Below, piece after piece: positions 1 through 64,000 of a stretch of 64,000 nucleotides of DNA. Source of the stretch: Bacteroidota bacterium (GTDB taxonomy: Bacteria > Bacteroidota > Ignavibacteria > UBA10030 > JAHEZR01); the NCBI GenBank assembly GCA_049589195.1, contig JBAWAH010000042.1, positions 2,354-66,353 on the forward strand. Reading direction: 5' to 3'. Made by a program: the position numbers and the translations under genes. Within the stretch, counting starts at the first letter, position 1, and each line of letters opens with the position of its first letter. Under the pieces are notes generated by a model that had not been told where the DNA came from, made no database searches, and was given only the letters and a program-made list of their open reading frames with translations.

Positions 1-2079
1 GGTAGTGGATGGACTGAGATCACTCCTACAGTCCAGGCTCCGGGTGACCGCCGGCTGTTGATGTCCTGCGGTCCCTTTAGGCTCGCTGCTGGCGATACTC
101 AGGAGGTGGTGTTTGGAGTCATGATTGCACGCGGCTCGACCAACAAGAGCAGCGTCACTGTCCTTAAGCAAGTTGACAAAATAGCACAGCTCGCGTACGA
201 TCTGAATTTTGCGTTGCCACCTGGACCCCCCGCGCCGCAGGTTACCAAGGCCGAGCTTGATCAACAAGTCTCTCTTTACTGGGACGGCGCTGCCGAAAAG
301 TACAGCGCTGAAGATCTCATCGACCGGGATCCTGATGGAAACCCGACTCAGTACAATTTTGAAGGATACATTGTGTACCAACTCAATGCCTTATCGGGTG
401 CCACGGAAGCCAAGAGACTGGCGGTTTTTGACATCACCGACGGCATCACGGACATCAAGGACGATGTTTTTGACAACGCAAGAGGCGAACAAGTAAACGT
501 GACAGTTGTGAAAGGGAACGATAAAGGGGCCTCGAGGATCTATCAGACGACCCTGGATGCATTTACAGGTCAAACACTCGTGAATGGTCATCCATACTAC
601 TATGCTGTCACCGCCTATGGTTACAATCCTTATGGCATTCCACACATGTACGAGGGACCACTCGAGATATTTACGGTGACTCCACACGCCCCCCCTCCCG
701 GGGTGCGCTACGTTGCCACACCCGGTGACACGGTTCTCGCGACACGCACCGGCCCCTCTGATGGCGTCGCTTTTGGTGTTGTGAAGGATGCCTCGAAGAT
801 AACCGGGCACAATTACAAAGTTCAGTTCAGAGACGTTAGTGGGGAGTCAGTGTGGGATGTTGTCGACGTAACGCTCGGTAATACGGTCGTCCTGGCCGAC
901 CAAACGAATCAGACCGGAGATGAGGGATACTCGATCATTGACGGTGTGCAGGTAAAAGTTATCGGGCCTCCTCCCGGAATGAAGTCTTGGGAGATTCCTT
1001 CTGGAAGCCGGAGATTTTCTCCCGTTGGAGGATTCGCTCTTGGCTTGGAGGGTTTCGTTGGCACAGGAGGTAGGGCTGCGAATGACGCTTACGATCAGAG
1101 CACTGGTACCATCGGTATGGCTGGACACCTCGCGTTTGGCGGGATTGGGACAACCCTCACGAATACGGATTACCACACTGTACTTCTTAAGCTTGCGGCT
1201 GTTGACAATGTTGCGCTATGGGATCCAAAGGCGACGCCAACTGATGCTAACTTCTCCCGTGCGTATCGATATCTGCGCGCTTCAACGGCGGCCGCTGCGG
1301 ATCCATCGTTTGCTCCATGGATAATAAACAAGGCCAGCGGGTATCCGTACCAGGACTACAACTATGCCGTGCCGTTCTCGGCATGGGACATGGAAACAAC
1401 CCCGCCGACCCGTCTGGCAGTCGGTGTATTTGAGAACAACACTGCCGGTGGAAGGCTTGATGGACGTTACTGGCCCGGCTTGACGACGGATGACAATTCC
1501 GTTATCCGTGAGTTCGCATTCATCTTCAAGGCGCCGTATACGGATGCGCCGAATTCGGCGTTAGCAGTGAATATGTCCAACAATGCATCAACGCCGCTGA
1601 TGTGGGTGATGACGTGCGAACGTAACGCCGATGCTGTCTGGGCAGCCGGCGATCAGTTCCAGATCAACGCGTACCACGTCAACAACCCGGCAGTCACTTT
1701 TGCCTACACCACTACTGGAAAGCAGCCCACCGTCAGTGCTGACCTGGCCAAAGCTGACATAAACCTGATTAACGTGTTTCCAAATCCTTACTTTGGAGCA
1801 CAGTCGGTAGAACGCGATCCAATCAACCGATTCGTGACCTTCAGCCATCTGCCGTTGAATGAGAAGACGACGATACGAATCTTCACGCTTGCGGGTGCTC
1901 TCGTCAGAACGATCAATCACACTCCCGGCTCAACATTTGAGAGATGGGATCTCAGGAACTCAAACGGCATCCCGGTCGCGAGTGCGATGTACCTCGTTCA
2001 CATTGAGATGGAGACGTTGGGCACGAAGATCCTCAAGCTTGCCATCATTCAACCCCAAGAGAGGCTAGACCGACTATAA
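1..2079 (+). CDS. Secreted protein with a T9SS (Por) C-terminal sorting domain. It is 5'-partial: the frame is open back to nt 1.
   Basis: The C-terminus reads ...NVFPNPYFGAQSVERDPINRFVTFSHLPLNEKTTIRIFTLAGALVRTINH... ending KILKLAIIQ, which is typical of the T9SS CTD. The frame containing the ATG at 58 has no stop between nt 1 and 57, so the gene starts upstream of the window. Confidence 0.6.
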   Translation, partial: GSGWTEITPTVQAPGDRRLLMSCGPFRLAAGDTQEVVFGVMIARGSTNKSSVTVLKQVDKIAQLAYDLNFALPPGPPAPQVTKAELDQQVSLYWDGAAEKYSAEDLIDRDPDGNPTQYNFEGYIVYQLNALSGATEAKRLAVFDITDGITDIKDDVFDNARGEQVNVTVVKGNDKGASRIYQTTLDAFTGQTLVNGHPYYYAVTAYGYNPYGIPHMYEGPLEIFTVTPHAPPPGVRYVATPGDTVLATRTGPSDGVAFGVVKDASKITGHNYKVQFRDVSGESVWDVVDVTLGNTVVLADQTNQTGDEGYSIIDGVQVKVIGPPPGMKSWEIPSGSRRFSPVGGFALGLEGFVGTGGRAANDAYDQSTGTIGMAGHLAFGGIGTTLTNTDYHTVLLKLAAVDNVALWDPKATPTDANFSRAYRYLRASTAAAADPSFAPWIINKASGYPYQDYNYAVPFSAWDMETTPPTRLAVGVFENNTAGGRLDGRYWPGLTTDDNSVIREFAFIFKAPYTDAPNSALAVNMSNNASTPLMWVMTCERNADAVWAAGDQFQINAYHVNNPAVTFAYTTTGKQPTVSADLAKADINLINVFPNPYFGAQSVERDPINRFVTFSHLPLNEKTTIRIFTLAGALVRTINHTPGSTFERWDLRNSNGIPVASAMYLVHIEMETLGTKILKLAIIQPQERLDRL

Positions 2080-2184
2080 AAGAAGCCTCGCAGAGGCCCC
2101 TGTGGGAACGGAATTATCCGATTCAGCCCGAGGCCTCTGCGGGCGGATTTCTCAACAACCCAAGAAACCAAAACGGAGTGTACC

Positions 2185-3225
2185 ATGAAGAGCCTTAGAA
2201 AGAACGCGACTTGGTTACTGCTCGTCGGTTTCCTGTTTTGGATAGCCCAGGCTGAAGCCGGCTCTGGCGCCCGGACGGGGACGGCGGGAGGGCAGGAACT
2301 TCTCATTCCCGTGGGTGGCGTAGGCATAGCGATGGGCGGTGCGTATGCCTCCGGCATCACTGGGGTCGAAGCCATCTACTGGAACCCAGCTGGTATCCCA
2401 GTTTTCAATGGTTCCACGGAAGCGCTTTTTTCGCATATGAATTATCTGGCATCGATCAACGTCGAGTACGCGGCCGTCGCTGCAAAGCTCGGGGGTGTTG
2501 GAACGCTGGCCTTCAGTGTGCAGAGTCTTGGCTTCGGCGCTATTCCTGTGACGACTGTAGAGCAGCCCGATGGGACAGGCGATACGTACTCCCCCACATA
2601 TCTCACCTTGGGGTTATCGTACGCTCGGCAGATGACTGATAAAATCTATTTCGGAGCGACTGCAAAGCTGGTGACGGAGAACATCTTGAGGGAAAGTGCG
2701 AACGGCGTTGCGTTCGACTTTGGCCTGCAGTACCATAGTTCCGTGACAGGGCTCAAGTTTGGTGTCGTCATGAAGAACATAGGTCCTATGATGCAATTTT
2801 CAGGTCCGGACCTGGAGCAGAGTGTGCAACTCCCAGGCACCGAGCCGGGAACCCAACCGAGACCAGTTGCGATAACGGCTCAATCTTTTGACCTGCCGAC
2901 GACGCTTGAATTCGGAGCTTCGTATGACTATGGCTTTGCAGACAACAGTCGCATTACACTTTCGGGGAGTTTCTTGAATCACAACTACCAGTATGACGAC
3001 TTTAAGCTCGGGGCGGAAGTCATGTACAATGACCTGGTTTTCTTGAGGGGAGGGTATCTCATGAGCCCCGATACGCCGACGGGGGACAGGGTCTTCGGCT
3101 TCAGCGCAGGGGGAGGGTTGAAGTTCAAGCTGTCCGAGAATCTGAATGTCGCGTTCGATTATGCATACCGCGCGACCGATTTCTTCGTCGATAACCAGGT
3201 CTTTGCGGTGAGGGTTGGGTTCTAA
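2185..3225 (+). CDS. Outer-membrane beta-barrel protein with a signal peptide, PorV/FadL-like. Function is uncertain.
   Basis: The N-terminus MKSLRKNATWLLLVGFLFWIAQAEA is a signal peptide. The sequence alternates amphipathic beta-strands and ends in the aromatic residues ...FAVRVGF, as OMP barrels do. It sits between T9SS cargo and a GWxTD gene. Confidence 0.45.
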   Translation: MKSLRKNATWLLLVGFLFWIAQAEAGSGARTGTAGGQELLIPVGGVGIAMGGAYASGITGVEAIYWNPAGIPVFNGSTEALFSHMNYLASINVEYAAVAAKLGGVGTLAFSVQSLGFGAIPVTTVEQPDGTGDTYSPTYLTLGLSYARQMTDKIYFGATAKLVTENILRESANGVAFDFGLQYHSSVTGLKFGVVMKNIGPMMQFSGPDLEQSVQLPGTEPGTQPRPVAITAQSFDLPTTLEFGASYDYGFADNSRITLSGSFLNHNYQYDDFKLGAEVMYNDLVFLRGGYLMSPDTPTGDRVFGFSAGGGLKFKLSENLNVAFDYAYRATDFFVDNQVFAVRVGF

Positions 3226-3303
3226 TTCTTCGTGATTTGGATTTGGGAGAAAGGGTTGATGCCTTCCTGTGGTCAGCCCTTTCTTTATTTCTTGGAGAGC
3301 ACG

Positions 3304-4707
3304 ATGGGCTTACAAATGTTAACGAGACGGTACTTGCTCACGGTGTTATCGATAGCACTCGCAGGGTCCGCAGCATTCTCTCAAGGCAGGCTCGATTTGA
3401 ATGCTGACTATGCATTGTTTCGTGGGACCGGTGACCGATCACACGTGGAAGTGTATTATTCCATTCCGCAATTTCAGTTGGCGTTTGTTCACGATTCCGC
3501 CAGCGGTCGGACGGTGGCTTCCGCTGTTGTCCTGATGCGGATGGTTCGAGAAAGCCAGATCGTGATGAATCAAGCATGGAAACTCGAGTCTCGCGTGGTC
3601 GAGGCCTCTCAGATCAATGCGCAAGAATACCTACTCGATCAAAGAAGGCTTGACATTGAGGCCGGGAAGTACAAGCTATTCATTTATGTGACGGACATCA
3701 ACAATCCGGAGAAGAAGGATTCGACCGAGATTGATTTTGAAGCTCCAACGTGGGGAACAGATCAGGTCAAGATGAGCGACATCGAATTGTGTTCTTCGTT
3801 GAAACAATCGGAGCCGGACAGTATAGATGTGTTCTACAAGAACTCGTACGAAGCCATCCCCCAGCCTGAAAGGGTATTTGGGAAAGGATCGCCAGTCCTC
3901 TTCTACTACCTCGAAGTCTATAACATGAACAGTGTTCCTTCGCTGGGGTCGTACGAGACGCGAACGTATGTCACCGACAGAAATGGCGCGAGAATAGAGG
4001 CAGTGAAGGAGAAGGTGAAACGACATGCAAAAAGCTTAGACGCTTTTGTAGAGGTGGGGTCGGTGAACATCGCTCACCTGAGCGCAGGGGCCTATTTTCT
4101 GCACTTTGCTGTGGGTGACACCTTGGGCAATTTGGGTGCTACCGTTTCAAAGGAATTCTTTGTGCTGGGAAGCCCGTCTAGCCTGTCGAATCAGGCCTCA
4201 GCGACCAAAGGTGTAATGGCGTCGCGGTTTGCTGTAATGTCCGAGACAGACTTGGACCAGGAGTTTGAGCAGTCTCGATATCTCTCCACGGACAATGACA
4301 GGAGCACATATGAGTCTCTAATAGACGTGGGCGGAAAGCGCGACTTCATGTTTCAGTTCTGGCAAAGTCGTGACCCCGATCCGTCAACACCCGAAAACGA
4401 GTTGTACACTCAACATGAGCAAAGGCTAGAGTTTGTTAGAAGTCATTTTCGGAGTTTCCAGAAGCAGGGTTGGAGGAGTGACAGAGGACGCGTGTATCTG
4501 CAATATGGTCCAGCAGACGAGGTTGAACGGTATGCGAATTCTGAAGACACCAAGCCATATGAGATATGGCATTACAATGCTCTTCAGGGTGGGGTGATCT
4601 TTGTCTTCGGGGACAGATCGAATTTCGGAGATTATGTCCTTGTTCATTCTACTGCCCGTGGGGAAATCAACAACCCGAACTGGCACGACGATCTGAAGGG
4701 ATTCTAG
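3304..4707 (+). CDS. GWxTD domain-containing protein.
   Basis: The C-terminus carries GWRSDRGRVYLQYGPADEVERYANSEDTKPYEIWHYNALQGGVIFVFGDRSNFGDYVLVH, the GWxTD signature. A signal peptide MGLQMLTRRYLLTVLSIALAGSAAFSQG starts at the ATG at 3304. The ORF track's 3232 start is probably upstream read-through. Confidence 0.6.
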   Translation: MGLQMLTRRYLLTVLSIALAGSAAFSQGRLDLNADYALFRGTGDRSHVEVYYSIPQFQLAFVHDSASGRTVASAVVLMRMVRESQIVMNQAWKLESRVVEASQINAQEYLLDQRRLDIEAGKYKLFIYVTDINNPEKKDSTEIDFEAPTWGTDQVKMSDIELCSSLKQSEPDSIDVFYKNSYEAIPQPERVFGKGSPVLFYYLEVYNMNSVPSLGSYETRTYVTDRNGARIEAVKEKVKRHAKSLDAFVEVGSVNIAHLSAGAYFLHFAVGDTLGNLGATVSKEFFVLGSPSSLSNQASATKGVMASRFAVMSETDLDQEFEQSRYLSTDNDRSTYESLIDVGGKRDFMFQFWQSRDPDPSTPENELYTQHEQRLEFVRSHFRSFQKQGWRSDRGRVYLQYGPADEVERYANSEDTKPYEIWHYNALQGGVIFVFGDRSNFGDYVLVHSTARGEINNPNWHDDLKGF

Positions 4708-5102
4708 CCCAGGCGATCTTCCAACTTTACCCTAAAGCCCATTGGGCGACGCCTCTGAGCGCTTGATCACACACGCGTCGCATCTCTGCAGGCGTTATGA
4801 CGTCGCACTTCATTCGGATGTCTAAGCGACATGGCTGTTGTGCCCACCTACTCTCCTCTTGCCTTCAGTCCTCCGACACCTCGATTCAACCTGAATACTG
4901 TGTTCACCACAGCGGGACGCAATCGATCTGGGTTTCCTTGATTGTTTTTCCGGGCCGCCGTATATTTGGGGAGCCCCGCAAGAGTCCCCTGAATGGTGCG
5001 CTCGAGCCCGAGGGGGCGGCGGGCCGATGCTTAGAGACGTTGCTGAGGATCTTCGGCCCTGAGTAATAGACAAGAGTCCACAAGAACATTTCCCCAAGAG
5101 TT

Positions 5103-7175
5103 GTGAATTCCAGACCCACGGTGCCGGCAACTTCCGGACACTCCCCCAAAGAGAGGGGGGAGCGCGAATTTCATTCTCCCACCACGCAAGTGCTTTCTCC
5201 GCTGAAGAAACTCGTCTTCCTTGGATTGACAATCGCATCGCCACTTCTTCTCCTCGTTGCTGTCGAACTCGGGCTGCGCCTCTTCAATGTCGGGCCCGAT
5301 CTTTCGCTATTCAGGCCCGAAACGATCCGCGGCCAGGTGTATTATGTTATGAATCCTTCAGTCGGAGCCCGTTACTTCTCCGGTTCTGGATTTGCCCCGG
5401 CCCCGTCGACCGAATACTTCAAGGTCCCCAAACCGGCAGGCACCTTTCGCATTTTCTGTCTTGGTGGATCGACTGTCGTGGGGTACCCGTACTGGCATAA
5501 TGCGTCGTTCAGTTCGTTTCTTCGCGAGCGGCTGCGTTGGATCTTTCCAGGACGTGACATCGAGGTCATCAACTTGGGGATGACGGCGATCAATAGTTAT
5601 ACAGTGCTCGATCTTGTTCGCGAACTTCCCATGTATGATCCTGATCTGATCATCATTTACGATGGGCATAATGAGTTCTATGGTGCACTTGGCGCTGGTG
5701 CACTCGGGACGGTGTCGCATTTTCGGTGGCTGGTCAAGGCGTACCTGCATCTCATGCACTATCGAATTTTTCTTCTACTGCGAGAGGGATATGTGTGGCT
5801 CCGTGAGGCAATGCGTGGAGAAGGCGAGTCAGTGCTCAGGGGACCGACCCTCGAACTTCTGGCAGGCAGGCAGCTGATCCCAGCGAAGAGCGCGTTGTAC
5901 AGGGACAGCAGACTCATCTTCGAATCGAACCTTAAGGACATCTGCTCCATCGCCCGCGAACATCATATCCCGATCCTTTTAAGCACCCAGGTTTCCAATT
6001 TGCGGGACATGCCACCATTTTCGTCAGAAGCACCCGCAGGGTTAACCACCGGGGTAAGGAACACGTTCGACCGTCATCTGGATTCTGGGCACAAGGCCAT
6101 CCTTGATCAGGACTGGAGTGCGGCGCTCATGGAATTGCAGGCTGCACGGGCGATCGATTCATCTCACGCGTGGACCCACTATGCCATCGCAACATGTCTG
6201 GACCTCCTGGGACGGACGCGTGAAGCAAGGACAGAATACGTGAAGGCACGAGACGAAGACCAGCTTCGATTTCGCGCATCCACCGATTTCAATCGAGTGA
6301 TTGCAGAGATGGCGGATACAACAGCTGTGGGAGTTGTTGACATGGAACAGGTGTTCATGGGCAATTCACCCGATTCTCTCATTGGCAGTTCTTTGATCAT
6401 GGACCATCTGCACCCGAATTCCTTCGGGCATTTCCTGATGGGGGAAGCGTATGCCAAAGCGATGCGTCGTCGGGGACTTCTTGCGTCACCTGCCGTCTGG
6501 GCATCGCAGGATACTATTCCGGACAGCCTGCTCTGGGCTTACCGTCCTGTTGCAGAGATTGATGAGCGCATTGCGGCGAGACGCACGGAAATTCTCCTAT
6601 CCAGCTGGCCGTTTGTGGGACATGACACAACGGTTTCCCCCGTGTCAACGCAGGATACCCTGGGACATATCGCAGAAGATGTCGTGCACCAAAATTCTGG
6701 TTGGGGTGATGCTCACGAAGAGGCCATCAGATTCTATGCGGGGAGACACGATTGGCAGAATCTGGAGCGTGAGTACAGGACGCTGGTCAACCTCGTGCCA
6801 CTGGAGGTGATGCCGTACCTGAGGCTCGGCCGACTGTATCTCCAGCAACGGCGGTTCAGCGAAGCGCGCGCGGTGTTCCAGACCTCCCTGCAGGTGGAGC
6901 CAACTGCCACTGCGTACAGAAACCTCGGTGACATCGCTCTTCGAGATAGTTCTACAGATGAAGCAATCACCCTCTACGAAAAGACTCGGGCATTTCGACA
7001 ATCGCGAGAAGAAGAGGTACAGAATGGCTTCGTTCTTGCAGTCGTGTACCTGAGGCGAAACATGCCTGGCCCTGCAGAATCCCAGTTGCTTCATGTGTTG
7101 TCAATCGATCCGACACACAAAGCGTCCCAAGAACTGCTGAAGGTAATCCGCCTGGCAAAGCAGAAACGTCCGTAG
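5103..7175 (+). CDS. SGNH/GDSL-type hydrolase domain fused to TPR repeats, with an N-terminal membrane anchor.
   Basis: A TM segment LVFLGLTIASPLLLLVAVELGLRLF follows the N-terminus. An SGNH-like block FCLGGSTVVGYPY ... DGHNEFYG ... DHLHPN is present. The C-terminal third has TPR-like repeats (AIATCLDLLGRTREARTEYVKA..., RLGRLYLQQRRFSEARAVFQTSL). Confidence 0.5.
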   Translation: MNSRPTVPATSGHSPKERGEREFHSPTTQVLSPLKKLVFLGLTIASPLLLLVAVELGLRLFNVGPDLSLFRPETIRGQVYYVMNPSVGARYFSGSGFAPAPSTEYFKVPKPAGTFRIFCLGGSTVVGYPYWHNASFSSFLRERLRWIFPGRDIEVINLGMTAINSYTVLDLVRELPMYDPDLIIIYDGHNEFYGALGAGALGTVSHFRWLVKAYLHLMHYRIFLLLREGYVWLREAMRGEGESVLRGPTLELLAGRQLIPAKSALYRDSRLIFESNLKDICSIAREHHIPILLSTQVSNLRDMPPFSSEAPAGLTTGVRNTFDRHLDSGHKAILDQDWSAALMELQAARAIDSSHAWTHYAIATCLDLLGRTREARTEYVKARDEDQLRFRASTDFNRVIAEMADTTAVGVVDMEQVFMGNSPDSLIGSSLIMDHLHPNSFGHFLMGEAYAKAMRRRGLLASPAVWASQDTIPDSLLWAYRPVAEIDERIAARRTEILLSSWPFVGHDTTVSPVSTQDTLGHIAEDVVHQNSGWGDAHEEAIRFYAGRHDWQNLEREYRTLVNLVPLEVMPYLRLGRLYLQQRRFSEARAVFQTSLQVEPTATAYRNLGDIALRDSSTDEAITLYEKTRAFRQSREEEVQNGFVLAVVYLRRNMPGPAESQLLHVLSIDPTHKASQELLKVIRLAKQKRP

Positions 7176-7570
7176 CGGCAGGCAAGCGATTCCCCACTGG
7201 TCATTGTGAATAGTCCGTTGGCGGACGAAAATGATCGGACCGGTACAAGTCACACGATGTAGCCCTCAGCACAACGGGGTACATAACACCACCAAGGTCA
7301 GACAATGGAGAATGAACTGGCGCTAGGCGGTAATTCCAATGTGAGGGGTGTTTGATGAACCCAGACACGCAGGGACAGGGTGCTGATGTGGTCCCTGATC
7401 GACGGGAATTGCGCCTTGTTGCGAGGATGTTGAGGCGTGGGAGAGAAGGTTGTTCTCTGCAATGCATTTCAGTATATTATTACTGCAGGGGCGTCAGAGC
7501 GGATGGTACTCCCGAAGTATAGGAGTTGGATCAATCAGTTCTCCATTTCCTAGCGAAAGGAAGATAGAGG

Positions 7571-7750
7571 ATGAAATTTCTCTCTAATGTAATTTCTAAA
7601 TTATCGATCTTTGGAGAACTCTGGGCTTTCATGAGAATCCGAAAGAAGTGGTGGCTTGGCCCACTTATTATCTTCCTCGTCGTTCTTGGCCTTTTCATCG
7701 TGCTTACAGAGGGTTCTGCGCTTGCGCCCTTTATCTACACATTGTTTTAG
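7571..7750 (+). CDS. DUF5989-family small membrane protein of 59 aa. It is below the ORF-track size cutoff.
   Basis: The translation is MKFLSNVISKLSIFGELWAFMRIRKKWWLGPLIIFLVVLGLFIVLTEGSALAPFIYTLF. It matches the conserved ...ELW.FMR.RKKWWL.PIII.L...G..IVLT.GSA.APFIYTLF pattern of DUF5989 and has one TM helix. An AGGATG-type RBS (aagatagagg) lies just upstream. Confidence 0.5.
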   Translation: MKFLSNVISKLSIFGELWAFMRIRKKWWLGPLIIFLVVLGLFIVLTEGSALAPFIYTLF

Positions 7751-7820
7751 ACGTGGTATACCTCCGGACTCAGTTCATCAGAGGACCAGTAGCTCCTTTT
7801 TTTGACGGAATGAGGTCTCC

Positions 7821-8711
7821 TTGACTTGGCCATCTTTTCTATTCAGCCTTCTGTTTCTTGTTCCTCTCGGGCACGCTGATCCGCTCCAGACCAGTTTCCT
7901 GTTCTCCTTCGGAACATTCAATGGATCGAGGTCCATTTCAATTGCCCTTAATGGCCTCGCCTACATTGTTGATACAGGCGACAACAAACTCAAAGTGTTT
8001 TCACCCTCTGGCGACTCTGTCAGAGAAATTGGCGGATCTGGCTGGGGTGATCTCGAATTCGACCAGCCATATGACGTCGCAGTAGGAGCCGGCCTCGATT
8101 TCTACGTTGCGGATTACGGGAATCACAGGATCCAGCGTTTTGACAAAGATCTGAATTACATCTCGACACTGTATACGCGTGATAGCGATGATCCTTCGCA
8201 GCGGTTCGGCTACCCGACAAGTGTGGCCACGTCCAGATTGGGAGATCTTTTCCTTCTTGACAACGAAGACATCCGTGTCGTTAAGGTGAACACGTTCAGC
8301 ACGATTGAACGGACGTTTGGCGGAATCGAGGCAGGGAAGGGCAGGTTGAAGAATCCACGAAAGGTTCGGATAACGAATCAGGACCTCGTCTGCGTTCTTG
8401 ACGAGCAGCGAATCGTGATCTTCGACAACTTCGGGAACTACGTCCGAACAATTGGCGAAGGTGCATTGAGTGATCCGCGAGGGATGGCGATCCAGCGAGA
8501 TACTCTCTATGTGGTCGATGGGGCGGAGGTTCGCCTCTTTAACTCCGAAGGGAGACTTCTTGAAGTCCTTGCTCCTTCCAACGGAGCCCAGGGTGGGCAG
8601 GAACAGTCCTTCAATGACATTGCCGTCTCCGGTCGGAGGCTCTTTCTTCTCACGGATCAAGAGGTCAAGGTGTTTGAGTGGCGAGGGAAGAATACGCTTG
8701 ACAATCACTGA
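7821..8711 (+). CDS. NHL-repeat beta-propeller protein, secreted.
   Basis: A signal peptide MTWPSFLFSLLFLVPLGHA is present. NHL-type repeats recur: YDVAVGAGLDFYVADYGNHRIQRFDKD, PRGMAIQRDTLYVVDGAEVRLFNSEGR. Confidence 0.6.
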   Translation: MTWPSFLFSLLFLVPLGHADPLQTSFLFSFGTFNGSRSISIALNGLAYIVDTGDNKLKVFSPSGDSVREIGGSGWGDLEFDQPYDVAVGAGLDFYVADYGNHRIQRFDKDLNYISTLYTRDSDDPSQRFGYPTSVATSRLGDLFLLDNEDIRVVKVNTFSTIERTFGGIEAGKGRLKNPRKVRITNQDLVCVLDEQRIVIFDNFGNYVRTIGEGALSDPRGMAIQRDTLYVVDGAEVRLFNSEGRLLEVLAPSNGAQGGQEQSFNDIAVSGRRLFLLTDQEVKVFEWRGKNTLDNH

Positions 8712-8825
8712 TTTTTCGCTTACAATCAGATAGTCTACGACAGCGGCTCCTCCCGAGCGAAGCCCTCGGCCTTACCAATTCAGCCCAGAGTAGAAAAAAC
8801 GGAATCAGAAAGGAGCTAACAACTT

Positions 8826-9236
8826 ATGGCGAAGAGCCTCAACAAGGCGATGCTTATTGGAAACCTCGGGGGCGACCCCGAGCTCCGATATACGAGCAGC
8901 GGAGTTGCAGTGGCAAACTTTAACATCGCAACGAGCATGAAGTGGACAGATCCAGACGGAAATGCCCAAGAGAAAACCGAGTGGCACACGATCGTCGCTT
9001 GGCGCAAGTTGGCCGAAATCTGCGGAGAGTACCTGAAGAAAGGCCGGAGGGTGTACATCGAAGGGCGCCTGCAGACCCGAACGTGGGATGACAAGAACGG
9101 CGTCAAGCATTGGAAAACCGAGATCATTGCAGACGACATGATTATGCTTGATGGCAGAGGTGAAACAGCTGCCGAGCCGTCGCCTCCTGCAGAGCAGCAG
9201 GGGTCGGCTGAGAAAGAAGAAGACTTGCCGTTCTAA
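8826..9236 (+). CDS. ssb: Single-stranded DNA-binding protein.
   Basis: The OB-fold core reads [37 protein letters not shown]...[42 protein letters not shown]. An acidic/Gly-rich tail ends in the canonical DLPF. Confidence 0.9.
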
Positions 9237-9399
9237 GCGCGACGAAGGATGTGCAGCGAGCAATGAGATTTGTGGAGAGAGCTAGTTGTTAGAGATTTGA
9301 CGTTCAAGCCTTGACATTCTCTGAGATAATCTCTACCTTAGTTCAGTTCTTTGTATAGAGACATGTTCTGGTGTTCCTCCTCGACTCTTTCGAGTCGAG

Positions 9400-9700
9400 C
9401 GTGCGAACGCAAGAGGGAAACCCGTGAACCCCGGACTTGATTCGGGGAAGTCGGGTGCTGCCCCGCAACTGTAATCCCATTCTTCCGCTTTTTGCGGGAG
9501 AGTAAATCTCTGAACGAGTGAAGCCACTGTCCCGAAGTGAGTCAGGATGGGAAGGCAAGTCAGAGATTGGGTGAGCCAGGAGACCGACCAGGACACGAAG
9601 ATAAGCGTTTGCCTTCGCGGGAAGGTGTGGCCATACCGAACTAGACGGGCTTTTCTTTAGACCCCAACCTCCCTGGCGAAGGTTGGGGTTTTTTGTTCAT
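9400..9700 (+). promoter_or_regulatory. Cobalamin (AdoCbl) riboswitch plus expression-platform terminator in the btuB leader.
   Basis: Conserved blocks appear in the correct order. First, aGAGGGAAAcccGUGaACCCCGG matches the GGGAA...GGUG...AAnCC region. Second, GUGCUGCCCCGCAACUGUAA is the B12-box region (CCCGCaACuGUaA). Third, GAGCCAGGAGACCGACC matches the GCCAGGAgACC 3' block. A GC hairpin with a U-tract follows at 9662-9698. A TonB receptor gene starts at 9739. Confidence 0.7.
9662..9698 (+). terminator. Intrinsic terminator hairpin, the riboswitch OFF-state terminator.
   Basis: CCCCAACCT-ccctggcga-AGGTTGGGG is a 9-bp stem. It is followed by TTTTTTGTT, 40 nt upstream of the btuB start. Confidence 0.6.
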
Positions 9701-9738
9701 AGAAACCAATCCCGGCAAGAAATGATCAGAGGTGTCAA

Positions 9739-11661
9739 ATGAAAATTGTCCGTGCTGCGATTCTCCCTTTTCTTCTCTGCTCAGCTGTCTGGGCACAAGA
9801 TCAACAAAGCGACAGTGCAAAGACATACCAGTTGGGCGAAGTTGTGGTGACAGCAACGCGAAGTCCGATTTCCATCAAGGACTCTCCATCACCCGTAGAG
9901 GTCATTGATGCTCAGCAGATCCAATACGCGAGTGGAAGCACTGTGGCAGATGTTCTTCAAGACTACAGCAGCGTGTTTCTCAAGAACTACGGGGCGGACG
10001 CGGCCCTCAAGACCGTTTCCTTGCGCGGGACGGCTTCAGAACATCTGCTCGTTCTGGTGAACGGAAGCCGATTGAACAGCTTTCAAAATGGCCTCGTGGA
10101 TTTCAGCCTTCTGCCGCTGACTGATGTGGAGCGAATTGAAATTGTCCACAGCGGGAGTTCAGCTCTCTATGGCGCAGATGCCCTTGGAGGTGTGGTCAAT
10201 ATCCTTACTCGACGGCCGAGTTCGGACTTGCACTGGCGTGCGGAGGTCGGCGGTGGATCCTTTGGCTTTCAAAGATACCTCCTCGAAACTCAGGGTCGGC
10301 TTGGCGAACTCGGTTTGCTGGGTGGATACTCAAGCGAGAGAGGTCGCGACGACTTCTCCTTTCACCCTCAGAATGTGGCGGTCGGTGATCTGGTTTCCCG
10401 TCGTCTCAATTCCGACTTCTCGAAGCGTCAGGTCTATCTCCATGGGAATCTCTCAACCGACGAAAACTCTCTCCTGACGTTTTCTGTCCAACATGTCCTT
10501 GCGGACCGTGGAGTACCCGGAGACCTGCAATTTCCGACTCAGGCGGCTCGTCAAAACGACAAGGATGTGAACCTTCTCGTCGGCTATCTCGATAAACATC
10601 TGGACGGTGCTGAGATCACGGTGAACAGCGCATTCCACTACAACCTTGAGACCTATGATGATCCAACCTTTGGGATCAATTCTTACTACAAAACTGTTTT
10701 CTTGAATGTGAATCCTCAAGCCCACATCTTCATCAGCCGGAGCCAAAGGCTTATCTTGGGAGGAGAGCTGGGGAGAGGAGTTCTCTATGGAAACGACTTT
10801 GACGGCAGAATAGCACGAGTTCAAAAATCCGCTTACGCGTCGAATGAATTTCAATTTGAGACTGATCGACCCATGCTGGATAAGATCTCGCTGTACCAAA
10901 CCCTTCGCTACGATGACATCTCAGATGTCGATAATGCATTGACTCCAAAGGTCGGAGTGAACCTGAGGATTCTCAGGGAAGGCGACCTTCGTATCCGTTC
11001 GAGCTTTGGGCGAAACTTTCGCGCACCATCGTTTAATGACATGTACTACCGCGGCTTCAGCAATCCAAGCTTAAAGCCCGAACGATCCACGAGTTTTGAT
11101 CTTGGGTTCCTCTCGACACTTCACTCTTGGGGTGAGCACACGTTTGAGCTAACGTATTTTCATCTGAACACGGAGAATCGTATCCTGTTTGATCCTGTGA
11201 CATTTCTCCCAGTGAACATCGGAGAAAGCAGGTCCACCGGTCTCGAGGCCAGATACCAGGGGCATCTCCTGAACAGGATGATCGATCTCACGCTGAGTTA
11301 CACGCTCGCAGACGCACGCAAGATGAATCGCAGCTCGGACAACGATCAATCATTCGATAAACAATTGTTGTATGTGCCCAGGAATGTTGCTACATTTGAT
11401 TTGGCGTTTCGGCTGGGGCCGGCCGTTCTCAGTCTGACTCAGTCTTATGTCGATCGTCGATACACTACGGAGGATAATTCTCAATGGCTTCCTCCGAATC
11501 AGGTTACGAGTGCTAACATTGTCATCAATGCTCAAATCGATACGCGAAGACTGTTTGTGAAAGCAGAGATTAACAATATCTTTGACAGAGACTACGAGGT
11601 CTTCCAGAACTATCCGATGCCTGGCCGCAATTTCCGGGTCACGCTCGGGTTTGAGTACTGA
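9739..11661 (+). CDS. btuB: TonB-dependent outer-membrane receptor, BtuB-like corrinoid transporter.
   Basis: A signal peptide is present. The TonB box/plug reads TYQLGEVVVTATR. The plug continues ...VLQDYSSVFLKNYGADAALKTVSLRGTASEHLLVLVNGSRLN...IEIVHSGSSALYGADALGGVVNI. The C-terminus is the aromatic barrel ending ...RNFRVTLGFEY. The btuB assignment rests on the upstream cobalamin riboswitch. Confidence 0.8.
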   Translation: MKIVRAAILPFLLCSAVWAQDQQSDSAKTYQLGEVVVTATRSPISIKDSPSPVEVIDAQQIQYASGSTVADVLQDYSSVFLKNYGADAALKTVSLRGTASEHLLVLVNGSRLNSFQNGLVDFSLLPLTDVERIEIVHSGSSALYGADALGGVVNILTRRPSSDLHWRAEVGGGSFGFQRYLLETQGRLGELGLLGGYSSERGRDDFSFHPQNVAVGDLVSRRLNSDFSKRQVYLHGNLSTDENSLLTFSVQHVLADRGVPGDLQFPTQAARQNDKDVNLLVGYLDKHLDGAEITVNSAFHYNLETYDDPTFGINSYYKTVFLNVNPQAHIFISRSQRLILGGELGRGVLYGNDFDGRIARVQKSAYASNEFQFETDRPMLDKISLYQTLRYDDISDVDNALTPKVGVNLRILREGDLRIRSSFGRNFRAPSFNDMYYRGFSNPSLKPERSTSFDLGFLSTLHSWGEHTFELTYFHLNTENRILFDPVTFLPVNIGESRSTGLEARYQGHLLNRMIDLTLSYTLADARKMNRSSDNDQSFDKQLLYVPRNVATFDLAFRLGPAVLSLTQSYVDRRYTTEDNSQWLPPNQVTSANIVINAQIDTRRLFVKAEINNIFDRDYEVFQNYPMPGRNFRVTLGFEY

Positions 11662-11723
11662 CAAAGGTGGTTCTTGATCCCAGTCAAATGGAATAGTCTC
11701 GTGGCTAGGTCCTGAGAAATGGA

Positions 11724-12836
11724 ATGTCATCAGTTCCAGATTCCGAGGTCTTGAGAAGGTTGCAGTGTGCGGCGTTCGACAATCTGGGAAGACTCGTCCC
11801 GCTCCTTCTCGTCATCCTGGTATCTTGCAGCTCGAGCCCGACGGAGGATCTCGGTCCGATTCCCCTCATAACGCAGGGTGTGTATGTTCTGAGCGAAGGC
11901 GTTGCAGGCCAGAACAATTCTACATTGAGTTATTTTGTTCCTGACTCAAACAAAGTGTCGCAAGATGTCTTTCGAGCAGTGAACGGCAGGCCTTTGGGCG
12001 ATGCTGGAAGGGAGATAGTAGTCTCAGGCACATTCGCATATCTTCTAATGAGCGGTTCGAACAAGGTAGAGGTCATGCGGACGTCGGATGATGTCTCAAT
12101 TGCGACAATTTCACTCAAGCCGGGACGGAATCCTTTTGCTTTGGCGGTGGATGGAAGCTATGCGTACGTTACGAATCGTAATCCAGTTGGCTCAGTGACT
12201 GTCATTGACCTGACCTCCAACAGAGTCCTGCGGGATTCGGTTGGTGTCGGTTTCTACCCGGAGGGTCTGACCACAAGCGCAGGGAAGGTCTATGTGTGCA
12301 ATGCAGATCGAGGATCGGGTCGGACGGTTTCTGTCATTGATGAAGGGACTGGCCGTTTGTTGAGGAACATTGTGGTGAGTGATGGGCCAAGCTGTGCCGA
12401 CGTCTCGCCAGATGGGAGCGTTTGGATCTTGTGTACAGGATCATTCGGCGGATCGGGTAGCCCGAATGGTGAGACTCCGGGGAATATCTTCGTTATCGAC
12501 CCAATATACGATGTAGTGGTGGACTCGATTTTCGTTGGTGGTCATCCCTCGGAAATGGCCATTTCACTTGACGGATTTGTCTATGTGCTTGAGGGAAACC
12601 GCGTCCTGAAATATAACGGTCTTGTCGATCAGCTTGTCACATCGGGTCTCGTCATTGGCTCAGTGATCTCGAATTTCTCTGCCATTGCAATTGACCAATA
12701 CACTAACTTGCTCTACATTGCCGATGCAAAAGACTTCGTGCAGAGTGGCGGGGTGGAAGTCTACACGCCTGACGGACTCTCTCAAAGGCGATTCGATACG
12801 GGAGTGGCTCCCGTTTCTATAGCATTCAGAAGGTGA
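11724..12836 (+). CDS. YVTN-family beta-propeller lipoprotein, a candidate BtuG-like surface B12-binding protein.
   Basis: A lipoprotein signal LVPLLLVILVSCSSS is present. YVTN-type repeats recur: SYAYVTNRNPVGSVTVIDLTSNRV, GKVYVCNADRGSGRTVSVIDEGTGRL, DGFVYVLEGNRVLKYN. It is encoded immediately after the riboswitch-controlled btuB. Confidence 0.5.
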   Translation: MSSVPDSEVLRRLQCAAFDNLGRLVPLLLVILVSCSSSPTEDLGPIPLITQGVYVLSEGVAGQNNSTLSYFVPDSNKVSQDVFRAVNGRPLGDAGREIVVSGTFAYLLMSGSNKVEVMRTSDDVSIATISLKPGRNPFALAVDGSYAYVTNRNPVGSVTVIDLTSNRVLRDSVGVGFYPEGLTTSAGKVYVCNADRGSGRTVSVIDEGTGRLLRNIVVSDGPSCADVSPDGSVWILCTGSFGGSGSPNGETPGNIFVIDPIYDVVVDSIFVGGHPSEMAISLDGFVYVLEGNRVLKYNGLVDQLVTSGLVIGSVISNFSAIAIDQYTNLLYIADAKDFVQSGGVEVYTPDGLSQRRFDTGVAPVSIAFRR

Positions 12837-12955
12837 GTTCAAGTGATTGGCGGTTCAGCGTTTTCAAATGTTTGTCTGTTCGATGCAGTGCTCGTAGTTG
12901 CGAAAGTAATCTCTAATCAATATATTTGGTGTTAAATCAATCAACGGAGGTTCTC

Positions 12956-13459
12956 ATGTCATTCCTGCTCGCGGTTCTCCTCATTGCCTTTGCCGCTCTC
13001 TCACGCTTCGTGCCTCATCCGGAGAATTTCACTCCGATAGCCGCCATGGCTCTTTTCGGCGGTGTGTACTTTGGCAAGCGATACGCGTTTGTCGTTCCAC
13101 TCGTGGCGATGGTCGTGAGTGATTACTTTATCGGGTTCCACAACACTGTGCCGTATGTCTACGGGAGCTTCGTTCTAGCGGGGCTCATCGGAATCTGGCT
13201 GAAGAATCACAAGAGCGTTGGCTGGATCGTCGGTGCATCGCTGACAAGCTCTGTGCTCTTCTTTGTCGTCACGAATTTCGGCGTGTGGGTTACTGGTGGT
13301 TACCCTCAGAACTTCGGTGGGCTGGTCGAATGTTATATCGCTGCAATCCCGTTCTTCAGGAATACAGTGCTTGGAGATTTGCTTTATGTCGGTGTCCTTT
13401 TCGGTCTGTATGAATCTGCTCTCCATTTCATGAGACTACGGGAAGCGAAAGAGGCTTGA
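12956..13459 (+). CDS. Small polytopic membrane protein. It resembles the DUF6580 / ECF S-component-like family found in corrinoid-uptake loci (putative).
   Basis: It has 5 predicted TM helices and begins MSFLLAVLLIAFAALSRFVPHPENFTPIAAMALFGGVYFG.... GGAGG sits 6 nt before the ATG at 12956. It is the last gene of the riboswitch-btuB unit. Confidence 0.4.
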   Translation: MSFLLAVLLIAFAALSRFVPHPENFTPIAAMALFGGVYFGKRYAFVVPLVAMVVSDYFIGFHNTVPYVYGSFVLAGLIGIWLKNHKSVGWIVGASLTSSVLFFVVTNFGVWVTGGYPQNFGGLVECYIAAIPFFRNTVLGDLLYVGVLFGLYESALHFMRLREAKEA

Positions 13460-13472
13460 GCGACCATCTGTC

Positions 13473-14648
13473 TTGTTTCCTCACAACGATCGTCGGACAA
13501 GTGTGGAAGCTAAATTAGCTCTCGAAAATGGCACAGTCTTCCGCGGCGAATGTTTTGGCGCCGCGGGAGAAGTGACCGGTGAGGTCGTGTTCAATACCAG
13601 TCTCACCGGCTATCAGGAGATTCTCACCGATCCTTCCTACTGCGGCCAGATCGTCACGATGACGTATCCGCTCATCGGGAACTACGGAATCAATTTCGAT
13701 GATCTGGAGTCAGCGAAGCCGCAGGTCGCTGGCTTCATTGTGAGGGAGTATTTTGATTTCTACAGCAACTGGCGGGCGAAGCAGTCTCTCGGTGATTGGC
13801 TGCGCGAACACCGGATCATTGCCATTCAGGGGATCGACACAAGGATGCTCACGAAGATGATCCGAACGAAGGGAGCGATGCGGGGGATTATCTCCTCGCA
13901 AGACCTGGATGATGAGAGTCTCCTCCAAAAAGCCCGGAGCTCACCCGAAATGGCGGGACTCGACCTGACGAAGGTGGTGACGTGTAAGGAAATGTTCCAC
14001 TGGGAGGCAGTTGATGAGACCCAGTATGGACTTCGTCCTCAGCTCGGCGTCGACACTCAGAATGGTCAGCGGTTCAATGTTGTGGTGTATGACTTCGGAG
14101 CCAAGCATAACATCCTCCGTCGGCTGACAACCTACGGATGCAACCTGACCGTTGTCCCGTCAGACACACCCGCCGAAAGAGTCTTGGGGATGAATCCGGA
14201 CGGGATTTTCTTGTCGAACGGCCCTGGCGATCCCGCCGCAACCAAATATGCGATCAAGTCGATCCGCAAATTGATGGATAAGAAACCGATCTTCGGGATC
14301 TGCCTCGGACACCAACTACTCGCTCTTGCTCTCGGTGGGAAGACCTATAAATTGAAGTTTGGACACCGCGGGGCGAATCATCCGGTGAAAAACCTCCTGA
14401 CAAGCGAAATCGAGATCACGACTCAGAACCACGGGTTTGCAGTCGACTGGAACTCGATGGACGAGCGCACCGTCGAGCTGACACACATCAATCTGAACGA
14501 CCAGACCGTCGAAGGCTTCCGACATCGGGAGCTACCGATCTTTTGTGTCCAGTACCATCCGGAAGCCTCTCCCGGTCCGCACGACAGCGATTACCTCTTC
14601 CGAAACTTCATCGAGTTGATGCAGAAGGCGACAGTGGAAGTCGCCTGA
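13473..14648 (+). CDS. carA: Carbamoyl-phosphate synthase small (glutaminase) subunit.
   Basis: The CPSase small-chain N-domain is present (GEVVFNTSLTGYQEILTDPSYCGQIVTMTYPLIGNYG). The class-I GATase motifs are present: PIFGICLGHQLLALALGG with the catalytic Cys, and ...VQYHPEASPGPHD. Confidence 0.9.
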   Translation: MFPHNDRRTSVEAKLALENGTVFRGECFGAAGEVTGEVVFNTSLTGYQEILTDPSYCGQIVTMTYPLIGNYGINFDDLESAKPQVAGFIVREYFDFYSNWRAKQSLGDWLREHRIIAIQGIDTRMLTKMIRTKGAMRGIISSQDLDDESLLQKARSSPEMAGLDLTKVVTCKEMFHWEAVDETQYGLRPQLGVDTQNGQRFNVVVYDFGAKHNILRRLTTYGCNLTVVPSDTPAERVLGMNPDGIFLSNGPGDPAATKYAIKSIRKLMDKKPIFGICLGHQLLALALGGKTYKLKFGHRGANHPVKNLLTSEIEITTQNHGFAVDWNSMDERTVELTHINLNDQTVEGFRHRELPIFCVQYHPEASPGPHDSDYLFRNFIELMQKATVEVA

Positions 14649-14682
14649 TCGTCCTGACCACTTCTTTTGACCTCCCCTTGGT

Positions 14683-14704
14683 CCCCTCCTTAATTAAGGA
14701 GGGG
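14683..14704. terminator. Bidirectional terminator between the convergent carA and hydrolase genes.
   Basis: A perfect 22-nt palindrome CCCCTCCTTAATTAAGGAGGGG sits between a + gene ending at 14648 and a - gene ending at 14805. T-rich sequence follows. Confidence 0.5.
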
Positions 14705-14804
14705 ATATTAGGGGAGGTTGATTTTTGTTCATCCACAATCAGCTCATCCTCCCGTACTTCCTCAAAACCTCTTCAACCTTCTTCATCGGCACTGCATCAA
14801 CTCC

Positions 14805-15503
14805 TCACGCTGATGACGGTCGAGCATCCTCTTTGGCCAGTTCGGCAACGACAGGCACGCCACGGTGACGGTCTATCCAATATGCCCAGAAGATGATGAT
14901 CAACGCGGCAAGCCCAACGATGCCCATCATGCTTTCGCTGGCAGGCTCTCGGTTGATTGCATTCGCTGCATAGACCAGTGCGAGAAATGTGATGAGTCCC
15001 CAGAAGGCGTAGGTCCCCGTGCGGTCCTTCGCGACGGTGGTGCGTATGTACAGAATTACGCCGACCACGAACATTGCTCCTTCCACCACGACTGTGGCCG
15101 GTACGGAATTCCACAGGCCAAGTCCAACGTAGGCCGACAGGCCCGGCGCTATCGGCATGTCAGGGCCATGTGAGATTGCATCGAGAATCCAATGGCTCAA
15201 GACACAAATCCCCAAGACCCAGGAGCCTTTCCGGTCGCGGCGGATGGCGAAATAGATGAGTCCAAACGCTATTGACCAGGCGATTGAAGTGACAAGGCTG
15301 TGAGAGATCGGATAGTCATAGAAATCGTACGGCGTGAAAGCCGTGTTGCCCGGGTCCGGCCTTACGTGCTCAAGGCCAAGGAGTGCGAGGATCGGAAAAA
15401 GTAGATCGAGGAGTTGCGCCGAGACGAATAGTGTGCCGAGTGATGTTTTCGGTGCTACCTTCTTCGCGGCAAGCGCAACAGCGTAGTGTCCGATGAACAT
15501 TTT
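14805..15503 (-). CDS. Membrane-bound metal-dependent hydrolase, YdjM/DUF457-like.
   Basis: The sequence MFIGHYAVALAAKK...LLDLLFPILALLGLEHVRP...YDYPISHSLV...LSHWILDAISHG carries conserved His residues across 5-6 TM helices. The probable start is the internal Met at 15503, not the track's 15599. Confidence 0.5.
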   Translation of the reverse strand, partial: KMFIGHYAVALAAKKVAPKTSLGTLFVSAQLLDLLFPILALLGLEHVRPDPGNTAFTPYDFYDYPISHSLVTSIAWSIAFGLIYFAIRRDRKGSWVLGICVLSHWILDAISHGPDMPIAPGLSAYVGLGLWNSVPATVVVEGAMFVVGVILYIRTTVAKDRTGTYAFWGLITFLALVYAANAINREPASESMMGIVGLAALIIIFWAYWIDRHRGVPVVAELAKEDARPSSA

Positions 15504-15813
15504 TTCCTTTTGTAATTGATTATCCGGAGTGGCGTCAGCGACCCTTCGCTGACACTCGGGTGGGCCTATGGACGCAGACTCGTTCTTCTTCAAAAACATC
15601 TTTGCTCTTGCACGCCAGCAAGACAGTTGGAAAAACCGGAAACAACTGGAGGAGGATTTGCCGCCTGGTGAGTTGCATGAGTAGGTTGTTCAACTGAGGC
15701 TGTTGACCCGCACCTGACTCCAACCTCTAGCTGGGTGGATTCGGGAAGAAGCGCTATAGATGCAGGGCATGAGCTCGAGGAATCACGCCGTTGCCTTTGA
15801 CGCTATTAACTGC

Positions 15814-16587
15814 TCATTTTCCCGTGTTGTCCGTTACTTGGATGGTGCAGGCGTTCCGATAGAACGGCGGATACTCACTGTTGAGATCGCCCAAGAAGTA
15901 GAAGCCGTACACCAGCTGATACTCACCCGGATCGAAGTCAGCCGCCAACCGTACGAGGCTCTTGCCTCGTTGGAGAGAGTAGTGTTGCTCAAGAACCAAA
16001 TCGATGGAGTCCTGAGATTTCCTTTTGAGGACGGTAAGAATGAAAGGTGTCAACTTGGGCAAAGCGGTGGAATCAAGCACTTCAACTTTCACTTCGATTA
16101 TTTCGTTCCTCGCATAGACAGTTTTGGGGCATTCCGATCTCGCCAGAGTGCCGAGGGGAGCCTCTACATAACCCTTCACAGCGAGTGGAATTCTAAACCA
16201 AGGAACGTTGATCTGGGCGATTGCTGCCAGCCCAATATTAGTGGCGCCATTAGGTGGGTACACTAGCTTCGGTGCAGGTGGTAGAGGGAGTTGGGAGCCA
16301 GGCCCGGCTGGGTTGGTGATTGTTGACTGCATACGATCAGCCAGGAACTTTCCCAGTGATCTCAGGTCTCTAGCGCTGAGTTGCCAAACGACCGTGTCCC
16401 GCGAGTTTGGCTGGTTCGTCACAAATACCTTGGTTGGCTCTTTGCCAGCATTGTACCAAACGTTCAGACCAAACATCACCAAAGCACCGACGACGGTCCA
16501 AAAAGTCCCGGCAAGATACTTTCTCCCAAAGAGGTATCGAACGCCCTTCCTGAAAGCGATAATCAGTTTGTTTGCCTTTTCATTCAT
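15814..16587 (-). CDS. Hypothetical membrane-anchored protein (one N-terminal TM helix, otherwise soluble). It is the downstream partner of the AT-rich gene.
   Basis: A TM helix GTFWTVVGALVMFGLNVWY is followed by a ~200-aa domain with no recognisable motif. The track ORF 15814..16707 overlaps the upstream gene by 80 nt. A more likely start is MNEKANKL near 16587. G+C looks normal, unlike its upstream neighbour. Confidence 0.3.
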   Translation of the reverse strand: MNEKANKLIIAFRKGVRYLFGRKYLAGTFWTVVGALVMFGLNVWYNAGKEPTKVFVTNQPNSRDTVVWQLSARDLRSLGKFLADRMQSTITNPAGPGSQLPLPPAPKLVYPPNGATNIGLAAIAQINVPWFRIPLAVKGYVEAPLGTLARSECPKTVYARNEIIEVKVEVLDSTALPKLTPFILTVLKRKSQDSIDLVLEQHYSLQRGKSLVRLAADFDPGEYQLVYGFYFLGDLNSEYPPFYRNACTIQVTDNTGK

Positions 16588-16627
16588 GGTTGTGGAGGGG
16601 GCGCAGGAAATACGCCGTGCGCGCAAA

Positions 16628-17791
16628 TCATACTTTATCTTCCCCGTTGATTTCGTCGAATGAGGAGTAGATGGATCTCTGGATTGCCATTTCCTTTTCT
16701 TTTTCAAGACGTTCAGATTTGCCAGTTGCCAAGAGCTCAGGGATCAGGTTTATATCATCTTCAATATCGCTCCGTGCAACGTATATCCAAGAGTTTGGTC
16801 TTTTCCTCTCCCTAATACATTCAGGGGAAGGTCCACTTTTGATGGATAGATAAATCTCTTTGAATACATGATTAAGATATGCTTCCTTTTCGCCTGAAAG
16901 ATACGGTAATATTTCTGGTAATATCTGGAGATATGAAAGTGGTGTAGCCCCCACCTGCCTAAAGAAGAAAGGTTTCCTGAAAAGACGAATCTCAACAGGC
17001 TGCGGTATTGTATACTCGCTTGGCAAATAAAAAAGGTCTTCATACTCTTCAAATGGATCAAACTTGATGTCCTTGGATACGAACAATGAGTATCTCATAA
17101 TATTCTTTCCAAACGGATGGCCAGCCAATAATTGAACGATGTAGTTATCCAAGTAGAAGTATGCTCCTTTAAGTTGGGATTCAGCAATATATGCATTTGA
17201 CAATGAGAAGTTCGCTGAGAAAACGTCTTCTTTAGCATTCGCTTTAACGTAGAAAGGTTTTCTAAAACCAGTGGCTAATACTGCTTTTGCTCCGGGAAAA
17301 TAGGAATTATTTTCTTGTCTGTTTATGTAGCTGTACAGCCGTGATACCAATCCAATAAATTTCACGAGCGGCTCAACTGACAAGGTAATCCGAGAATTGT
17401 AGCTCTTCAAGAAAGTTTCTTCGTCCTTCAATTCATCCTTTGAAAAGATTTCTCTTAACTCATTGGCGGACATTCCTCTTCTAATGGCTTGTCCAATAGA
17501 GGGCATGAGGAAATCCGGTAAGTCAATGGTAAGAAAGATTGCGTCATTAATACGCCGTACTTGCAGGTTCGCTGGATAATAATCTGGATAACTCGCTTCT
17601 TCATTCTCCATTAGCATGAGAGCGTCTTCAAGAAACCGCAATCTCTTTATTGCTTCTTGGCCAATATTGGTTCTAATGTCGTATGCTCCAATTTCCAGAT
17701 GGCTGGAAAATCCCAAGAGATCAATAATCGCGGTAACGGTATACTTTATGTCTATATTCTTCTCCAAATGATACTCCTTCAATGATTTCAA
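16628..17791 (-). CDS. Hypothetical 387-aa protein encoded by a strongly AT-rich gene with a TTG start. Weak class-III nucleotidyl-cyclase/palm-like motifs are present.
   Basis: The translation begins (TTG)KSLKEYHLEKNIDIKYTVTAIIDLLGFSSHLEIG... and contains RRINDAIFLTIDLPD about 57 residues later. This loosely resembles the class III cyclase motifs (V..lFxDIvGFT and KTIGDAYM). The nucleotide sequence is visibly AT-rich against GC-rich neighbours. No ATG start is available before residue 59. Confidence 0.35.
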   Translation of the reverse strand: MKSLKEYHLEKNIDIKYTVTAIIDLLGFSSHLEIGAYDIRTNIGQEAIKRLRFLEDALMLMENEEASYPDYYPANLQVRRINDAIFLTIDLPDFLMPSIGQAIRRGMSANELREIFSKDELKDEETFLKSYNSRITLSVEPLVKFIGLVSRLYSYINRQENNSYFPGAKAVLATGFRKPFYVKANAKEDVFSANFSLSNAYIAESQLKGAYFYLDNYIVQLLAGHPFGKNIMRYSLFVSKDIKFDPFEEYEDLFYLPSEYTIPQPVEIRLFRKPFFFRQVGATPLSYLQILPEILPYLSGEKEAYLNHVFKEIYLSIKSGPSPECIRERKRPNSWIYVARSDIEDDINLIPELLATGKSERLEKEKEMAIQRSIYSSFDEINGEDKV

Positions 17792-17969
17792 TTGCAGATA
17801 TTATCTCTTTACACTATTATTGGCGCGCATACTTGCCGGCAGTGGTATTGCCCATAACTACTGCGACTGCGAACAATTTCGTTTAGCATCCCAAAGCAGG
17901 TGAAAAGACGAATGTCGTATGGTTTGGTGGTGCGTAAGGCATGCCGCCTCCGTGACATGTTCACAGAGA

Positions 17970-18150
17970 CCTTCACTCTACGACTCCCAACGGGTCAATC
18001 GGCCCGTCGGGTCGTTGACTTCGAGTCGATAGACTCGTAGAGGTAGGTCTGCTTGAGTGTGTCAAACTTTGACGAAATGTAGAAAAAGAGAAGAGGAAAG
18101 TCAAGCCCACGGTCTACGACTCATCGAGTTGCTAGACTCGTGGAGCTTGT
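17970..18150. repeat. Two related nested inverted-repeat (stem-loop) elements in non-coding DNA.
   Basis: Copy 1 has CTCTACGA...TCGTAGAG enclosing TTCGAGTC-gata-GACTCGTAG. Copy 2 has GTCTACGAC...GTCGTAGAC enclosing TCGAGTT-gcta-GACTCGTGG. There is no coding potential. Confidence 0.35.
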
Positions 18151-18254
18151 CGTAGACAAGAAGAATGATTGAGAAACTCCACCAGCCGGGCAAAGAAGGA
18201 CCAGTGAGGACACTGCCGAAGGCATCGAGATTGTGTAAGAAGTCGTTTTGTCAC

Positions 18255-18565
18255 TCTGAGTCCCGCCAGAAGCGGGACGAATCCCGAAGGGATCCCTTCG
18301 GGAGAGTCTCGTTGTTCCATCCGATTCTTCATCCCGCTGACGCGGGATTCAGAATGACAGGACGCCCCATTGGGCTCTCACACAAATGCCATCCCTTCGG
18401 GACTGTCCTACCCGACAACCCCAGGGTAGGACAGGACTCCGTCCTGTCCCGATTGGACGGGAATGGATTCCCGTCCTACCAAATGATTCCCTGGGCAGGA
18501 TAGATCTGCGACTCGTAGAGACTCTTTCCTATCCGGGGAGACAGGAGAGGACCTCCTGTCCTACC
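18255..18565. repeat. Dense cluster of at least 7 short GC-rich perfect hairpins, REP/MITE-like or a structured RNA.
   Basis: The hairpins are: GTCCCGC-cagaa-GCGGGAC (18260-78); CCCGAAGG-gatc-CCTTCGGG (18283-302); ATCCCGC-tgac-GCGGGAT (18331-48); GTCCTACCC...GGGTAGGAC (18405-32); GGACAGGAC-tcc-GTCCTGTCC (18430-50); GGACGGGAAT-gg-ATTCCCGTCC (18456-77); GACAGGAG-aggac-CTCCTGTC (~18538-58). Confidence 0.45.
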
Positions 18566-18581
18566 AGAGATGCGGCCATGC

Positions 18582-18614
18582 AAAAAAAATGGCTCGCGTT
18601 TGGCGAGCCATTCT
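18582..18614 (-). terminator. Intrinsic terminator of the toxin-antitoxin operon. This is copy A of a duplicated hairpin.
   Basis: The + strand reads AAAAAAAATGGCTCGC-gtttg-GCGAGCCATT. On the - strand this is a 10-bp stem followed by U8, directly after the RelE-like stop. Confidence 0.55.
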
Positions 18615-18666
18615 CAAGATCAGAACCGGAAGAAGGCTTGCTCGGTTCGGAATCCTTGTGACCGAA

Positions 18667-18927
18667 TTACTTCCTGTACGCTTCCTTTCGATGCAGTATG
18701 CGATAGATCACTACCTTCTTATTCCGATCATCGATTTCTAGGAGGACACGATAATCTCCCACTCGGATGCGCCATTCATCCCTTGTTCCCAGTAGTTTTC
18801 GGATCTGTGGTGGCCTGGCGTTTTCTTCGAACTGGTTAATCATCCTGTCTGCCCGTCTGCGAATCTGTTCTGGCAATTCCTCGAGCTGCCGGGAAGCTGT
18901 ACCTGTGAGAAGTACAGTATACTTCAA
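18667..18927 (-). CDS. Type II toxin, RelE/ParE family.
   Basis: The translation is MKYTVLLTGTASRQLEELPEQIRRRADRMINQFEENARPP...WRIRVGDYRVLLEIDDRNKKVVIYRILHRKEAY, which carries the ParE/RelE core. The start overlaps the upstream antitoxin stop (ATGA). Confidence 0.75.
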   Translation of the reverse strand: MKYTVLLTGTASRQLEELPEQIRRRADRMINQFEENARPPQIRKLLGTRDEWRIRVGDYRVLLEIDDRNKKVVIYRILHRKEAYRK

Positions 18928-19157
18928 AGCTTGCCTTTGGCTCGGAGAGACTTACGAACTTCTCGATAAGGAAGTAACGTGTCTTTGCCGGTCCTTATTT
19001 CGTTCTTCGCCCGTTGAATCTCAAGAGAGTCTTTAAGGTCCTCGATAAGGCTGTGTAGCGCCTTGTACTCCTTTATAGGGAGAATCACCTCTCTTGGCTT
19101 CCCGTTGCGCTTGATGATTCGGGCCTTCTGAGGCAGAGCCATTGTCTTGTCAGCCAT
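18924..19157 (-). CDS. Type II antitoxin, Phd/YefM (or RelB)-like.
   Basis: It is 77 aa with ...KARIIKRNGKPREVILPIKEYKALHSLIEDLKDSLEI.... It is translationally coupled to the RelE/ParE gene. Confidence 0.55.
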   Translation of the reverse strand: MADKTMALPQKARIIKRNGKPREVILPIKEYKALHSLIEDLKDSLEIQRAKNEIRTGKDTLLPYREVRKSLRAKGKL

Positions 19158-19212
19158 CTCGCTCTCTCTCCAGATTGTGAAATAAGATACCGAAGTTATT
19201 CTTGAGAGTCAA

Positions 19213-19250
19213 AACAAAAAACGGCTCGCGTTTGGCGAGCCATTTCTTTA
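19213..19250 (-). terminator. Intrinsic terminator downstream of nrdJ. This is copy B of the duplicated hairpin.
   Basis: The + strand reads AAAACAAAAAACGGCTCGC-gtttg-GCGAGCCATTTCTTT. It shares the 22-nt core GGCTCGCGTTTGGCGAGCCATT with copy A. On the - strand the hairpin is followed by UUUUUUGUUUU. Confidence 0.5.
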
Positions 19251-19344
19251 TCAAGTACAAATCTCTCCGTCCCGCCTTCGTCCCGGAAAATCGGGACTTC
19301 GGCGGGTAAACCCGCCGAAGCTCGAAGAGCGCAGGCGGGGTAAA

Positions 19345-19490
19345 TCGAGACTTCAGGAACAGCCAGACGGTTCTCCATCCGCCAAGCAGATGGCGAGATG
19401 TCGAGACTTCAGGAACAGCCTGACGTCTCTCCATCCGCCAAACAGATGGCGAGATGTCGAGACTTCAGGAACAACCTGAAGTCTCTCCAC
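19345..19490. repeat. Tandem 56-nt repeat (2.6 copies), each unit containing an 11-bp hairpin. It overlaps the nrdJ stop codon.
   Basis: The units are 19345-19400, 19401-19456 and a partial unit 19457-19490. The core is GAGACTTCAGG-aaca(g/a)-CCTGA(C/A)GTCTC followed by TCCATCCGCCAA(G/A)CAGATGGCGAGATGTC. The spacer portions are identical between units, so this is not CRISPR-like. Confidence 0.6.
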
Positions 19491-22212
19491 AATTCAGACA
19501 CTTGTAGCAGTTGCCGCTCCTCACCATAATGCTGCCGCAGTCATGGCAGGAAGGGGAGTCGGCCTGAGCCTGGAAGACGATCTTCTCATTTGATTCCATC
19601 GTCCCAGGAACCCTGGCCGTATCGCCTGCGAGCCTGTCCTTTTCCGATGCATTAAGCGAATCGGACATCGTCACAACCGGCTGTTCGTCTTTCGGGAGGA
19701 ATTTCAGTCCGAGCCATCGGAAGATGTAGTCACAGAGTGACTTGGCGATAGGAATCTCTTTGTTGTTCGTGAAGCCGCTCGGCTCGAATCGCATGTGGCT
19801 GAACTTGTCCACCAGGATTCTCAAAGGAACTCCGTACTGGAGCGCGAGCGAAACGGCTGTGGCGAACCCGTCCATAAGCCCTGAGATGGTCGAGCCTTCC
19901 TTCGACATCGTGATGAAGACCTCCCCAGGCTTGCCATCCTCGTAGGTTCCCACGGTTATATAGCCTTCGTGGCCCGCAATACTGAATTTATGGGTGATAG
20001 ACTTCCTCTCGTCGGGCAAACGCCGTCGTTGAGGCTTAAATTTCGGTTTCTCAGGGGTCTCTTTTGAGGTGCTGACCGGTTGAGTGCGCTTGCAGCCGTC
20101 GCGGTAGACCGCAATAGCCTTCAGGCCGAGCTTCCATGCTTCAATGTATGTCTGGGAGATGTCATCGGGCGTGACGTCATTGGGCATGTTCACGGTTTTG
20201 GAGATTGCACCCGAAAGGTACGGTTGGGTGGCGGCCATCATCCTGACGTGACCCATATAATGGATCGATCGCATTCCTTTTTTCGGTTTGAAGGCGCAAT
20301 CAAACACAGCGAGATCTTCTTCATTCAAGTATGGAGCGCCCTCGATCGTGTCATTCTTGTCGATGAAAGCGATGATGTGCTCGATCTGCTCTTTGTTATA
20401 TCCCAGCTTCTGGAGCGCCTCTGGAACAGTGTGGTTAACAATCTTCAAGAAGCCGCCGCCGACGAGTTTCTTATACTTCACAAGCGCGATGTCCGGCTCC
20501 ACCCCGGTCGTGTCGCAATCCATCATGAACCCGATTGTGCCGGTTGGGGCGAGGACCGTTGCCTGGGAGTTTCGGAAGCCGTACTCTGACCCCAGTGTGT
20601 ATACATCTTTCCAGACGCTGGTTGCAGCTGTGTACAAATCCTCGGGGACGAAGCTGCCATCAACCTTCTCGGCATAAAGACCGTGCTTCAGAATGACGTC
20701 GAGCATCGGCTCTCGGTTGACTGTGAATCCGTTGAACGGACTGAGCACCTTTGCTAGTAACGCTGACTGTTTGTACGCTTGGCCGCACATGAGAGAGGTC
20801 ACAGCGGCGGCGTACGCTCGGGCACCGTTTGAATCGTACGGGAGACCACGTGACATCAGCAATGCGCCGAGGTTTGCGTAACCCAAGCCGAGGGGACGAA
20901 AGTCGTAGCTGTTCCGTTCGATAGCCGGCGTTGGATAGCTTGCATTGTCCACCAAAATCTCTTGTGCAGTAATGACGATATCGACGGCATGCTTGAAGGT
21001 ATCGATATCGAATTCTCCATCTTCTCTTCGAAACTTCATGAGGTTGAGAGAAGCAAGGTTGCATGCCGTGTCGTCAAGGAACATGTACTCGCTGCACGGA
21101 TTGGATGCATTGATCGGGGCAGTATTCCGGCACGTATGCCAGTTGTTGATCGTCGTATGGAATTGCAGGCCGGGATCACCACAGATCCACGCAGCCTCAG
21201 CGATCTCCTTCATCAAGTCGCGTGCCTGGTACGCTCCCATCACCTTACCCGTCGTGATCGCCTTCGTGTACCATTCCTTGTCCTCAAGGAGAGCGCGCAT
21301 AAACTCATCTGTAACGCGGACTGAGTGATTGGCATTTTGGTAGTTGATCGAGTCGTAGGCACCACCCGGCACGTTAAACCCGACGTTGTAGCCAGCTTCG
21401 ATGAGCGCCCAGGCTTTCTTTTCTTCTTCAGCTTTGCAGTGAATGAATTCGAAAATGTCCGGATGGTCGGCGTTGAGGATGACCATCTTTGCAGCACGTC
21501 GAGTCTTCCCACCCGACTTGATTACGCCCGCAAACGCATCATAGCCTTTCATGAAGGAGACAGGTCCGCTCGCGATTCCCCCGCCCGAGAGACTCTCTTT
21601 TGAAGAACGAAGAGTCGAGAGGTTCGTCCCGGTTCCCGAACCCCACTTGAACAGCCGCCCTTCCGTCTTTGCAAGATCCAGAATTGAATCCATTTTGTCC
21701 TGGACCGAATTGATGAAGCATGCAGAACACTGCGGACGGTCTTCGACACCGACATTGAACCACACCGGACTGTTGAAGGCTGCGTATTGATTGACAAGCA
21801 AGTATGTCAGCTCGGAATAAAACGTATCTGCGTCTTCCTCCGAGGCGAAATACTTTCCTTTTCTTCCCCAGTCCGTGATTGTCTTGGAAACTCTGTCAAT
21901 GAGTTCCTTCACACTTCGCTCGCGCGCTGGTGTATTGATTTTTCCATGGAAGTACTTTGAGGAAACGACATTCGTCGCCGTCATCGACCAAGACGTTGGG
22001 ACCTCAACGTTTTTCTGCTCGAAGAGTACCTCGCCCTTCTCATTCGAGATCGCCGCGTTGCGAAGTTCCCACACGATATCATCGAAGGGATGTATTCCTT
22101 TCTTTAAGAAAAGCCTGTGAAACGTGAGTCCTTGGGCGGTTTTCGCCTCGACCGAGGAGGGCGTGGAAGCTACGTCGACCTGATTTGCAGCAAAGGATTC
22201 ATCGCTCGCCAT
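19465..22212 (-). CDS. nrdJ: Adenosylcobalamin-dependent (class II) ribonucleotide reductase.
   Basis: It is 915 aa. It carries RNR large-subunit blocks (...NSCSEYMFLDDTACNLASLNL..., ...VNRGDPGL-like region ICGDPGLQFHTTINNWHTC) and the class II architecture. The C-terminus is a zinc ribbon CHDCGSIMVRSGNCYKCLNCGETSGCS. Confidence 0.85.
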   Translation of the reverse strand: MASDESFAANQVDVASTPSSVEAKTAQGLTFHRLFLKKGIHPFDDIVWELRNAAISNEKGEVLFEQKNVEVPTSWSMTATNVVSSKYFHGKINTPARERSVKELIDRVSKTITDWGRKGKYFASEEDADTFYSELTYLLVNQYAAFNSPVWFNVGVEDRPQCSACFINSVQDKMDSILDLAKTEGRLFKWGSGTGTNLSTLRSSKESLSGGGIASGPVSFMKGYDAFAGVIKSGGKTRRAAKMVILNADHPDIFEFIHCKAEEEKKAWALIEAGYNVGFNVPGGAYDSINYQNANHSVRVTDEFMRALLEDKEWYTKAITTGKVMGAYQARDLMKEIAEAAWICGDPGLQFHTTINNWHTCRNTAPINASNPCSEYMFLDDTACNLASLNLMKFRREDGEFDIDTFKHAVDIVITAQEILVDNASYPTPAIERNSYDFRPLGLGYANLGALLMSRGLPYDSNGARAYAAAVTSLMCGQAYKQSALLAKVLSPFNGFTVNREPMLDVILKHGLYAEKVDGSFVPEDLYTAATSVWKDVYTLGSEYGFRNSQATVLAPTGTIGFMMDCDTTGVEPDIALVKYKKLVGGGFLKIVNHTVPEALQKLGYNKEQIEHIIAFIDKNDTIEGAPYLNEEDLAVFDCAFKPKKGMRSIHYMGHVRMMAATQPYLSGAISKTVNMPNDVTPDDISQTYIEAWKLGLKAIAVYRDGCKRTQPVSTSKETPEKPKFKPQRRRLPDERKSITHKFSIAGHEGYITVGTYEDGKPGEVFITMSKEGSTISGLMDGFATAVSLALQYGVPLRILVDKFSHMRFEPSGFTNNKEIPIAKSLCDYIFRWLGLKFLPKDEQPVVTMSDSLNASEKDRLAGDTARVPGTMESNEKIVFQAQADSPSCHDCGSIMVRSGNCYKCLNCGETSGCS

Positions 22213-22575
22213 ATGGTTCCCCGTTGTGGATCAGTGCCTGGAAAATGTTGCAGAAAAAAACAATACCACTCTGTGCTCAGAGACTTGTCAGAGTGGTCTT
22301 GGGATTATACCTGATTAACTATACGAAGAATAATGAAGAAGGGTGCCAAACACGACAGCAAACTGCATTGGAAAGCACTTCCTCTTTAAAACAAACTTAG
22401 GAGGGTGAAATCGTGAATCAGAGTTGTGCAAAAGATAAAAAGTTATGAAGAAGAAGTCAAGTGAAAAATTCACAAACGGGAAAAACTTCTTGATTCTTTA
22501 TGCAACTTCTCTTACCTTCATGCCATCAATTCGTATGCCAGTTCGCCACAGGCGGACAGCTCGGAGTCTCCTTCC

Positions 22576-24393
22576 ATGAGTGTCATCTTCCCGTTCGAAA
22601 CGATCCCAGAGATGTTCATCCGAGTAACCGACCATTTCGCAGCGAGCGATAGGCCTTACTTGATGCACAAAGTCCAGGGACGATTTCGGGGATTATCGCA
22701 TGCAGAAGTCCGCAGGCGCGTCGAAGAATTTGCGCTCGGCTTAGCTGCTCTTGGCGTGGAAACGGGAGACCGCGTCGGAATCATCTCAGAAAGCCGCCCG
22801 GAGTGGGTAATTGCAGATCTTGGCACACTGTTTCTCGGTGCTTTTGACGTTCCCGTCTACCCGACGTTGACACCAAAGCAAATCGAATACATTTTCGACG
22901 ACGCTCAGGTGAAGGCTGTAATCGTTTCTAACCAATCCCAACTTTCAAAGATCCTAAGGGTACTCCCACATTTGAGAAGGATCAAGAATATCATCATCAT
23001 GGGAGACCAATATCCCGGGGGCGATGAATTGGTTCTGACGTTCCAACAGGTTTACACTCTCGGCAGGGAGTTCAGTTCGAAACATGATGGCTACCTGCGC
23101 CATTCACTCGAGCGAATACGGCCCGACGACCTTTGCACTGTCATTTACACGTCGGGTACGACTGGAAATCCTAAGGGTGTGATGTTGACTCATCATAATT
23201 TTGCCTCAAACATCATCGCTTCCGCGCAGGTGATTCCATTCAGTCAGGAGGATGTCCTACTCTCATACTTACCTTTGTGTCATTCCTTTGAAAGAATGGC
23301 TGGCTACTACACAGCAACGGCTTGTGGTGCTACGATCGCGTTTGCCGAGAGCATCGACACTGTTCGCGAGAACCTTCTCGAGGTACGGCCCACCGTTGTT
23401 ACGAGCGTTCCACGGCTGTTCGAGCGTTTCTATAATCAAATCCAAAGACAATTCGATGGCGCGTCCGCATTCGAGAGGAAGATATTTCACTGGGCACTTG
23501 ATGTTGGGCGAAGAAGTGTCAAGGCACGGCAGGCCGGGCTCGTGTCACCGTTTCTGGAAGCAAGGCATCGGATCGCAGACAAGCTGGTCTACCAGAAATT
23601 GAAAGCTCGGGTGGGTGGACGAATTCGCTTCTTTGTTTCCGGTGGTGCGGCGCTCGCGAAGGAGTTCGGCGAATTCTTTGAGGCGTTGGGGATAACGATC
23701 ATCGAAGGCTACGGCCTCACCGAGACCTCTCCTGTCATCACAGTCAACCCAATCGACGATTTCAAGTTTGGGACGGTTGGTAAACCAATACCCGGCGTCG
23801 AGGTGAAGATAGCTCCTGACGGCGAGATTCTTACGCGAGGGCCGCACGTGATGAGAGGCTACTGGAATGATCGAGACGGGACTCGCGAGGCAATCGAAAG
23901 AGATGGATGGTTTCACACTGGGGACATCGGGATGTTTGATTCAGAGGGCTATCTCGTCATCACCGATAGGAAGAAACATCTGTTTGTCAGCTCAGGTGGG
24001 AAGAACATCGCTCCTCAACCGATTGAAAGGCTCTTCCTTCAGAACAAATACATCGACCAGTTCATCTTGATCGGAGATCGACGGATGTTCCTCAGCGCTC
24101 TCATCGTTCCCGATTTCGATTCTCTCAAGCGATATGCTTCTTCACATGCGATTGGCTTTCACGATGAATCGGACCTGGTGAGAAAAGAGGAAATCGTTCG
24201 ATTCATGGAGAAGAATATCCAGGAGATGCAAGGTGATCTATCACATTATGAACGCGTGAGGAAATTCACGCTGCTCGACAAACCACTCACCATTGAGAAC
24301 GGGGAGATTACTCCTTCCCACAAAGTGCGGCGAGAAATCGTCGAGCAACGGTACGCGGATGCAATTGAGCGGATGTACAGTGGCCTGAAATGA
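22576..24393 (+). CDS. fadD: Long-chain fatty acid--CoA ligase (AMP-binding family).
   Basis: The AMP-binding motif TVIYTSGTTGNPKGVMLTHHN is present. The ...GYGLTETSP... and ...WFHTGDIGMFDSEGYLVITDRKKHLF... blocks are present. Confidence 0.85.
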   Translation: MSVIFPFETIPEMFIRVTDHFAASDRPYLMHKVQGRFRGLSHAEVRRRVEEFALGLAALGVETGDRVGIISESRPEWVIADLGTLFLGAFDVPVYPTLTPKQIEYIFDDAQVKAVIVSNQSQLSKILRVLPHLRRIKNIIIMGDQYPGGDELVLTFQQVYTLGREFSSKHDGYLRHSLERIRPDDLCTVIYTSGTTGNPKGVMLTHHNFASNIIASAQVIPFSQEDVLLSYLPLCHSFERMAGYYTATACGATIAFAESIDTVRENLLEVRPTVVTSVPRLFERFYNQIQRQFDGASAFERKIFHWALDVGRRSVKARQAGLVSPFLEARHRIADKLVYQKLKARVGGRIRFFVSGGAALAKEFGEFFEALGITIIEGYGLTETSPVITVNPIDDFKFGTVGKPIPGVEVKIAPDGEILTRGPHVMRGYWNDRDGTREAIERDGWFHTGDIGMFDSEGYLVITDRKKHLFVSSGGKNIAPQPIERLFLQNKYIDQFILIGDRRMFLSALIVPDFDSLKRYASSHAIGFHDESDLVRKEEIVRFMEKNIQEMQGDLSHYERVRKFTLLDKPLTIENGEITPSHKVRREIVEQRYADAIERMYSGLK

Positions 24394-24553
24394 GCTGCGG
24401 CGCATCTGTCTAGGCTGCATTCGTGTTCTTTAGAGTGTTCCTTTTTGGTGAAGCCAACCATCAATTCTGTTGGCTTTTTGCATACTTTGGGCTCCTGTGA
24501 GAATGAACCTGTCCAACGCAGGCGGCGTCTAACCTTTAGTTCTGAGCCACTGG

Positions 24554-25189
24554 ATGAAAGAGGTCTACGACCCCGTAAGGGATTTCGATCTCGTCGAGAG
24601 GTTCAAACGTGGCGACCAGAGCGCTTTTGACGAGCTAACAAAGAAGCACTACCAGCGCGTGTGCAACATCCTCTTTCATACGCTCGGGGCTTCGCCAAAC
24701 ATCGAAGATTTGGCACAGGAAGTTTTCATTAAGGCTTACTACTCCTTACGGCGATACAGAGGTGAATCAGCTCTCTCGACATGGCTCTACCGGATTACCG
24801 TTAACGTTGCACTGGACGAGTTGCGCCGGGAGAAACGGAGGCGCGTTTTTTCATTCACACGAACGGGTGAACGAGGGCTCTCTGAGAGCGAGATCGCAGG
24901 ATCGGTTGCTGGGGGAGAAAGATCGGACGTCGCAGCGGAGCGGGGGGAGCTTTATGAGATTGTCCAACGCGCGTTGAAGAAAATTCCTATGAAGCATCGG
25001 GTGGTTTTTGCCCTCCGCGAAATTGAAGGGTACTCGTATTCGGAGATTGCAGAGATGGTTTCGTGCAGTGTCGGAACAGTGAAGTCGCGGTTGTTTCATG
25101 CTCGACTCAAGTTACGGCGATATCTGGAACCCTATTTGAGAGAGAGAACGTTAGACGATAAGAGACCTGCGCGTGGCCAGCGAGCATAG
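24554..25189 (+). CDS. ECF-subfamily RNA polymerase sigma-70 factor.
   Basis: Region 2 reads FDELTKKHYQRVCNILFHTLGASPNIEDLAQEVFIKAYYSLRRYRGESALSTWLYRITVNVALDELRR. The region 4 HTH reads REIEGYSYSEIAEMVSCSVGTVKSRLFHARLKLRRYL. Confidence 0.85.
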   Translation: MKEVYDPVRDFDLVERFKRGDQSAFDELTKKHYQRVCNILFHTLGASPNIEDLAQEVFIKAYYSLRRYRGESALSTWLYRITVNVALDELRREKRRRVFSFTRTGERGLSESEIAGSVAGGERSDVAAERGELYEIVQRALKKIPMKHRVVFALREIEGYSYSEIAEMVSCSVGTVKSRLFHARLKLRRYLEPYLRERTLDDKRPARGQRA

Positions 25190-25208
25190 ACGATCAGAAG
25201 GGAGACAT

Positions 25209-25691
25209 ATGAGACTCCAACACAGAAAGCACCAGGTCTTGATCTCGGCGCTAGTCGATGGGGAGCTAGAGGATGATGAACGCCAAGAGCTTGAGGAGCA
25301 CGTCAGTGTGTGTGCAGAGTGTGAGAGGTTGCTCAGCGACTTCCGATTATTGAAGGAGGTGGGCACCGGTGCAAAACCTTTCCCGGGCAACCCATTCTAT
25401 CTTACCCGCCTAAGAGCGGCGCTGGGCAGGGCAACTGCAATTCCGTGGGGAGCATCAGAAATCGAGGCGAAGCTGTTCGGTCCCCTCTTCACAATCCTCT
25501 TGCTGGGGCTCATTCTGCTTCTCACCATGACCGAGCGGCGAGGAGCCATCGCCCCTGAAGAGTACCTCTTCGGAGGTCGGAGAACGCTGGTCGAGCAGCA
25601 ATTGCTGTCGCGGTCGGGGCAGGTCTCCAAGGATGAGGTGCTTCTATTGACGGTCTCTACTCAAAGACGAGAGGAGCTATACGGACGATGA
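25209..25691 (+). CDS. Anti-sigma factor with an N-terminal zf-HC2 zinc finger and one TM helix.
   Basis: The sequence MRLQHRKHQVLISALVDGELEDDERQELEEHVSVCAECERL carries the HxxxCxxC motif. It lies immediately downstream of the ECF sigma gene. A TM segment LFGPLFTILLLGLILLLTM is present. Confidence 0.6.
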   Translation: MRLQHRKHQVLISALVDGELEDDERQELEEHVSVCAECERLLSDFRLLKEVGTGAKPFPGNPFYLTRLRAALGRATAIPWGASEIEAKLFGPLFTILLLGLILLLTMTERRGAIAPEEYLFGGRRTLVEQQLLSRSGQVSKDEVLLLTVSTQRREELYGR

Positions 25692-26068
25692 CACCTCAGA
25701 CGAAAGCATTCTTGACGATTCTGGTCAGCATCCTGATCGGTGGTGTCGCCGGAGTTCTCGTTGATCAAGCATTCTTGGTGAGGTCGTTCAGGGTCTTCAG
25801 TTCTTCCAGCCCTTACGTAAGATTCAAGACCCGCGTGATCAATGACCTCGGCTTGACTCCAGCACAGCAGACGCAGCTCGAAGAGCTTCTGCAACGTCGG
25901 CAGGAAGCGTTCAACGGCTTCAGGAAGAACATTGAGTCAAGGTACATGGCGATGAGGGAGGTGACAAGCGATTCAATCCGTGACCTGCTCACGCCGGAAC
26001 AACAGTCGAAATTTGAAGCCTTGGTGAAGGAATTCGACAGCAGTTACAGACACCAGGAAAAAAGGTGA
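25688..26068 (+). CDS. Periplasmic LTXXQ-motif protein (Spy/CpxP-like stress protein).
   Basis: A signal/TM region is followed by LTPAQQTQLEELLQRR...LLTPEQQSKFEALVKEF, two LTxxQ motifs. Confidence 0.5.
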   Translation: MTPQTKAFLTILVSILIGGVAGVLVDQAFLVRSFRVFSSSSPYVRFKTRVINDLGLTPAQQTQLEELLQRRQEAFNGFRKNIESRYMAMREVTSDSIRDLLTPEQQSKFEALVKEFDSSYRHQEKR

Positions 26069-26096
26069 ACCAAGGAAAGGAGCATACAGGAACTTC

Positions 26097-27167
26097 ATGA
26101 AAGTGCATAGGAAAACGATCATTATCGCTTTTCTTGGTCTGTTAGTCGTTGGATTTGTGGTGTTCCGTGTCGTGCAGAAGGCCTCGAGCGACGATTCTTT
26201 GCGGCGTCCGGCGCCGCTCGTGTCGATCGTGAAACCGACTCGAGATAACCTTGTGCGTACACTCACATACAACGGCGATGTGCTCGCTTACCAGCAGGCG
26301 AGTATCTTCACGAAGGTGACGGGCGCGCTCGAACGGGTTTACGTAGACATGGGTGACTTTGTGAGACAGGGCAGCCTGCTCGCCACGATAGATTCAACGG
26401 AACTGGTTCAACAAGCACTGCAGAACTCTGCGACTTATCAGAACGCTCTTTTGAATTACGACAGAACAAAAGAGCTCACGGCGCAGAACCTTCTCGCGAA
26501 GCAGGACCTCGATAACGCGTCTGCTGCTATGACAGTCGCGAAAGCGAACTATGACAATGCCGTCACGAAGCTGAGTTATGCTCGGATCACCGCTCCATTT
26601 ACAGGGATAATTACAAAAAGAAACCTCGATCCGGGAGCCGTTGTTACTTCTAATAACTCAACGCTTTTTACATTGATGGATCTTGAACGTGTCAAGGTTA
26701 TTACTTCGATTCCTGAGAAGGATGTGCCGACTCTAGAAAAGGTGAAATCAGCGCAAGTCACTGTGGATGCACTTCCAGGTAAAGTGTTCCAGGGTGAGGT
26801 CTCACGACTAAGCCAAGCCGTTGATCTCAATACACGCACGATGCCGATTGAGATTGACATTCGAAACGCGTCACACGAACTGAAACCCGGGATGTTTGCC
26901 ACTGTCGCGCTTTCGGCCGAGGAGCACAAGAATGCTCTCGTTCTGCCCGTCCAGGCACTCCTTTCCGATGATCAGGGGCAGTTCGCGTTTGTTGTAGAGA
27001 ACAGTAAGGTCAAGAAGGTGTACGTTAAACCGGGGTGGGAAATAAACAACCGGCTTGAAATCATTGAAGGCTTGAACGGAAACGAGGACGTCGTCGTGTC
27101 CGGCCAACAGCAGCTGCGCGATGGCATCGCAGTGCGGGTAGTTGGACAGGCTCAGCAATCAAAGTAG
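26097..27167 (+). CDS. Efflux RND transporter periplasmic adaptor subunit (HlyD/MFP family).
   Basis: It has an N-terminal TM anchor, a coiled-coil (QQALQNSATYQNALLNYDRTKELTAQNLLAKQDLDNASAAMTVAKANYDNAV) and a beta-barrel/lipoyl-like C-terminus. It precedes an RND permease. Confidence 0.8.
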   Translation: MKVHRKTIIIAFLGLLVVGFVVFRVVQKASSDDSLRRPAPLVSIVKPTRDNLVRTLTYNGDVLAYQQASIFTKVTGALERVYVDMGDFVRQGSLLATIDSTELVQQALQNSATYQNALLNYDRTKELTAQNLLAKQDLDNASAAMTVAKANYDNAVTKLSYARITAPFTGIITKRNLDPGAVVTSNNSTLFTLMDLERVKVITSIPEKDVPTLEKVKSAQVTVDALPGKVFQGEVSRLSQAVDLNTRTMPIEIDIRNASHELKPGMFATVALSAEEHKNALVLPVQALLSDDQGQFAFVVENSKVKKVYVKPGWEINNRLEIIEGLNGNEDVVVSGQQQLRDGIAVRVVGQAQQSK

Positions 27168-27182
27168 GAGACAAACAGAAGT

Positions 27183-30100
27183 ATGTGGCTAACCAGGTTG
27201 GCGCTCCGGTATCCCGTATCGACAGCACTCATCGCGATCACTATCCTCATCCTCGGGATTGTGTCGTTCACGCAGCTGCCCGTTGATCTTCTTCCTAATA
27301 TTACCATCCCGGTCGTCTCGGTGATCACATTCTACTCCGGCGCTGGGCCGATCGATATGGAGCAAACGGTGACAGTCCCGATAGAACGAAGTGTCAGTTC
27401 TGTCAACGATGTCAGTTATGTCCAGTCGACGACGCGGGAGGGGGTTTGTCAAGTACGGGTCAATTTCAATTGGGGCGCAAATACAGACGTTGGGATGGTG
27501 GATGTCGTCCAGCGCATCAACCGTGTGTTGAATATTCTGCCGACGGGCATTAATCAACCGATCGTCCTCCGGTTCGATATCACGAGTCTTCCTGTCTGCA
27601 CCATTGCTGCTTCGGGGGATATGGATGAGCGTGATCTCTATGACATTGCTTACAACGTTATCGAGCCACAGATCGAGCATCTGCCGGGAGTAGCATTCGC
27701 GCAGGTGACGGGGGGCAAAATCCGCGAGATCCACGTGACCGTAGACCGGAACCGTCTACAGGCGCTCCAACTTCCCATTCTCACTGTCTCTGATGCTGTG
27801 GCTCAGTCAAATCTCATTCTCCCGTCAGGAGATCTAAAGACAGGAAGATTTGACTACTCTTTGAAGACAGAGAGTCAGTTCAATGTGGTCAAGCCAATGG
27901 GAGATGTCATCGTCAAGACCGTCGGTGGGGTCCCCATCCGACTGAAGGATGTCGCCACCGTTGAGGACTCATACCAGGAGCAGACAGAAATCATCAGGGT
28001 GGATGGAAGGGCGGGCGTTACCCTGAGAGTGCAAAAGCTCGCGGATGCAAACACCGTTGACGTGGTGGACGAGGTCATGCGGGCTATTCCACACTTGGCC
28101 AACGTACCGGCGGGGATCCGTCTCGCGATTTCTTTTGATCAAGCCCTGTATATTCGCCAATCGATCTCGGGTCTGCAGCATGAAGCAGTATTGGGCGCCA
28201 TCCTCGCGATGGTGGTTATTCTTATCTTTCTGAGAAACATTCGAGGGACGTCGATCATTTTTGTGGCGATCCCCCTTGCTATCCTTATCACCTTTATCTT
28301 CTTCAGGTTCGGTGATGTGACTCTCAACATTATGACCTTTGGTGGTCTGGCACTTGCCGTCGGACGCTTGGTGGACGATTCGGTCGTCGAGCTTGAGGTG
28401 ATCTCCCGACACTATAGCCGCATGAGGGAGGGGCAGACGAAGCTCGAAGCGACGTTGGATGCTGCGAAGGAAGTGGCGGCACCGATCTTTGTCTCGACTC
28501 TCACGACCGTGATTGTGTTTCTCCCGGTCGCGTTCCTAACGGGGGTCGCAAAACTCTTGTTCGTGCCGCTTACGATCACCATTGCGGTCTCGCTCTTTGG
28601 TTCTTTCTTTGTCTCCCGGACCATCACTCCGCTGATGTGCCTAAATTTTCTCCCACCCGAACGGGTACGAGATCCTCGGTCAACCAAGCTTTCTGACCGC
28701 TTAGGAATTGCGACGAGCAATCTGATTGAAAGACTCGAGTCGGCCTACCAAAAAGCCCTTGAGTGGGCGCTCAAGCACCGAAGAACAGTTGTCTTTGGCG
28801 TCGCTGGTGGAACGCTTGTTACCCTCGGTATGTGGGTCGTTCTTGGCACGGAATTTATCGGCACTGAGTTCTTTCCCGATCAAGATGAAGGGCAGTTTGG
28901 CATTACAATTCGTACACCTGTAGGGACAAGGGATGAAGAGACTCAAAAAACCTGTGTCCAGATTGAGAACATCATCAAAGCAAATGTCCCAGAGATGGAA
29001 GCGATGATCACCGACATTGGGGTACCCTCTGGTCGGGGTGGCAATTTGTTTGGCCGGAATTCTGGCAGTCATTCTGCGAACATTCAGGTTGCTCTCGTAC
29101 CCGCTGATCAGAGGAAGCGGAGTGTTTTTGAGGTTGCCAACGCTCTCCGACCTAAATTACAGGCTGTTGTAGGGGCACAGGTGTACGTTACGCCGGGAGG
29201 TTTCCTTCACTTCTTGTTGAATTTTGGCTCGAGCGCGCCACTAGACGTCGAGGTTCGTGGATACGACCTTGACGCCGGTATGCAGTTAGCAAGGCAGATT
29301 CTCTCCATTGTCCGCGAAACACCTGGGGCAACCGATGCCTTGATCTCCCGTGAGGATAACCTTCCCGAGCTACGCGTGAAAATCGACAGAGACAAGGCTG
29401 GAATACTCGGGATTACCGCATCTCAGATCTCGAATACTATCGCCACGTGCATTAATGGAAGCGATGCCTCGCTCTATACCGATCCCTTGACAGGCAACCA
29501 ATACAACATCCTCGTGCGTCTGAATGAGGACTTCAGGTCACATATCGAGGATCTCCAGAACCTGATACTAACGACACAAAGTGGGCAGCCAGTCCTGCTT
29601 GGAAGTGTGGCTAGGATTGAAAAAGCAAACTCACCTGTTCAAATCGACCGGAAGTATCAACAGCGTCTGGTCGAGGTAACCGCCAATGTAACTGGACGTG
29701 ACCTTGGGAGTGTTGCGAATGACATTCGTGCTAAGTTAGCAGGGATCAGCATCCCACCCGGCTTCGAAGTAAAGCTGACTGGAAACGTCGAGCAGCAGGG
29801 AAAAACCTTTTCGGATCTGCTCCTTGCCTTTGCCCTTGCGATCCTTCTTGTCTACGTCGTCATGGCGTCGCAGTTCCAGTCGCTCCTTGATCCATTCGTG
29901 ATCATGTTCACAGTGCCTCTTGGCTTCATCGGCGTCCTCTGGATGCTTTTCCTTACAAACACCACTCTCTCTGTCACGTCGTTCCAGGGTGTCATTGTGA
30001 TGGTCGGGATTGTTGTGAGCAACGGGATTTTACTTGTGGACTATACCAATCACCGTCGGCGGACAGGCGAGGAGTTGCACATCGCTGTCGTCCGTGCCGG

Positions 30101-30341
30101 TCGCACTCGGCTCCGTCCGATCCTTATGACCACGCTTGCGACAGTGCTCGGCCTGATACCACTAGCATTGGGCATTGGAGGAGAATCTTCGCAGGCTCCC
30201 TTGGCGATTGCTGTCATTGGAGGGTTGACCGTCTCAACCTTCCTCACGCTTCTCTTCATCCCGACGATCTACACGATCTTTGAAGAAAGGATGAAACGGG
30301 GGAACAGGCAGCTGAAGCCGAACGAAGCTGGTTCAGAATGA
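27183..30341 (+). CDS. Efflux RND transporter permease (AcrB/CzcA family, 12 TM).
   Basis: It is 1052 aa. RND hallmarks are present: ...GGLALAVGRLVDDSVVELEVISRH..., TM clusters, and large periplasmic loops. Confidence 0.9.
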   Translation: MWLTRLALRYPVSTALIAITILILGIVSFTQLPVDLLPNITIPVVSVITFYSGAGPIDMEQTVTVPIERSVSSVNDVSYVQSTTREGVCQVRVNFNWGANTDVGMVDVVQRINRVLNILPTGINQPIVLRFDITSLPVCTIAASGDMDERDLYDIAYNVIEPQIEHLPGVAFAQVTGGKIREIHVTVDRNRLQALQLPILTVSDAVAQSNLILPSGDLKTGRFDYSLKTESQFNVVKPMGDVIVKTVGGVPIRLKDVATVEDSYQEQTEIIRVDGRAGVTLRVQKLADANTVDVVDEVMRAIPHLANVPAGIRLAISFDQALYIRQSISGLQHEAVLGAILAMVVILIFLRNIRGTSIIFVAIPLAILITFIFFRFGDVTLNIMTFGGLALAVGRLVDDSVVELEVISRHYSRMREGQTKLEATLDAAKEVAAPIFVSTLTTVIVFLPVAFLTGVAKLLFVPLTITIAVSLFGSFFVSRTITPLMCLNFLPPERVRDPRSTKLSDRLGIATSNLIERLESAYQKALEWALKHRRTVVFGVAGGTLVTLGMWVVLGTEFIGTEFFPDQDEGQFGITIRTPVGTRDEETQKTCVQIENIIKANVPEMEAMITDIGVPSGRGGNLFGRNSGSHSANIQVALVPADQRKRSVFEVANALRPKLQAVVGAQVYVTPGGFLHFLLNFGSSAPLDVEVRGYDLDAGMQLARQILSIVRETPGATDALISREDNLPELRVKIDRDKAGILGITASQISNTIATCINGSDASLYTDPLTGNQYNILVRLNEDFRSHIEDLQNLILTTQSGQPVLLGSVARIEKANSPVQIDRKYQQRLVEVTANVTGRDLGSVANDIRAKLAGISIPPGFEVKLTGNVEQQGKTFSDLLLAFALAILLVYVVMASQFQSLLDPFVIMFTVPLGFIGVLWMLFLTNTTLSVTSFQGVIVMVGIVVSNGILLVDYTNHRRRTGEELHIAVVRAGRTRLRPILMTTLATVLGLIPLALGIGGESSQAPLAIAVIGGLTVSTFLTLLFIPTIYTIFEERMKRGNRQLKPNEAGSE

Positions 30342-31612
30342 GATCTGACGACATTAAACGATTTGGCTCCGGACCACATCCAATGCTTAAGGCAGAAGCT
30401 GCGCAAGATGAGGGGGGGACAGGAGTTCTTAACACCACATTAAGGTACAAGATTCTGCAGTCGTGTAGTTCTCGTTCTTGGGGTGGATTGGAGATGCAAG
30501 CTCTACTCGAGTGTACGCAGCTGAAAGCTCGCGGCCATGATATCACACTCCTGTGCACTCCAAAAAGCCGTCTCGAGGGGGAAGCAACCCGAGCGGGTAT
30601 AGAAACACTGCCTCTGGAGTTGCGCGCGTCGAATTATCCGATGGTATTGGCAGCCCTTCGGAAATTCCTGCGCAGCCGAGGGACCGGGATCGTTCATGCT
30701 CAGATTTCCCAGGATCTCTCCGTCTTGGTCGGAACGGCAGTTTTTGCCCCGACATCTCCACCGATTGTGCTAACAAAAAGAGTTGGCTCATTCATCAGTA
30801 AGAAGGATCCGTTCCATCGGTGGTTGTACCGTCATGTCTCTCTTGTGGTTGCGATCTCCGAGGTCATCCGGAAAAACGTCCTCGACACTTGTCCTGTAGA
30901 CGCGGGCCGCGTCGTTACGCTGTTTGACGGGGTTGATCTCGATCGGTTTGACCCGAACCGATTTGACCCAATGGCAGCACGCCGAGAACTCGGTTTTGGG
31001 CAACGGGACTTTGTCATCGGCATGGTTGGACGGATCTCTCCCGGCAAAGGGCATGAGGAGTTTCTCGAGGCGGCAAGCATAATCCACTCGGGCCTGCCAG
31101 AGATCAAGTTCCTGGTGGTCGGAGAGCCAAGCTATGGTGAGGAGGACTATGGAAAGAGAATCCTCGAAAGCGCCAAACCGCTTTCTTCCCAAGGCGTGGT
31201 GACGTTCAGCGGGTTCCGGGATGACATCCCCAACGTCATGGCAGCGCTTGACATTCTTGCCTTCCCTTCGCACGCAGAAGCATTCGGGGACGTCCTGATC
31301 GAAGCAATGGCGATGAACCTTCCGGTCGTTTCGACGAATTGTGACGGCGTGCTTGATATCGTCATTGACGGAGAGACCGGCACTCAGGTTCCTCCAAGAG
31401 ATGCACGTGCTCTCGCACAGGCTCTGATGCAGCTCATCCAGGATGAGAAGCGGCGGAGACTATTCGGAGAGGCCGGCAGGAGAAGAGCAGAGAAGATTTT
31501 CGATCTGAGACGGCGCACTGAGACAATGGAAGGGCTGTATACCAGCGTGTTAAACCGCATGTCGAGCTCAGGTGTGCCGGCGGAACCCGTACACTCAAAA
31601 AGTGCTGTGTGA
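30338..31612 (+). CDS. Glycosyltransferase family 4 (GT-B fold).
   Basis: The C-terminal GT4 motif reads AFPSHAEAFGDVLIEAMAMNLPVVSTNCDGVLDIVIDGETGTQV. The ATG at 30338 overlaps the RND stop (ATGA). The true start could be slightly downstream. Confidence 0.7.
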   Translation: MRSDDIKRFGSGPHPMLKAEAAQDEGGTGVLNTTLRYKILQSCSSRSWGGLEMQALLECTQLKARGHDITLLCTPKSRLEGEATRAGIETLPLELRASNYPMVLAALRKFLRSRGTGIVHAQISQDLSVLVGTAVFAPTSPPIVLTKRVGSFISKKDPFHRWLYRHVSLVVAISEVIRKNVLDTCPVDAGRVVTLFDGVDLDRFDPNRFDPMAARRELGFGQRDFVIGMVGRISPGKGHEEFLEAASIIHSGLPEIKFLVVGEPSYGEEDYGKRILESAKPLSSQGVVTFSGFRDDIPNVMAALDILAFPSHAEAFGDVLIEAMAMNLPVVSTNCDGVLDIVIDGETGTQVPPRDARALAQALMQLIQDEKRRRLFGEAGRRRAEKIFDLRRRTETMEGLYTSVLNRMSSSGVPAEPVHSKSAV

Positions 31613-31670
31613 ACCTCTTGTCTGAATAAAACGTCTAAAGAGAAAACCAACAAATATAACAGGAGACCCG

Positions 31671-32177
31671 ATGAAAAAACAAATCCTCTTCATGGTTTTG
31701 GTTTCCATTCTTGGCTTGGGATGTTTTGTGCAAGAACTTCGTGCCCAAGAGAAGCAAGCCGCAAAGGCTGATTCAGTTCAAGCCGAGAAGCAGGTAGCTA
31801 AAACCGATTCGATCAGCTTACTCGATACGACAAGAGTTGCTGAATATCTAGGCCTCTCGGAAGCGCAACAAGATTCTGTAAAACCAATGATCGCTGAAGT
31901 TCAAAACATTGTCAATGAAGATAAGAGAATCCGGGACGAAATGCGGGCTCAATCCGTGTCTGGCCAGGGTCAATTCAATAGAGAAGCCATGCAGAAGGTC
32001 CGATCCGAGCGCGAGGAGCGTCAAAAGAAGATCAATGCTCTTGCTGATGAAATCAAAAGTCAACTGAGCGATGAACAAAAGGAGAAGTTTGCGTCAGTCC
32101 TGGTCCCGAACCTTCAAGAAATTGCAAGAGCTGAACGCGGACAAATGAGAGGACGTGCTGGGCGCCGCGGACAGTAG
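31671..32177 (+). CDS. Secreted coiled-coil protein, possibly Spy/CpxP-like.
   Basis: A signal peptide MKKQILFMVLVSILGLGCFVQELRA is present. The rest is helical and charged (LSEAQQDSVKPMIAEV...LSDEQKEKFASVL) with a basic Gly/Arg tail. Confidence 0.3.
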   Translation: MKKQILFMVLVSILGLGCFVQELRAQEKQAAKADSVQAEKQVAKTDSISLLDTTRVAEYLGLSEAQQDSVKPMIAEVQNIVNEDKRIRDEMRAQSVSGQGQFNREAMQKVRSEREERQKKINALADEIKSQLSDEQKEKFASVLVPNLQEIARAERGQMRGRAGRRGQ

Positions 32178-32211
32178 GGGCAATGTAACGAAACGGACAG
32201 GACAGAAGAGA

Positions 32212-33003
32212 ATGATGATGAAGGTCCTTGCGTCACTCCTCGTGTGTGTGAATACCATCTGGCTGGCTGGTTGCGGTGGCGAGGAAATGCAGAGCACTTG
32301 GGCTCGCACGCCATTGACGATTGATGGCACGATTGACGATTGGAAGGATGCTACGTCCGTAGTGTTCAAGGATGAGCATCTCACCCTCAGCGTCGAGAAT
32401 GACTCGGCGTATCTCTACATTTCGGGACGAATCAGCGATGAGGGGGCTGCACGAGCGATAGAGCCTGTTGGGATCACTCTTTGGGTTGATCCGGAGGGAG
32501 GCACGAGTAAGGATCTAGAAATCCATTTCCCTGTCGGTCGGTCTGCAGAAATTCGTCAAGCACGAGCTGGGTTCTGGGAAGCTTTGACTGAGGATCAAAG
32601 GGCGAGGGCTTCCAAAGGGATTGATGAAATGAGGAAGGGCATTCTGGTCATCGACAACCGAAGCATCACGTCTCACATCTACCCTGCACAAGGGCCTACA
32701 GGATTTGCGGTTGGAGTTGGAGATTCATCCGGGAATACGACGTTTGAGGTTCGAATACCGATAAACCTTCGAGAGTATCTTTCAGGCTTTGCTTCCGTCA
32801 GTGCGAACAACAGGACCGGCCTCGGCATGCAGATTGGTGAAACTCGAGGTGAAGCTGGGGATGACATGGGCGGGGGTGGGCAAGGCATGGGGCCACGAAG
32901 AGGTCGTGGCCGGGGAGGCTTTGGCATGCCGGCGCGAGGTAGGCAACCCGATGAGAGTTCTTCTGAGGTCTGGGCCGAGGTGATCCTTGCATCTGCGAAG
33001 TAA
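32212..33003 (+). CDS. Hypothetical lipoprotein with a Gly/Arg-rich low-complexity C-terminus.
   Basis: A lipobox MMMKVLASLLVCVNTIWLAGC starts at the ATG at 32212. The C-terminus reads GEAGDDMGGGGQGMGPRRGRGRGGFGMPARGRQ. Confidence 0.3.
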   Translation: MMMKVLASLLVCVNTIWLAGCGGEEMQSTWARTPLTIDGTIDDWKDATSVVFKDEHLTLSVENDSAYLYISGRISDEGAARAIEPVGITLWVDPEGGTSKDLEIHFPVGRSAEIRQARAGFWEALTEDQRARASKGIDEMRKGILVIDNRSITSHIYPAQGPTGFAVGVGDSSGNTTFEVRIPINLREYLSGFASVSANNRTGLGMQIGETRGEAGDDMGGGGQGMGPRRGRGRGGFGMPARGRQPDESSSEVWAEVILASAK

Positions 33004-33778
33004 TCAAAGATTGTGTTCATTGCTCATCGGGTTTGTCGTCCCATTGAGCATTGCAGGAATGATGATAGGCTGTGGGTCGGGGATGGGGTACCGTCAGGGC
33101 GACCATGAGGAAATGTGGGGTCGTCAGGCTCTCCGGCTGAGCGCATTCGATAAACTGTGGGAGGAGAGAACGATCTCTCTCGGTCAAGGAGGAGGCGGAT
33201 TAGGAATTCCATTCTTTTCTTCTCCAGGGGGAGGTGAAATGGGTGATCGAGAGGCTTTTCCTCTCTTCGTTCGTGCGACGCTGGTGGATTCTACTCTCAT
33301 TGAGGCGGGCATCGGAGAATTCGCCCGCCTTGCAAAGATGAGTGACGAGGAACTCGTTGACTTTCGGGCCCGTTATAAGAAAGCTCATGATCTTGGGCAT
33401 AATATATACATCTGGGCTGAATTGGAGACGACTTTATCGGAGGAGTATTTGAAGCTCAGTCGCTGGGCTATCTTCCTTGAAGACGAAAAAAGGCATCAGT
33501 TCGAGCCGGTGCGAGTTGTTGAACAACCTAAAGAAAGAGGCATGGAGAGGCGGGCAGTAACAACTCAGAGGGAGAGTGGTGATTTCTCAGGGACCCGCTT
33601 TCAGGGTCGGTTCTTGATAACAAAAGATATTGAACTGTTTTTCCCGGTGTCTCGGCTCACGGGAGAACCGATTCTGAGCCCCGCGGCGAAAGCTCTTAAG
33701 CTTGTCATGCTGCAGACGGACAACCCAAGCGTGAGGGCTGAAGGAGCTTGGGATCCTTCAACTCTTAAGAAGAATTAG
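32987..33778 (+). CDS. Hypothetical (lipo)protein.
   Basis: An N-terminal hydrophobic region with Cys (LLIGFVVPLSIAGMMIGCGSG) is present. It has no recognisable catalytic motif. The start is uncertain. Confidence 0.3.
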   Translation: MHLRSNQRLCSLLIGFVVPLSIAGMMIGCGSGMGYRQGDHEEMWGRQALRLSAFDKLWEERTISLGQGGGGLGIPFFSSPGGGEMGDREAFPLFVRATLVDSTLIEAGIGEFARLAKMSDEELVDFRARYKKAHDLGHNIYIWAELETTLSEEYLKLSRWAIFLEDEKRHQFEPVRVVEQPKERGMERRAVTTQRESGDFSGTRFQGRFLITKDIELFFPVSRLTGEPILSPAAKALKLVMLQTDNPSVRAEGAWDPSTLKKN

Positions 33779-33793
33779 GATAGGAGCGGATAG

Positions 33794-35113
33794 ATGAAAA
33801 AGAAGAGGAACATTGTCTTCGGGATACTTGCTCTCATTCTCGTCGTTGCGGCGGTGATCGTGTTCACGAGCAGCAAGAGCACCGACATTGTATACCGAAC
33901 GGTTAAACTCGAACGGGGAGACATCTCTGTTGTCGTGACTGCGACCGGGACGCTTAGTGCAGACACTACCGTACAGGTCGGAACTCAAGTGTCCGGAACG
34001 GTTGCCAAGCTCTATGCCGACTTCAACTCCGTTGTCAAGAAGGGGCGAGTGATTGCTGTCATTGACACGACGTTCTTGCAGACCCAGGTTCAAGATGCTG
34101 AGGCGAATCTGGAGGGTGCAGTAGCGAAGGTCAATCAAACGCAGCGAGATCTCAAGCGAACCGAGGACCTCTTCAAAAAGAGCTTGGCCTCTCAGGCTGA
34201 CTATGACGCTGCGAAGACCGACTATGAATCTGCTGTAGCAACCCAGAAGTCTGCCCAAGCTGCGCTTGATCGTGCAAGAATCAATCTTAAATACGCGACG
34301 ATCCGAGCACCCATCGATGGCGTTGTGATTTCACGCAATGTTGATGTCGGTCAAACAGTAGCGGCCAGCCTGGCAGCGCCGGTGCTCTTCATGATCGCAA
34401 ATGACTTGACAAAAATGCAAGTCCAAGCCAACATTGATGAAGCAGACATCGGAAAGATCCGCGTTGGGCAGGATGTGAAGTTTACGGTGGACGCGTACCC
34501 TGATCAGCAATTCCAGGGAAAGGTAGGCCAGATTCGCCTGCAGCCGAATGTCATCCAGAATGTGGTCAATTATACTGTCATTGTCGAGGCTCCCAATCCT
34601 GATCTCAAGTTGATGCCAGGGATGACTGCGACAATTACGGTTCTGGTGGACCGACGAGATAATGCCCTGAAGCTCCCGAACCTCGCCCTCAGATTTCAGC
34701 CAGATCAGAAAGTACTTGACTCCCTTCGTCAGGCGCGAGCCAGTGATTCAACTCGTGGAAGAGGGATGGATTCGACACGGTGGAAAGGGGTGGACTCCAC
34801 GCGAAGAGCAGAGATGAGAGCGCGCTTCTCCGCTCAGCAGCGACAGGGGGGTGGAGGGCCGGGATTGGCGGGGTTGGGCGCTGGCGGCGGACGAGGTGGG
34901 TTCGGTGGCAATCGGTCTCTTGTCTGGATACTCGATGAAAACAAGAAGTTGAATCCAGTTTCCGTACGCTTGGGTCTAAGTGACGGGACTTCTTCTGAAA
35001 TCGTCGACAGCAGACTCAAGGAAGGGGATGAGGTGGTTGTCGGAGTTGTCAGCGATGTGGCAAAAGCGCCTCAGGCTAGCAATCCACTAGGTGGAGGAGG
35101 TCGGAGATTCTAA
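33794..35113 (+). CDS. MacA-like periplasmic adaptor subunit (HlyD family), with an unusual Gly/Arg-rich insert.
   Basis: It has a TM anchor, a coiled-coil ([31 protein letters not shown]...[31 protein letters not shown]) and a beta-barrel. The insert reads [49 protein letters not shown]. Confidence 0.75.
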
Positions 35114-35115
35114 CG

Positions 35116-35901
35116 ATGGGAATGATGAATCTCGCATCAACAAACGGGTCGGTTATCTCAACCCAACATCTTGTGAAGGTATACCACATGGGGGATGTTG
35201 AGGTGCACGCACTCCGGGGTGTGACGCTCGACATCGTTCGCGGGGGTTTTGTTGCCGTCATGGGTCCATCCGGATCGGGCAAGTCCACATTCATGAACAT
35301 CCTTGGCTGCCTTGATGTCCCGAGCGGTGGTGAATATATTCTCGAGGGCGTTCCCGTTGTGCAATTGACAAAAGACCAACTTGCTCGGATCCGAAACGAG
35401 AAGATCGGGTTTGTCTTCCAGGGGTTCAACCTTCTTGCGCGCACATCGGCATTGGAAAACGTTGAGCTTCCTCTCTTCTACCGCAATCTTTCTAACAAGG
35501 AGCGCAAGGCTCTCGCAATGGAAGCGCTAGATGCTGTTGGCCTAGGGGATCGCGCTCACCATTTTCCAAACCAGCTCTCAGGAGGTCAGCAACAGCGTGT
35601 CGCCGTTGCCCGTGCCCTCGTCACGAAGCCCTCCATCATTCTCGCTGATGAGCCGACAGGGAACCTCGACAGCCGCACGAGTGTGGAGATCATGGAGATT
35701 TTTCAGCGACTGAATGAGAATGGGATTACCGTTGTCCTGGTTACTCACGAGGCAGACATTGCCAGATTCGCGAAACGGAATATCTCATTCAAAGACGGGA
35801 GGATTCGAGAGGATATTTCTAACGGAACCCCTGTTTCCGCTGTAGAGATGTTGAAGTCAATGCCTGTCGTCTCTGAGGAGGAGGAATATGAACGTTCTTA
35901 A
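35116..35901 (+). CDS. ABC transporter ATP-binding protein, MacB/LolD type.
   Basis: Walker A reads GPSGSGKST. The Q-loop is present. The ABC signature reads [15 protein letters not shown]. Walker B reads [11 protein letters not shown]. The H-loop reads VTHE. Confidence 0.85.
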
Positions 35902-37108
35902 TGTCCTGAAGGTTGCATCGCGTTCCTTGGGAAGAAACAAAATGCGTTCGTTCCTCACGATGCTTGGCATTATTATTGGCGTTGCCGCAGTTATTGCAAT
36001 GCTGGCAATCGGACAGGGCGCTCGGTACACTGTGGAATCGCAGATCGCCAGTCTGGGTACAAACATGCTTATAGTTTTCCCGTTCGCGTCCTCGCAAGGT
36101 GGTGTTCGCTTTGAGGCAGGGACTTCAATTCGGTTGACAGACGACGACGCAATTGCCATACGTGATCAGTGCTCCGCAGTTCAATACATCTCTCCCTTTG
36201 TCCGTTCCTCGGAACAGGTTGTAGCAGGAGATGTCAACTGGAGAACGCAAATCCAAGGTGTGTTGCCTGAGTATCTGAGCATTAGGGATTGGCCTTTACA
36301 GTCTGGGAATGTCTTCACGGATTCCGACGTCAGGGCGGCAACCAAGGTTTGCATCCTGGGACAAACGGTTGTGAAGAATCTCTTCGGAGACAATGCCGAC
36401 CCGATTGGCCAAACAATTCGAATTCGCAGGCAACCATTTAAGGTCATTGGGACTCTAATAGCGAAGGGGCAGAGTGCAACAGGCCAGGATCAGGACGACT
36501 TCATTATTGCTCCTTTTTCCACTGTCCAGAAGAAGCTTCTTGGAATTACCTGGGTAAATACCATTTATGTTTCGGCGATCAGCCAGGCTGCGATTTATGA
36601 TGCTCAGAACCAAATCACGGACCTTCTCCGCTCAAGGCATCGGCTGCTGCCCTGGGAGGACAACGACTTTACAGTTCGCAACCAAACTGATATAGCGAGC
36701 ACCGCAGAGTCGACTTCGAAGACGCTCACGGTTCTTCTCGCGGCTATCGCTTCAGTCTCTCTCATCGTTGGCGGCATCGGCATTATGAACATCATGCTCG
36801 TCTCCGTAACTGAGCGCACGCGCGAGATCGGAATCCGAATGTCGATCGGGGCTCGGAGCAAAGATATCCTGTTCCAATTCCTTATTGAGGCCACCGTGTT
36901 GAGTCTCTTTGGCGGGCTCCTCGGTGTCGGGTTAGGCGTTGCGAGCTCTTACATCATTTCCTCTACTGCGGGTTGGCCAGTGCTCGTCTCAGGCTTCTCT
37001 GTGGGCCTCTCTTCGTTTTTTGCGGCGGCCATCGGTGTGTTCTTCGGATTCTATCCGGCGAGGAAGGCCTCCCTTCTCAATCCGATTGATGCGCTCCGGT
37101 ACGAGTAG
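35888..37108 (+). CDS. ABC transporter permease, FtsX-like (MacB-type, 4 TM with a large periplasmic domain).
   Basis: It has an N-terminal TM helix, a ~220-aa periplasmic domain, and 3 C-terminal TM helices. It overlaps the upstream ATPase gene. Confidence 0.8.
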
Positions 37109-37196
37109 GATGAGACACTTCTGATTGGAATGAGAAGCATCGGGAGATAAGCCCCGGTGCTTTTCGTGTTTTTTGGTGCTGCCTTGTTAGATTAGG

Positions 37197-37226
37197 TTGA
37201 CTTTTCCAGCGTTTTTTGATAGATTG
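37197..37226 (+). promoter_or_regulatory. Putative sigma70-type promoter of the nuo operon.
   Basis: TTGACT, 17 nt, TAGATT lies 50 nt upstream of nuoA. The extended motif ATTAGGTTGACTTTTCCAGCGTTTT recurs at 41815 and partly at 52985. Confidence 0.35.
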
Positions 37227-37279
37227 CTACTGTTTTGCATGGTGTACCCCCTCTTTTGCCATTGAGCAGTCTGGTAACT

Positions 37280-37636
37280 ATGATTGAAAGCTATATCCCG
37301 ATCGTTCTGATGCTTGTCTTTGCGGTCGCTTTCGGTTTGGTGATGTCGAAAGCTTCTGAATGGTTTGGACCGAGACATCCGACCGAGGAAAAACTGTCGA
37401 CGTATGAGAGCGGGATGGAGCCGGTCAGGACTGCTCGGGAGCGGTTTTCTGTCAAGTTCTACCTTGTAGCGATGCTCTTTATCATCTTCGATATCGAAGT
37501 GGTCTTCCTCTACTCCTGGGCTGTAGTCTTCAGGAAGCTTGGAATCTTCTCTTACATCGAGATGTTCATTTTTGTAGCAGTGCTTTTCCTTGGGTACTTT
37601 TATGTTGTGCGGAAAGGAGCGCTTCGGTGGGATTAG
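37280..37636 (+). CDS. nuoA: NADH-quinone oxidoreductase subunit A.
   Basis: The translation [48 protein letters not shown]...[21 protein letters not shown] is canonical NuoA/ND3. The start is the internal Met at 37280. Confidence 0.85.
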
Positions 37637-37659
37637 GGTCTCTGTCATCTGAGGGATTC

Positions 37660-38124
37660 ATGACGACAAAGCTGCAGACCATGATCAACTGGTGCCGCAA
37701 GAATTCGCTTTGGCCCATGCCTATGGGGATTTCCTGCTGCGCGATCGAGCTGATGTCGACGGGTGATCCCCGTCACGACATTGCACGATTCGGTTCAGAA
37801 GTTATGCGCTTCTCTCCCCGGCAATCTGACGTGATGATTGTGGCAGGAACGGTGACGTACAAGATGGCCAAGGTCGTGAGGAAAATCTATGATCAAATGC
37901 CAGAGCCGAAATGGGTCATCGCCATGGGGGCTTGTGCCTCTTCTGGAGGAATGTATCGGTCATACCCAGTGGTGCAAGGAATTGACCAATTCGTTCCTGT
38001 TGATGTGTATGTCGCGGGGTGTCCGCCGCGCCCCGATAATTTGCTGAAAGGTCTCATGGCACTTCAAGAAAAAGTCCAGCGAGGATCTAAAGTGGTAGAA
38101 AGGGAGCCGGTGAAAATCGAATGA
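37660..38124 (+). CDS. nuoB: NADH-quinone oxidoreductase subunit B (20 kDa, N2 cluster).
   Basis: The conserved blocks [17 protein letters not shown] and ...[11 protein letters not shown]...[13 protein letters not shown] are present. GAGGGA sits before the ATG at 37660. Confidence 0.9.
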
Positions 38125-38615
38125 GTAGCATCACGAACAATCGGGTTCTCGAGATACTTCGTGCGCAGTTCAGCGATTCCATGCTTTCTTCCAATGAGTT
38201 CCGCGGTGAGCTTTCCGTTGTTGTCAAGAAAGAAGATATTGCTCGTGTCTGTGATTTCCTGAAACATGATGACGAGCTGAGGTTTGATCTCCTCGAGGAT
38301 TTGTGCGGCGTCGACATGTACACTCCGACCGACCGGTTCCAGGTCGTTTACCACGTCTTCTCTTTGATGAATAGATTTCGCCTTCGGTTGAAAGTCCTGG
38401 TGGACGAGGGAGATCTCAAAGTCCCAACGGTCAGCACTGTGTGGTCGACGGCAAACTGGCACGAACGCGAAGCGTATGATATGTTTGGGATAATCTTCGA
38501 AGGGCATCCAGACCTTCGCCGTTTGTATATGCCGGATGAGTTTGAATACTTCCCTCTCCGCAAGGATTTCCCATTGATGGGCATTCCGGGCTCTCTCTCA
38601 CTTCCAAAGAAATAG
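38121..38615 (+). CDS. nuoC: NADH-quinone oxidoreductase subunit C (30 kDa).
   Basis: The block ...[22 protein letters not shown]...[23 protein letters not shown]... is the NuoC/Nqo5 signature. Confidence 0.85.
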
Positions 38616-38668
38616 TCCCAACCTGATAGATCGTTAGATCGCACCCAGTAGCTGGGGACGCAGGTCCA

Positions 38669-39916
38669 ATGCAGCCCGACGAAATCCAAAAAAGCAAAAT
38701 CCTGAAGGCCCTCGAAGATAAGGACACGAGCGTTCTGGTGGAAGACCCGCTGGAAAGCGATATGGTGTTGAATATGGGTCCGCAGCATCCCGCCACTCAT
38801 GGGGTTCTCAGGATTTTGCTCCGGCTGGATGGCGAGACAATCGTCAATTCCGTGCCTGAGCTTGGTTACCTCCATCGTGGTTATGAGAAGCTCGCGGAGA
38901 ATTGCACATACCACGAGTTCATCACCCACACAGATCGGCTGGATTATCTCGCGCCGTTGTCGAACAACGTCGGCTACGTCCAGGCAGTGGAGAAGCTCGT
39001 CGGCCTTGAGATTCCTGAGCGAGCGAAGTATATTCGTGTCGTGTGTTGTGAGCTTGCAAGAATCTCTTCACACCTTGTCTGGCTTGGAAGTATGGCGATG
39101 GATGTCGGAGCGCTGACGATTCTGCTCTGGACGTTTCGAGAGCGCGAGAAGCTGTACGACATTTTCGATGTTCTCACCGGCGCTCGCTTCACGACAAGTT
39201 ATACTCGCATCGGCGGTGTTTCACAGGACATGACGGACGAATGCTCCGGGATGATAAAAGGTTTTATTGAACAGTTTCCCGACAAATTGGAGGAGTGCGA
39301 GAACCTCCTCAACAAGAATCGGATTTTCATCGAGCGGACGGATGGTGTAGGTGTCATTTCTCGTGAGCAGGCAATCGACATTGGGTTGACCGGGCCGTCG
39401 CTGCGGGCTTGCGGAGTCGAGTACGATATTCGGCGTGCCGATCCTTATCTCATTTACGACCAGCTTGACTTTCGGATTCCAGTGTTCGAAGGAGGAGACA
39501 GTCTTGCTAGGTACTACGTGCGAAACGAGGAGATGAGAGAAAGCGTGAAGATTGTACGCCAAGTGCTAGAGAAGATTCCTCGCGGCCCGATCAAAGCCCA
39601 TGAGCCACGACAGGTTGTTGCGAAGAAAGAGCGGGTGTACACGAAGATGGAAGAGCTCATCCAGGATTTTATGGTCACCAACTTCGGAATAAACCCGCCA
39701 GCTGGGGAGATCTACCGCCCTATTGAGTCATCGAAAGGTGAGTTAGGATTCTACATTATCAGCGATGGCTCAGGAAATCCGTGGCGGCTGAAGATCCGGG
39801 CGCCCTCAATGGTCAACCTTCAGGCCCTCCCTATTTTCCTTAAGGGTCGGATGGTCTCGGATGTCGTCGCGATCATTGGAAGTTTGGACCCGGTGATGGG
39901 GGAAGCAGATAAGTGA
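38669..39916 (+). CDS. nuoD: NADH-quinone oxidoreductase subunit D (49 kDa).
   Basis: The block MVLNMGPQHPATHGVLRILLRLDGE...RLDYLAPLSNNVGY...ERISSHLVWLGSMAMDVGA is canonical NuoD. Confidence 0.9.
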   Translation: MQPDEIQKSKILKALEDKDTSVLVEDPLESDMVLNMGPQHPATHGVLRILLRLDGETIVNSVPELGYLHRGYEKLAENCTYHEFITHTDRLDYLAPLSNNVGYVQAVEKLVGLEIPERAKYIRVVCCELARISSHLVWLGSMAMDVGALTILLWTFREREKLYDIFDVLTGARFTTSYTRIGGVSQDMTDECSGMIKGFIEQFPDKLEECENLLNKNRIFIERTDGVGVISREQAIDIGLTGPSLRACGVEYDIRRADPYLIYDQLDFRIPVFEGGDSLARYYVRNEEMRESVKIVRQVLEKIPRGPIKAHEPRQVVAKKERVYTKMEELIQDFMVTNFGINPPAGEIYRPIESSKGELGFYIISDGSGNPWRLKIRAPSMVNLQALPIFLKGRMVSDVVAIIGSLDPVMGEADK

Positions 39917-39972
39917 ATTGCCGATTTTGAATTTCCAATTGCCAAGTGAAGATCGAAGATTGAAAATTCAAT

Positions 39973-40437
39973 ATGCTGAATGAACAGAATCTGAAGAAAA
40001 TTGAAGAGCTCAGGCAGCGTTATCCGACGTCTCAAGCTGCTCTGCTCCCGACCCTTTGGATCGCACAGGAGCAGTATGGGTGGATCTCTGAGGAGACGAT
40101 GAAGGAAATCGCTTCGCTATTGAATCTTCCCTTCGGCCACGTTCTCGGGGTTGTCTCATTCTACACGATGTTTCACCGCAAGCCCATCGGGAAATACCAT
40201 CTTCAAGTCTGTACGAATGTCTCCTGCCAGCTTCTGGGTTCCGAGAAGGTTGTCGATTATCTTTCTCAGAAGTGTAAAGTCGAACTTGACGGGACAAGCG
40301 CCGATGGAAAGTATACTTTGTCTGAAGTTGAATGCCTCGGTTCCTGTGCAACCGCTCCGATGATGCAGATCAATGACGAGTACTATGAGAATTTGACAAA
40401 GGAAAAAATCGACCACATCCTGCTGCGCTTGAAGTAA
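39973..40437 (+). CDS. nuoE: NADH-quinone oxidoreductase subunit E (24 kDa, 2Fe-2S).
   Basis: The thioredoxin-like 2Fe-2S Cys pattern is present: ...YHLQVCTNVSCQLLGS...SEVECLGSCATAPMMQIND. Confidence 0.85.
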   Translation: MLNEQNLKKIEELRQRYPTSQAALLPTLWIAQEQYGWISEETMKEIASLLNLPFGHVLGVVSFYTMFHRKPIGKYHLQVCTNVSCQLLGSEKVVDYLSQKCKVELDGTSADGKYTLSEVECLGSCATAPMMQINDEYYENLTKEKIDHILLRLK

Positions 40438-40440
40438 CCT

Positions 40441-41736
40441 ATGTCTGAAACCCTGAAATACCTTTTGCCCGACGTTCAAAACCTTCACCATCTCGACGTT
40501 TATGAAAGGAATGGCGGATACGATGGCCTGCGGAAAGCGCTCGGGATGAAGCCTGAGGAAGTCATCGACGAGGTGAAGAAGTCAGGCCTCCGGGGTAGAG
40601 GAGGTGCGTGCTTCCCAACCGGAATGAAATGGAGCTTCATGCCGAGGGACACGCAGAAACCCAAATATCTTTGCGTCAACGGTGACGAGGCAGAGCCTGG
40701 GACATTCAAGGATCGACAGATCTTCGAATTCAATCCGCATCAACTCGTTGAGGGTACTCTCATTGCGGCATATGCGATGGGTGTTTCGGTTTGCTATGTC
40801 TACATCCGTGGCGAGTACGTGCGGTGGGTTACACTCCTCCAGAAGGCGGTGGATGATGCCTACAGCAAGGGCTACGTTGGAAGGAGCATCCTCGGGGCTT
40901 CATTCGATACTGAAATCTACATCCACCGCGGCGCGGGCGCATATATTTGTGGCGAGGAGTCGGCGTTGATGACTTCAATTGAAGGGGACCGTGGTTACCC
41001 TCGCGTGAAGCCGCCGTTTCCTCCTCAGTTTGGTCTCTGGGGGTGTCCGACGACGATCAACAATGTGGAGACGCTTGCCAACGTTCCTCTCATTCTCCGC
41101 CACGGCGCGGAGTGGTACTCAAAGATCGGCGCACAAAAGCACCCCGGTCCGCTTCTTTATGGTCTGAGCGGGCACATAAACAAGCCAGGTGTGTACGAGC
41201 TACCGACAGGAGTGCTGCTCACCGATCTGATTTACAAATATGGCGGGGGGGTCCCCGGAAACAAGCACATCAAAGCGATTATCCCCGGCGGCTCTTCGAC
41301 GCCAGTGATTCGCGGGGACGAGATCGAAGGCCTTCACATGGATGCTGAGTCGCTCAAGGCGGCCGGCTCAGCAATTGGCACGGCTGGCGTGATCGTCATG
41401 GACGAAGACACCGACCTTGTGAAGGTTCTCATGAGGATCACGAAGTTCTATTATCACGAGTCCTGCGGCCAGTGCACACCGTGCCGTGAGGGCACAGGGT
41501 GGATGTGGAAAATCCTGAAACGTCTTGATGCGGGCGAGGGAAAGCCTGCAGATATTGACATGCTCGTTGAGGTCGCAAACAACATAGAAGGCAACACGAT
41601 CTGCGCTCTCGGTGATGCTGCTGCGTGGCCCGTCCAGAGTTTTGTGAAACGGTTCCGCGACGATTTCGAAAAGAAGATTAAATCACCATCATCTGTTCCT
41701 GTCCCTACGTCTGTCGAACCCGTTGCCGCGATGTAG
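40441..41736 (+). CDS. nuoF: NADH-quinone oxidoreductase subunit F (51 kDa, FMN/NADH, 4Fe-4S).
   Basis: The NADH/FMN sites are present: GLRGRGGACFPTGMKW and ...GAGAYICGEESALMTSIEG.... The 4Fe-4S cluster site is ESCGQCTPCREGTGW. Confidence 0.9.
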   Translation: MSETLKYLLPDVQNLHHLDVYERNGGYDGLRKALGMKPEEVIDEVKKSGLRGRGGACFPTGMKWSFMPRDTQKPKYLCVNGDEAEPGTFKDRQIFEFNPHQLVEGTLIAAYAMGVSVCYVYIRGEYVRWVTLLQKAVDDAYSKGYVGRSILGASFDTEIYIHRGAGAYICGEESALMTSIEGDRGYPRVKPPFPPQFGLWGCPTTINNVETLANVPLILRHGAEWYSKIGAQKHPGPLLYGLSGHINKPGVYELPTGVLLTDLIYKYGGGVPGNKHIKAIIPGGSSTPVIRGDEIEGLHMDAESLKAAGSAIGTAGVIVMDEDTDLVKVLMRITKFYYHESCGQCTPCREGTGWMWKILKRLDAGEGKPADIDMLVEVANNIEGNTICALGDAAAWPVQSFVKRFRDDFEKKIKSPSSVPVPTSVEPVAAM

Positions 41737-41862
41737 ACTGAGCATCTCTCTTCTTTCCGCCTAGTTCGGGATGGAAATTGTCACCTGGTTTTGCCCTGTA
41801 ATTGACTTCACCGTTTTGACTTTCCAGCGTTTTCAGGTTTCTTCTGATTCCCCTTCATTCAG

Positions 41863-42306
41863 ATGAAGATCAAAATCGCGCGCCTCGGTTCCCGTTCAGA
41901 AGACATTCCGCTTCCGAAATACGTGACCCCGGGAGCGGCGGGGATGGATATATGTGCTGCTGTGCGAACGCGAGTCGTGATTCCTCCGGGCAAGACAGTT
42001 CTTATCCCAACCGGATTCTCAATAGAGCTTCCGACTGGATTCGAGGCTCAAATCCGCCCACGAAGTGGTCTTGCAATCAAGCACAATGTCGGATTGCTCA
42101 ATTCACCAGGTACGATCGATTCTGATTACAGGGGGGAGATTAAGATCGTCATGACGAATTTCGGGAGAGAGAAGTTCATCGTCCACCGTGGGGACCGCAT
42201 TGCACAGATGATTATTGCACGTTACGTGCGCGCGGATTGGAAAGAAGTGAAGAGACTGAACCGGAGCAAACGCGGCGAGGGCGGCTTCGGTCACACTGGC
42301 AAATGA
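41863..42306 (+). CDS. dut: dUTP diphosphatase.
   Basis: It is 147 aa. The dUTPase motifs are present: ...GAAGMDICAA..., RPRSGLAIKHNVGLLNSPGTIDSDYRGEIKIVM, RGEGGFGHTGK. Confidence 0.9.
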   Translation: MKIKIARLGSRSEDIPLPKYVTPGAAGMDICAAVRTRVVIPPGKTVLIPTGFSIELPTGFEAQIRPRSGLAIKHNVGLLNSPGTIDSDYRGEIKIVMTNFGREKFIVHRGDRIAQMIIARYVRADWKEVKRLNRSKRGEGGFGHTGK

Positions 42307-42318
42307 GGGAGCTCTGGT

Positions 42319-43539
42319 ATGGGTTTGAACAATCCAGAAGTTGATGGCAGCTCGAGGATCTCGGAGGTTGTCGTTGTTGTCACCGGCGTTGCCCTGCTTT
42401 TCCTCCTTCTCTACATCATTGTCCCTGTTCTCTCTCCATTTGTCCTCGCCGCAGCTATTCTTTTTCTGCTCTATCCAGTCCGGCGACTTCCGTACATTCG
42501 CAGACTGCTGTGGTTGGTTGCTTTCTTCTTGATTGCTTGGTTTCTCTACAGTGCTGCCGGTGTGCTCACTCCTTTTGTTATTGCCCTGTTGCTGGCATAC
42601 GTCTTGAACCCGCTCGTCACTGTCCTCGAGAAGAGACGCATACGTCGCTGGATTTCGTCTCTCCTCCTAATGGTTCTATTTGTCGCATTGATCGTGGGCT
42701 CAGTAATCCTCGTCGTGCCAATTGCCGTTGCCCAGTTCAGTGGGCTGATTGAGAGCATATCTGCACTCGCAAAGGACGGGAAGATTCTCGAGTTGTTGGC
42801 TCGATCAGGCATACCCATCCAGCAAATCCAGGATCTCTTGGAGAAACAGTTTCCTGCCAAACTCGAGGGTGTATTGACGTCGCTCTTGGAAGGAGCCCTC
42901 GGATTGGTTACAGGATTGTCTTCGATTCTTGCCGAGGTGCTAAACCTGATCATCATACCGTTTGTGACGTTCTATTTGCTGAAGGACTTTCCTAGAATCC
43001 TCGAAAGGATCAAGTCATTCATCCCTGAGGGTCCAAGAGGCAGAATTGGCACATATGCTCCTAAGATCGATGAGGTGCTCGGGGAGTATTTTCGCGGCGC
43101 GATCGTCGTTGCCTTCATTCAAGGAATAATCTCTGTGGTCGTTCTTTCCCTCCTCGGCGTGCAGTATGCCTTGGTGCTGGGAATAATGACTGCTTTCCTC
43201 GACTTCATTCCCTACGTCGGACTTCTTATCAGTCTTCTCGTGTCGTGCGTCGTGGCTCTGCTGGGTGCGGAGCCAACGACGATGAGGGTTGTTGGGGTTG
43301 TCATCATGTATGTCGCGCTTAAACTTCTGGAGAACACTATCTTTGCTCCGAAGATTATTGGCTCGAAAGTGGGTGTGCACCCTGTCCTCATGATTCTGTC
43401 TCTCTTTATCTTCGGACATTTTCTGGGATTCGTCGGGCTTCTCATTGCCATCCCGACGACTGCCGTGATCTTGCAGTTCTTCAACGCGTGGGTTGAAAAC
43501 GTTTCCAGCAAGACCACCCCTGTCGGGGAATCTGAATGA
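42319..43539 (+). CDS. AI-2E family transporter (PerM/UPF0118) membrane protein.
   Basis: It has ~8 TM helices. The conserved C-terminal blocks ...LDFIPYVGLLIS... and IGSKVGVHPVLMILSLFIFGHFLGFVGLLIAIP are present. Confidence 0.65.
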   Translation: MGLNNPEVDGSSRISEVVVVVTGVALLFLLLYIIVPVLSPFVLAAAILFLLYPVRRLPYIRRLLWLVAFFLIAWFLYSAAGVLTPFVIALLLAYVLNPLVTVLEKRRIRRWISSLLLMVLFVALIVGSVILVVPIAVAQFSGLIESISALAKDGKILELLARSGIPIQQIQDLLEKQFPAKLEGVLTSLLEGALGLVTGLSSILAEVLNLIIIPFVTFYLLKDFPRILERIKSFIPEGPRGRIGTYAPKIDEVLGEYFRGAIVVAFIQGIISVVVLSLLGVQYALVLGIMTAFLDFIPYVGLLISLLVSCVVALLGAEPTTMRVVGVVIMYVALKLLENTIFAPKIIGSKVGVHPVLMILSLFIFGHFLGFVGLLIAIPTTAVILQFFNAWVENVSSKTTPVGESE

Positions 43540-44210
43540 CCGGGACACTATACCTCGTTTCCACACCGATTGGAAACGAAGAGGACATCTCTCTCCGTGC
43601 TCTCCGTATTCTTCGTGAGGTCGACATTATCGTGTGTGAAGAATTCAAAGAAGGGCGACGGCTGTTGGCAAAGTTTGAGATCGAGAAGCCACTTGAGACA
43701 CTCAACGAACACAATGAGCGCGCAAGCACGCGATGGATCCTAGACCGGTTGCACGAAGGGAAAAACGTCGCCGTCATCTCTGACACAGGGACGCCCGTTT
43801 TCTCCGATCCAGGCCACTTTCTCGTTCGGGAAGCGATTGCGGCGAGCCTAAAGATCGTCCCCATCCCCGGGGCAAACTCTCTCTTGCCTGCGCTCATTGT
43901 CTCAGGATTTCCGATTGACAACTTCCTCTTCTTTGGCTGGTTCTCCCCAAAGAAAGATGTCCGGAGAAGAGAGTTGGAGTCGCTCCGTGGAGAGAAGCGC
44001 ACCGTCGCAGTCATGGAAGCCCCATATCGTCTTCTTCCGCTGCTCAAGGACATTGTTGATGTGTTGGGGGAAAAGAGGGAATTGTGCGTCGCATTCGATC
44101 TCACGATGCCAACCGAGGAAATCAAACGTGGAAAGGCGAGGGACGTGCTGAATTATTTCAGTGGAAAAACGAAAGTGGGCGAGTTCGTCATAGTGGTCAA
44201 GGGTGTATGA
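43536..44210 (+). CDS. rsmI: 16S rRNA (cytidine1402-2'-O)-methyltransferase RsmI (tetrapyrrole-methylase fold).
   Basis: The N-terminus reads MTGTLYLVSTPIGNEEDISLRALRILREVDIIVCE. The block ...VAVISDTGTPVFSDPG...IVPIPGANSLLPALIVSGFP is the RsmI signature. Confidence 0.7.
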   Translation: MTGTLYLVSTPIGNEEDISLRALRILREVDIIVCEEFKEGRRLLAKFEIEKPLETLNEHNERASTRWILDRLHEGKNVAVISDTGTPVFSDPGHFLVREAIAASLKIVPIPGANSLLPALIVSGFPIDNFLFFGWFSPKKDVRRRELESLRGEKRTVAVMEAPYRLLPLLKDIVDVLGEKRELCVAFDLTMPTEEIKRGKARDVLNYFSGKTKVGEFVIVVKGV

Positions 44211-44308
44211 GGAACTTGAATGTAAGATGTTGCGTTTGCGAACATCGGTTGTTAGATTGAAGTCAAAGACTGTGCACCCCGCAGCAAAGGTGTGCGAAAG
44301 CCAAGCTT

Positions 44309-45334
44309 ATGGATATCGGAACGAAAACTGTTCGAGCACCAGAGATTTACGGTGATTTCTGGTTCAACTCTGAGCCCCTGGCCCTGAGTGCCCTTCGCGG
44401 ACAAGTAGTCCTCATTGACTTCTGGGATTACACCTGCGTTAACTGCCTCCGGACGATTCCTTATCTTCTCGAGTGGCACCAGCGCTATCGAGACTACGGG
44501 CTTGTTCTCATTGGCGTTCACACGCCAGAGTTTTCATTGGCGCGCGATCCCGCAGCCATCGAGCGCGCGATCAAGCGCCTTGGCATTTCCTATCCAGTTG
44601 TCACAGACAACGAGTACCTGATCTGGAGCGCGTTTGCCAATCGTGCTTGGCCTGCGAAGTATCTTATTGACAGGGGCGGGTATATCCGGTACATGCACGT
44701 CGGTGAAGGCAGCTATGGTGCTACCGAGCACGTAATCCAGGCCCTCCTTGTGGAAGCGGGGTATCACGGGGACTTGCCGTTCCCAATGGAACCTGTGAGA
44801 GAAACTGACAGACCTGGGGCAGTCTGTTATCGGACCACTCCCGAGGTCTACACCGGATATGTCCGGGGGGTGATTGGAAATGTCGAGGGCTTTAATCTCA
44901 ATTCAACGATCGAGTACACTGATCCCAAAGTCTATGTGGATGGTCGCTTCTATGCCCACGGTCGCTGGTTCATCGATCGAGATTTTGTGCGGTATCAGGG
45001 TGATTCCGATGTAGAAGGCTACATTGTCGTCCCGTACCATGCAGCAGAAGTCAATGCAGTCCTCAAGCTAGAGGGCCTGCCCGGTCTTCATGTGCGTGTA
45101 GACCAGGATGATCATCCACTCACTCCAGAGGTAAAGGGTGATGACATCTCATTCGATCTTCAGGGGAAAAGTTTTGTCGATGTCAATGAGCCGAGAATGT
45201 ACAACCTCGTCAAGAATAAGGAGTTCGGTTTTCACACCCTGAGGCTTGTTACTCGCTCGAACGCCTTTACCATCTACTCGTTCACTTTTGTCTCCTGCCT
45301 GATCCCGGAAGTCGTGTTGACGGATAGGAGCTAA
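44309..45334 (+). CDS. Thioredoxin-fold (TlpA/DipZ-C-like) protein with a C-terminal extension.
   Basis: The CxxC motif is in a redoxin context: LRGQVVLIDFWDYTCVNCLRTIPYL...LVLIGVHTPEF...YPVVTDNEYLIWSAFANRAWPAKYLIDRGGYIRYMHVGEG. Confidence 0.55.
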   Translation: MDIGTKTVRAPEIYGDFWFNSEPLALSALRGQVVLIDFWDYTCVNCLRTIPYLLEWHQRYRDYGLVLIGVHTPEFSLARDPAAIERAIKRLGISYPVVTDNEYLIWSAFANRAWPAKYLIDRGGYIRYMHVGEGSYGATEHVIQALLVEAGYHGDLPFPMEPVRETDRPGAVCYRTTPEVYTGYVRGVIGNVEGFNLNSTIEYTDPKVYVDGRFYAHGRWFIDRDFVRYQGDSDVEGYIVVPYHAAEVNAVLKLEGLPGLHVRVDQDDHPLTPEVKGDDISFDLQGKSFVDVNEPRMYNLVKNKEFGFHTLRLVTRSNAFTIYSFTFVSCLIPEVVLTDRS

Positions 45335-45604
45335 AGTCCCGCTCTTCTGCTCTCCTCGAGAGGCAATCCTCATCCAGTCATTTCTACCGGAGGTTCCACA
45401 CCGGCATCTCATCCGCAGGTGAGTGGAGACTAGGTCTGTTTGTGGGGCTCACCGCTGATGCCAACAGAGCCCTGCAAGATGAAGTTGATGAAGTAAGAGT
45501 GAGCAGAAGTCAGTTCGGGATGCGCAGGTCGTCAGCTTAAACGGACCGCGCATTCTGTTTTAAGGTAGGGTTGCTGAGAGTTGCTGAGCGTCTAACCCAG
45601 GTTC

Positions 45605-46345
45605 TCAGGAAACGTTTGCGTACGTGTTTGTGTGGTTGGTGTCTTTTCCGCGGAGGAGAAAGAGCGGATGGTTTGTGAAACGGCCTGATCGGTTTAATTT
45701 CGTTTCTGGCGGCATGAAGCGCATCGTGTAACCGCAGCGCCGCTTCGTCGAGAAGTTTGGCTTCGAGCCGTGAATCAGGAATGGCTCATGGAATGAGCAT
45801 TCCCCCGCCTTCAATTCCACATCAACCGCTTTCGACTCATCCAGCTTAATGTCTGCCATCTCTTGATCCAAGACCTGGTCTTTGACTGTGTATGCTACAT
45901 GCGGGATCAACCCCCAGGTGTGGCTTCCTGGAATCACCCTCATACATCCATTCTCAACGGTCGAATCGTCGATCGCGAGCCAAAGAGTCATCACCTTCAT
46001 CGGTTCGAGCGCCCAATAGGCAGCATCTTGATGCCAGGGAAGTGGTAAGCCATCGCCTTGTCGCTTGCTGATGATGTGACTTGCGAAGAGAACGATATTC
46101 GGCCCGATGAACCGTTCAATGACGTCGAGTATTTCAGGATGAGAGCAAAGTTTCAACAGAAAAGAATCGTTCGTGTGCGGCATGTTCAGGTTTTCCGACC
46201 TCACTCCGGCAGGGAGACGGGCGATCAGGCCGTCCACGTAGGTTCTGACTTCCGACAGTTCCTTGTCACTCAGGATTTTGCCGTACATCATGTATCCGTC
46301 TTTGTAATAGTGATCAATGTCAGCTTTCGTCAGTGTTCTGTACAT
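45605..46345 (-). CDS. Phytanoyl-CoA dioxygenase (PhyH) family Fe(II)/2-oxoglutarate oxygenase.
   Basis: The HxD...H facial triad context is present: PWHQDAAYWALEP ... PGSHTWG ... FLIHGSKPNFS. Confidence 0.6.
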   Translation of the reverse strand: MYRTLTKADIDHYYKDGYMMYGKILSDKELSEVRTYVDGLIARLPAGVRSENLNMPHTNDSFLLKLCSHPEILDVIERFIGPNIVLFASHIISKRQGDGLPLPWHQDAAYWALEPMKVMTLWLAIDDSTVENGCMRVIPGSHTWGLIPHVAYTVKDQVLDQEMADIKLDESKAVDVELKAGECSFHEPFLIHGSKPNFSTKRRCGYTMRFMPPETKLNRSGRFTNHPLFLLRGKDTNHTNTYANVS

Positions 46346-46384
46346 CAGTCATCCTCCAGTTCTTCTGTGAGTTCTTGAGAATAG

Positions 46385-47170
46385 TTATCCTTGTGCAAGG
46401 ATGGGAAAAAGGTCTCCGTGGAATTCTTCTCCTTCGCTAAGGTTTGCACGGTCACCGACAATGTGAGGGACTTTCGTATACGTGATCCCGGCAGGCATAT
46501 AGATAGTCACCATTGCCCGACGAGGCCAGTCGGTCTTGTTTGGACCCGCATAATGGAACGTGAGACCATTGTGAAACGTGCAGCTTCCTGCCTTCAAGGG
46601 AACGGGAACAGACTCGAATTTCTGCTTCTCAGCGGCTGGAGCAAGCTTGAAAAGGTCTTGTGGGTTGATCAGGTCGATGGCATCTAACCTGCCAAGTTTG
46701 TGAGAGCCAGGGATAAAGTGCATGCAGCCGTTCTCCACAGTCACGTCATCGAGAGCCATCCAGCACGAAAGTGCGGTGGCTTGCTTCATCGGCCAATAGG
46801 GAAGATCTTGATGCCAAGCAGTTGCAGAACTGTCATGAGGTCGCTTGATGAGAGCGTGATCATGCCAGAGCCGCACATGCTGAGACCGAGAGAGTCTGCG
46901 AGCAATCTCTGCGACTCGCCTGTTGAAGACGTATTCCTTAACCTGCGGATAGAATTCCCACAAGTTCACCATCTGAAGGAATACTTTCTCGTAGTTTGCA
47001 TCCTGCAATGGTCGCGCAGCTTTGTCTCTACGCTTCCTATCCTGCACGGCTAGCTCAAGCACCTTCCGCAATTCCTCAACTTGGTCGAGTGCGAGAACGT
47101 TATCCAATTTCACATAACCGCTCGCTTCATAAAACTGAGTCTGTTCTTCTGTTAAGGGGTACTCAGACAT
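46385..47170 (-). CDS. Phytanoyl-CoA dioxygenase (PhyH) family protein, a paralog of the neighbour.
   Basis: The motifs are RLWHDHALIKRP...AWHQDLPYWPM...IPGSHKLG...FHNGLTFHYAGPNKTD. Confidence 0.6.
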   Translation of the reverse strand: MSEYPLTEEQTQFYEASGYVKLDNVLALDQVEELRKVLELAVQDRKRRDKAARPLQDANYEKVFLQMVNLWEFYPQVKEYVFNRRVAEIARRLSRSQHVRLWHDHALIKRPHDSSATAWHQDLPYWPMKQATALSCWMALDDVTVENGCMHFIPGSHKLGRLDAIDLINPQDLFKLAPAAEKQKFESVPVPLKAGSCTFHNGLTFHYAGPNKTDWPRRAMVTIYMPAGITYTKVPHIVGDRANLSEGEEFHGDLFPILAQG

Positions 47171-47355
47171 TCATTTCCTCCAGTGTTTGGCGAAAGAGTG
47201 CGATAGTCAAGTCCATAAGCGATGGATCTACCAAAGAGACGGTCTGCAAAGTCGTTGACTTTTCACCAGTTTTTAATTAGCTTAAATTTACCAATTTTGA
47301 GAATCAAGAGCAAGGGTTCTTTCCCTAATCATTTTCAATTTCATTAAGGAAATTT

Positions 47356-48336
47356 ATGAACCTCGTCGCCGCAAATGCTGGAAGTTACCCACGGATCGGT
47401 GACACTCCCGACAAGCAAGTGCTTCGCAGAACGATAACGCAGTGGGAAAAAGGAGAGAAGTCCGATGGAGAACTTGACGCTGCCGAAAAAGAGATGATGA
47501 GAATGGCAGTCTCCGAACAGGTGGAGGCAGGTATCGACCTCGTCACCGACGGCCAGATAAGGTGGTATGATCCGCTTTCGCACATTGCCGGGAAGCTTGA
47601 AGGTGTAAAGATCAATGGATTGCTACGTTTCTTTGACACGAACTTCTACTACCGCCAGCCGGTTGTGAGCGGTGTGATTAAACACAAGAAGTCCATTCTT
47701 CTCGATGACTATCGCTTTGCTCAGTCCATCTCTTCCAAACCTGTGAAGCCTGTCATCACGGGCCCGTACACGCTGGCGAAGCTATCGATCGTGGAGAGCG
47801 GACGATACAGGTCATTTGACAAACTAGTCGAAGACTACGCTGTTGCAGTCGCCGAGGAGGTGAAAGCGTTAGCGAGCGGTGGCGCTGCAATCATTCAGAT
47901 AGACGAACCGGCCATCCTGAAGAATGAGGAAGATTCGAATCTTTTCTTGTCGGCTTTAAGAGTGTTGGTCAATGTCAAAGGCAAGGCGCAGCTTGCGCTT
48001 TACACGTACTTCGGAGATGCAACATGGCTTTACAGGACATTGCAGGAGTCACCCGCAGACATTGTCGGAATTGACTTCACTTACAACCAAAAGCTTGCAT
48101 CAATGATCGCTCGTGATGGCTCCAAGAAGTCTCTAGCGCTTGGGCTGATTGACGGACGGAATACAAAAATGGATGGCGAGAAGGAAGTTCGGCGGGACCT
48201 CGACCTTCTTCTTCCCGCGATCAAAGGAGGAAGTTGTTATCTCAATCCATCCTGTGGACTTGAGTATCTGCCAAGAGACCGCGCCTTCGCGAAGCTGAAG
48301 AACATGGCGAAGATCGCATCCAACTACAAATCATAG
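47356..48336 (+). CDS. MetE N-terminal-like (UROD/MetE-like) domain protein.
   Basis: The motifs are NAGSYPRIGD..., ...GAAIIQIDEPAILKNE... and NPSCGLEYLPRD. The His-x-Cys zinc motif is absent. It resembles the non-catalytic N-terminal barrel of cobalamin-independent methionine synthase. Confidence 0.5.
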   Translation: MNLVAANAGSYPRIGDTPDKQVLRRTITQWEKGEKSDGELDAAEKEMMRMAVSEQVEAGIDLVTDGQIRWYDPLSHIAGKLEGVKINGLLRFFDTNFYYRQPVVSGVIKHKKSILLDDYRFAQSISSKPVKPVITGPYTLAKLSIVESGRYRSFDKLVEDYAVAVAEEVKALASGGAAIIQIDEPAILKNEEDSNLFLSALRVLVNVKGKAQLALYTYFGDATWLYRTLQESPADIVGIDFTYNQKLASMIARDGSKKSLALGLIDGRNTKMDGEKEVRRDLDLLLPAIKGGSCYLNPSCGLEYLPRDRAFAKLKNMAKIASNYKS

Positions 48337-48348
48337 GCAACAATAGGA

Positions 48349-49347
48349 GTGTGCATGAGTAGAAAGAAGCTGGAGCAGCTCGGACTCAGCCTTCCCTTAT
48401 TCCCGACAACGACTGTGGGGAGCTTTCCGAAGCCCGAGTATCTTTCCCAGGCACGGGCGAAGTTTGCCAAGGGAGCGATGAGCTCGAATGAGCTGGAGAG
48501 TCTTGAAAAGAAGGCAGTCGAGTTCTGGATCAGGACCCAAGAAGAAATAGGTGTCGATGTCCTCGTCGATGGAGAACAGTATCGCGGAGACATGGTTGCC
48601 TACTTTGCAGAAATCATGCCGGGATTTGAAATCGGAGGCCTGGTTCGCTCGTACGGGAACCGATATTATCACAAACCGATCATCACGGGTGAAGTAAAAT
48701 GGCCGGGACCGATCACGGTTGACTGGTGGAAGTTTGCCCAAAGCCTCACGGAAAAGCCCGTCAAGGGGATGCTTACCGGACCCTACACGGTGATGGACTG
48801 GTCATTCAATGAGTATTATCCCGACCGGAATTCTGCGACGATGGCTTTGGCGAAGGAGATCCGGAAAGAGGTGGAATCGCTGGCTGACGCTGGGGCGAAA
48901 ATCATCCAGATTGACGAACCTGCGACATCAGTTCGGCCGGAGGAGTTGCCCATCATGATTGAGGCGATGCAAATCGTCACCGAAGGAATTCCAGCGTATT
49001 TCATCACACACATGTGCTATGGTGCGTTTGAACTTATTTATCCGGATCTGCTGAAGAGCCCTGTCGACAACTTCGACCTAGCTATCTCGAATAGCGAGCT
49101 TGATCTCATCAAGATATTCGAAAAGCATCCCTTCACGCGTGACATCAGCGTCGGTGTCGTCGATGTGCACTCTCATGTGATTGAGGAGTTGGAGACAGTC
49201 AAGGGTCGGATCCATAGAGCTCTATCTGTCTTTCCTCGTGAGTCAGCGTGGATTGATCCTGACTGCGGCTTGAAGACGAGGACAGTCGATGAAGCCATCG
49301 CCAAGATGAAGGTGATGGTAGAGGCCGCGAGGAGTTTCAGGAATTAA
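48349..49347 (+). CDS. Cobalamin-independent methionine synthase catalytic-domain protein (MetE C-terminal-like, core-MetE).
   Basis: The motifs are TTTVGSFPKP, KIIQIDEPA, and ITHMCYG (His-x-Cys). DPDCGLKTR supplies the Cys ligand. This is a full set of MetE zinc/homocysteine ligand motifs. Confidence 0.65.
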   Translation: MCMSRKKLEQLGLSLPLFPTTTVGSFPKPEYLSQARAKFAKGAMSSNELESLEKKAVEFWIRTQEEIGVDVLVDGEQYRGDMVAYFAEIMPGFEIGGLVRSYGNRYYHKPIITGEVKWPGPITVDWWKFAQSLTEKPVKGMLTGPYTVMDWSFNEYYPDRNSATMALAKEIRKEVESLADAGAKIIQIDEPATSVRPEELPIMIEAMQIVTEGIPAYFITHMCYGAFELIYPDLLKSPVDNFDLAISNSELDLIKIFEKHPFTRDISVGVVDVHSHVIEELETVKGRIHRALSVFPRESAWIDPDCGLKTRTVDEAIAKMKVMVEAARSFRN

Positions 49348-49528
49348 TCAGCGCCAGTGCTTTTGATTTGCACTTGTTGGAGTCGCTTCACAGAGGAATC
49401 ACCAAGACGGGGAGCGAACGCGTGCTCTCAAAAAAGAGAACGGCCTCCTTCTGGGTCAAGAATCTATTTGACAGAGAAGATGGATTTTCATATATTGATG
49501 CGCCACAACGATATGGAGAAAACCCTGT

Positions 49529-49873
49529 ATGTCAACTTACATCACTGAGGAGTGTATCAACTGTGGAGCGTGTGAGCCCGAGTGCCCGAATACGGCAATC
49601 TATGCAGGAGGGGCTCAATGGGAGCTTAATGGCGCCATGCACGATCCCATCTCCAACGATTTCTACTACATTGTTCCAGACAAGTGCACCGAGTGTGTGG
49701 GTCATTTTGAACGGGAACAGTGCGCCGCGGTTTGTCCGGTCGATTGCTGCGTTCCGAACCCCAATCACGTAGAAACCGAAGAGCAACTATTCGAAAAAGC
49801 AAAGGTGCTTCACCCCGAGAAGCAGTTCACACCTCTGAGCCCAGAGACCTCTCATTTCCAAAAGGTCGCGTAA
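49529..49873 (+). CDS. 2x[4Fe-4S] ferredoxin (YfhL-like).
   Basis: Two Cys clusters are present: CINCGACEPECP and CTECVGHFEREQCAAVCP. Confidence 0.8.
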   Translation: MSTYITEECINCGACEPECPNTAIYAGGAQWELNGAMHDPISNDFYYIVPDKCTECVGHFEREQCAAVCPVDCCVPNPNHVETEEQLFEKAKVLHPEKQFTPLSPETSHFQKVA

Positions 49874-49998
49874 GAGGCGCGCGCACTTCTCCAACAACTC
49901 TTGCCGAGGTCGGTCATCTTTCTCAGCGTACTGAAAGAAGCCGACCTCTTTTGTTACTGCGAACGAGAACTGAGCATGAACTTTAGAGCGAACAGACG

Positions 49999-50844
49999 AT
50001 GACCGTCGGACCTTATGAGGTGAATACGCTGGAAACAGGGCGTTTTGCGCTCGACGGTGGCGCTATGTTCGGGATTGTTCCAAAGCCGATCTGGAGCAAG
50101 TTCCATCCCGCGGATGAAAGGAACAGGATCGAACTTGCCATGCGGGTTCTCTTGATTCGAGATGGGAAGAGGAATATTCTCGTTGATGTGGGGATTGGAA
50201 CGAAGCTTCCCCCGAAGCTTGTTGACATCTATCGAGTGGAACTTGAAAAGTCGAGTCTGGAATCTTCGCTTCGGAGATTCAACTTGCACCCGAGTGACAT
50301 CACCGATGTGATTCTCACTCATCTCCACTTCGATCATGCTGGTGGGGCAACAGAAAGACGAGGCGGTGCTATCATTCCGACGTTTCCTGAGGCGACGCAT
50401 TATGTCCAGAAAGCTCATTGGCAGCTTGCGATGAACCCGACGGTCAAGGACCGTGGGAGTTTCATGAAAGATGATTATGTGCCAATTCATGATGCTGGAA
50501 GATTAGAGCTTCTCGACGGCGAGTCTGAAATATTCCCGGGAATCGACCTCGTCATCGTCAATGGCCACACAGACGCACAGCAGCTCGTCCGGATCGCGGG
50601 GAATGAAAAAACTCTTCTGTACTGCTGCGATCTCGTGCCGACCGTCGGACATCTTCCATACCCGTACGTCATGGCCTACGACTTGAGGCCTCTGGTCACA
50701 ATCGAGGAGAAGAAAAGGATCCTCGGCCAATCTTACGAGGAGAAGACCATCTTGATTTTTGAACATGACCCTTTCGTAGAGGCCGCCACGATCAAATCGG
50801 GAGAGAAGGGATTTGTGATCGACGAAAAGGTTGCCTTTCGCTGA
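49999..50844 (+). CDS. MBL-fold metallo-hydrolase.
   Basis: The HxHxDH motif reads VILTHLHFDHAGG. Downstream His/Asp ligands are present (...VNGHTDAQQ...CCDL...). Confidence 0.75.
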   Translation: MTVGPYEVNTLETGRFALDGGAMFGIVPKPIWSKFHPADERNRIELAMRVLLIRDGKRNILVDVGIGTKLPPKLVDIYRVELEKSSLESSLRRFNLHPSDITDVILTHLHFDHAGGATERRGGAIIPTFPEATHYVQKAHWQLAMNPTVKDRGSFMKDDYVPIHDAGRLELLDGESEIFPGIDLVIVNGHTDAQQLVRIAGNEKTLLYCCDLVPTVGHLPYPYVMAYDLRPLVTIEEKKRILGQSYEEKTILIFEHDPFVEAATIKSGEKGFVIDEKVAFR

Positions 50845-50902
50845 ATCAGATATGCAGACGTTGTTGTGTCGGATGAGACATTCTACGGCTTAACCCTTCA
50901 CC

Positions 50903-51853
50903 ATGCGGACTCTAACGGATAGGATAAAAGCAAGGGCGATGGAGCTCGGGTTCAGCAAGGTCGGAATCACTCGGGCCGTCGTATTGGAGGAGGAAGGTAA
51001 GCTGCTTCGTGAGTGGTTGTCGCGAGGGTATCAAGGCACGATGGGGTGGATGGGAAGAAAAGTTGAGAAGAGGATCGACGTCAGGAAAGTCGTTCCGGAT
51101 GCGCAGTCGGTGGTGGTCGTTGCAATGAACTATTACACCGAGGCAGTTCATTCAGATGACCCGGACGATGGGAAGATCTCACGGTACGCCTGGGGGGACG
51201 ACTATCACGACGTAATGATTCCTCGCTTGGGAAAACTCCTCGAGTATATCCAGTGCGAAGCTCCCAGTGCTAAGGGAAAAGTGTATGTAGACACTGGGCC
51301 GGTAATGGACAAAGTTTGGGCTGTGCGAGCTGGGATCGGGTGGGAAGGAAAGCATACAAACGTCATCTCGAGAGATTTCGGCTCTTGGATCTTCCTCGGC
51401 GAGATCATTCTTGACATCGGCCTGGAATATGATGAGCTGTCAGCAGACTACTGCGGCACATGCACGCGATGCATCGATGCGTGTCCAACGAACGCAATAG
51501 TAGAGCCATACGTTGTTGATTCGAATCTCTGTATCTCTTACCTGACAATAGAACACAAGGGAGAAATCCCGGAAGTAGTCTCTTCTCAATTCGGAAACTG
51601 GATTTACGGCTGTGACATCTGTCAGGATGTCTGTCCGTGGAATCAAAGATTCTCAAAGCCGACTCAGGAAGCGGCGTTCTCACCGAGGGCCGGCCTTCTC
51701 AAGCCAAGCCTCACCGACCTTGCTTCAATGAGTGAAGAGGAGTTTCGTGAGAAAACTCAAGGGAGCCCTGTGAAGCGCACAAAGCACTCCGGGCTGATGA
51801 GAAACGTCAAGGCCGTCTTAAAGAATAGGGAACTTGTTCCAGAAAGAAGCTGA
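50903..51853 (+). CDS. queG: tRNA epoxyqueuosine(34) reductase QueG (B12- and 4Fe-4S-dependent).
   Basis: Two ferredoxin-like clusters are present: [16 protein letters not shown] and [12 protein letters not shown] QueG N-terminal cobalamin-binding region is present. The length and block order match QueG. Confidence 0.8.
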
Positions 51854-51860
51854 AGAAACA

Positions 51861-52808
51861 ATGACAGACAATCATCACAAAATCATTATTATTGGATCGG
51901 GGGCCGCGGGTCTGACGGCAGCTATCTATGCCGGGCGCGCGAACCTCAAGCCGATCGTCTTCGAGGGTAATCAACCGGGTGGTCAGCTTACGATCACCAC
52001 CGAGGTGGAAAACTACCCGGGTTTTCCCCAGGGAGTTCTTGGGCCAGAGTTGATGGACCTCTTCAGGAAGCAGGCACAGCGGTTCGGGGCTGAATGTCTC
52101 TTCAAAGATGTGATGCGAGTTGATTTCTCCTCTCGTCCCTTCAAGGTCTACTCAGAGGAGACTTTCTATGATGGAGACGCGGTCATTATCGCCACGGGTG
52201 CGACGGCAAAGCTCCTTGGCTTGGAATCGGAACAGGAATACTTGGGATATGGTGTGTCTGCATGTGCGACATGCGATGGCTTTTTCTTCAAGAATCAAGA
52301 AGTCCTTGTTGTGGGAGGAGGTGACACGGCGATGGAGGAATCAACGTACTTGACGAAGTTTGCGTCGAAGGTGACAGTTGTGCATCGCCGAGACCAGCTT
52401 CGCGCCTCGAAGATTATGCAGGAGCGAGCAATCAAGAATCCCAAAATCAATCTTGTCTGGGATTCTGTTGTCGAGGAAATTCTTGGAGAGCGGAAAAACG
52501 GAAAGAAGTTCGTCACGGGGGCACGCTTGAAGAACTTGAAGACAAATCGGTCAGAGGTACTCAGATGCGATGGGGTCTTTCTCGCGATAGGTCATCAGCC
52601 AAACACTTCAATCTTCCGAGGGCAGGTTGAATTAGACGAGCGAGGATATATCATCACAAAGCCTCATTCGACAGCCACGAATATCCCGGGGGTCTTCGCT
52701 GCAGGGGACGTCCAGGATTCGGTGTACAGGCAGGCCATCTCAGCCGCGGGCTCAGGATGCATGGCGGCAATTGATGCTGAGAGATTCCTCGAATCTCAGG
52801 GTCACTGA
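51861..52808 (+). CDS. trxB: Thioredoxin-disulfide reductase.
   Basis: The FAD site reads [22 protein letters not shown]. The redox-active site is CATCDG. The NADPH site reads [13 protein letters not shown]. The start is the ATG at 51861. Confidence 0.9.
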
Positions 52809-52989
52809 GTTGTTGTTGCTATGCCGTCCACTTGACTTCAAACTCTTGAGTTGCAAGGCAACGGTCTTCGATTGACTCCCTTTCTATTGAAGGGAATCCT
52901 CTTGTGTAGCAATCACCGCCTTCATTGTGGAACTCATCGGGATCTCCTCCCGTAACGCACCAGGGTGGGCTTTTTCTGTCTGAATTAGG

Positions 52990-53030
52990 TTGACTTTTGG
53001 TTTTCTATTTCGTACAATACATTCAAATTT
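52990..53030 (+). promoter_or_regulatory. Putative sigma70 promoter of sppA.
   Basis: ATTAGGTTGACTTTTGG, a 17-nt spacer, then TACAAT lies ~30 nt upstream of the sppA start. It shares ATTAGGTTGACTTTT with the nuoA promoter. Confidence 0.35.
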
Positions 53031-53061
53031 AAGGGGTTAGAACCTTTCAATCTCCTTCTGT

Positions 53062-53970
53062 ATGACCAAAGCCTCAAAATGGGTGCTTGGTATCCTTGCC
53101 GGTCTTGCCGTTCTGTCTTTCCTCGCCATCGGGTTCGGTGTTCTCCTCTACATTGGCGCCACCAGTGACGACGGTTCAGTCTCAAGCTTTGGAGAGAAGA
53201 TCGCAGTCATTGAGCTAAAAGGTGCGATCAATAGCTCCGACCAAGTCGTTTATCAACTCAAGAAACATCGAGAGAATCGGTCAATCAAGGCCATCGTGCT
53301 GCGTGTGGACTCTCCAGGGGGCGCTGTTGTCCCGAGCCAAGAGATTTATGAGGAGGTGAGGAAAACACGCGATGCGGGAAAGCCCATCATTGTTTCGATG
53401 GGGTCACTCGCTGCCAGCGGGGGATATTACGTCTCCTGTGGAGCGACGAAGATTGTCGCCAACCGAGGCACACTGACTGGGAGCATCGGAGTCATTTCTC
53501 AATTCATCCAAATCGAGCAATTGCTGGACAAAATCGGGATCGGGTCGGCGACGGTGAAGTCGGGGAAGCTGAAGGATTCAGGATCCCCGTTTCGGAAGTT
53601 TACCGAAGAGGACAGGAAATACTGGGAAGTCCTGATTAAGGACACGTATAACCAATTCGTGACTGTCGTCGAGCGTGAACGTCACATACCGCACAAGACC
53701 CTTCTGGGCATTGCAGATGGGCGGGTCTTCAGCGGCGAGCAAGCGCTCGAGGCTGGTCTCGTTGACACGCTGGGTACTTATGAGGATGCTGTTCGGATTG
53801 CCGCCGACATGGTCGGAATCCGTGGTGAACCGGTGGTGGTGAAGATCAAAGATCGTCGGCCTTTTGGAATATTCGATCTTCTCTTCAAGAGTGCTCGGGA
53901 AAACCTGCTCGAAGCCAAAAGTGAATTGCTGGATCGAGACATCCTACAGTACAAGTTACCATATCCGTAA
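53062..53970 (+). CDS. sppA: Signal peptide peptidase SppA (36K type, ClpP/crotonase fold).
   Basis: It has a TM anchor. The block IKAIVLRVDSPGGAVVPSQEIYEEVRK...VSMGSLAASGGYYVSC... contains the catalytic Ser. Confidence 0.85.
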   Translation: MTKASKWVLGILAGLAVLSFLAIGFGVLLYIGATSDDGSVSSFGEKIAVIELKGAINSSDQVVYQLKKHRENRSIKAIVLRVDSPGGAVVPSQEIYEEVRKTRDAGKPIIVSMGSLAASGGYYVSCGATKIVANRGTLTGSIGVISQFIQIEQLLDKIGIGSATVKSGKLKDSGSPFRKFTEEDRKYWEVLIKDTYNQFVTVVERERHIPHKTLLGIADGRVFSGEQALEAGLVDTLGTYEDAVRIAADMVGIRGEPVVVKIKDRRPFGIFDLLFKSARENLLEAKSELLDRDILQYKLPYP

Positions 53971-53994
53971 TCTCAATGGGAGGAGGGGACTCTC

Positions 53995-54303
53995 TTGACA
54001 AAAGCTGATATTGTTGATGTCATCGCATCTGCGACGGGGTTGACGAAGGTTGAGACTGAAGCTGTTGTCGACGGCTTTATCTCGACAGTCATCAACTCTT
54101 TGAAGGAGGGCAAGAACATCGAGATCCGGGGTTTCGGGAGTTTCAAGGTGAAGAAGCGCCGGGGGAGGATGGCGCGAAATCCCCGGACTGGAGAACAAGT
54201 GCGGGTGGAGGAGCATTATGTTCCCCTCTTCAAGGTATCGAAGGAACTCAAGGCGCTCGTGAATGAGAACCTTTCCAAGATGCCGACTCCACCGGCAACG
54301 TGA
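53995..54303 (+). CDS. DNA-binding protein HU/IHF family.
   Basis: The translation is MTKADIVDVIASATGLTKVETEAVVDGFISTVINSLKEGKNIEIRGFGSFKVKKRRGRMARNPRTGEQVRVEEHYVPLFKVSKELK. Confidence 0.85.
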   Translation: MTKADIVDVIASATGLTKVETEAVVDGFISTVINSLKEGKNIEIRGFGSFKVKKRRGRMARNPRTGEQVRVEEHYVPLFKVSKELKALVNENLSKMPTPPAT

Positions 54304-54332
54304 GACCTCGTTTTGATGCGTGTTGACCCGAT

Positions 54333-55217
54333 ATGATTCCCAAGCTACTCTGCAGTTCCTGCGGCAACGAGCTATCTCCTCAAGACAAGTTCTGTAGCAA
54401 CTGCGGTGCAAGGGTGACTCTCGAAGGTGCGTCTGGGGAACAAAGAGCCCCAGCCACAGACAACTGCAGACTCTGCGGTTCGGAAAACCCCATAGGCACG
54501 AGATACTGTTCTGTGTGTGGAGCTGTGCTCAGCGGTGGTGCGTCTGAACCGCGACCCCGAGAAGCACCGCGTGACGAGAAGAAATCTGACGAATCGAGGC
54601 GGCGAGGGATCACCGAACGGAAACCAGAGAAGCGGAGGATCCAAGCTGGCAGAGCTTTGTCTCAGGGCAAGATCATCGCAGTTTTTGGGGGCTTGCTCAT
54701 AATCGGAGTGATCATTATCGGGATCACAAGAAATCAGACCAAGAATATGCCGGCGGGCTCGGCAACTCAGAATGCAGTTAGCCCCACGCTCATGCAAGAC
54801 ATCGAGCAGTTACGGAAGACAGTCGATGCAGATTCGACAAACACCGGGGCGATTCTGCGGCTTGCCAACTTGCTTCACGACGGGAAGTTCATGGACCAGG
54901 CAATCATTTATTACAGGAAGTATTTGGCTTTGAATGAAAAAGATCCGGATGCGAGAGTGGACCTTGGGATTTGTTACTTCGAGCATGGCGATAAAGACAA
55001 GGCGATTGCCGAGATGAAGAGAGCCCTCACATACTCTCCTAAACACCAATTGGCTCTTTTTAACTTGGGCATTGTGAATCTAAGCAGTGGTAATCTTGAG
55101 GAAGCGAGTGAGTGGTTTAGGAAGTGCATTGACGTGGCTCCGGGGACGGAAACCGCGCGGCGTGCTCAAGAGCTTATCAGCCAGCATACAGGGTCAAGTC
55201 CCCTCAAGCTGAATTGA
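54333..55217 (+). CDS. Zinc-ribbon plus TPR-repeat membrane protein.
   Basis: Two zinc ribbons are present: CSSCGNELSPQDKFCSNCGARV and CRLCGSENPIGTRYCSVCGAVL. A TM helix and TPR repeats follow (...AIIYYRKYLALNEKDPDARVDLGICYFEHGDKDKAIAEMKRAL...). Confidence 0.5.
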   Translation: MIPKLLCSSCGNELSPQDKFCSNCGARVTLEGASGEQRAPATDNCRLCGSENPIGTRYCSVCGAVLSGGASEPRPREAPRDEKKSDESRRRGITERKPEKRRIQAGRALSQGKIIAVFGGLLIIGVIIIGITRNQTKNMPAGSATQNAVSPTLMQDIEQLRKTVDADSTNTGAILRLANLLHDGKFMDQAIIYYRKYLALNEKDPDARVDLGICYFEHGDKDKAIAEMKRALTYSPKHQLALFNLGIVNLSSGNLEEASEWFRKCIDVAPGTETARRAQELISQHTGSSPLKLN

Positions 55218-55276
55218 CGGCTTTGTAAGAATCGTGCGAGAGCGGTTTTCCTGTACAATCTCTAGGGAGGAACAAG

Positions 55277-55372
55277 ATGCCTAGTGGAAAAAAGAGGAAG
55301 CGCCACAAAATGGCGACTCACAAGCGGAAGAAACGCTTAAGAAAGATGCGGCATAAAAAGAAAATTCGGTAA
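55277..55372 (+). CDS. 31-aa highly basic peptide, bS22-like (AURKAIP1/COX24-type) putative ribosome-associated protein. It is below the ORF-track cutoff.
   Basis: The translation is MPSGKKRKRHKMATHKRKKRLRKMRHKKKIR. GGGAGG sits 7 nt upstream of the ATG. It resembles the mycobacterial/Bacteroidota bS22 pattern ...KKRRKRM.KKKHRK.L.R.R. Confidence 0.4.
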   Translation: MPSGKKRKRHKMATHKRKKRLRKMRHKKKIR

Positions 55373-55481
55373 GTAGTTCAAGATCGGTGGCGTCCCTTCC
55401 GTAGTTTGGAACTGGCAACTGCCCATCGTGATTTCCCAGTTTCTGATCGGTGGGCAGTCATGTTGTTGTGCATTTCTTTGA

Positions 55482-56381
55482 GTGAACTGGATGAAGCGAT
55501 ACAGACAGGTCTTTCTGCTCCAGCTTGTCTTGGTGCTTGTTGCTGTCTTTCTCTCCAGAACTGCATTTGGTTGGGGATTCTGGGCGCATAAAGAGATTAA
55601 CCGGCAAGCGATTCAATCGCTTCCTCCACCGCTGAAGGATTTCTTCTTGGCGAACGAGGAGTACGTCGTCGAGCATTCCACTGACCCGGATCAACGGAGA
55701 TTCACGGACAAGGATGAGCAGTTCTATCACTTCCTGGATATTGATCGGTACGGAAAGTACCCATTCTCTGAACTTCCTCACGATTACCAAGAAGCTGTGA
55801 AGCGGTTTGGCGCGGATTCTCTGAAGAAGAACGGTCTACTTCCTTGGCATATCGCAGAGGTGACGGATCGGCTTGCAGGGGCGATGAAGCTCGGGGACAA
55901 GGGAGAGATACTCCACTTGGCGGCTGATCTTGGTCATTATGTGTCAGATGCGCATGTACCCCTCCATGCGACTGAGAATTATGATGGGCAGCTATCGGGA
56001 CAGATTGGGGTTCACGCACGGTTTGAGTCTCGCCTTCCCGAGATGTATGGAAAGGAATATCACTTCTTCCATGATAGCGCGAAGGTGATAGAGAATCCCT
56101 TGGAGAAGGCGTTCCAGATCGTCTTTTTGAGCTGCGTGATGGCTGATTCTGTTTTAAAGGCGGATGCAAGTGCGAAAGAGGATTTGAAAGGTCAAGAAAT
56201 CTACACCGTCGTGAAGAAGGATGGGAAGAAAGAGTATAAGTACAGCGACGCATATTACGAAAAGTTCAACGAGCATCTCCATGGTCTTGTTGAAAGAAGA
56301 ATCCAGGACGCTATCTTGGCGGTCGCGGATTATTGGCTCACGGCATGGGTGAAAGCAGGGAAGCCAGACCTCCCGACATAA
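55482..56381 (+). CDS. S1/P1-nuclease / zinc-dependent phospholipase C superfamily protein, secreted.
   Basis: A signal peptide is followed by WGFWAHKEI, a W-G-x-x-(G/A)-H start. The block HYVSDAHVPLHATENYDG resembles the H(F/Y)xGDxHQPxH zinc site. Confidence 0.4.
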   Translation: MNWMKRYRQVFLLQLVLVLVAVFLSRTAFGWGFWAHKEINRQAIQSLPPPLKDFFLANEEYVVEHSTDPDQRRFTDKDEQFYHFLDIDRYGKYPFSELPHDYQEAVKRFGADSLKKNGLLPWHIAEVTDRLAGAMKLGDKGEILHLAADLGHYVSDAHVPLHATENYDGQLSGQIGVHARFESRLPEMYGKEYHFFHDSAKVIENPLEKAFQIVFLSCVMADSVLKADASAKEDLKGQEIYTVVKKDGKKEYKYSDAYYEKFNEHLHGLVERRIQDAILAVADYWLTAWVKAGKPDLPT

Positions 56382-56476
56382 TTGTCTGAGCAGGGAATCC
56401 TTGATTCTTTTTGCAATTGTTGTTATGTTTTTGAAGGTTAAATCGTTCATTATTCTTTGACGCAGAGGGAAGCGGC

Positions 56477-56872
56477 ATGAGTGACAACAAGGGTGTGGGA
56501 AAAGGGCTTCTCATCGGATTGCTCGCCGGAGGGGCGATCGGAGCGCTCTTGGCTTTGCTTTATGCGCCGAAATCCGGTAAGGAACTCCGTGCACAGCTCA
56601 AGACTCAAGGCGGGGAGCTTCTCGATGAGGCAGAAGAACAGCTTGCGAAAGCTAAGACAAAAGCCGTCGATATCATCAACGAAGGGAAGAAAAAATCAGA
56701 CCAGCTGATCACCGAAGCGAAGCGCCGGGCCGGATCGTTGTTGGATGATGCCGAGAAGATCATGAGCGATGCAAAGGAAAAGGCCGGCACGGTCACGGAG
56801 CAGTCAGCGAAGATCAAGACGGCAGTGAAGGCCGGAGTGGAGGCTTTCAAAGAGGAAAGAAGCAGAAGTTAA
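56477..56872 (+). CDS. YtxH-domain protein.
   Basis: It begins GLLIGLLAGGAIGALLALLYAPKSGKELRAQLK and continues with a long charged helix. This is the classic YtxH layout. Confidence 0.6.
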   Translation: MSDNKGVGKGLLIGLLAGGAIGALLALLYAPKSGKELRAQLKTQGGELLDEAEEQLAKAKTKAVDIINEGKKKSDQLITEAKRRAGSLLDDAEKIMSDAKEKAGTVTEQSAKIKTAVKAGVEAFKEERSRS

Positions 56873-56893
56873 CAGAAAGGACATTGGATTCAC

Positions 56894-57280
56894 GTGGAGA
56901 CGATTCTAGTCCTTGCGGAGATTCTCGCGCTTGTATGTTTGGCGGCGCTTTGCTTGTACTTGATTCTCGTCTTGATCCGAATGAAGACGGTGATGACGAA
57001 CCTTGAGAGAGATCTCAACGCGTTTGCGCAACGTGCCATCCCCGTTCTTCAGAATATTGAAGAGATCACGACGAAGTTTAAGAATGTGGCCGCGATCATT
57101 GAAGAGGAAGTTGGCTCCATTAAACAGTCCATGGTTGCAGTCCAGCAGATCGCGGAGAACGTCGTCAACTTCGAGCAAAGAATCCAGGAGCGCATCGAGA
57201 TCCCTGTGATGGAAACTGTCTCTGTCATTTCTGCCCTCTTCAAAGGCGTTCGCACGTTCCTGGATCGGCTCCGGGCCTGA
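56894..57280 (+). CDS. DUF948-like membrane-anchored helical protein.
   Basis: It has an N-terminal TM helix (LVLAEILALVCLAALCLYLILVLI), then a helical domain. It is paired with a YtxH gene. Confidence 0.4.
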   Translation: METILVLAEILALVCLAALCLYLILVLIRMKTVMTNLERDLNAFAQRAIPVLQNIEEITTKFKNVAAIIEEEVGSIKQSMVAVQQIAENVVNFEQRIQERIEIPVMETVSVISALFKGVRTFLDRLRA

Positions 57281-57403
57281 TCTGCGAGCAGCTTGAGGTT
57301 TCTGCCACACAACATCTTTCCCGCCAGCTTCTGCAAACTTGCGTGACCCGAGAGATAGTCACAGATCCAAGAGGGAGTCCATAGCGTTTGTTAATCAATT
57401 CAA

Positions 57404-59518
57404 TTGGAAAGGAACGGCGTCTTGAAAGAGTTTAGTGTTGAGAACATCCGGAATGTTGCTCTTATAGGGCATGGTGGATCAGGCAAGACCTCGCTCGCTG
57501 AAGCGTTTCTCTTCGGATCCGGTGCAACAAGTCGTCTCGGGAGAATCGAAGAGGGAACAACGGCCTCTGATCATCATCCCGATGAAATCGAAAGACGAAT
57601 CTCGATCAGTTGCTCACTCCTTTTCACCGAGTGGAAAGGGAAGAAGATCAACACAATCGACACTCCGGGATACACTGACTTCACCGGTGAGGTGAAATGT
57701 GGTCTGCGTGTGGCAGACACGGCTTTGCTCCTGCTCAAGGCTGTTGAAGGAGTCGAAGTCGGTGCCGAGGTCGTTTGGAAGTACACCGCGGAATTTCAGA
57801 ACTCGGTCGTTGTTGTGGTGAACAAGCTCAACAACGAGAATGCGAAGTTTGACGAGGTGGTGCAGCAGGCAAAAGCGAGGTTTGGGAATGACGTTACAGT
57901 GGTCCAGTTCCCGGTGAATCAGGGTCTGGGGTTCGATGCCGTCGTTGATGTCCTTCGGATGAAGCTTCTCCGTTTTGGCACGGACGGCAAAGGCAAGTTC
58001 GTCGAAGAAGATGTGCCTGGTACCCTCAAGGAGCGTGCCGATCAGCTTCGAGAGGAGCTGATTGAGAAGATTGCAGAGTCTGATGAAGCGTTGCTTAACA
58101 CCTTCTTCGAGAAAGGTACCCTCACTGATGAGGAGATTCGGAGTGGGTTGAAAGAAGCGCTGAAGAAGAGGAAGATCTTTCCCGTCCTCTGCAGTGCAGC
58201 GACGCAAGGCATAGGTTCATCATCAATCTTGGACTTTGTAGCTGACTACAGCCCGTCGCCAATTGCCAGAGGAGACATCAGCGGCAAAGATCCGCGGACG
58301 AATAAGGAAGCCCTCGTCAAGCCTGAGGAGAACGGACAGCCGACTCTGTTTGTATTCAAGACAGTCTCAGAGCCACATCTCGGTGAGCTTTCTTTCTTCA
58401 GAGTGTATTCCGGTTCCGTCACTCCCGGTATGGACCTCGTGAATGAATCGAACGGCAAAACAGAACGCTTGAGTCAACTCTATGTAATGAACGGGAAAGA
58501 ACGCAAAGAGGTGGCAAGGCTTGTAGCCGGCGATCTTGGCGCTGTGGTGAAGCTCAAAGACACGCACACGAACAATACTCTCAGCAGTAAAGCCTTTGCG
58601 ATCATCCTTCCAGCTATTGAATTCCCAGAGCCTGTCATCAGCGCCGCGATTGTTGCGAAAGCAAAGGGGGATGAGGAGAAGATCGCTTCCGGCTTGCACG
58701 CGCTCCACGAGGAGGATCCGACGTTCCTGGTAAAGGTCGACCCAGAACTGAGTCAGACTGTCATCAGTGGACAAGGCGAACTACACCTTGCGATCATGGT
58801 GAAGAGGCTGAAAGAGAAGTACGGAGTCGAAGTCGAGATGACCGATCCCAGAATTCCTTTCCGCGAAGCCATTAGAGGGAAGGCTAGGGTGCAAGGCAAG
58901 TATAAAAGGCAGTCAGGCGGTCGCGGGCAATATGGTGATGTCTGGCTTCAGGTTGAGCCAAAGCCCAGGGGCGAGGGTTATGAGTTTGTCGATGCAATCG
59001 TCGGAGGGGTTGTCCCCGGAAAGTATGTGCCGGCAGTCGAGAAAGGTATCGTTGAGACATTGCAGCAAGGTGTTCTCGCCGGCTACCCAGTGGTTGATGT
59101 GAAGGTGACGCTTGATGATGGTTCATACCATCCTGTAGATTCTTCCGACCTCGCATTCAAGATTGCCGGCTCGATGGCCTTCAAGAAAGCGTTCCTCGAT
59201 GCCAAACCAATCCTTCTAGAGCCGATCTATGAAGTCGGTATTATTGTGCCTGAGGAGTTCATGGGCGATGTGCTTGGTGACATATCGAGTCGGCGGGGAA
59301 AGATCCTGGGCATGGACTCTGACGGCGGACAGCAGAAAGTGCGAGCACTTATTCCCCTTGCAGAGCTCCATAGGTATTCAACGGTCCTTCGTTCGATGAC
59401 TCAAGGCAGGGGAATCCACCACAGGAAGTTCTCTCACTACGAAGAGGTACCTCGCGAGATAACAGAGAAGATCGTAGCTGCCTCGGCGAAGCAACAGAAG
59501 AAAGAGGAAGAAGAGTGA
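57404..59518 (+). CDS. Elongation factor G family GTPase (EF-G paralog).
   Basis: The G1 motif is GHGGSGKTSL (divergent from the canonical AHIDAGKTT). G3 reads DTPGYTDF. G4 reads NKLN. The full five-domain length is present, with ...GRGQYGDVWLQVEP... (domain IV) and GAVVKLKDTHT. Confidence 0.8.
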   Translation: MERNGVLKEFSVENIRNVALIGHGGSGKTSLAEAFLFGSGATSRLGRIEEGTTASDHHPDEIERRISISCSLLFTEWKGKKINTIDTPGYTDFTGEVKCGLRVADTALLLLKAVEGVEVGAEVVWKYTAEFQNSVVVVVNKLNNENAKFDEVVQQAKARFGNDVTVVQFPVNQGLGFDAVVDVLRMKLLRFGTDGKGKFVEEDVPGTLKERADQLREELIEKIAESDEALLNTFFEKGTLTDEEIRSGLKEALKKRKIFPVLCSAATQGIGSSSILDFVADYSPSPIARGDISGKDPRTNKEALVKPEENGQPTLFVFKTVSEPHLGELSFFRVYSGSVTPGMDLVNESNGKTERLSQLYVMNGKERKEVARLVAGDLGAVVKLKDTHTNNTLSSKAFAIILPAIEFPEPVISAAIVAKAKGDEEKIASGLHALHEEDPTFLVKVDPELSQTVISGQGELHLAIMVKRLKEKYGVEVEMTDPRIPFREAIRGKARVQGKYKRQSGGRGQYGDVWLQVEPKPRGEGYEFVDAIVGGVVPGKYVPAVEKGIVETLQQGVLAGYPVVDVKVTLDDGSYHPVDSSDLAFKIAGSMAFKKAFLDAKPILLEPIYEVGIIVPEEFMGDVLGDISSRRGKILGMDSDGGQQKVRALIPLAELHRYSTVLRSMTQGRGIHHRKFSHYEEVPREITEKIVAASAKQQKKEEEE

Positions 59519-60024
59519 AGCGTCTCTGGTCTCCGTGGCGATCGAAGTACATTGACTCCTTCTCAAAGAAAGGGTACTCAGGAAAGTGTATCTTCTGTGG
59601 TGTGAAGAGGTTGAAGGATGATGCGGATCGGCTCATCGTGTGGAGGGGGGAGAGGTCTTTCATCGTCATGAACTTGTTTCCCTATAACAGCGGTCACCTC
59701 ATGGTTGTGCCTTATCGACATCAGGCGACTCTACAAGAATTGGATGACGACGAGTGTTTGGAGCTGATGAATGGAACAAAGCTGGCAATGAAACTTCTTG
59801 AGCGTATATCACACCCTGATGGCTTCAACGTTGGGATGAATATCGGTCGTTCCAGTGGGGCTGGTATTGCAGGTCACGTGCACGTCCATGTTGTGCCCCG
59901 CTGGCACGGGGACACAAACTTCTTCCCGGTCTTGGCTGACACGAAGATTATCTCCCAGGATATGCGAAGCACGTACCGGAAGTTGAAGGAAGCCTTGAGA
60001 AAGGTACCGAAGAAGAACGCTTAG
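59515..60024 (+). CDS. HIT-family (histidine triad) protein.
   Basis: The histidine triad reads GHVHVHVVPR. ...NSGHLMVVPYRH... is present. The start overlaps the upstream stop. Confidence 0.85.
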   Translation: MKRLWSPWRSKYIDSFSKKGYSGKCIFCGVKRLKDDADRLIVWRGERSFIVMNLFPYNSGHLMVVPYRHQATLQELDDDECLELMNGTKLAMKLLERISHPDGFNVGMNIGRSSGAGIAGHVHVHVVPRWHGDTNFFPVLADTKIISQDMRSTYRKLKEALRKVPKKNA

Positions 60025-60081
60025 GCCAGGAGGCCTTGCTGGTTCAACCCGCCGCTAACTCATCGTAGAGGTTCTCCACCA

Positions 60082-60849
60082 TTGAAATCCGCCAATTCAT
60101 ACATTCACAGAACCGCCCTTATTGGAAAAGGCACAACGCTTGGCAAGTACTGCGTTATTGATTCTGGCGCTGTGATCGGAAAAAACTGTACTTTCGGGAG
60201 CCACGTTATTGTCCACGCTGAGAGCCAAATTGGCAACAATGTCAGGATCGCAGATGGTGCGGTGATAGGGAAGCAGCCAGCGAGAGCGAAGAGGAGCATA
60301 TTTCAGGACAAGGACCGCCCGCAGCTTCCGCCGGCCTTGATTGGAGCCAATTGCACCATTGGAGCTCAGGCTGTCGTCTATGTAGGATGTACAATCAGCG
60401 ATGACGTGTTTGTCGCTGACCTTGCGACCTTGAGAGAGAATGTCTCCATCGGTGACAGCACAATTGTCGGGCGCAATGTCACTGTCGAGAACTTCACTAC
60501 GATAGGGAGCAAATGCAAGCTAGAGACGAACTGTTACATCACAGCCTATTCAACGATTGAAGACTTCTGCTTTATTGCCCCGATGGTGACGACGACGAAC
60601 GACAACTACCTTGGAAGAACAGAAGAGCGATTCAAGCACTTCAAAGGGGTCACAGTGAGACGGGGTGGGAGGATCGGAGCGGGCGCCGTGATCTTGCCGG
60701 GGATTGAGATAGGCCCTGACGCTGTTGTCGGCGCCGGAGCTGTGGTGACGAAGGACGTTCCTGCGAGAACCGTCGTGGTAGGAGTGCCAGCAAAGCACTA
60801 TGGTGAGACCCCAAAAGAACAGCTACTCGAGAACCAAGGGTGGGAATAA
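60082..60849 (+). CDS. Hexapeptide-repeat (left-handed beta-helix) acyltransferase, LpxA/LpxD-like.
   Basis: The [LIV]-G-x-x-x-x hexapeptides are continuous: [51 protein letters not shown].... Confidence 0.6.
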
Positions 60850-60896
60850 GATTCAATCCAGTCTCAATACCCTAGTATTTCAAGTCAAATAAAAAA

Positions 60897-60917
60897 CCCC
60901 GTCCGAGTGGGCGGGGT
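60897..60917. terminator. Putative bidirectional terminator between convergent genes.
   Basis: AAAAAA-CCCCGTCC-gagt-GGGCGGGG-TTCTTT has one mismatch in the stem. Confidence 0.45.
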
Positions 60918-60944
60918 TCTTTGTCTACAGACCTTCGCTGACTC

Positions 60945-63035
60945 TCACTTCATCAAGACCATCTTCTTCACGGCGGTGAAGCTCCCAGAGGTCAGTCGAT
61001 AGACGTAAATGCCGCTCGGCACATCCTGGGCATCCCAGGCAACGGAGTGCATTCCCGCAGACATCCGTCCCTCGAAAAGCGATGCGACCTCGATGCCAAG
61101 CACATTGTAAACCTTGAGAGTCACGTAGCCATCTTTGGGAAGATTGAACGATATTCTGGTTGTCGGGTTAAACGGATTCGGGTAGTTTTGGTAAAGCGCG
61201 TACTCATCGGGATTCCCCGCAAGCTCGTTCACACCTGTGACGCCATTCCGATTCCCGAAGTCCACTCCTACTCTATCCGCGTTGTTCGCGAGAGTGAAAT
61301 TGTACGGCAGGCCGTTGCTGGGAAGCGTCTGAACCCATCCGTCGGGCACCATTTGGGTGATTGTATAAGTGCCTTGAGACAAACCAGTGAATAAGTAGTC
61401 GCCACCTATACCTGTCTGGAGTGTCTTTCTTACCCCTCGACCATTCAGCTCGATAGTCCAATTCGACAGACTTGGTTCCCCAGAATCCCTCACTCCGTTG
61501 CCATTGCGGTCATCGAAAACACTGCCCCGTACGGTCCCTTGTCCGCCTACCGTGATGCGGTTGCCAAAATCCAGTCCAGTGACGTTGCCGCCGCTATAAA
61601 GCACCGCGACGTAGCTTCCAGAGACTGGAAGCGTTTCGCCCCATCCAGGCATAAGAGTCTCATCGAGAATGTATATTCCCGGGGGGAGATTTTGTAATGC
61701 ATAGTTGCCGGCTGCATCAGTGACTGCTGAGCTATTGACGGGACCAGATGCATTGATTGTCCAACCGGCCAGGCCGGATTCACTGGGGTCTTTCACTCCG
61801 TCACCGTTCATATCAAAGAACGCTTGGCCACTGATCGAGCCGGGGTGAGCATTCCCAAAATCATTGCCCGATGAGAAGGTACCAGTAGCCAGGGTTACTG
61901 TGTACGTCCGGGGCGGGGCTGTCTGTACCCAGCCTGTCTGTAGAACTTCACTTACTGTGTAAGTGCCAGGATTCAAGAAGCCGAAGATGTAGATTCCGCT
62001 TGCATTTGTTGTGGTTGATCTCGTAGCCGCTCCTAACAGATTGATCGTCCACCCTGGAAGACCGGGCTCGCCAGGGTCCTGGACACCATTTCCATTGAGA
62101 TCGTGGAACACGACACCAGTGATTGTGGCCTGGCCAGTACAGAAGTTGAGATTGTCAAGATATGAAACGCCATCGTTCGCTCCGCCTTCGCCGTCGTAGT
62201 CGGTGCCTGCGTGGTCGAAGCGTCCAAGCTGCGAATACTGTACACCATCACCTCGGTTCACACCAACAGTGGCAGGTGTTCCTCCAAAACCACCAACCCC
62301 GCCGGATGCACTTCCAGTGGTCCACTGCATGTCGTCGTAGCTGAAACATATGTTCTTCCCGATACCAACAGTTGCGTCCGTGCCATCAGAAAGGATGAGT
62401 TCGAAAGTGTTAAGCTTGTCCACCTGTTCGTTGTAGTAGCCAACATGGTCCCAGATGATAGTGATCCTGTGCGTCTCGATCTTGTGATACACAATGCCGC
62501 TCGCAGTGTTTCGGGTGTCAACGTCGGCCCAGAACGGTGCAATCATTGGTGGAACAGAAGCCGAAGGGAATCCGCTCGAAGTGTATGCGCCGTAAGATGT
62601 CCCGAACGTCACGTTGCCGTTATTGTTGATGTAGAGAGAGTCATAGGGTGTCCCGTAAAACCTGAAGGTAAACGGGATAACAATCAACGAACTGGAACCA
62701 TCATCGTTTCGAGCCATTGATGCGGTGAATGTGCCATCAAGAGGAATCTCGAGCTGTGGGGTGGGCGGTTGTGGTCTACTCCCCTGGACGGTGAAAGTAT
62801 TTCTCTTGGCACTCTCTTTGGATGATGAGACCTGTGCGGGTTGGGGGATCAATCCCTTCGCCTTCAGCTCCTGGTACTGTTTCTCTCCCAAACTTCGCGG
62901 ATCTGCCGGTAGTGTGAGCTGTTGTTTCTTCAAATCATCCTTTTGACTTGCAGATTGCGCCAGCGCGGATTGAGATGAGGAGAGAAATACAACGCTTAGG
63001 AAAATGCATTCAAAATAGTAGAGAAGTTTCCTCAT
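60945..63035 (-). CDS. Large secreted protein with SdrD-B/Cna-B-like repeats and a T9SS C-terminal sorting domain.
   Basis: A signal peptide is present. Repeats with ...GNGV(Q/K/R)D.(G/S)E.GL(A/P)GWTI... recur, with GTYT and NGNGV motifs. The C-terminus reads YQNYPNPFNPTTRISFNLPKDGYVTLKVYNVLGIEVASL...GIYVYRLTSGSFTAVKKMVLMK. Confidence 0.6.
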   Translation of the reverse strand: MRKLLYYFECIFLSVVFLSSSQSALAQSASQKDDLKKQQLTLPADPRSLGEKQYQELKAKGLIPQPAQVSSSKESAKRNTFTVQGSRPQPPTPQLEIPLDGTFTASMARNDDGSSSLIVIPFTFRFYGTPYDSLYINNNGNVTFGTSYGAYTSSGFPSASVPPMIAPFWADVDTRNTASGIVYHKIETHRITIIWDHVGYYNEQVDKLNTFELILSDGTDATVGIGKNICFSYDDMQWTTGSASGGVGGFGGTPATVGVNRGDGVQYSQLGRFDHAGTDYDGEGGANDGVSYLDNLNFCTGQATITGVVFHDLNGNGVQDPGEPGLPGWTINLLGAATRSTTTNASGIYIFGFLNPGTYTVSEVLQTGWVQTAPPRTYTVTLATGTFSSGNDFGNAHPGSISGQAFFDMNGDGVKDPSESGLAGWTINASGPVNSSAVTDAAGNYALQNLPPGIYILDETLMPGWGETLPVSGSYVAVLYSGGNVTGLDFGNRITVGGQGTVRGSVFDDRNGNGVRDSGEPSLSNWTIELNGRGVRKTLQTGIGGDYLFTGLSQGTYTITQMVPDGWVQTLPSNGLPYNFTLANNADRVGVDFGNRNGVTGVNELAGNPDEYALYQNYPNPFNPTTRISFNLPKDGYVTLKVYNVLGIEVASLFEGRMSAGMHSVAWDAQDVPSGIYVYRLTSGSFTAVKKMVLMK

Positions 63036-63249
63036 AGAGTTTTCCTCCTTATGAACCGGGACTCAGACGTTGATCGATCCGGGTATGTGAGAAGCTATCC
63101 AAGGAGAGACACATGATCGGAAATGGCGTGTCCACACAACATTTGGGAGCAACCATCCAGCCAGAATACGTGCTCAATATAATAACGACAGACTATATTG
63201 TCAAGCCAAAAATAGCCCGATTCCTCAATTCACGGTCATTATAGATAAT

Positions 63250-63285
63250 AAGAAACCCGTAGCGCTAATGCACCACGGGTTTCTT
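63250..63285 (-). terminator. Putative terminator hairpin downstream of the partial T9SS gene.
   Basis: AAGAAACCCGT-(14-nt loop)-ACGGGTTTCTT is an 11-bp stem 20 nt after the stop at 63305. The flanks are AT-rich. Confidence 0.4.
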
Positions 63286-63304
63286 ATTACAATTCACATC
63301 TCAA

Positions 63305-64000
63305 TTACTTCAAGAACATCATCTTCTTCAGCGACGTGAACTTGTCCGCAGCAATCCGGTAGTAATACACGCCACTTGCAACGGAATTGCCGTGTTCGTT
63401 CGTTCCGTTCCACGTCACATTGTAATACCCGGGATCCATCATGTCACCGGCGATCAACGTTCTGACCTTCTGCCCAAGCATGTCGTAAATCTCCAGCCTT
63501 ACTTGTGACTGCTTCGGCAAGTCAAACTTGATCTGCGTGGTTGGGTTGAATGGATTCGGATAATTCTGCGACAGGTTGTACACTGTCGGCACCCCGGGCT
63601 CTACGCCTGGCACGTCCGTGATATGAAGGCCATCATACCCGTATGTGAACCTCGAGGCCTGCGGCTCGATACCACCGCTTGATCCAATTACCCTCACGAT
63701 TGGCCAGGTAAAAAAGGCTGGGTTCACAGCATCGGCGAACAGGAAGCTGGCGTAGTTTGTCCCGCCCTGAAGAACCCATGGGTTATCCGTATTGCCATCA
63801 AACCGTCGAATGATTCTCAAGCGGTTGACCGCCACCAGCGAAGTATCAGAGTACGATTGGAAGCCTTCGCCGGTAAGCTCCAGATCAAACGTCTGTGAAG
63901 GACCAAGGCCGTACTGTGATGCACCCAGCCAATAGAAAGCAGCGGTCGTGTTGATCCAAATGCGCCGACCGTGCGCATCAAGCCCGGCATCAATCCCCTT
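63305..64000 (-). CDS. Secreted protein with a T9SS C-terminal sorting domain. It is 5'-partial: the frame is open to the window end.
   Basis: The C-terminus reads NLSQNYPNPFNPTTQIKFDLPKQSQVRLEIYDMLGQKVRTL...SGVYYYRIAADKFTSLKKMMFLK. The same frame has no stop between 63836 and 64000, so the N-terminus lies beyond the window. Confidence 0.55.
   Translation of the reverse strand, partial: KGIDAGLDAHGRRIWINTTAAFYWLGASQYGLGPSQTFDLELTGEGFQSYSDTSLVAVNRLRIIRRFDGNTDNPWVLQGGTNYASFLFADAVNPAFFTWPIVRVIGSSGGIEPQASRFTYGYDGLHITDVPGVEPGVPTVYNLSQNYPNPFNPTTQIKFDLPKQSQVRLEIYDMLGQKVRTLIAGDMMDPGYYNVTWNGTNEHGNSVASGVYYYRIAADKFTSLKKMMFLK

What the first reader, a model, noticed from the sequence alone, without database searches (positions are those of the whole stretch)
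15814..17791. AT-rich gene with weak class-III-cyclase-like motifs, followed by a single-pass membrane protein: candidate horizontally acquired cyclic-nucleotide signalling/defence pair
The 387-aa ORF at 16628..17791 (-) is conspicuously AT-rich. By eye it is roughly 35-40% G+C against about 50-55% for carA, nrdJ and the rest of the window. It has no ATG start; the frame opens with TTG.

Its N-terminus reads ...YTVTAIIDLLGFSSHLE. About 57 residues later comes RRINDAIFL. The hydrophobic-D-hydrophobic-GF(S/T) pattern and the I-x-D-A spacing loosely mirror the two metal-binding motifs of class III nucleotidyl cyclase / GGDEF-like palm domains (FxDIvGFT and KTIGDAYM). PycC cyclases of Pycsar systems have this fold.

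It is followed, with overlap, by a 258-297-aa protein with one N-terminal TM helix and an unknown soluble domain (15814..16587). A cyclase plus a membrane effector is the two-gene layout of Pycsar/CBASS-like abortive-infection systems. The pair sits beside a toxin-antitoxin cassette and repeat-rich non-coding DNA, which is an accessory-hotspot context. Neither protein matches anything I can name. The cyclase assignment rests on two short motifs only.
Basis: partly seen in the sequence, partly recalled or inferred. Interest (0 to 1): 0.65.

Follow-up and report, generated by a model that had tools for sequence, protein, structure and literature searches.

The report
Solitary cyclase-fold gene in defence islands
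An AT-rich, horizontally acquired gene encodes a member of an undescribed protein family with the fold and metal-binding residues of class III nucleotide cyclases; the family occurs as a lone gene in anti-phage defence islands, so it may be a cyclase-type immunity protein that works without a dedicated effector, and the membrane protein next to it is not its partner.

Summary
ORF387 (16628-17791, minus strand) has 39.4% G+C against 51.7% for the window (z = -5.7, the window minimum). It starts at TTG, and its two motifs are the most conserved parts of a real family.

The "pair" is not supported. The downstream membrane protein has host-like G+C (51%) and no homolog among 5.8 billion proteins. 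Across 37 loci, no neighbour family recurs in more than two.

Homologs are lone genes, AT-richer than their flanks, and often sit beside restriction enzymes, Fic proteins, toxin-antitoxin pairs and PADLOC candidate defence systems. A sister family (hhalign probability 99.4%) is cargo in the P2-prophage defence hotspot and forms single-gene Vibrio integron cassettes.

The best reading is a stand-alone, divergent cyclase-fold NTP-processing enzyme, probably acting in phage defence. Its product and trigger are unknown.

The parts
16628..17791 (-). ORF387. The longest frame is 387 aa from TTG 17791. The likely real start is TTG 17767, giving 379 aa. It is a member of an undescribed family with a class III cyclase fold, has no TM helix, and is AT-rich (39.4% G+C).
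16949..17746 (-). Cyclase-homology-like core, residues about 16-281. Elements are beta1 16-25, helices 28-34 and 42-67, the beta2/beta3 hairpin 77-91, a family-specific insert 92-123, a long helix 124-162, beta4 168-177, alpha4 195-206, and a terminal hairpin 266-280.
17702..17725 (-). Motif 1, I23-D24-L-L-G27-F28-S29-S30, at the end of beta1. It is the proposed first metal-binding Asp plus the D-x-x-G-F-[ST] phosphate-loop signature of class III cyclases.
   Evidence: D24 41/41, G27 and F28 41/41, S29 40/41. Position in the model. Equivalent motif WIDLLGYGS is invariant in the sister family.
17540..17554 (-). Motif 2, R80-I-N82-D83-A84, at the beta2-beta3 hairpin. It carries the proposed second metal-binding Asp.
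   Evidence: R80, N82 and D83 are 42/42. N-D is 34/34 in the sister family. Hairpin position.
17261..17296 (-). Motif 3, P166-G167-A-K169...T-G175-F-R177, on beta4. It carries two invariant basic residues shared with the sister family (PGAR...GFR).
17207..17227 (-). Motif 4, D189-V-F-S-A193-N194-F195, leading into alpha4. It carries the candidate transition-state Asn. The canonical Arg four residues later is absent (S/A at position 198).
16631..16948 (-). C-terminal helical region, residues 282-387. It is specific to this branch of the superfamily, has no known fold, and is a candidate regulatory or sensor module (inferred).
15814..16587 (-). ORF257, an adjacent orphan single-pass membrane protein. 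It has host-like G+C and is NOT a conserved partner. It is listed because the finding included it.
18667..19157 (-). ParE-toxin / Phd-YefM-antitoxin cassette upstream. It is context only.

Best explanation
ORF387 is a horizontally acquired, free-standing gene for a cytoplasmic protein of about 44 kDa. The protein has a highly divergent class III cyclase-homology domain (residues about 16-281) followed by a helical tail of about 105 residues with no known fold. It belongs to a rare, unnamed superfamily that is carried as a single gene in defence islands, prophage defence hotspots and integron cassettes.

Shown here: the fold, the strict conservation of the residues at the positions of the two metal-binding Asp residues, the foreign composition, the absence of any conserved partner gene, and the defence-type neighbourhoods.

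Inferred from the chemistry of class III cyclases:
- The protein dimerises head-to-tail.
- It binds an NTP with two Mg2+/Mn2+ ions through D24, D83, the G27-F28-S29 loop and K169.
- It catalyses attack on the alpha-phosphate with release of pyrophosphate.

Because no receptor or effector gene travels with it, the protective act would be one of two things. Either the reaction itself matters (nucleotide consumption or a nucleotide product that acts directly), or a product is read by something universally present. The family-specific insert and the C-terminal tail are the likely switch that keeps the enzyme off until infection.

The neighbouring membrane protein ORF257 is an unrelated lineage-specific gene.
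For: Fold:
- The AF2 model has pLDDT 90.7 and pTM 0.89.
- The Foldseek top 50 are all class III cyclases, E from 6e-6, probability 1.0 for 49 of 50.

Active-site residues:
- D24 is 41/41. R80, N82, D83, G167, K/R169, G175, R177, D189 and N194 are 42/42.
- D24 ends beta1 and N82-D83 sit in the beta2-beta3 hairpin. This is where PycC D102/D146 and D62/D106 lie (PMC11224242).
- The same residues are invariant in a sister family (hhalign probability 99.4%, E 1.5e-21).

Foreign origin:
- G+C is 0.394 against 0.517, z = -5.7.
- All 8 homologs tested are AT-richer than their flanks.
- The family was found in 8 of 185,579 species genomes, spread over Acidobacteria, Bacteroidota and Desulfobacterota.
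- Only 198 cluster representatives were found in 1.84 billion.

Solitary gene:
- 37 loci and 122 neighbours gave no neighbour family present in more than 2 loci.
- The sister gene is bounded by attC-type repeats as a single-gene integron cassette.

Defence context:
- Neighbours match SoFic (3 members, best 1e-114), mad8, PDC-S04, PDC-S24, type II/IIG/III/IV restriction enzymes, PDC-S01/S02/S14/S28 and DrmMI.
- There are full-length PDC-S28 and PDC-M34A/B matches directly adjacent.
- Toxin-antitoxin pairs lie nearby in the window and in L005, L008, L009 and L010.
- The sister family lies between gpA and ogr/portal in Aeromonas P2-like prophages. That is the hotspot defined in PMC9122126.
- 6 of 8 random unknown genes at such hotspots protected against phage (PMC13586616).
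Against:
- There is no sequence-level link to canonical cyclases. Pfam PF00211 gives no hit and hhalign against AC C1/C2 gives probability 0.1%.
- The canonical transition-state Arg (N-x-x-x-R on alpha4) is absent (S/A198), so catalysis may be altered or lost.
- The invariant R80 lies 3 residues before the second Asp. The specificity residue lies 4 before it in PycC (R142/D146 in EaPycC, PMC11224242) and, from my own knowledge, in canonical class III cyclases.
- Several loci are flanked only by housekeeping genes (L003, L018/L020, L019).
- In this window the only accessory neighbour is a ParE/Phd pair.
- No member was found in 2.9 million viral contigs or in INPHARED phages.
- Defence-island association is circumstantial. 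PADLOC 'PDC' systems are themselves only candidates.
- How a cyclase would protect without an effector is unprecedented and speculative.
Confidence: 0.6

Rival explanations
1. ORF387 and ORF257 form a two-gene Pycsar/CBASS-like abortive-infection system, in which the cyclase makes a cyclic nucleotide that activates the downstream single-pass membrane effector.
For: The genes are on the same strand, 40 nt apart, with no terminator-like site between them. ORF257 has one TM helix. The cyclase fold resembles PycC.
Against: ORF257 has no homolog in 5.8 billion proteins other than itself. It has no CNB or other domain. Its G+C is 0.51 against 0.39 for ORF387, so the two genes have different histories. 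None of 36 other loci has a related neighbour, and no neighbour family recurs in more than 2 loci. Sister genes are single-gene integron cassettes. PADLOC Pycsar and CBASS models are silent.
Confidence: 0.04
2. ORF387 is a pseudo-cyclase. The domain binds a nucleotide (or another ligand) but does not cyclise it. The protein would then act as a sensor, scaffold or regulator, like the class III cyclase-like ATP-binding protein 6yii.
Against: Both metal-binding Asp positions, the GF[ST] loop, an Asn at the start of alpha4 and two basic residues on beta4 are invariant across two families that are otherwise about 26% identical. Pseudo-enzymes usually lose this pattern.
Confidence: 0.2
3. ORF387 is an ordinary physiological cAMP/cGMP cyclase. 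It would feed the host's own second-messenger network and have nothing to do with genetic conflict.
For: It has a class III cyclase fold. Some loci are flanked by housekeeping genes, and the gene is syntenic in two Flavobacterium species.
Against: The family is in only 8 of 185,579 species genomes and is scattered over phyla. It is always AT-richer than its flanks. It has no sensory or regulatory domains of the kinds found in signalling cyclases. It is embedded in restriction, Fic and TA neighbourhoods. The sister family rides on prophage hotspots, integron cassettes and conjugative plasmids.
Confidence: 0.08
4. ORF387 is a selfish or addiction-type toxin (for example a nucleotide-depleting toxin) that persists because of its own maintenance effect, or a toxin whose antitoxin is a small unannotated ORF or RNA.
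For: It is frequently close to type II TA modules. It is mobile as a single gene. A 58-aa ORF abuts the gene in L010, and a 55-aa ORF lies 17 nt upstream in the window.
Against: No small neighbour is conserved. The 55-aa window ORF has no family match. Integron cassettes hold the sister gene alone between attC sites.
Confidence: 0.08

Closest known systems
Class III nucleotidyl cyclases (cyclase homology domain, Pfam PF00211; e.g. Spirulina CyaC 1wc1, M. tuberculosis Rv1264 1y10, P. aeruginosa CyaB 3r5g, mammalian AC9 6r3q)
   Different: No detectable sequence similarity exists. The Asp-Asp spacing is 58-61 residues against 44. There is a 30-residue insert and an elongated helix. The alpha4 Arg is absent. 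An extra helical tail of about 105 residues with unknown fold is present. There are no sensory domains. The gene is mobile and defence-island associated, not a housekeeping signalling gene.
Pycsar pyrimidine cyclases PycC (8jsz AnPycC, 7r65 BcPycC, 8jsf EaPycC)
   Different: Pycsar is defined by a cyclase plus an adjacent cNMP-binding effector (PycTM or PycTIR). This family has no conserved neighbour at all, and PADLOC Pycsar models do not match.
Unnamed sister family of about 280 aa (e.g. P0262 Aeromonas caviae, P0260 Serratia marcescens, P0224 Vibrio alginolyticus, P0199 V. vulnificus)
   Same: It is homologous over the cyclase-like core (hhalign probability 99.4%, E 1.5e-21) with identical invariant residues. 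It is also unannotated, solitary and mobile.
   Different: It is shorter. It has a different insert between beta4 and alpha4 and a different C-terminus. It has K/R at N+5 on alpha4 and a hydrophobic residue in place of R80. It is found in Proteobacteria, in P2-like prophage hotspots, Vibrio integron cassettes and conjugative plasmids.
GGDEF diguanylate cyclases, Cas10 palm and mCpol (Panoptes OptS 9mnr)
   Same: They share the palm-type beta-alpha-beta-beta-alpha-beta core with two acidic metal ligands. Cas10 and mCpol are defence cyclases.

Membership tests
Class III nucleotidyl cyclase (CHD, PF00211) | Cyclase-homology-domain fold | tested here: met
Class III nucleotidyl cyclase (CHD, PF00211) | Recognisable by the family's sequence profile | tested here: not met
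   No PF00211 hit even at E <= 1. NCBIfam gives nothing. A PDB profile search gives nothing. hhalign against AC8/AC9 C1 and C2 gives probability 0.1%.
Class III nucleotidyl cyclase (CHD, PF00211) | Two metal-binding Asp residues: one at the end of beta1 within D-x-x-G-F-[ST], and one in the beta2-beta3 hairpin | tested here: met
   D24-L-L-G-F-S ends beta1 and N82-D83 lie in the hairpin. D24 is 41/41 and D83 42/42. The assignment rests on position in the model's secondary structure, not on a residue-level superposition.
Class III nucleotidyl cyclase (CHD, PF00211) | Transition-state pair Asn...Arg (N-x-x-x-R) on alpha4 | tested here: not met
   N194 is invariant at the start of alpha4, but N+4 is S/A (26 S, 15 A, 1 T) and N+5 is Asn. 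Other invariant basic residues (K/R169, R177) might substitute, but this is untested.
Class III nucleotidyl cyclase (CHD, PF00211) | Substrate-specifying pair (Lys/Asp for ATP, Glu/Cys for GTP) | tested here: inconclusive
   R80 is invariant but sits 3 residues before the second Asp, not 4. D189 is invariant before alpha4, but the register against Y-D-I-W-G is ambiguous by 2 residues. A structural superposition is needed.
Class III nucleotidyl cyclase (CHD, PF00211) | Head-to-tail dimer with interfacial active sites; NTP cyclisation activity | not testable with these tools
   No multimer prediction, coordinates or biochemistry were available.
Pycsar | PycC cyclase recognised by Pycsar models | tested here: not met
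   PADLOC-DB gives 0 families for ORF387 at E <= 1. Only fold similarity to PycC exists.
Pycsar | Adjacent, co-inherited effector with a cyclic-nucleotide-binding domain fused to TM helices or TIR | tested here: not met
   ORF257 has no CNB, TIR or any other domain and no homologs. No neighbour family recurs in 37 loci.
CBASS | CD-NTase (Pol-beta-like fold) plus Cap effector | tested here: not met
   The structural hits are class III cyclases, not CD-NTases. PADLOC gives no hit. There is no conserved effector.
GGDEF / Cas10 / mCpol palm cyclases | GG[DE]EF or GGDD hairpin motif and best structural match to that family | tested here: not met
Type II toxin-antitoxin toxin | Conserved small adjacent antitoxin gene | tested here: not met
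   There is no conserved neighbour. The neighbouring ParE/Phd pair is complete on its own.
Anti-phage defence gene (operational definition: enriched next to known defence genes; protects when expressed) | Co-localisation with known defence systems and residence in recognised defence hotspots | tested here: met
   Neighbours hit at least 12 PADLOC system names, eight of them at E < 1e-80. PDC-S28 and PDC-M34A/B are directly adjacent. The sister family sits in the P2 gpA-gpQ hotspot and in integron cassettes. No background-corrected statistic was computed.
Anti-phage defence gene (operational definition: enriched next to known defence genes; protects when expressed) | Protection against phage on expression | not testable with these tools
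   This needs an experiment.

The most novel reading that the evidence does not exclude
ORF387, its sister family of about 280 aa and a third short branch form a new superfamily of single-gene anti-phage immune proteins built on a class III cyclase fold. They work with no dedicated receptor or effector. They would act either by collapsing an NTP pool or by making a nucleotide product that directly poisons phage replication or is read by a universal cellular component. That would be a cyclase-based immunity logic different from Pycsar, CBASS, type III CRISPR, Thoeris and Panoptes.
Probability: 0.35. Interest if true: 0.8.

Novelty: new variant of a known kind. Interest (0 to 1): 0.62.

Why it matters
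Every cyclase-based bacterial immune system characterised so far pairs the nucleotide synthase with a receptor-effector. This includes Pycsar, CBASS, type III CRISPR and Panoptes.

This family has the cyclase fold and an intact metal site. It travels as one gene through defence islands, a prophage defence hotspot and integron cassettes, and it is invisible to Pfam, NCBIfam, PADLOC and PHROGs.

If it protects against phage, it shows that a class III cyclase fold can act as a self-sufficient immune module, and it adds a family that current annotation pipelines miss. If it does not, it is still a well-defined, structurally assignable 'hypothetical' family with cultured representatives in Flavobacterium, Aeromonas, Vibrio and Serratia that make it directly testable.

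Tried and rejected
- Sequence libraries. Pfam, NCBIfam, PADLOC and PHROGs gave no hit for either protein. PADLOC also gave no credible hit for eight superfamily relatives, six of them sister-family members; the best were two REase_II matches at E about 0.04.
- PDB sequence-profile search. Only noise, E >= 0.08.
- hhalign of the family profile against authentic AC8/AC9 C1 and C2 sequences retrieved. Probability 0.1%, so a sequence-based residue mapping onto canonical cyclases was abandoned.
- AFDB Foldseek. The library was not available.
- Model coordinates were not exposed, so D24-D83 proximity and residue-level superposition could not be checked.
- Search for a conserved partner. Comparisons among hand-picked neighbours and among 122 neighbours of 37 loci found none.
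- I tested whether the unannotated upstream genes in L009 and L012 were paralogous cyclase-like partners. They are not.
- Viral contigs, INPHARED phages, plasmids (for ORF387) and E. coli genomes (for the sister gene) gave no match.
- Rfam on 15000-19600 gave only sub-threshold noise.
- Promoter and terminator scans were at chance level.
- No flanking direct or inverted repeats mark the insertion of ORF387.
- Literature searches for a described solitary cyclase-fold defence protein found none.
- The Met59-start hypothesis is rejected, because residues 14-58 are the best conserved part of the family.
Full report
1. THE OBSERVATION

The 387-codon frame at 16628..17791 on the minus strand is real.
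- Its G+C is 0.394 against 0.517 for the whole window.
- GC3 is 0.41 against 0.63-0.67 in carA, nrdJ and the YdjM-like membrane gene.
- It is the lowest-G+C stretch of that length in the window, z = -5.7.
- In 200-nt steps the dip begins near 16600 and ends near 17800. It therefore covers this gene only, and the downstream ORF (0.51) is host-like.

The frame opens with TTG at 17791. A second in-frame TTG at 17767 is preceded by AAGGAG and a 6-nt spacer, and it gives the 379-aa product annotated by NCBI as a hypothetical protein of a Bacteroidota MAG. The first ATG is Met59.

The downstream ORF has one hydrophobic helix. Gene callers start it at the ATG at 16587 (257 aa), which leaves a 40-nt gap, so there is no overlap.

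The upstream cassette carries ParE-toxin and Phd/YefM-antitoxin domains.

2. THE MOTIFS ARE REAL FAMILY FEATURES

ORF387 has at least 80 homologs at 31-73% identity. All are 'hypothetical' and none has a Pfam domain. In an alignment of 42 sequences:
- D24 is present in all 41 sequences that cover it.
- G27 and F28 are 41/41 and S29 is 40/41.
- R80, N82, D83, G167, K/R169, G175, R177, D189, A193, N194 and F195 are 42/42.

Residues 14-58 are among the best conserved, so the Met59-start refuter fails.

3. FOLD

An AlphaFold2 model built on this alignment has mean pLDDT 90.7 and pTM 0.89.
- Foldseek agrees independently. All top 50 hits are class III cyclases, E from 6e-6, probability 1.0 for 49 of 50, TM 0.5-0.65 normalised to target, over about 270-280 alignment columns.

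In the model, D24 ends strand beta1 and is followed by G-F-S at the start of a helix. N82-D83 occupy the beta2-beta3 hairpin. K169...G175-x-R177 lie on beta4, and N194 caps alpha4.

The two catalytic, metal-binding Asp residues of PycC enzymes are D102/D146 in EaPycC and D62/D106 in AnPycC, 44 residues apart, with specificity residues R142 and Q144 just before the second (PMC11224242). That these Asp residues sit at the end of beta1 and in the beta2-beta3 hairpin is from my own knowledge of class III cyclases. In ORF387 the spacing is 58-61 residues.

The D-x-x-G-F-[ST] signature and a basic residue six positions before the conserved beta4 Gly match the canonical F-x-D-I-x-G-F-T and R-x-G-x-H-x-G patterns seen in the authentic AC sequences retrieved. 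The functional roles of those canonical residues are from my own knowledge of the adenylyl cyclase literature.

4. WHERE IT DEPARTS FROM THE KNOWN FAMILY

No sequence method links it to class III cyclases.
- Pfam PF00211 does not hit even at E <= 1.
- A PDB profile search gives only noise.
- hhalign against AC8/AC9 C1 and C2 gives probability 0.1%.

The canonical transition-state Arg four residues after the alpha4 Asn is absent (S/A198).

There is a 30-residue insert after beta3 and an elongated helix.

5. THE 'PAIR' IS NOT A PAIR

- ORF257 has no homolog other than itself among 5.8 billion proteins.
- It has no domain in any library.
- It has the host's composition.
- I collected 37 loci that carry ORF387-family genes and compared the two nearest ORFs on each side, 122 proteins in all, all against all. 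Only six clusters appeared, each linking just two loci.
- In Vicingus, Flavobacterium palustre and F. pokkalii, and Desulfobacula, the gene is a lone insertion between housekeeping genes.

The Pycsar-like two-gene layout is therefore not supported. Co-transcription with ORF257 cannot be excluded, because there is no terminator between them. Given the composition break at the junction, it would be an accident of insertion.

6. WHAT KIND OF GENE IT IS

The family is rare and patchy.
- There are 198 cluster representatives at E <= 1e-3 among 1.84 billion.
- It was found in 8 of 185,579 species genomes, spread over Acidobacteria, four Bacteroidota lineages and Desulfobacterota.
- It was found in none of 2.9 million viral contigs.
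- In 8 of 8 loci with flanks, the gene is AT-richer than its surroundings, by 0.01 to 0.17.

Its neighbours are disproportionately conflict genes. Among the 122 neighbours, PADLOC models hit the following:
- SoFic (3 members, best 1e-114), mad8 (3), PDC-S04 (3) and PDC-S24 (2).
- Type IV and type II restriction enzymes (2 each).
- A type IIG enzyme (E = 0) and a type III enzyme (6e-126).
- PDC-S01, PDC-S02, PDC-S14, PDC-S28 and DrmMI (E from 6e-88 to 0).

The commonest Pfam families are ResIII, Fic and HNH_5, followed by IstB_IS21, Mrr_cat and DndB.

Specific cases:
- A full-length PDC-S28 helicase lies directly upstream in L011.
- Full-length PDC-M34A/B lie directly downstream in L017.
- A defence-type caspase is present in L007.
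- Type II TA modules are nearby in the window and in four other loci.
- A DDE transposase is present in L016.

PADLOC 'PDC' systems are candidates, not validated systems, and I could not compute a background-corrected enrichment.

7. THE SISTER FAMILY SHARPENS THE PICTURE

The exhaustive profile search also found proteins of about 280 aa with the same motif set: WIDLLGYGS, NDG, PGAR, GFR and ELQANFAF.
- Their profile matches the ORF387 profile with hhalign probability 99.4%, E = 1.5e-21, over ORF387 residues 2-220.
- The equivalents of D24, N82, D83, K/R169, R177 and N194 are 34/34.
- This family has more than 230 members in Vibrio, Aeromonas, Serratia, Pectobacterium, Burkholderia and rhizobial plasmids. 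All are 'hypothetical'.

Its contexts are recognised anti-phage cargo positions.
- In Aeromonas caviae it lies between the P2-type replication gene (Phage_GPA) and ogr/portal/terminase. This is the gpA-gpQ locus shown to be a hotspot of anti-phage systems (PMC9122126).
- In Serratia it abuts the integrase of a P2-like prophage.
- In Vibrio it is one cassette in an array with SLATT, Mrr and DUF3800 genes. In L027 there are 11 copies of a 125-nt attC-type repeat (TAACAAAC...CCTTAAC), and two of them bound the gene exactly.

A single-gene integron cassette is good evidence that this kind of protein works alone. In a recent survey, 6 of 8 randomly chosen unknown genes at such satellite and phage hotspots were protective (PMC13586616).

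8. MECHANISM

Shown here: the fold, the invariant residues at the metal-site positions, the solitary and mobile gene, and the defence-type neighbourhoods.

Inferred from class III cyclase chemistry: a head-to-tail dimer binds NTP with two metal ions through D24, D83, the G-F-S loop and K169. It then catalyses nucleophilic attack on the alpha-phosphate with release of PPi.

Speculative: because no receptor travels with the gene across phyla, the protective output is either the reaction itself (NTP depletion or a directly inhibitory nucleotide) or a product read by a universal component. The branch-specific insert and helical tail would gate activity until infection.

The missing alpha4 Arg keeps a non-catalytic, nucleotide-sensing role alive as a rival reading. 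One detail may bear on this. The ORF387 branch has invariant R80 with Asn at N+5 on alpha4. The sister branch has a hydrophobic residue at the R80 position and an invariant K/R at N+5. This looks like a basic residue relocated within one pocket, but it is untested.

9. COMPARISON AND NOVELTY

The protein works like a class III cyclase or PycC at the level of fold and metal site. It fails membership of PF00211 by sequence and lacks one of the canonical catalytic residues. It fails Pycsar membership on the defining effector. It is not CBASS, GGDEF, Cas10 or mCpol.

Literature searches found no description of a solitary cyclase-fold defence protein or of this family.

I rate it a new variant of a known kind: a stand-alone, Pfam-invisible cyclase-fold superfamily associated with defence loci.

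10. VERDICT AND SCORES

- Observation: confirmed.
- Interpretation: partly supported. The fold, the horizontal acquisition and the conflict context hold. The two-gene system does not.
- Interest: 0.62.
- Most novel reading not excluded: an effector-less cyclase-fold immune protein. Probability about 0.35, interest 0.8 if true.

Noticed in passing
window 18584-18612 and 19216-19244: A 29-nt direct repeat (97% identical) brackets the ParE/Phd cassette. It contains a perfect hairpin (AATGGCTCGC / GCGAGCCATT) next to an A/T run. On the minus strand it reads as an intrinsic terminator, once after nrdJ and once after parE. This looks like a terminator duplicated when the TA cassette was inserted.
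   Followed up: partly
window 19345-19489: There are three tandem copies of a 56-nt unit (85-100% identical over the 33-nt core). The last copy overlaps the final codons and stop of nrdJ. Each unit carries an 11-bp-stem hairpin (GAGACTTCAGG...CCTGAAGTCTC). The origin is unexplained.
   Followed up: partly
window 17800-18660: An 870-nt stretch has no convincing gene and holds at least ten short, mostly perfect G+C-rich hairpins (for example TCCCGAAGGGA/TCCCTTCGGGA and GGACAGGAC/GTCCTGTCC). Rfam gives no hit above noise. It could be REP/MITE-like debris or a structured RNA.
   Followed up: partly
L027 1-7960 (Vibrio, GCA_034571795.1) and L026: This is an integron cassette array with 11 attC-type repeats of about 125 nt. 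Cassettes include SLATT_5, DUF3800, Mrr_cat and ASCH genes and the cyclase-fold sister gene, each as a single-gene cassette.
   Followed up: yes
L023-L025 7001-7813 (Aeromonas caviae chromosomes CP118442.1, CP092181.1): The sister-family gene sits in a P2-like prophage between gpA and ogr/portal, flanked by unannotated 166-aa and 161-aa genes that might be further hotspot cargo.
   Followed up: partly
A1 columns for residues 80 and 199; A2 residues 71 and 183: There is a reciprocal pattern between the two families. One has invariant R80 plus N199. The other has V/A/I71 plus invariant K/R183. This suggests a basic residue relocated within the same pocket.
   Followed up: no
Homologs P0011, P0020, P0024, P0045, P0052, P0063 and others (430-450 aa): A sub-branch carries an extra conserved C-terminal module of about 60 residues (consensus ...LSEE....LL....GD...LDY) that is absent from ORF387. 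Its function is unknown.
   Followed up: no
P0198, P0201, P0207, P0209, P0214 (244-301 aa): A third, more distant branch of the superfamily has motifs HDLLGFGS / (Y/F)ND / GPGGRT / ANLAFAEA. Its contexts were not examined.
   Followed up: no
L020 7980-8909 (Flavobacterium pokkalii) against L018 7980-9023 (F. palustre): The gene is at the same position in both species, between a ClpB/ClpC-type ATPase gene and rimK. In F. pokkalii the ORF is 309 aa against 347 aa, so it may be C-terminally truncated or decaying.
   Followed up: no
L017 9355-10648 and L011 3258-5783: Full-length matches to PADLOC candidate systems lie directly beside ORF387-family genes. They are PDC-M34A/B (DUF5343 plus a Swt1-like HEPN protein) and PDC-S28 (a DEAD/ResIII helicase).
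   Followed up: yes
window 12926-13459 and 14805-15599: The flanking host genes are a DUF6580 / ECF-S-component-like membrane protein and a weakly YdjM-like membrane protein. Both are ordinary backbone genes with host G+C.
   Followed up: yes

Follow-up and report, generated by a model that had tools for sequence, protein, structure and literature searches.

The hairpin cluster at 18260-18560 of the window (the whole 64-kb stretch of DNA analysed here) consists of non-coding, fast-changing REP-like DNA palindromes and is not a conserved RNA gene. With a probability of about one half, we interpret it as a strain-variable, BIME-like stack of palindromes in a dispensable spacer, which extends from the ribonucleotide reductase (RNR)/Phd-ParE terminator to the conserved promoter of a cargo slot. 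The core of the stack would be formed by short units of GTAG-tagged REP design, each comprising the tag, a stem of 8-10 bp (GAC(A/G)GG-NN), a loop of 2-5 nt and the complementary arm. In its minimal state the locus would hold a single founder hairpin with a U-rich tail on the transcribed (minus) strand, and lineages would then have diverged through gains or losses of additional units and of unrelated palindromic modules. We infer that the units arose by a process acting on single-stranded hairpins, possibly driven by a Y1 transposase of the REP type whose gene lies elsewhere in the genome, or by template switching or slippage during replication. The features are collected in Table 1.

Table 1. 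Positions of the hairpins, units and boundary elements in the window
Feature	Position	Strand	Description
Cargo gene	16628-17791	-	left of the cluster
Promoter-like site	18076..18104	-	TTGACT-17-TACATT; left-hand functional boundary
Founder hairpin H_a'	18202..18215	-	CAGTG-AGGA-CACTG on + strand, then GTCCTTCTTTG on - strand
Lineage-specific block	18216..18402		~181-187 nt; holds hairpins 1-3
Nested palindrome, 109 nt	18250..18358		arms GTCACTCTGAGTCCCGC...GCGGGATTCAGAATGAC; from MFE structures and inverted repeats
Hairpin 1	18260-18278		GTCCCGC/GCGGGAC; loop 5
Hairpin 2	18282-18303		22-nt perfect palindrome TCCCGAAGGGA/TCCCTTCGGGA; the initially listed CCCGAAGG/CCTTCGGG sits within it
Hairpin 3	18331-18348		ATCCCGC/GCGGGAT
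Small hairpin	18364-18375		GCCC-CATT-GGGC; within the lineage-specific block
Small hairpin	18392-18402		TCCC-TTC-GGGA; within the lineage-specific block
Hairpin 4	18403-18434		CTGTCCTACCC-N10-GGGTAGGACAG; stem 11, loop 10; two 12-mer motif copies, tail to tail
GTAG-tagged unit U3	18426..18448	+	GTAG GACAGG-AC TCC GT-CCTGTC
Hairpin 5	18429-18449		GGACAGGAC/GTCCTGTCC
Hairpin 6	18455-18476		GGACGGGAAT/ATTCCCGTCC
GTAG-tagged unit U2	18456..18479	-	GTAG GACGGG-AAT CC ATT-CCCGTC
Segment absent from L003/L004	18474..18531		alignment gap of 58 columns; GGATAG...CTATCC hairpin and one local GACTCGTAGAG motif copy
Hairpin 7	18540-18560		GACAGGAG/CTCCTGTC
GTAG-tagged unit U1	18540..18564	-	GTAG GACAGG-AG GTCCT CT-CCTGTC
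Intrinsic terminator, Phd/ParE cassette	18580..18612	-	hairpin 18588-18612 and T8 tail; right-hand cluster boundary
ParE	18667-18927	-	right of the cluster

Seven perfect hairpins occupy this short region. Based on the 55 perfect hairpins with a stem of at least 7 bp found across the whole 64 kb, 0.23 would be expected per 311 nt (Poisson P(>=7) = 6e-9), and the densest hairpin bin in the window is 18000-18499. All seven inverted repeats listed in the initial annotation lie where it had placed them, and the related hairpins that it reported at 19280-19320 are present as well. Its ranges for stems (7-10 bp) and loops (2-5 nt) are corrected here to 7-11 bp and 0-10 nt. Hairpins 4 and 5 have 6 nt in common and therefore cannot form simultaneously. 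The fold is very stable in comparison with dinucleotide shuffles (z of -10.0 for RNA of the plus strand, -9.0 for RNA of the minus strand and -8.1 for DNA), and the ~63 stem pairs are all Watson-Crick with zero G-U. Since the cluster is recovered in independent assemblies, namely an NCBI/ENA MAG, Logan (L002) and, with variation, the JGI metagenomes L003 and L004, it is not an assembly artefact.

The right half of the cluster is built of GTAG + GAC(A/G)GG-NN-loop-NN-CC(Y)GTC units in alternating orientation. These units are 23-25 nt long; their stems comprise 8-10 bp and their loops 2-5 nt. They have the size and stem of a REP/BIME unit, described as a palindrome of 20-40 bp whose stem spans 6-13 bp and whose loop is short (PMC3733652). 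They also conform to the definition of GTAG REPs, their dimers and their clusters given in the same paper. The tag stands directly 5' of the stem in the window units (18426+, 18479- and 18564-) and in units of L001, L003, L236 and L241. GTAG is not always an unpaired tag, as it is itself base-paired within a longer stem in hairpin 4 and in L241. In the six unit-bearing lineages, all GAC(R)GG...CC(Y)GTC units at the locus contain one to three extra complementary pairs inside the 'spacer', and GTAG stands on one side of all except two mutated copies. Both the extra pairs and GTAG are missing from the one unrelated match in the window, which lies within a gene at 37758. U3 is joined head to head with U2 in a dimer that has the tags outermost and a 5-nt spacer and corresponds to an inverted repeat (18425-18440/18465-18480, 88% complementary). 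The terminal unit U1 adjoins CCAGAGATGCGG and is found in every lineage having the cluster.

Hairpins 1-3 and the 109-nt palindrome are devoid of the GTAG tag. Each arm of this palindrome holds one hairpin (hairpins 1 and 3) and its centre is hairpin 2; the 17-nt arms show 2 mismatches and the flanks are unlike (CGTTTT/AGGACG). The ~181-nt block around it, an insert that makes up the left half of the cluster, is confined to the lineage of the window, L003 and L004 and is absent from L236, L001, L243 and L241. Nothing similar to the block was found elsewhere in the window or in related loci. To the left of the block, the founder hairpin has homologues in L001, L243, L236 and L241 (GGACAGGTA-AGAA/GGGA/AGGA-TACCTGTCC), in which the stem reads AGGTA/TACCT versus CAGTG/CACTG, that is, three pairs have changed on both sides. 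With its minus-strand tail (TTCTTTG), the founder looks like a weak terminator (terminator-like site 18215..18202).

Comparison with ten related metagenomic loci, whose RNR is 80-100% identical, identifies the cluster as the most variable part of the spacer, with sizes from 0 to ~310 nt. The full ~310 nt are present in the window and L002. In L003 and L004 (~250 nt) 58 nt are missing and the loop of hairpin 1 has changed from CAGAA to TTTTC. Three to four hairpins (~100 nt) are found in L236 (RNR 98%), three in L241 (88%), a single GGACAGGTA-AGAA-TACCTGTCC hairpin in L001 and L243 (99-100%) and none in L237 (93%), L240 (91%), L244 (86%) and L245 (80%). Turnover is quick, as the cluster is missing or reduced to one hairpin in relatives with flanks 99.9% identical. 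Stems are kept perfect by paired substitutions (AC/GT, TG/CA, AG/CT and TA/TA replace each other) and the loops have diverged beyond alignment, that of hairpin 4 reading GACAACCCCA, TACGATAATCT or AGGGATCCATT in different lineages. Differences to L003 affect 2/117 stem versus 13/136 non-stem positions (Fisher P = 0.014), and the same comparison with L004 gives P = 0.002. Indels are bounded by direct repeats of 10-13 nt (CCYGTCCTACC). The closest GTDB genomes by RNR protein (72-75% identical) show no similarity in spacer DNA, and a scan of metagenome contigs with the terminator hairpin GGCTCGCGTTTGGCGAGCC retrieved 29 unrelated contigs and zero from this lineage.

These features closely match those of GTAG REPs and BIMEs (Di Nocera et al. 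2013, PMC3733652; Nunvar et al. 2010, PMC2817692). Both share 23-25 nt units with GTAG, a GC-rich stem of 6-13 bp and a short loop, opposite orientations that give rise to pairs, joined head-to-head or tail-to-tail, and to larger assemblies interspersed with other DNA. Both are extragenic and downstream of an operon with same-strand genes on either side (here between ParE and the cargo gene, after the terminator), with strain-variable copy number at a locus and sub-variants generated by complementary stem changes. In contrast, half of the cluster (hairpins 1-3) has no tag, and the stems are perfect whereas REPs commonly contain mismatches or G-T pairs. Moreover, classical REP families exceed 100 copies per genome while no searched motif recurs here in 64 kb. 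Dispersed high copy number, the defining REP property, was not observed in the ~64-70 kb covered: neither the 64-kb window nor ~60 kb of sequence from related loci contains a further copy of any unit, the 12-mer TCCYGTCCTACC, a motif or a short repeat family. A Y1 transposase was not detected among the 10 window proteins scanned around the locus. The proposal of a REP/BIME-like repeat in the initial annotation is thus borne out for the unit architecture (GTAG tag, alternating orientation, extragenic location downstream of an operon, strain variability) but not for dispersal, as a second copy was not found in these 64 kb and ~60 kb. The assumption of a high genome-wide copy number may be false. 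In the survey of PMC3733652, GTAG REPs are not reported for the Bacteroidota/Ignavibacteriota group, and Bacteroidetes and Chlorobi have only CGTC types.

The 109-nt element also resembles REPINs in that two inverted arms, each with a palindrome, form one long hairpin, and U3/U2 is a similar doublet. However, only one copy is seen here, a 22-nt insertion distinguishes the two arms, and the element has no known transposase associated with it. A MITE, which had been suggested as well, would show terminal inverted repeats, target-site duplication and multiple copies. This suggestion is not supported: the flanks of the 109-nt palindrome differ, there is no target-site duplication and no second copy was found in the window or the related loci.

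Some environmental phage contigs also contain hairpins of this type, several on each contig. Phage L298 has inverted pairs of a GTG-tagged variant (GTG-GGACAGGC...GCCTGTCC) directly after portal and capsid genes, L251 contains three GTA-tagged copies and L265 an inverted GTA-tagged dimer; GTA was imposed by the first pattern used in the viral scan. In the second, untagged pattern set, which is partly biased, GTA was the commonest 5' triplet, yet it accounted for 22/212 flanks. Phage contig L279 carries 11 core motif copies around an AT-rich stretch between primase-helicase and terminase genes, and blastn shows no homology beyond the motif. Scanning viral sequences with the bare 14-mer produced scattered single matches only, and blastn of plasmid and phage collections (word size 11) gave no match. 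No RAYT was found beside the viral hairpin copies, whose flanking genes encode portal, capsid and adaptor proteins. A literature search on the motif strings returned PCR primers only.

The genes flanking the cluster are on the same strand and a strong terminator, of which a 29-nt copy lies at 19216-19244, precedes it. A 56-nt tandem duplication of the RNR 3' end neighbours the cluster. On grounds of position and analogy only, the role of the cluster would most likely be that of a transcript-end barrier or insulator, placed between the RNR/toxin-antitoxin terminator and the promoter of a variable slot holding mostly defence genes. The sole physiological effect would concern transcripts that read through from the operon upstream: its stem-loops would halt 3'-5' exonucleases as well as read-through, and the cargo promoter would thereby be insulated. 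Like intrinsic terminators and 3' stabilising stem-loops, the cluster places GC-rich hairpins directly after an operon, the founder is followed by UUCUUUG, and the analogous hairpin pairs of phage L298 stand immediately after the portal and capsid stop codons. However, unlike intrinsic terminators, most units are without a U-tract, and a strong canonical terminator is already present ahead of the cluster.

A rather unlikely alternative is that the locus is a local 'nursery' in which template switching and slippage at one founder hairpin produced neutral by-products, with no transposase and no repeat family involved. The strictly local motifs agree with this scenario, and the perfect Watson-Crick pairing of all stems points to templated copying in the recent past. 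Swaps of entire loops and 'compensatory' changes of several nucleotides at once correspond to template-switch products (PMC8794818, PMC8604942). Direct repeats of 10-13 nt at the indel edges fit as well, and the duplicated RNR 3' end indicates a duplication-prone region. Nonetheless, the ~181-nt block has no local template. The 12-mer including GTAG is unchanged between lineages ~12% apart in RNR protein, although their loops are saturated. Furthermore, the patchy distribution (present at RNR identities of 88% and 98-100%, absent at 93, 91 and 86%) is easier to reconcile with an element being gained and lost than with slow growth in place, and other genomes carry multiple copies of the same tagged hairpin type.

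It is unlikely that the 12-mer GGGTAGGACAGG, present in both orientations, forms an array of double-stranded DNA binding sites for a regulator, a replication/packaging protein or a site-specific recombinase, which would control the promoter or mediate cargo exchange. Such an array would explain why the 12-mer, unlike the spacers, is conserved in sequence and not in pairing alone among L241, L236 and the window, and five copies are clustered upstream of the conserved promoter-like site. In L001 tandem copies follow a period of 10-11 bp, and a 4.3-kb insertion in L241 is flanked by TCCTACCCAGAGAT/TCCTTCCAGAGAT. The 11 core copies in phage contig L279 could be counted in its favour, but this contig was found by motif search, so that the resemblance may be a selection effect, and shows no other homology. 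In every inverted pair the inner 2-3 bases are complementary, which is not needed for double-stranded DNA binding. L001 and L243 retain promoter and cargo without the array, which is also missing in L237, L240 and L244. Neither a recombinase gene at the locus nor any sign of inversion is seen, the orientation of the promoter block being constant wherever it is retained.

A further, highly improbable possibility is that the hairpin array is no passive repeat but serves as an active landing pad or sensor, on which a hairpin-specific enzyme or a phage-encoded DNA-binding protein would act, and which could couple phage infection to the promoter of the defence slot. This would explain insertions flanked by copies of the motif or hairpin: the modules of 58-84 nt, the 4.3-kb metabolic block of L241 and the toxin-antitoxin cassette. 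L279 arrays the same 12-mer in a replication/packaging intergenic region.

Also highly improbable is a multi-hairpin regulatory RNA, for example a plus-strand sponge of the CsrB/RsmZ type exposing GGA in its loops. The very stable fold, a hairpin after the 3' end and GGA-containing loops on the plus strand (AGGA in H_a', AGGAC in hairpin 7, UGGAU in hairpin 6 and GGAUCC in hairpin 2, with AGGA or GGGA in relatives) would suit such a molecule. However, the cluster is enriched in GGA and TCC to the same degree on its two strands (4.5 and 4.7 per 100 nt, respectively), as palindromes predict. The plus strand has neither a promoter-like site nor a U-tract after the 3' hairpin, G-U pairs are lacking throughout the stems, and near-identical strains have no cluster or one hairpin. 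At the gathering threshold of Rfam the sole match in the window is a cobalamin riboswitch (9352-9606); with E <= 10 the best matches in 17700-19600 are eukaryotic miRNA and snoRNA models far below threshold, and nothing relevant is retrieved. The structured RNA envisaged in the initial annotation is therefore not supported and the CsrB/RsmZ-type sponge is rejected, whereas the annotation's verdict of non-coding DNA holds. Mechanical ORFs are present at 18165..18503 and 18386..18661, and in L003/L004 a 159-aa ORF was predicted here by a gene caller, but the chance that the two ORFs encode small proteins is negligible. Pfam, NCBIfam and PADLOC yield no match, and when 5.8 billion proteins were searched with the ORF that crosses the hairpins, its sole homologue was the ORF at the same locus of a sister strain. 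The frames pass through perfect palindromes and are broken between close strains by indels that are not multiples of three, namely one of 58 nt and deletions several hundred nt long. Gene callers place ORFs on the cluster, and its fold statistics mimic a large structured RNA despite non-conservation.

Other systems were considered in turn. Integron attC/CALIN arrays similarly combine imperfect palindromes with a toxin-antitoxin cassette and strain-variable genes, but here there are no R''/R' boxes, no palindromes between individual cargo genes and no integrase. The attC boxes RYYYAAC/GTTRRRY do not occur on either strand of 17800-18666, the only match being at 19013 inside the antitoxin gene, and attC was rejected. 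An invertible promoter was likewise dismissed, as the block has the same orientation at every locus retaining it. No tRNA or tmRNA is present in the window as an integration target. Readings as NrdR boxes or as a TA operator were set aside on position and sequence grounds.

As a BIME-like stack, the cluster is a fairly ordinary kind of bacterial intergenic repeat. If its units are dispersed, GTAG-tagged REP-type repeats would extend to an uncultivated Bacteroidota/Ignavibacteriota-like lineage, and the relatives would provide a clean natural series of BIME-like cluster growth and shrinkage, from one hairpin to about twelve. If they are strictly local, the locus would represent a compact case of palindromes born and kept perfect without an obvious family. 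Either way it calls for caution in annotation, because gene callers and fold statistics are misleading here. A more useful by-product of the analysis is the conserved promoter block that precedes a slot with a different, mostly defence-type gene in each lineage. This block (~17928-18182) contains the promoter-like site and is conserved at 80-90% of nucleotides in L001, L237, L241, L243 and L244, with a different cargo gene behind it in every lineage.

All seven perfect inverted repeats listed in the initial annotation are present at 18255-18565. Across the whole window, perfect hairpins with a stem of at least 7 bp and a loop of 0-12 nt number 55. The 311-nt cluster holds 7 of them, against an expectation of 0.23 (Poisson P = 6e-9). 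The cluster folds much more stably than its dinucleotide shuffles, with z = -10.0 and -9.0 for the two strands and -8.1 with DNA parameters. The geometry first proposed, stems of 7-10 bp and loops of 2-5 nt, has to be widened to 7-11 bp and 0-10 nt. Counted from left to right, hairpins 4 and 5 share 6 nt and are therefore alternatives. Additional palindromic elements are listed with the neighbouring features in the table.

Features in and around the hairpin cluster (positions in the window)
Feature	Position	Strand	Remark
Cobalamin riboswitch	9352-9606		Rfam RF00174, 78.9 bits; upstream of the TonB-dependent receptor
TonB-dependent receptor	9739-11661
RNR-carA interval	13473-19464		Variable cargo slot, especially 17928-18182
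Predicted membrane protein	15814-16707	minus	Neighbour of the 387-aa cargo
AT-rich cargo gene, 387 aa	16628-17791	minus	Without Pfam, NCBIfam or PADLOC match
CTACGACTC / GACTCGTAGAG insertions	17974-18040, 18101-18155, 18495-18530
Promoter-like site TTGACT-17-TACATT	18104..18076	minus
Hairpin CAGTG-AGGA-CACTG	18202-18215
Nested palindrome, 109 nt	18250-18358		One TCCCGC hairpin in each of two arms
Hairpin GCCC-CATT-GGGC	18364-18375
Hairpin TCCC-TTC-GGGA	18392-18402
Unit U3	18426-18448	plus
Unit U2	18456-18479	minus
Stem GGATAG...CTATCC	~18498-18533
Terminator hairpin copies, 29 nt	18584-18612, 19216-19244		97% identical
Phd/ParE toxin-antitoxin (TA) pair	18667-19157	minus
Intrinsic terminator	19216-19248	minus	RNR side of the TA cassette
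56-nt tandem repeat	19290-19512		3-4 decaying copies
Class II (B12-dependent) ribonucleotide reductase (RNR)	19465-22212	minus

The right half of the cluster is built from the 12-mer GGGTAGGACAGG and its complement; this 12-mer has five copies in the cluster and zero elsewhere in the 64 kb. The units follow the formula GTAG, GAC(A/G)GG, 1-3 more paired bases, a loop of 2-7 nt and the complementary arm. The extra inner pairs occur in every GAC(A/G)GG unit at the locus and in every unit-bearing lineage, and GTAG lies on one side of all units except two mutated copies. The single relaxed-pattern match in the window that is unrelated to the cluster (37758, within a gene) has neither inner pairs nor GTAG. 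This design is the same as that of the GTAG-tagged REPs, which have stems of 6-13 bp, short loops and a terminal GTAG, often form head-to-head or tail-to-tail pairs or group with other DNA, and are extragenic, downstream of ORFs and strain-variable (PMC3733652). In the cluster, U3 and U2 form a head-to-head pair, and hairpin 4 is arranged tail to tail.

Between lineages, the lower stem and the tag are constant, the upper stem carries paired changes only (AC/GT, TG/CA, AG/CT, TA/TA, AAT/ATT) and the loops are unalignable. The window and the related locus L003 differ at 2 of 117 stem positions and at 13 of 136 others (P = 0.014); the same contrast gives P = 0.002 for L004, a locus not independent of L003. 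The ~63 stem pairs include no G-U pair, and GGA is enriched to the same degree as TCC. The paired changes, the stem/loop contrast, the lack of G-U pairs and the equal enrichment point to a process that would act on DNA palindromes rather than to selection on one RNA strand.

The source organism is an uncultivated Bacteroidota/Ignavibacteriota-like bacterium; its nearest GTDB genomes carry an RNR only 72-75% identical and no similar spacer. Ten related metagenomic loci, recovered via exact-protein look-ups and RNR homologues, were aligned to the window. Judged from the locus-by-locus series, the spacer is conserved apart from the cluster, which varies more than any other part of it and is patchily distributed. 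Relative to L236, the window has an extra ~181-nt block (~18216-18402) which holds hairpins 1-3 and for which no source was detected, and on the right side more units and the 58-nt module. Direct copies of CCYGTCCTACC bound several of the indels.

Metagenomic loci related to the window, with cluster state and cargo
Locus	Relation to window	Cluster region	Cargo
Window			387-aa protein without annotation and membrane protein
L002	Same sequence	Full cluster
L003, L004	Flanks ~97% identical	Kept, minus 58 nt (18474-18531); hairpin 1 loop TTTTC instead of CAGAA
L236	RNR 98%, without TA cassette	~100 nt, 3-4 hairpins
L001	TA/RNR region 99.9% identical	Single hairpin GGACAGGTA-AGAA-TACCTGTCC, then TAC-TCCTGTCCTACC	Fused AriAB/PARIS (PADLOC E = 1.5e-29)
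L243	RNR 99%, without TA cassette	Single hairpin, same as L001
L237	RNR 93%	~95 nt, different content	HEC-09/NYN-like
L238	RNR 93%	~95 nt, different content
L239	RNR 91%	Without such hairpins
L240	RNR 91%	Without such hairpins	Multihaem cytochrome
L241	RNR 88%	Three hairpins, one with 14-bp stem GGGTAGGACAGGTG-AGGA-CACCTGTCCTACCC	Caspase-like Peptidase_C14 with TPR (PADLOC 'caspase', E = 6e-18)
L244	RNR 86%	Without such hairpins	Trypsin_2
L245	RNR 80%	Without such hairpins

The CTACGACTC / GACTCGTAGAG elements are small palindromic insertions that make up another local family, with all four motif copies inside 17976-18520. The ~65-nt copy is missing from L237, L241 and L243, and the 55-nt copy from L001, L237 and L243; L237 has a related copy at another position. 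Furthermore, a 4.3-kb insertion with an FGGY kinase, a zinc alcohol dehydrogenase and GH10 lies between terminator and hairpins in L241 (10880-15190 of that locus), flanked by near-identical direct repeats of 13-14 nt (TCCTACCCAGAGAT / TCCTTCCAGAGAT).

Within the window, cluster 10-mers recur elsewhere at the chance rate (46 vs 42 expected). Outside 17976-18565, the 64 kb contain neither the 12-mer GGGTAGGACAGG nor the TCCCGC hairpin pattern nor the GACTCGTAGAG motif, and a whole-window repeat search returned zero short dispersed families. The REP/BIME-like reading of the initial annotation agrees with the architecture of the units, their tag, location and orientation, and the variability between strains, but not with dispersal, as the 64 kb hold no further copies. 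Of the three options in that annotation, 'REP/BIME-like, not coding' fits better than a MITE or a multi-hairpin structured RNA. Membership is incomplete, with no dispersal seen in the available sequence, and the cluster is an additional REP/BIME-type repeat or a local look-alike.

Most likely, on this sequence comparison, the cluster represents a BIME-like build-up of REP-type palindromes in an insertion-tolerant spacer. The minimal state would be one hairpin followed by UUCUUUG on the transcribed strand. This terminator-like hairpin is kept in L001, L243, L236 and L241, and in the window with three paired stem changes. A process specific for hairpins would then copy the units, be it a REP-associated Y1 transposase located elsewhere or replication template switching. 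Template switching is known to generate and preserve perfect stems through multi-base changes (PMC8794818). The accumulated units may block exonucleases and read-through from the RNR/TA operon, which would insulate the cargo-slot promoter. Alternatively, the hairpins could stem from a local template-switch nursery with no repeat family behind them. This would account for the strict locality of the motifs and the perfect stems, but leaves unexplained the ~181-nt insert without template, the 12-mer unchanged across 12% protein divergence and the patchy distribution.

Scans of viral contigs found GTAG-GACAGG...CCTGTCC hairpins, 2-3 per contig and some as inverted dimers, in several environmental phages. 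In an untagged viral search for GGACAGGC...GCCTGTCC, the commonest 5′ triplet is GTA (22 of 212 flanks, in a set partly biased by the earlier search). Phage contig L298 carries inverted pairs GTG-GGACAGGC...GCCTGTCC immediately after its portal and major capsid genes (2653-2705, 5150-5200), with a GTG tag instead of GTA, and phage contig L251 has copies between adaptor-like genes; no transposase lies beside the copies in either. The scans show that hairpins of this type occur between genes in several copies in other genomes, with nothing certain for the present one. They indirectly support the REP reading.

In another phage contig, L279, GGACAGG/CCTGTCC (extended motif TAGGACAGGT) occurs 11 times at 6792-7170, surrounding an AT-rich stretch between primase-helicase and terminase genes; this array resembles an origin or a packaging site. 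Its similarity to the cluster, the conserved 12-mer sequence and motif-flanked insertions such as the 4.3-kb block would suit an array of sites for double-stranded binding or recombination. However, such an array explains neither why the inner bases are always complementary nor why it is missing in very close relatives retaining the promoter.

A multi-hairpin structured RNA is not supported. Rfam at gathering thresholds returned nothing in the cluster, the sole match in the window being the unrelated cobalamin riboswitch, and at E <= 10 only sub-threshold eukaryotic miRNA and snoRNA models appeared. Going by the locus-by-locus series, the cluster cannot be a conserved functional RNA; a sponge-type sRNA is unlikely. 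The window contains no tRNA or tmRNA genes, a search for attC boxes was negative, and the plasmid and phage collections hold no similar DNA. Small proteins are very unlikely and the cluster stands as non-coding: the two ORFs crossing it match no protein family, and the longer one has, among 5.8 billion predicted proteins, a sole match, a gene-caller ORF from the corresponding locus of a sister strain, whose 58-nt deletion relative to the window alters the frame.

All genes neighbouring the cluster lie on the minus strand. Along this strand, the RNR stop is followed by degenerate 56-nt tandem repeats, the intrinsic terminator, the TA cassette, a second terminator copy, the hairpin cluster, the promoter-like site and the cargo gene. 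The tandem repeat starts within the last RNR codons (stop at 19465), copies the RNR-terminal hairpin GAGACTTCAGG-N5-CCTGAAGTCTC downstream and has 1-3 copies in relatives. The Phd/ParE cassette is bracketed by the two terminator hairpin copies. L243 and L236 have a single terminator copy and lack the cassette, and in L237 the two copies enclose a decayed cassette; the cassette was therefore gained or lost via terminator recombination. The 19-nt terminator stem-loop GGCTCGCGTTTGGCGAGCC has exact copies in 29 unrelated metagenome contigs (L086-L114) from varied environments, which probably exceeds chance; this sequence may recur commonly as a terminator. The cobalamin riboswitch and the B12-dependent RNR occur in the same window.

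In the cargo slot, the gene differs per lineage and is mostly of defence type. A block of 150-230 nt with 80-90% nucleotide identity precedes the cargo in the window, L001, L237, L241 and L244; no match to it was found in L240. This block contains the promoter-like site, with the perfect palindrome GTCAAAGTTTGAC just downstream. The 387-aa cargo gene has 39% GC. Its protein is a member of an unannotated family that is rare, with 129 cluster representatives out of 1.84 billion, and comes from Bacteroidota, Melioribacteraceae and Acidobacteria MAGs. The N-terminal motif is IDLLGFS, and Foldseek matches the confident AlphaFold model (pLDDT 91.6, pTM 0.90) to class III adenylyl/guanylyl cyclases and to a cytidylate cyclase (E ~1e-5, TM 0.33/0.6). 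Judged by this model, the cargo and its membrane-protein neighbour, unrecognised by PADLOC, could be a divergent Pycsar-like cyclase/membrane-effector defence pair.
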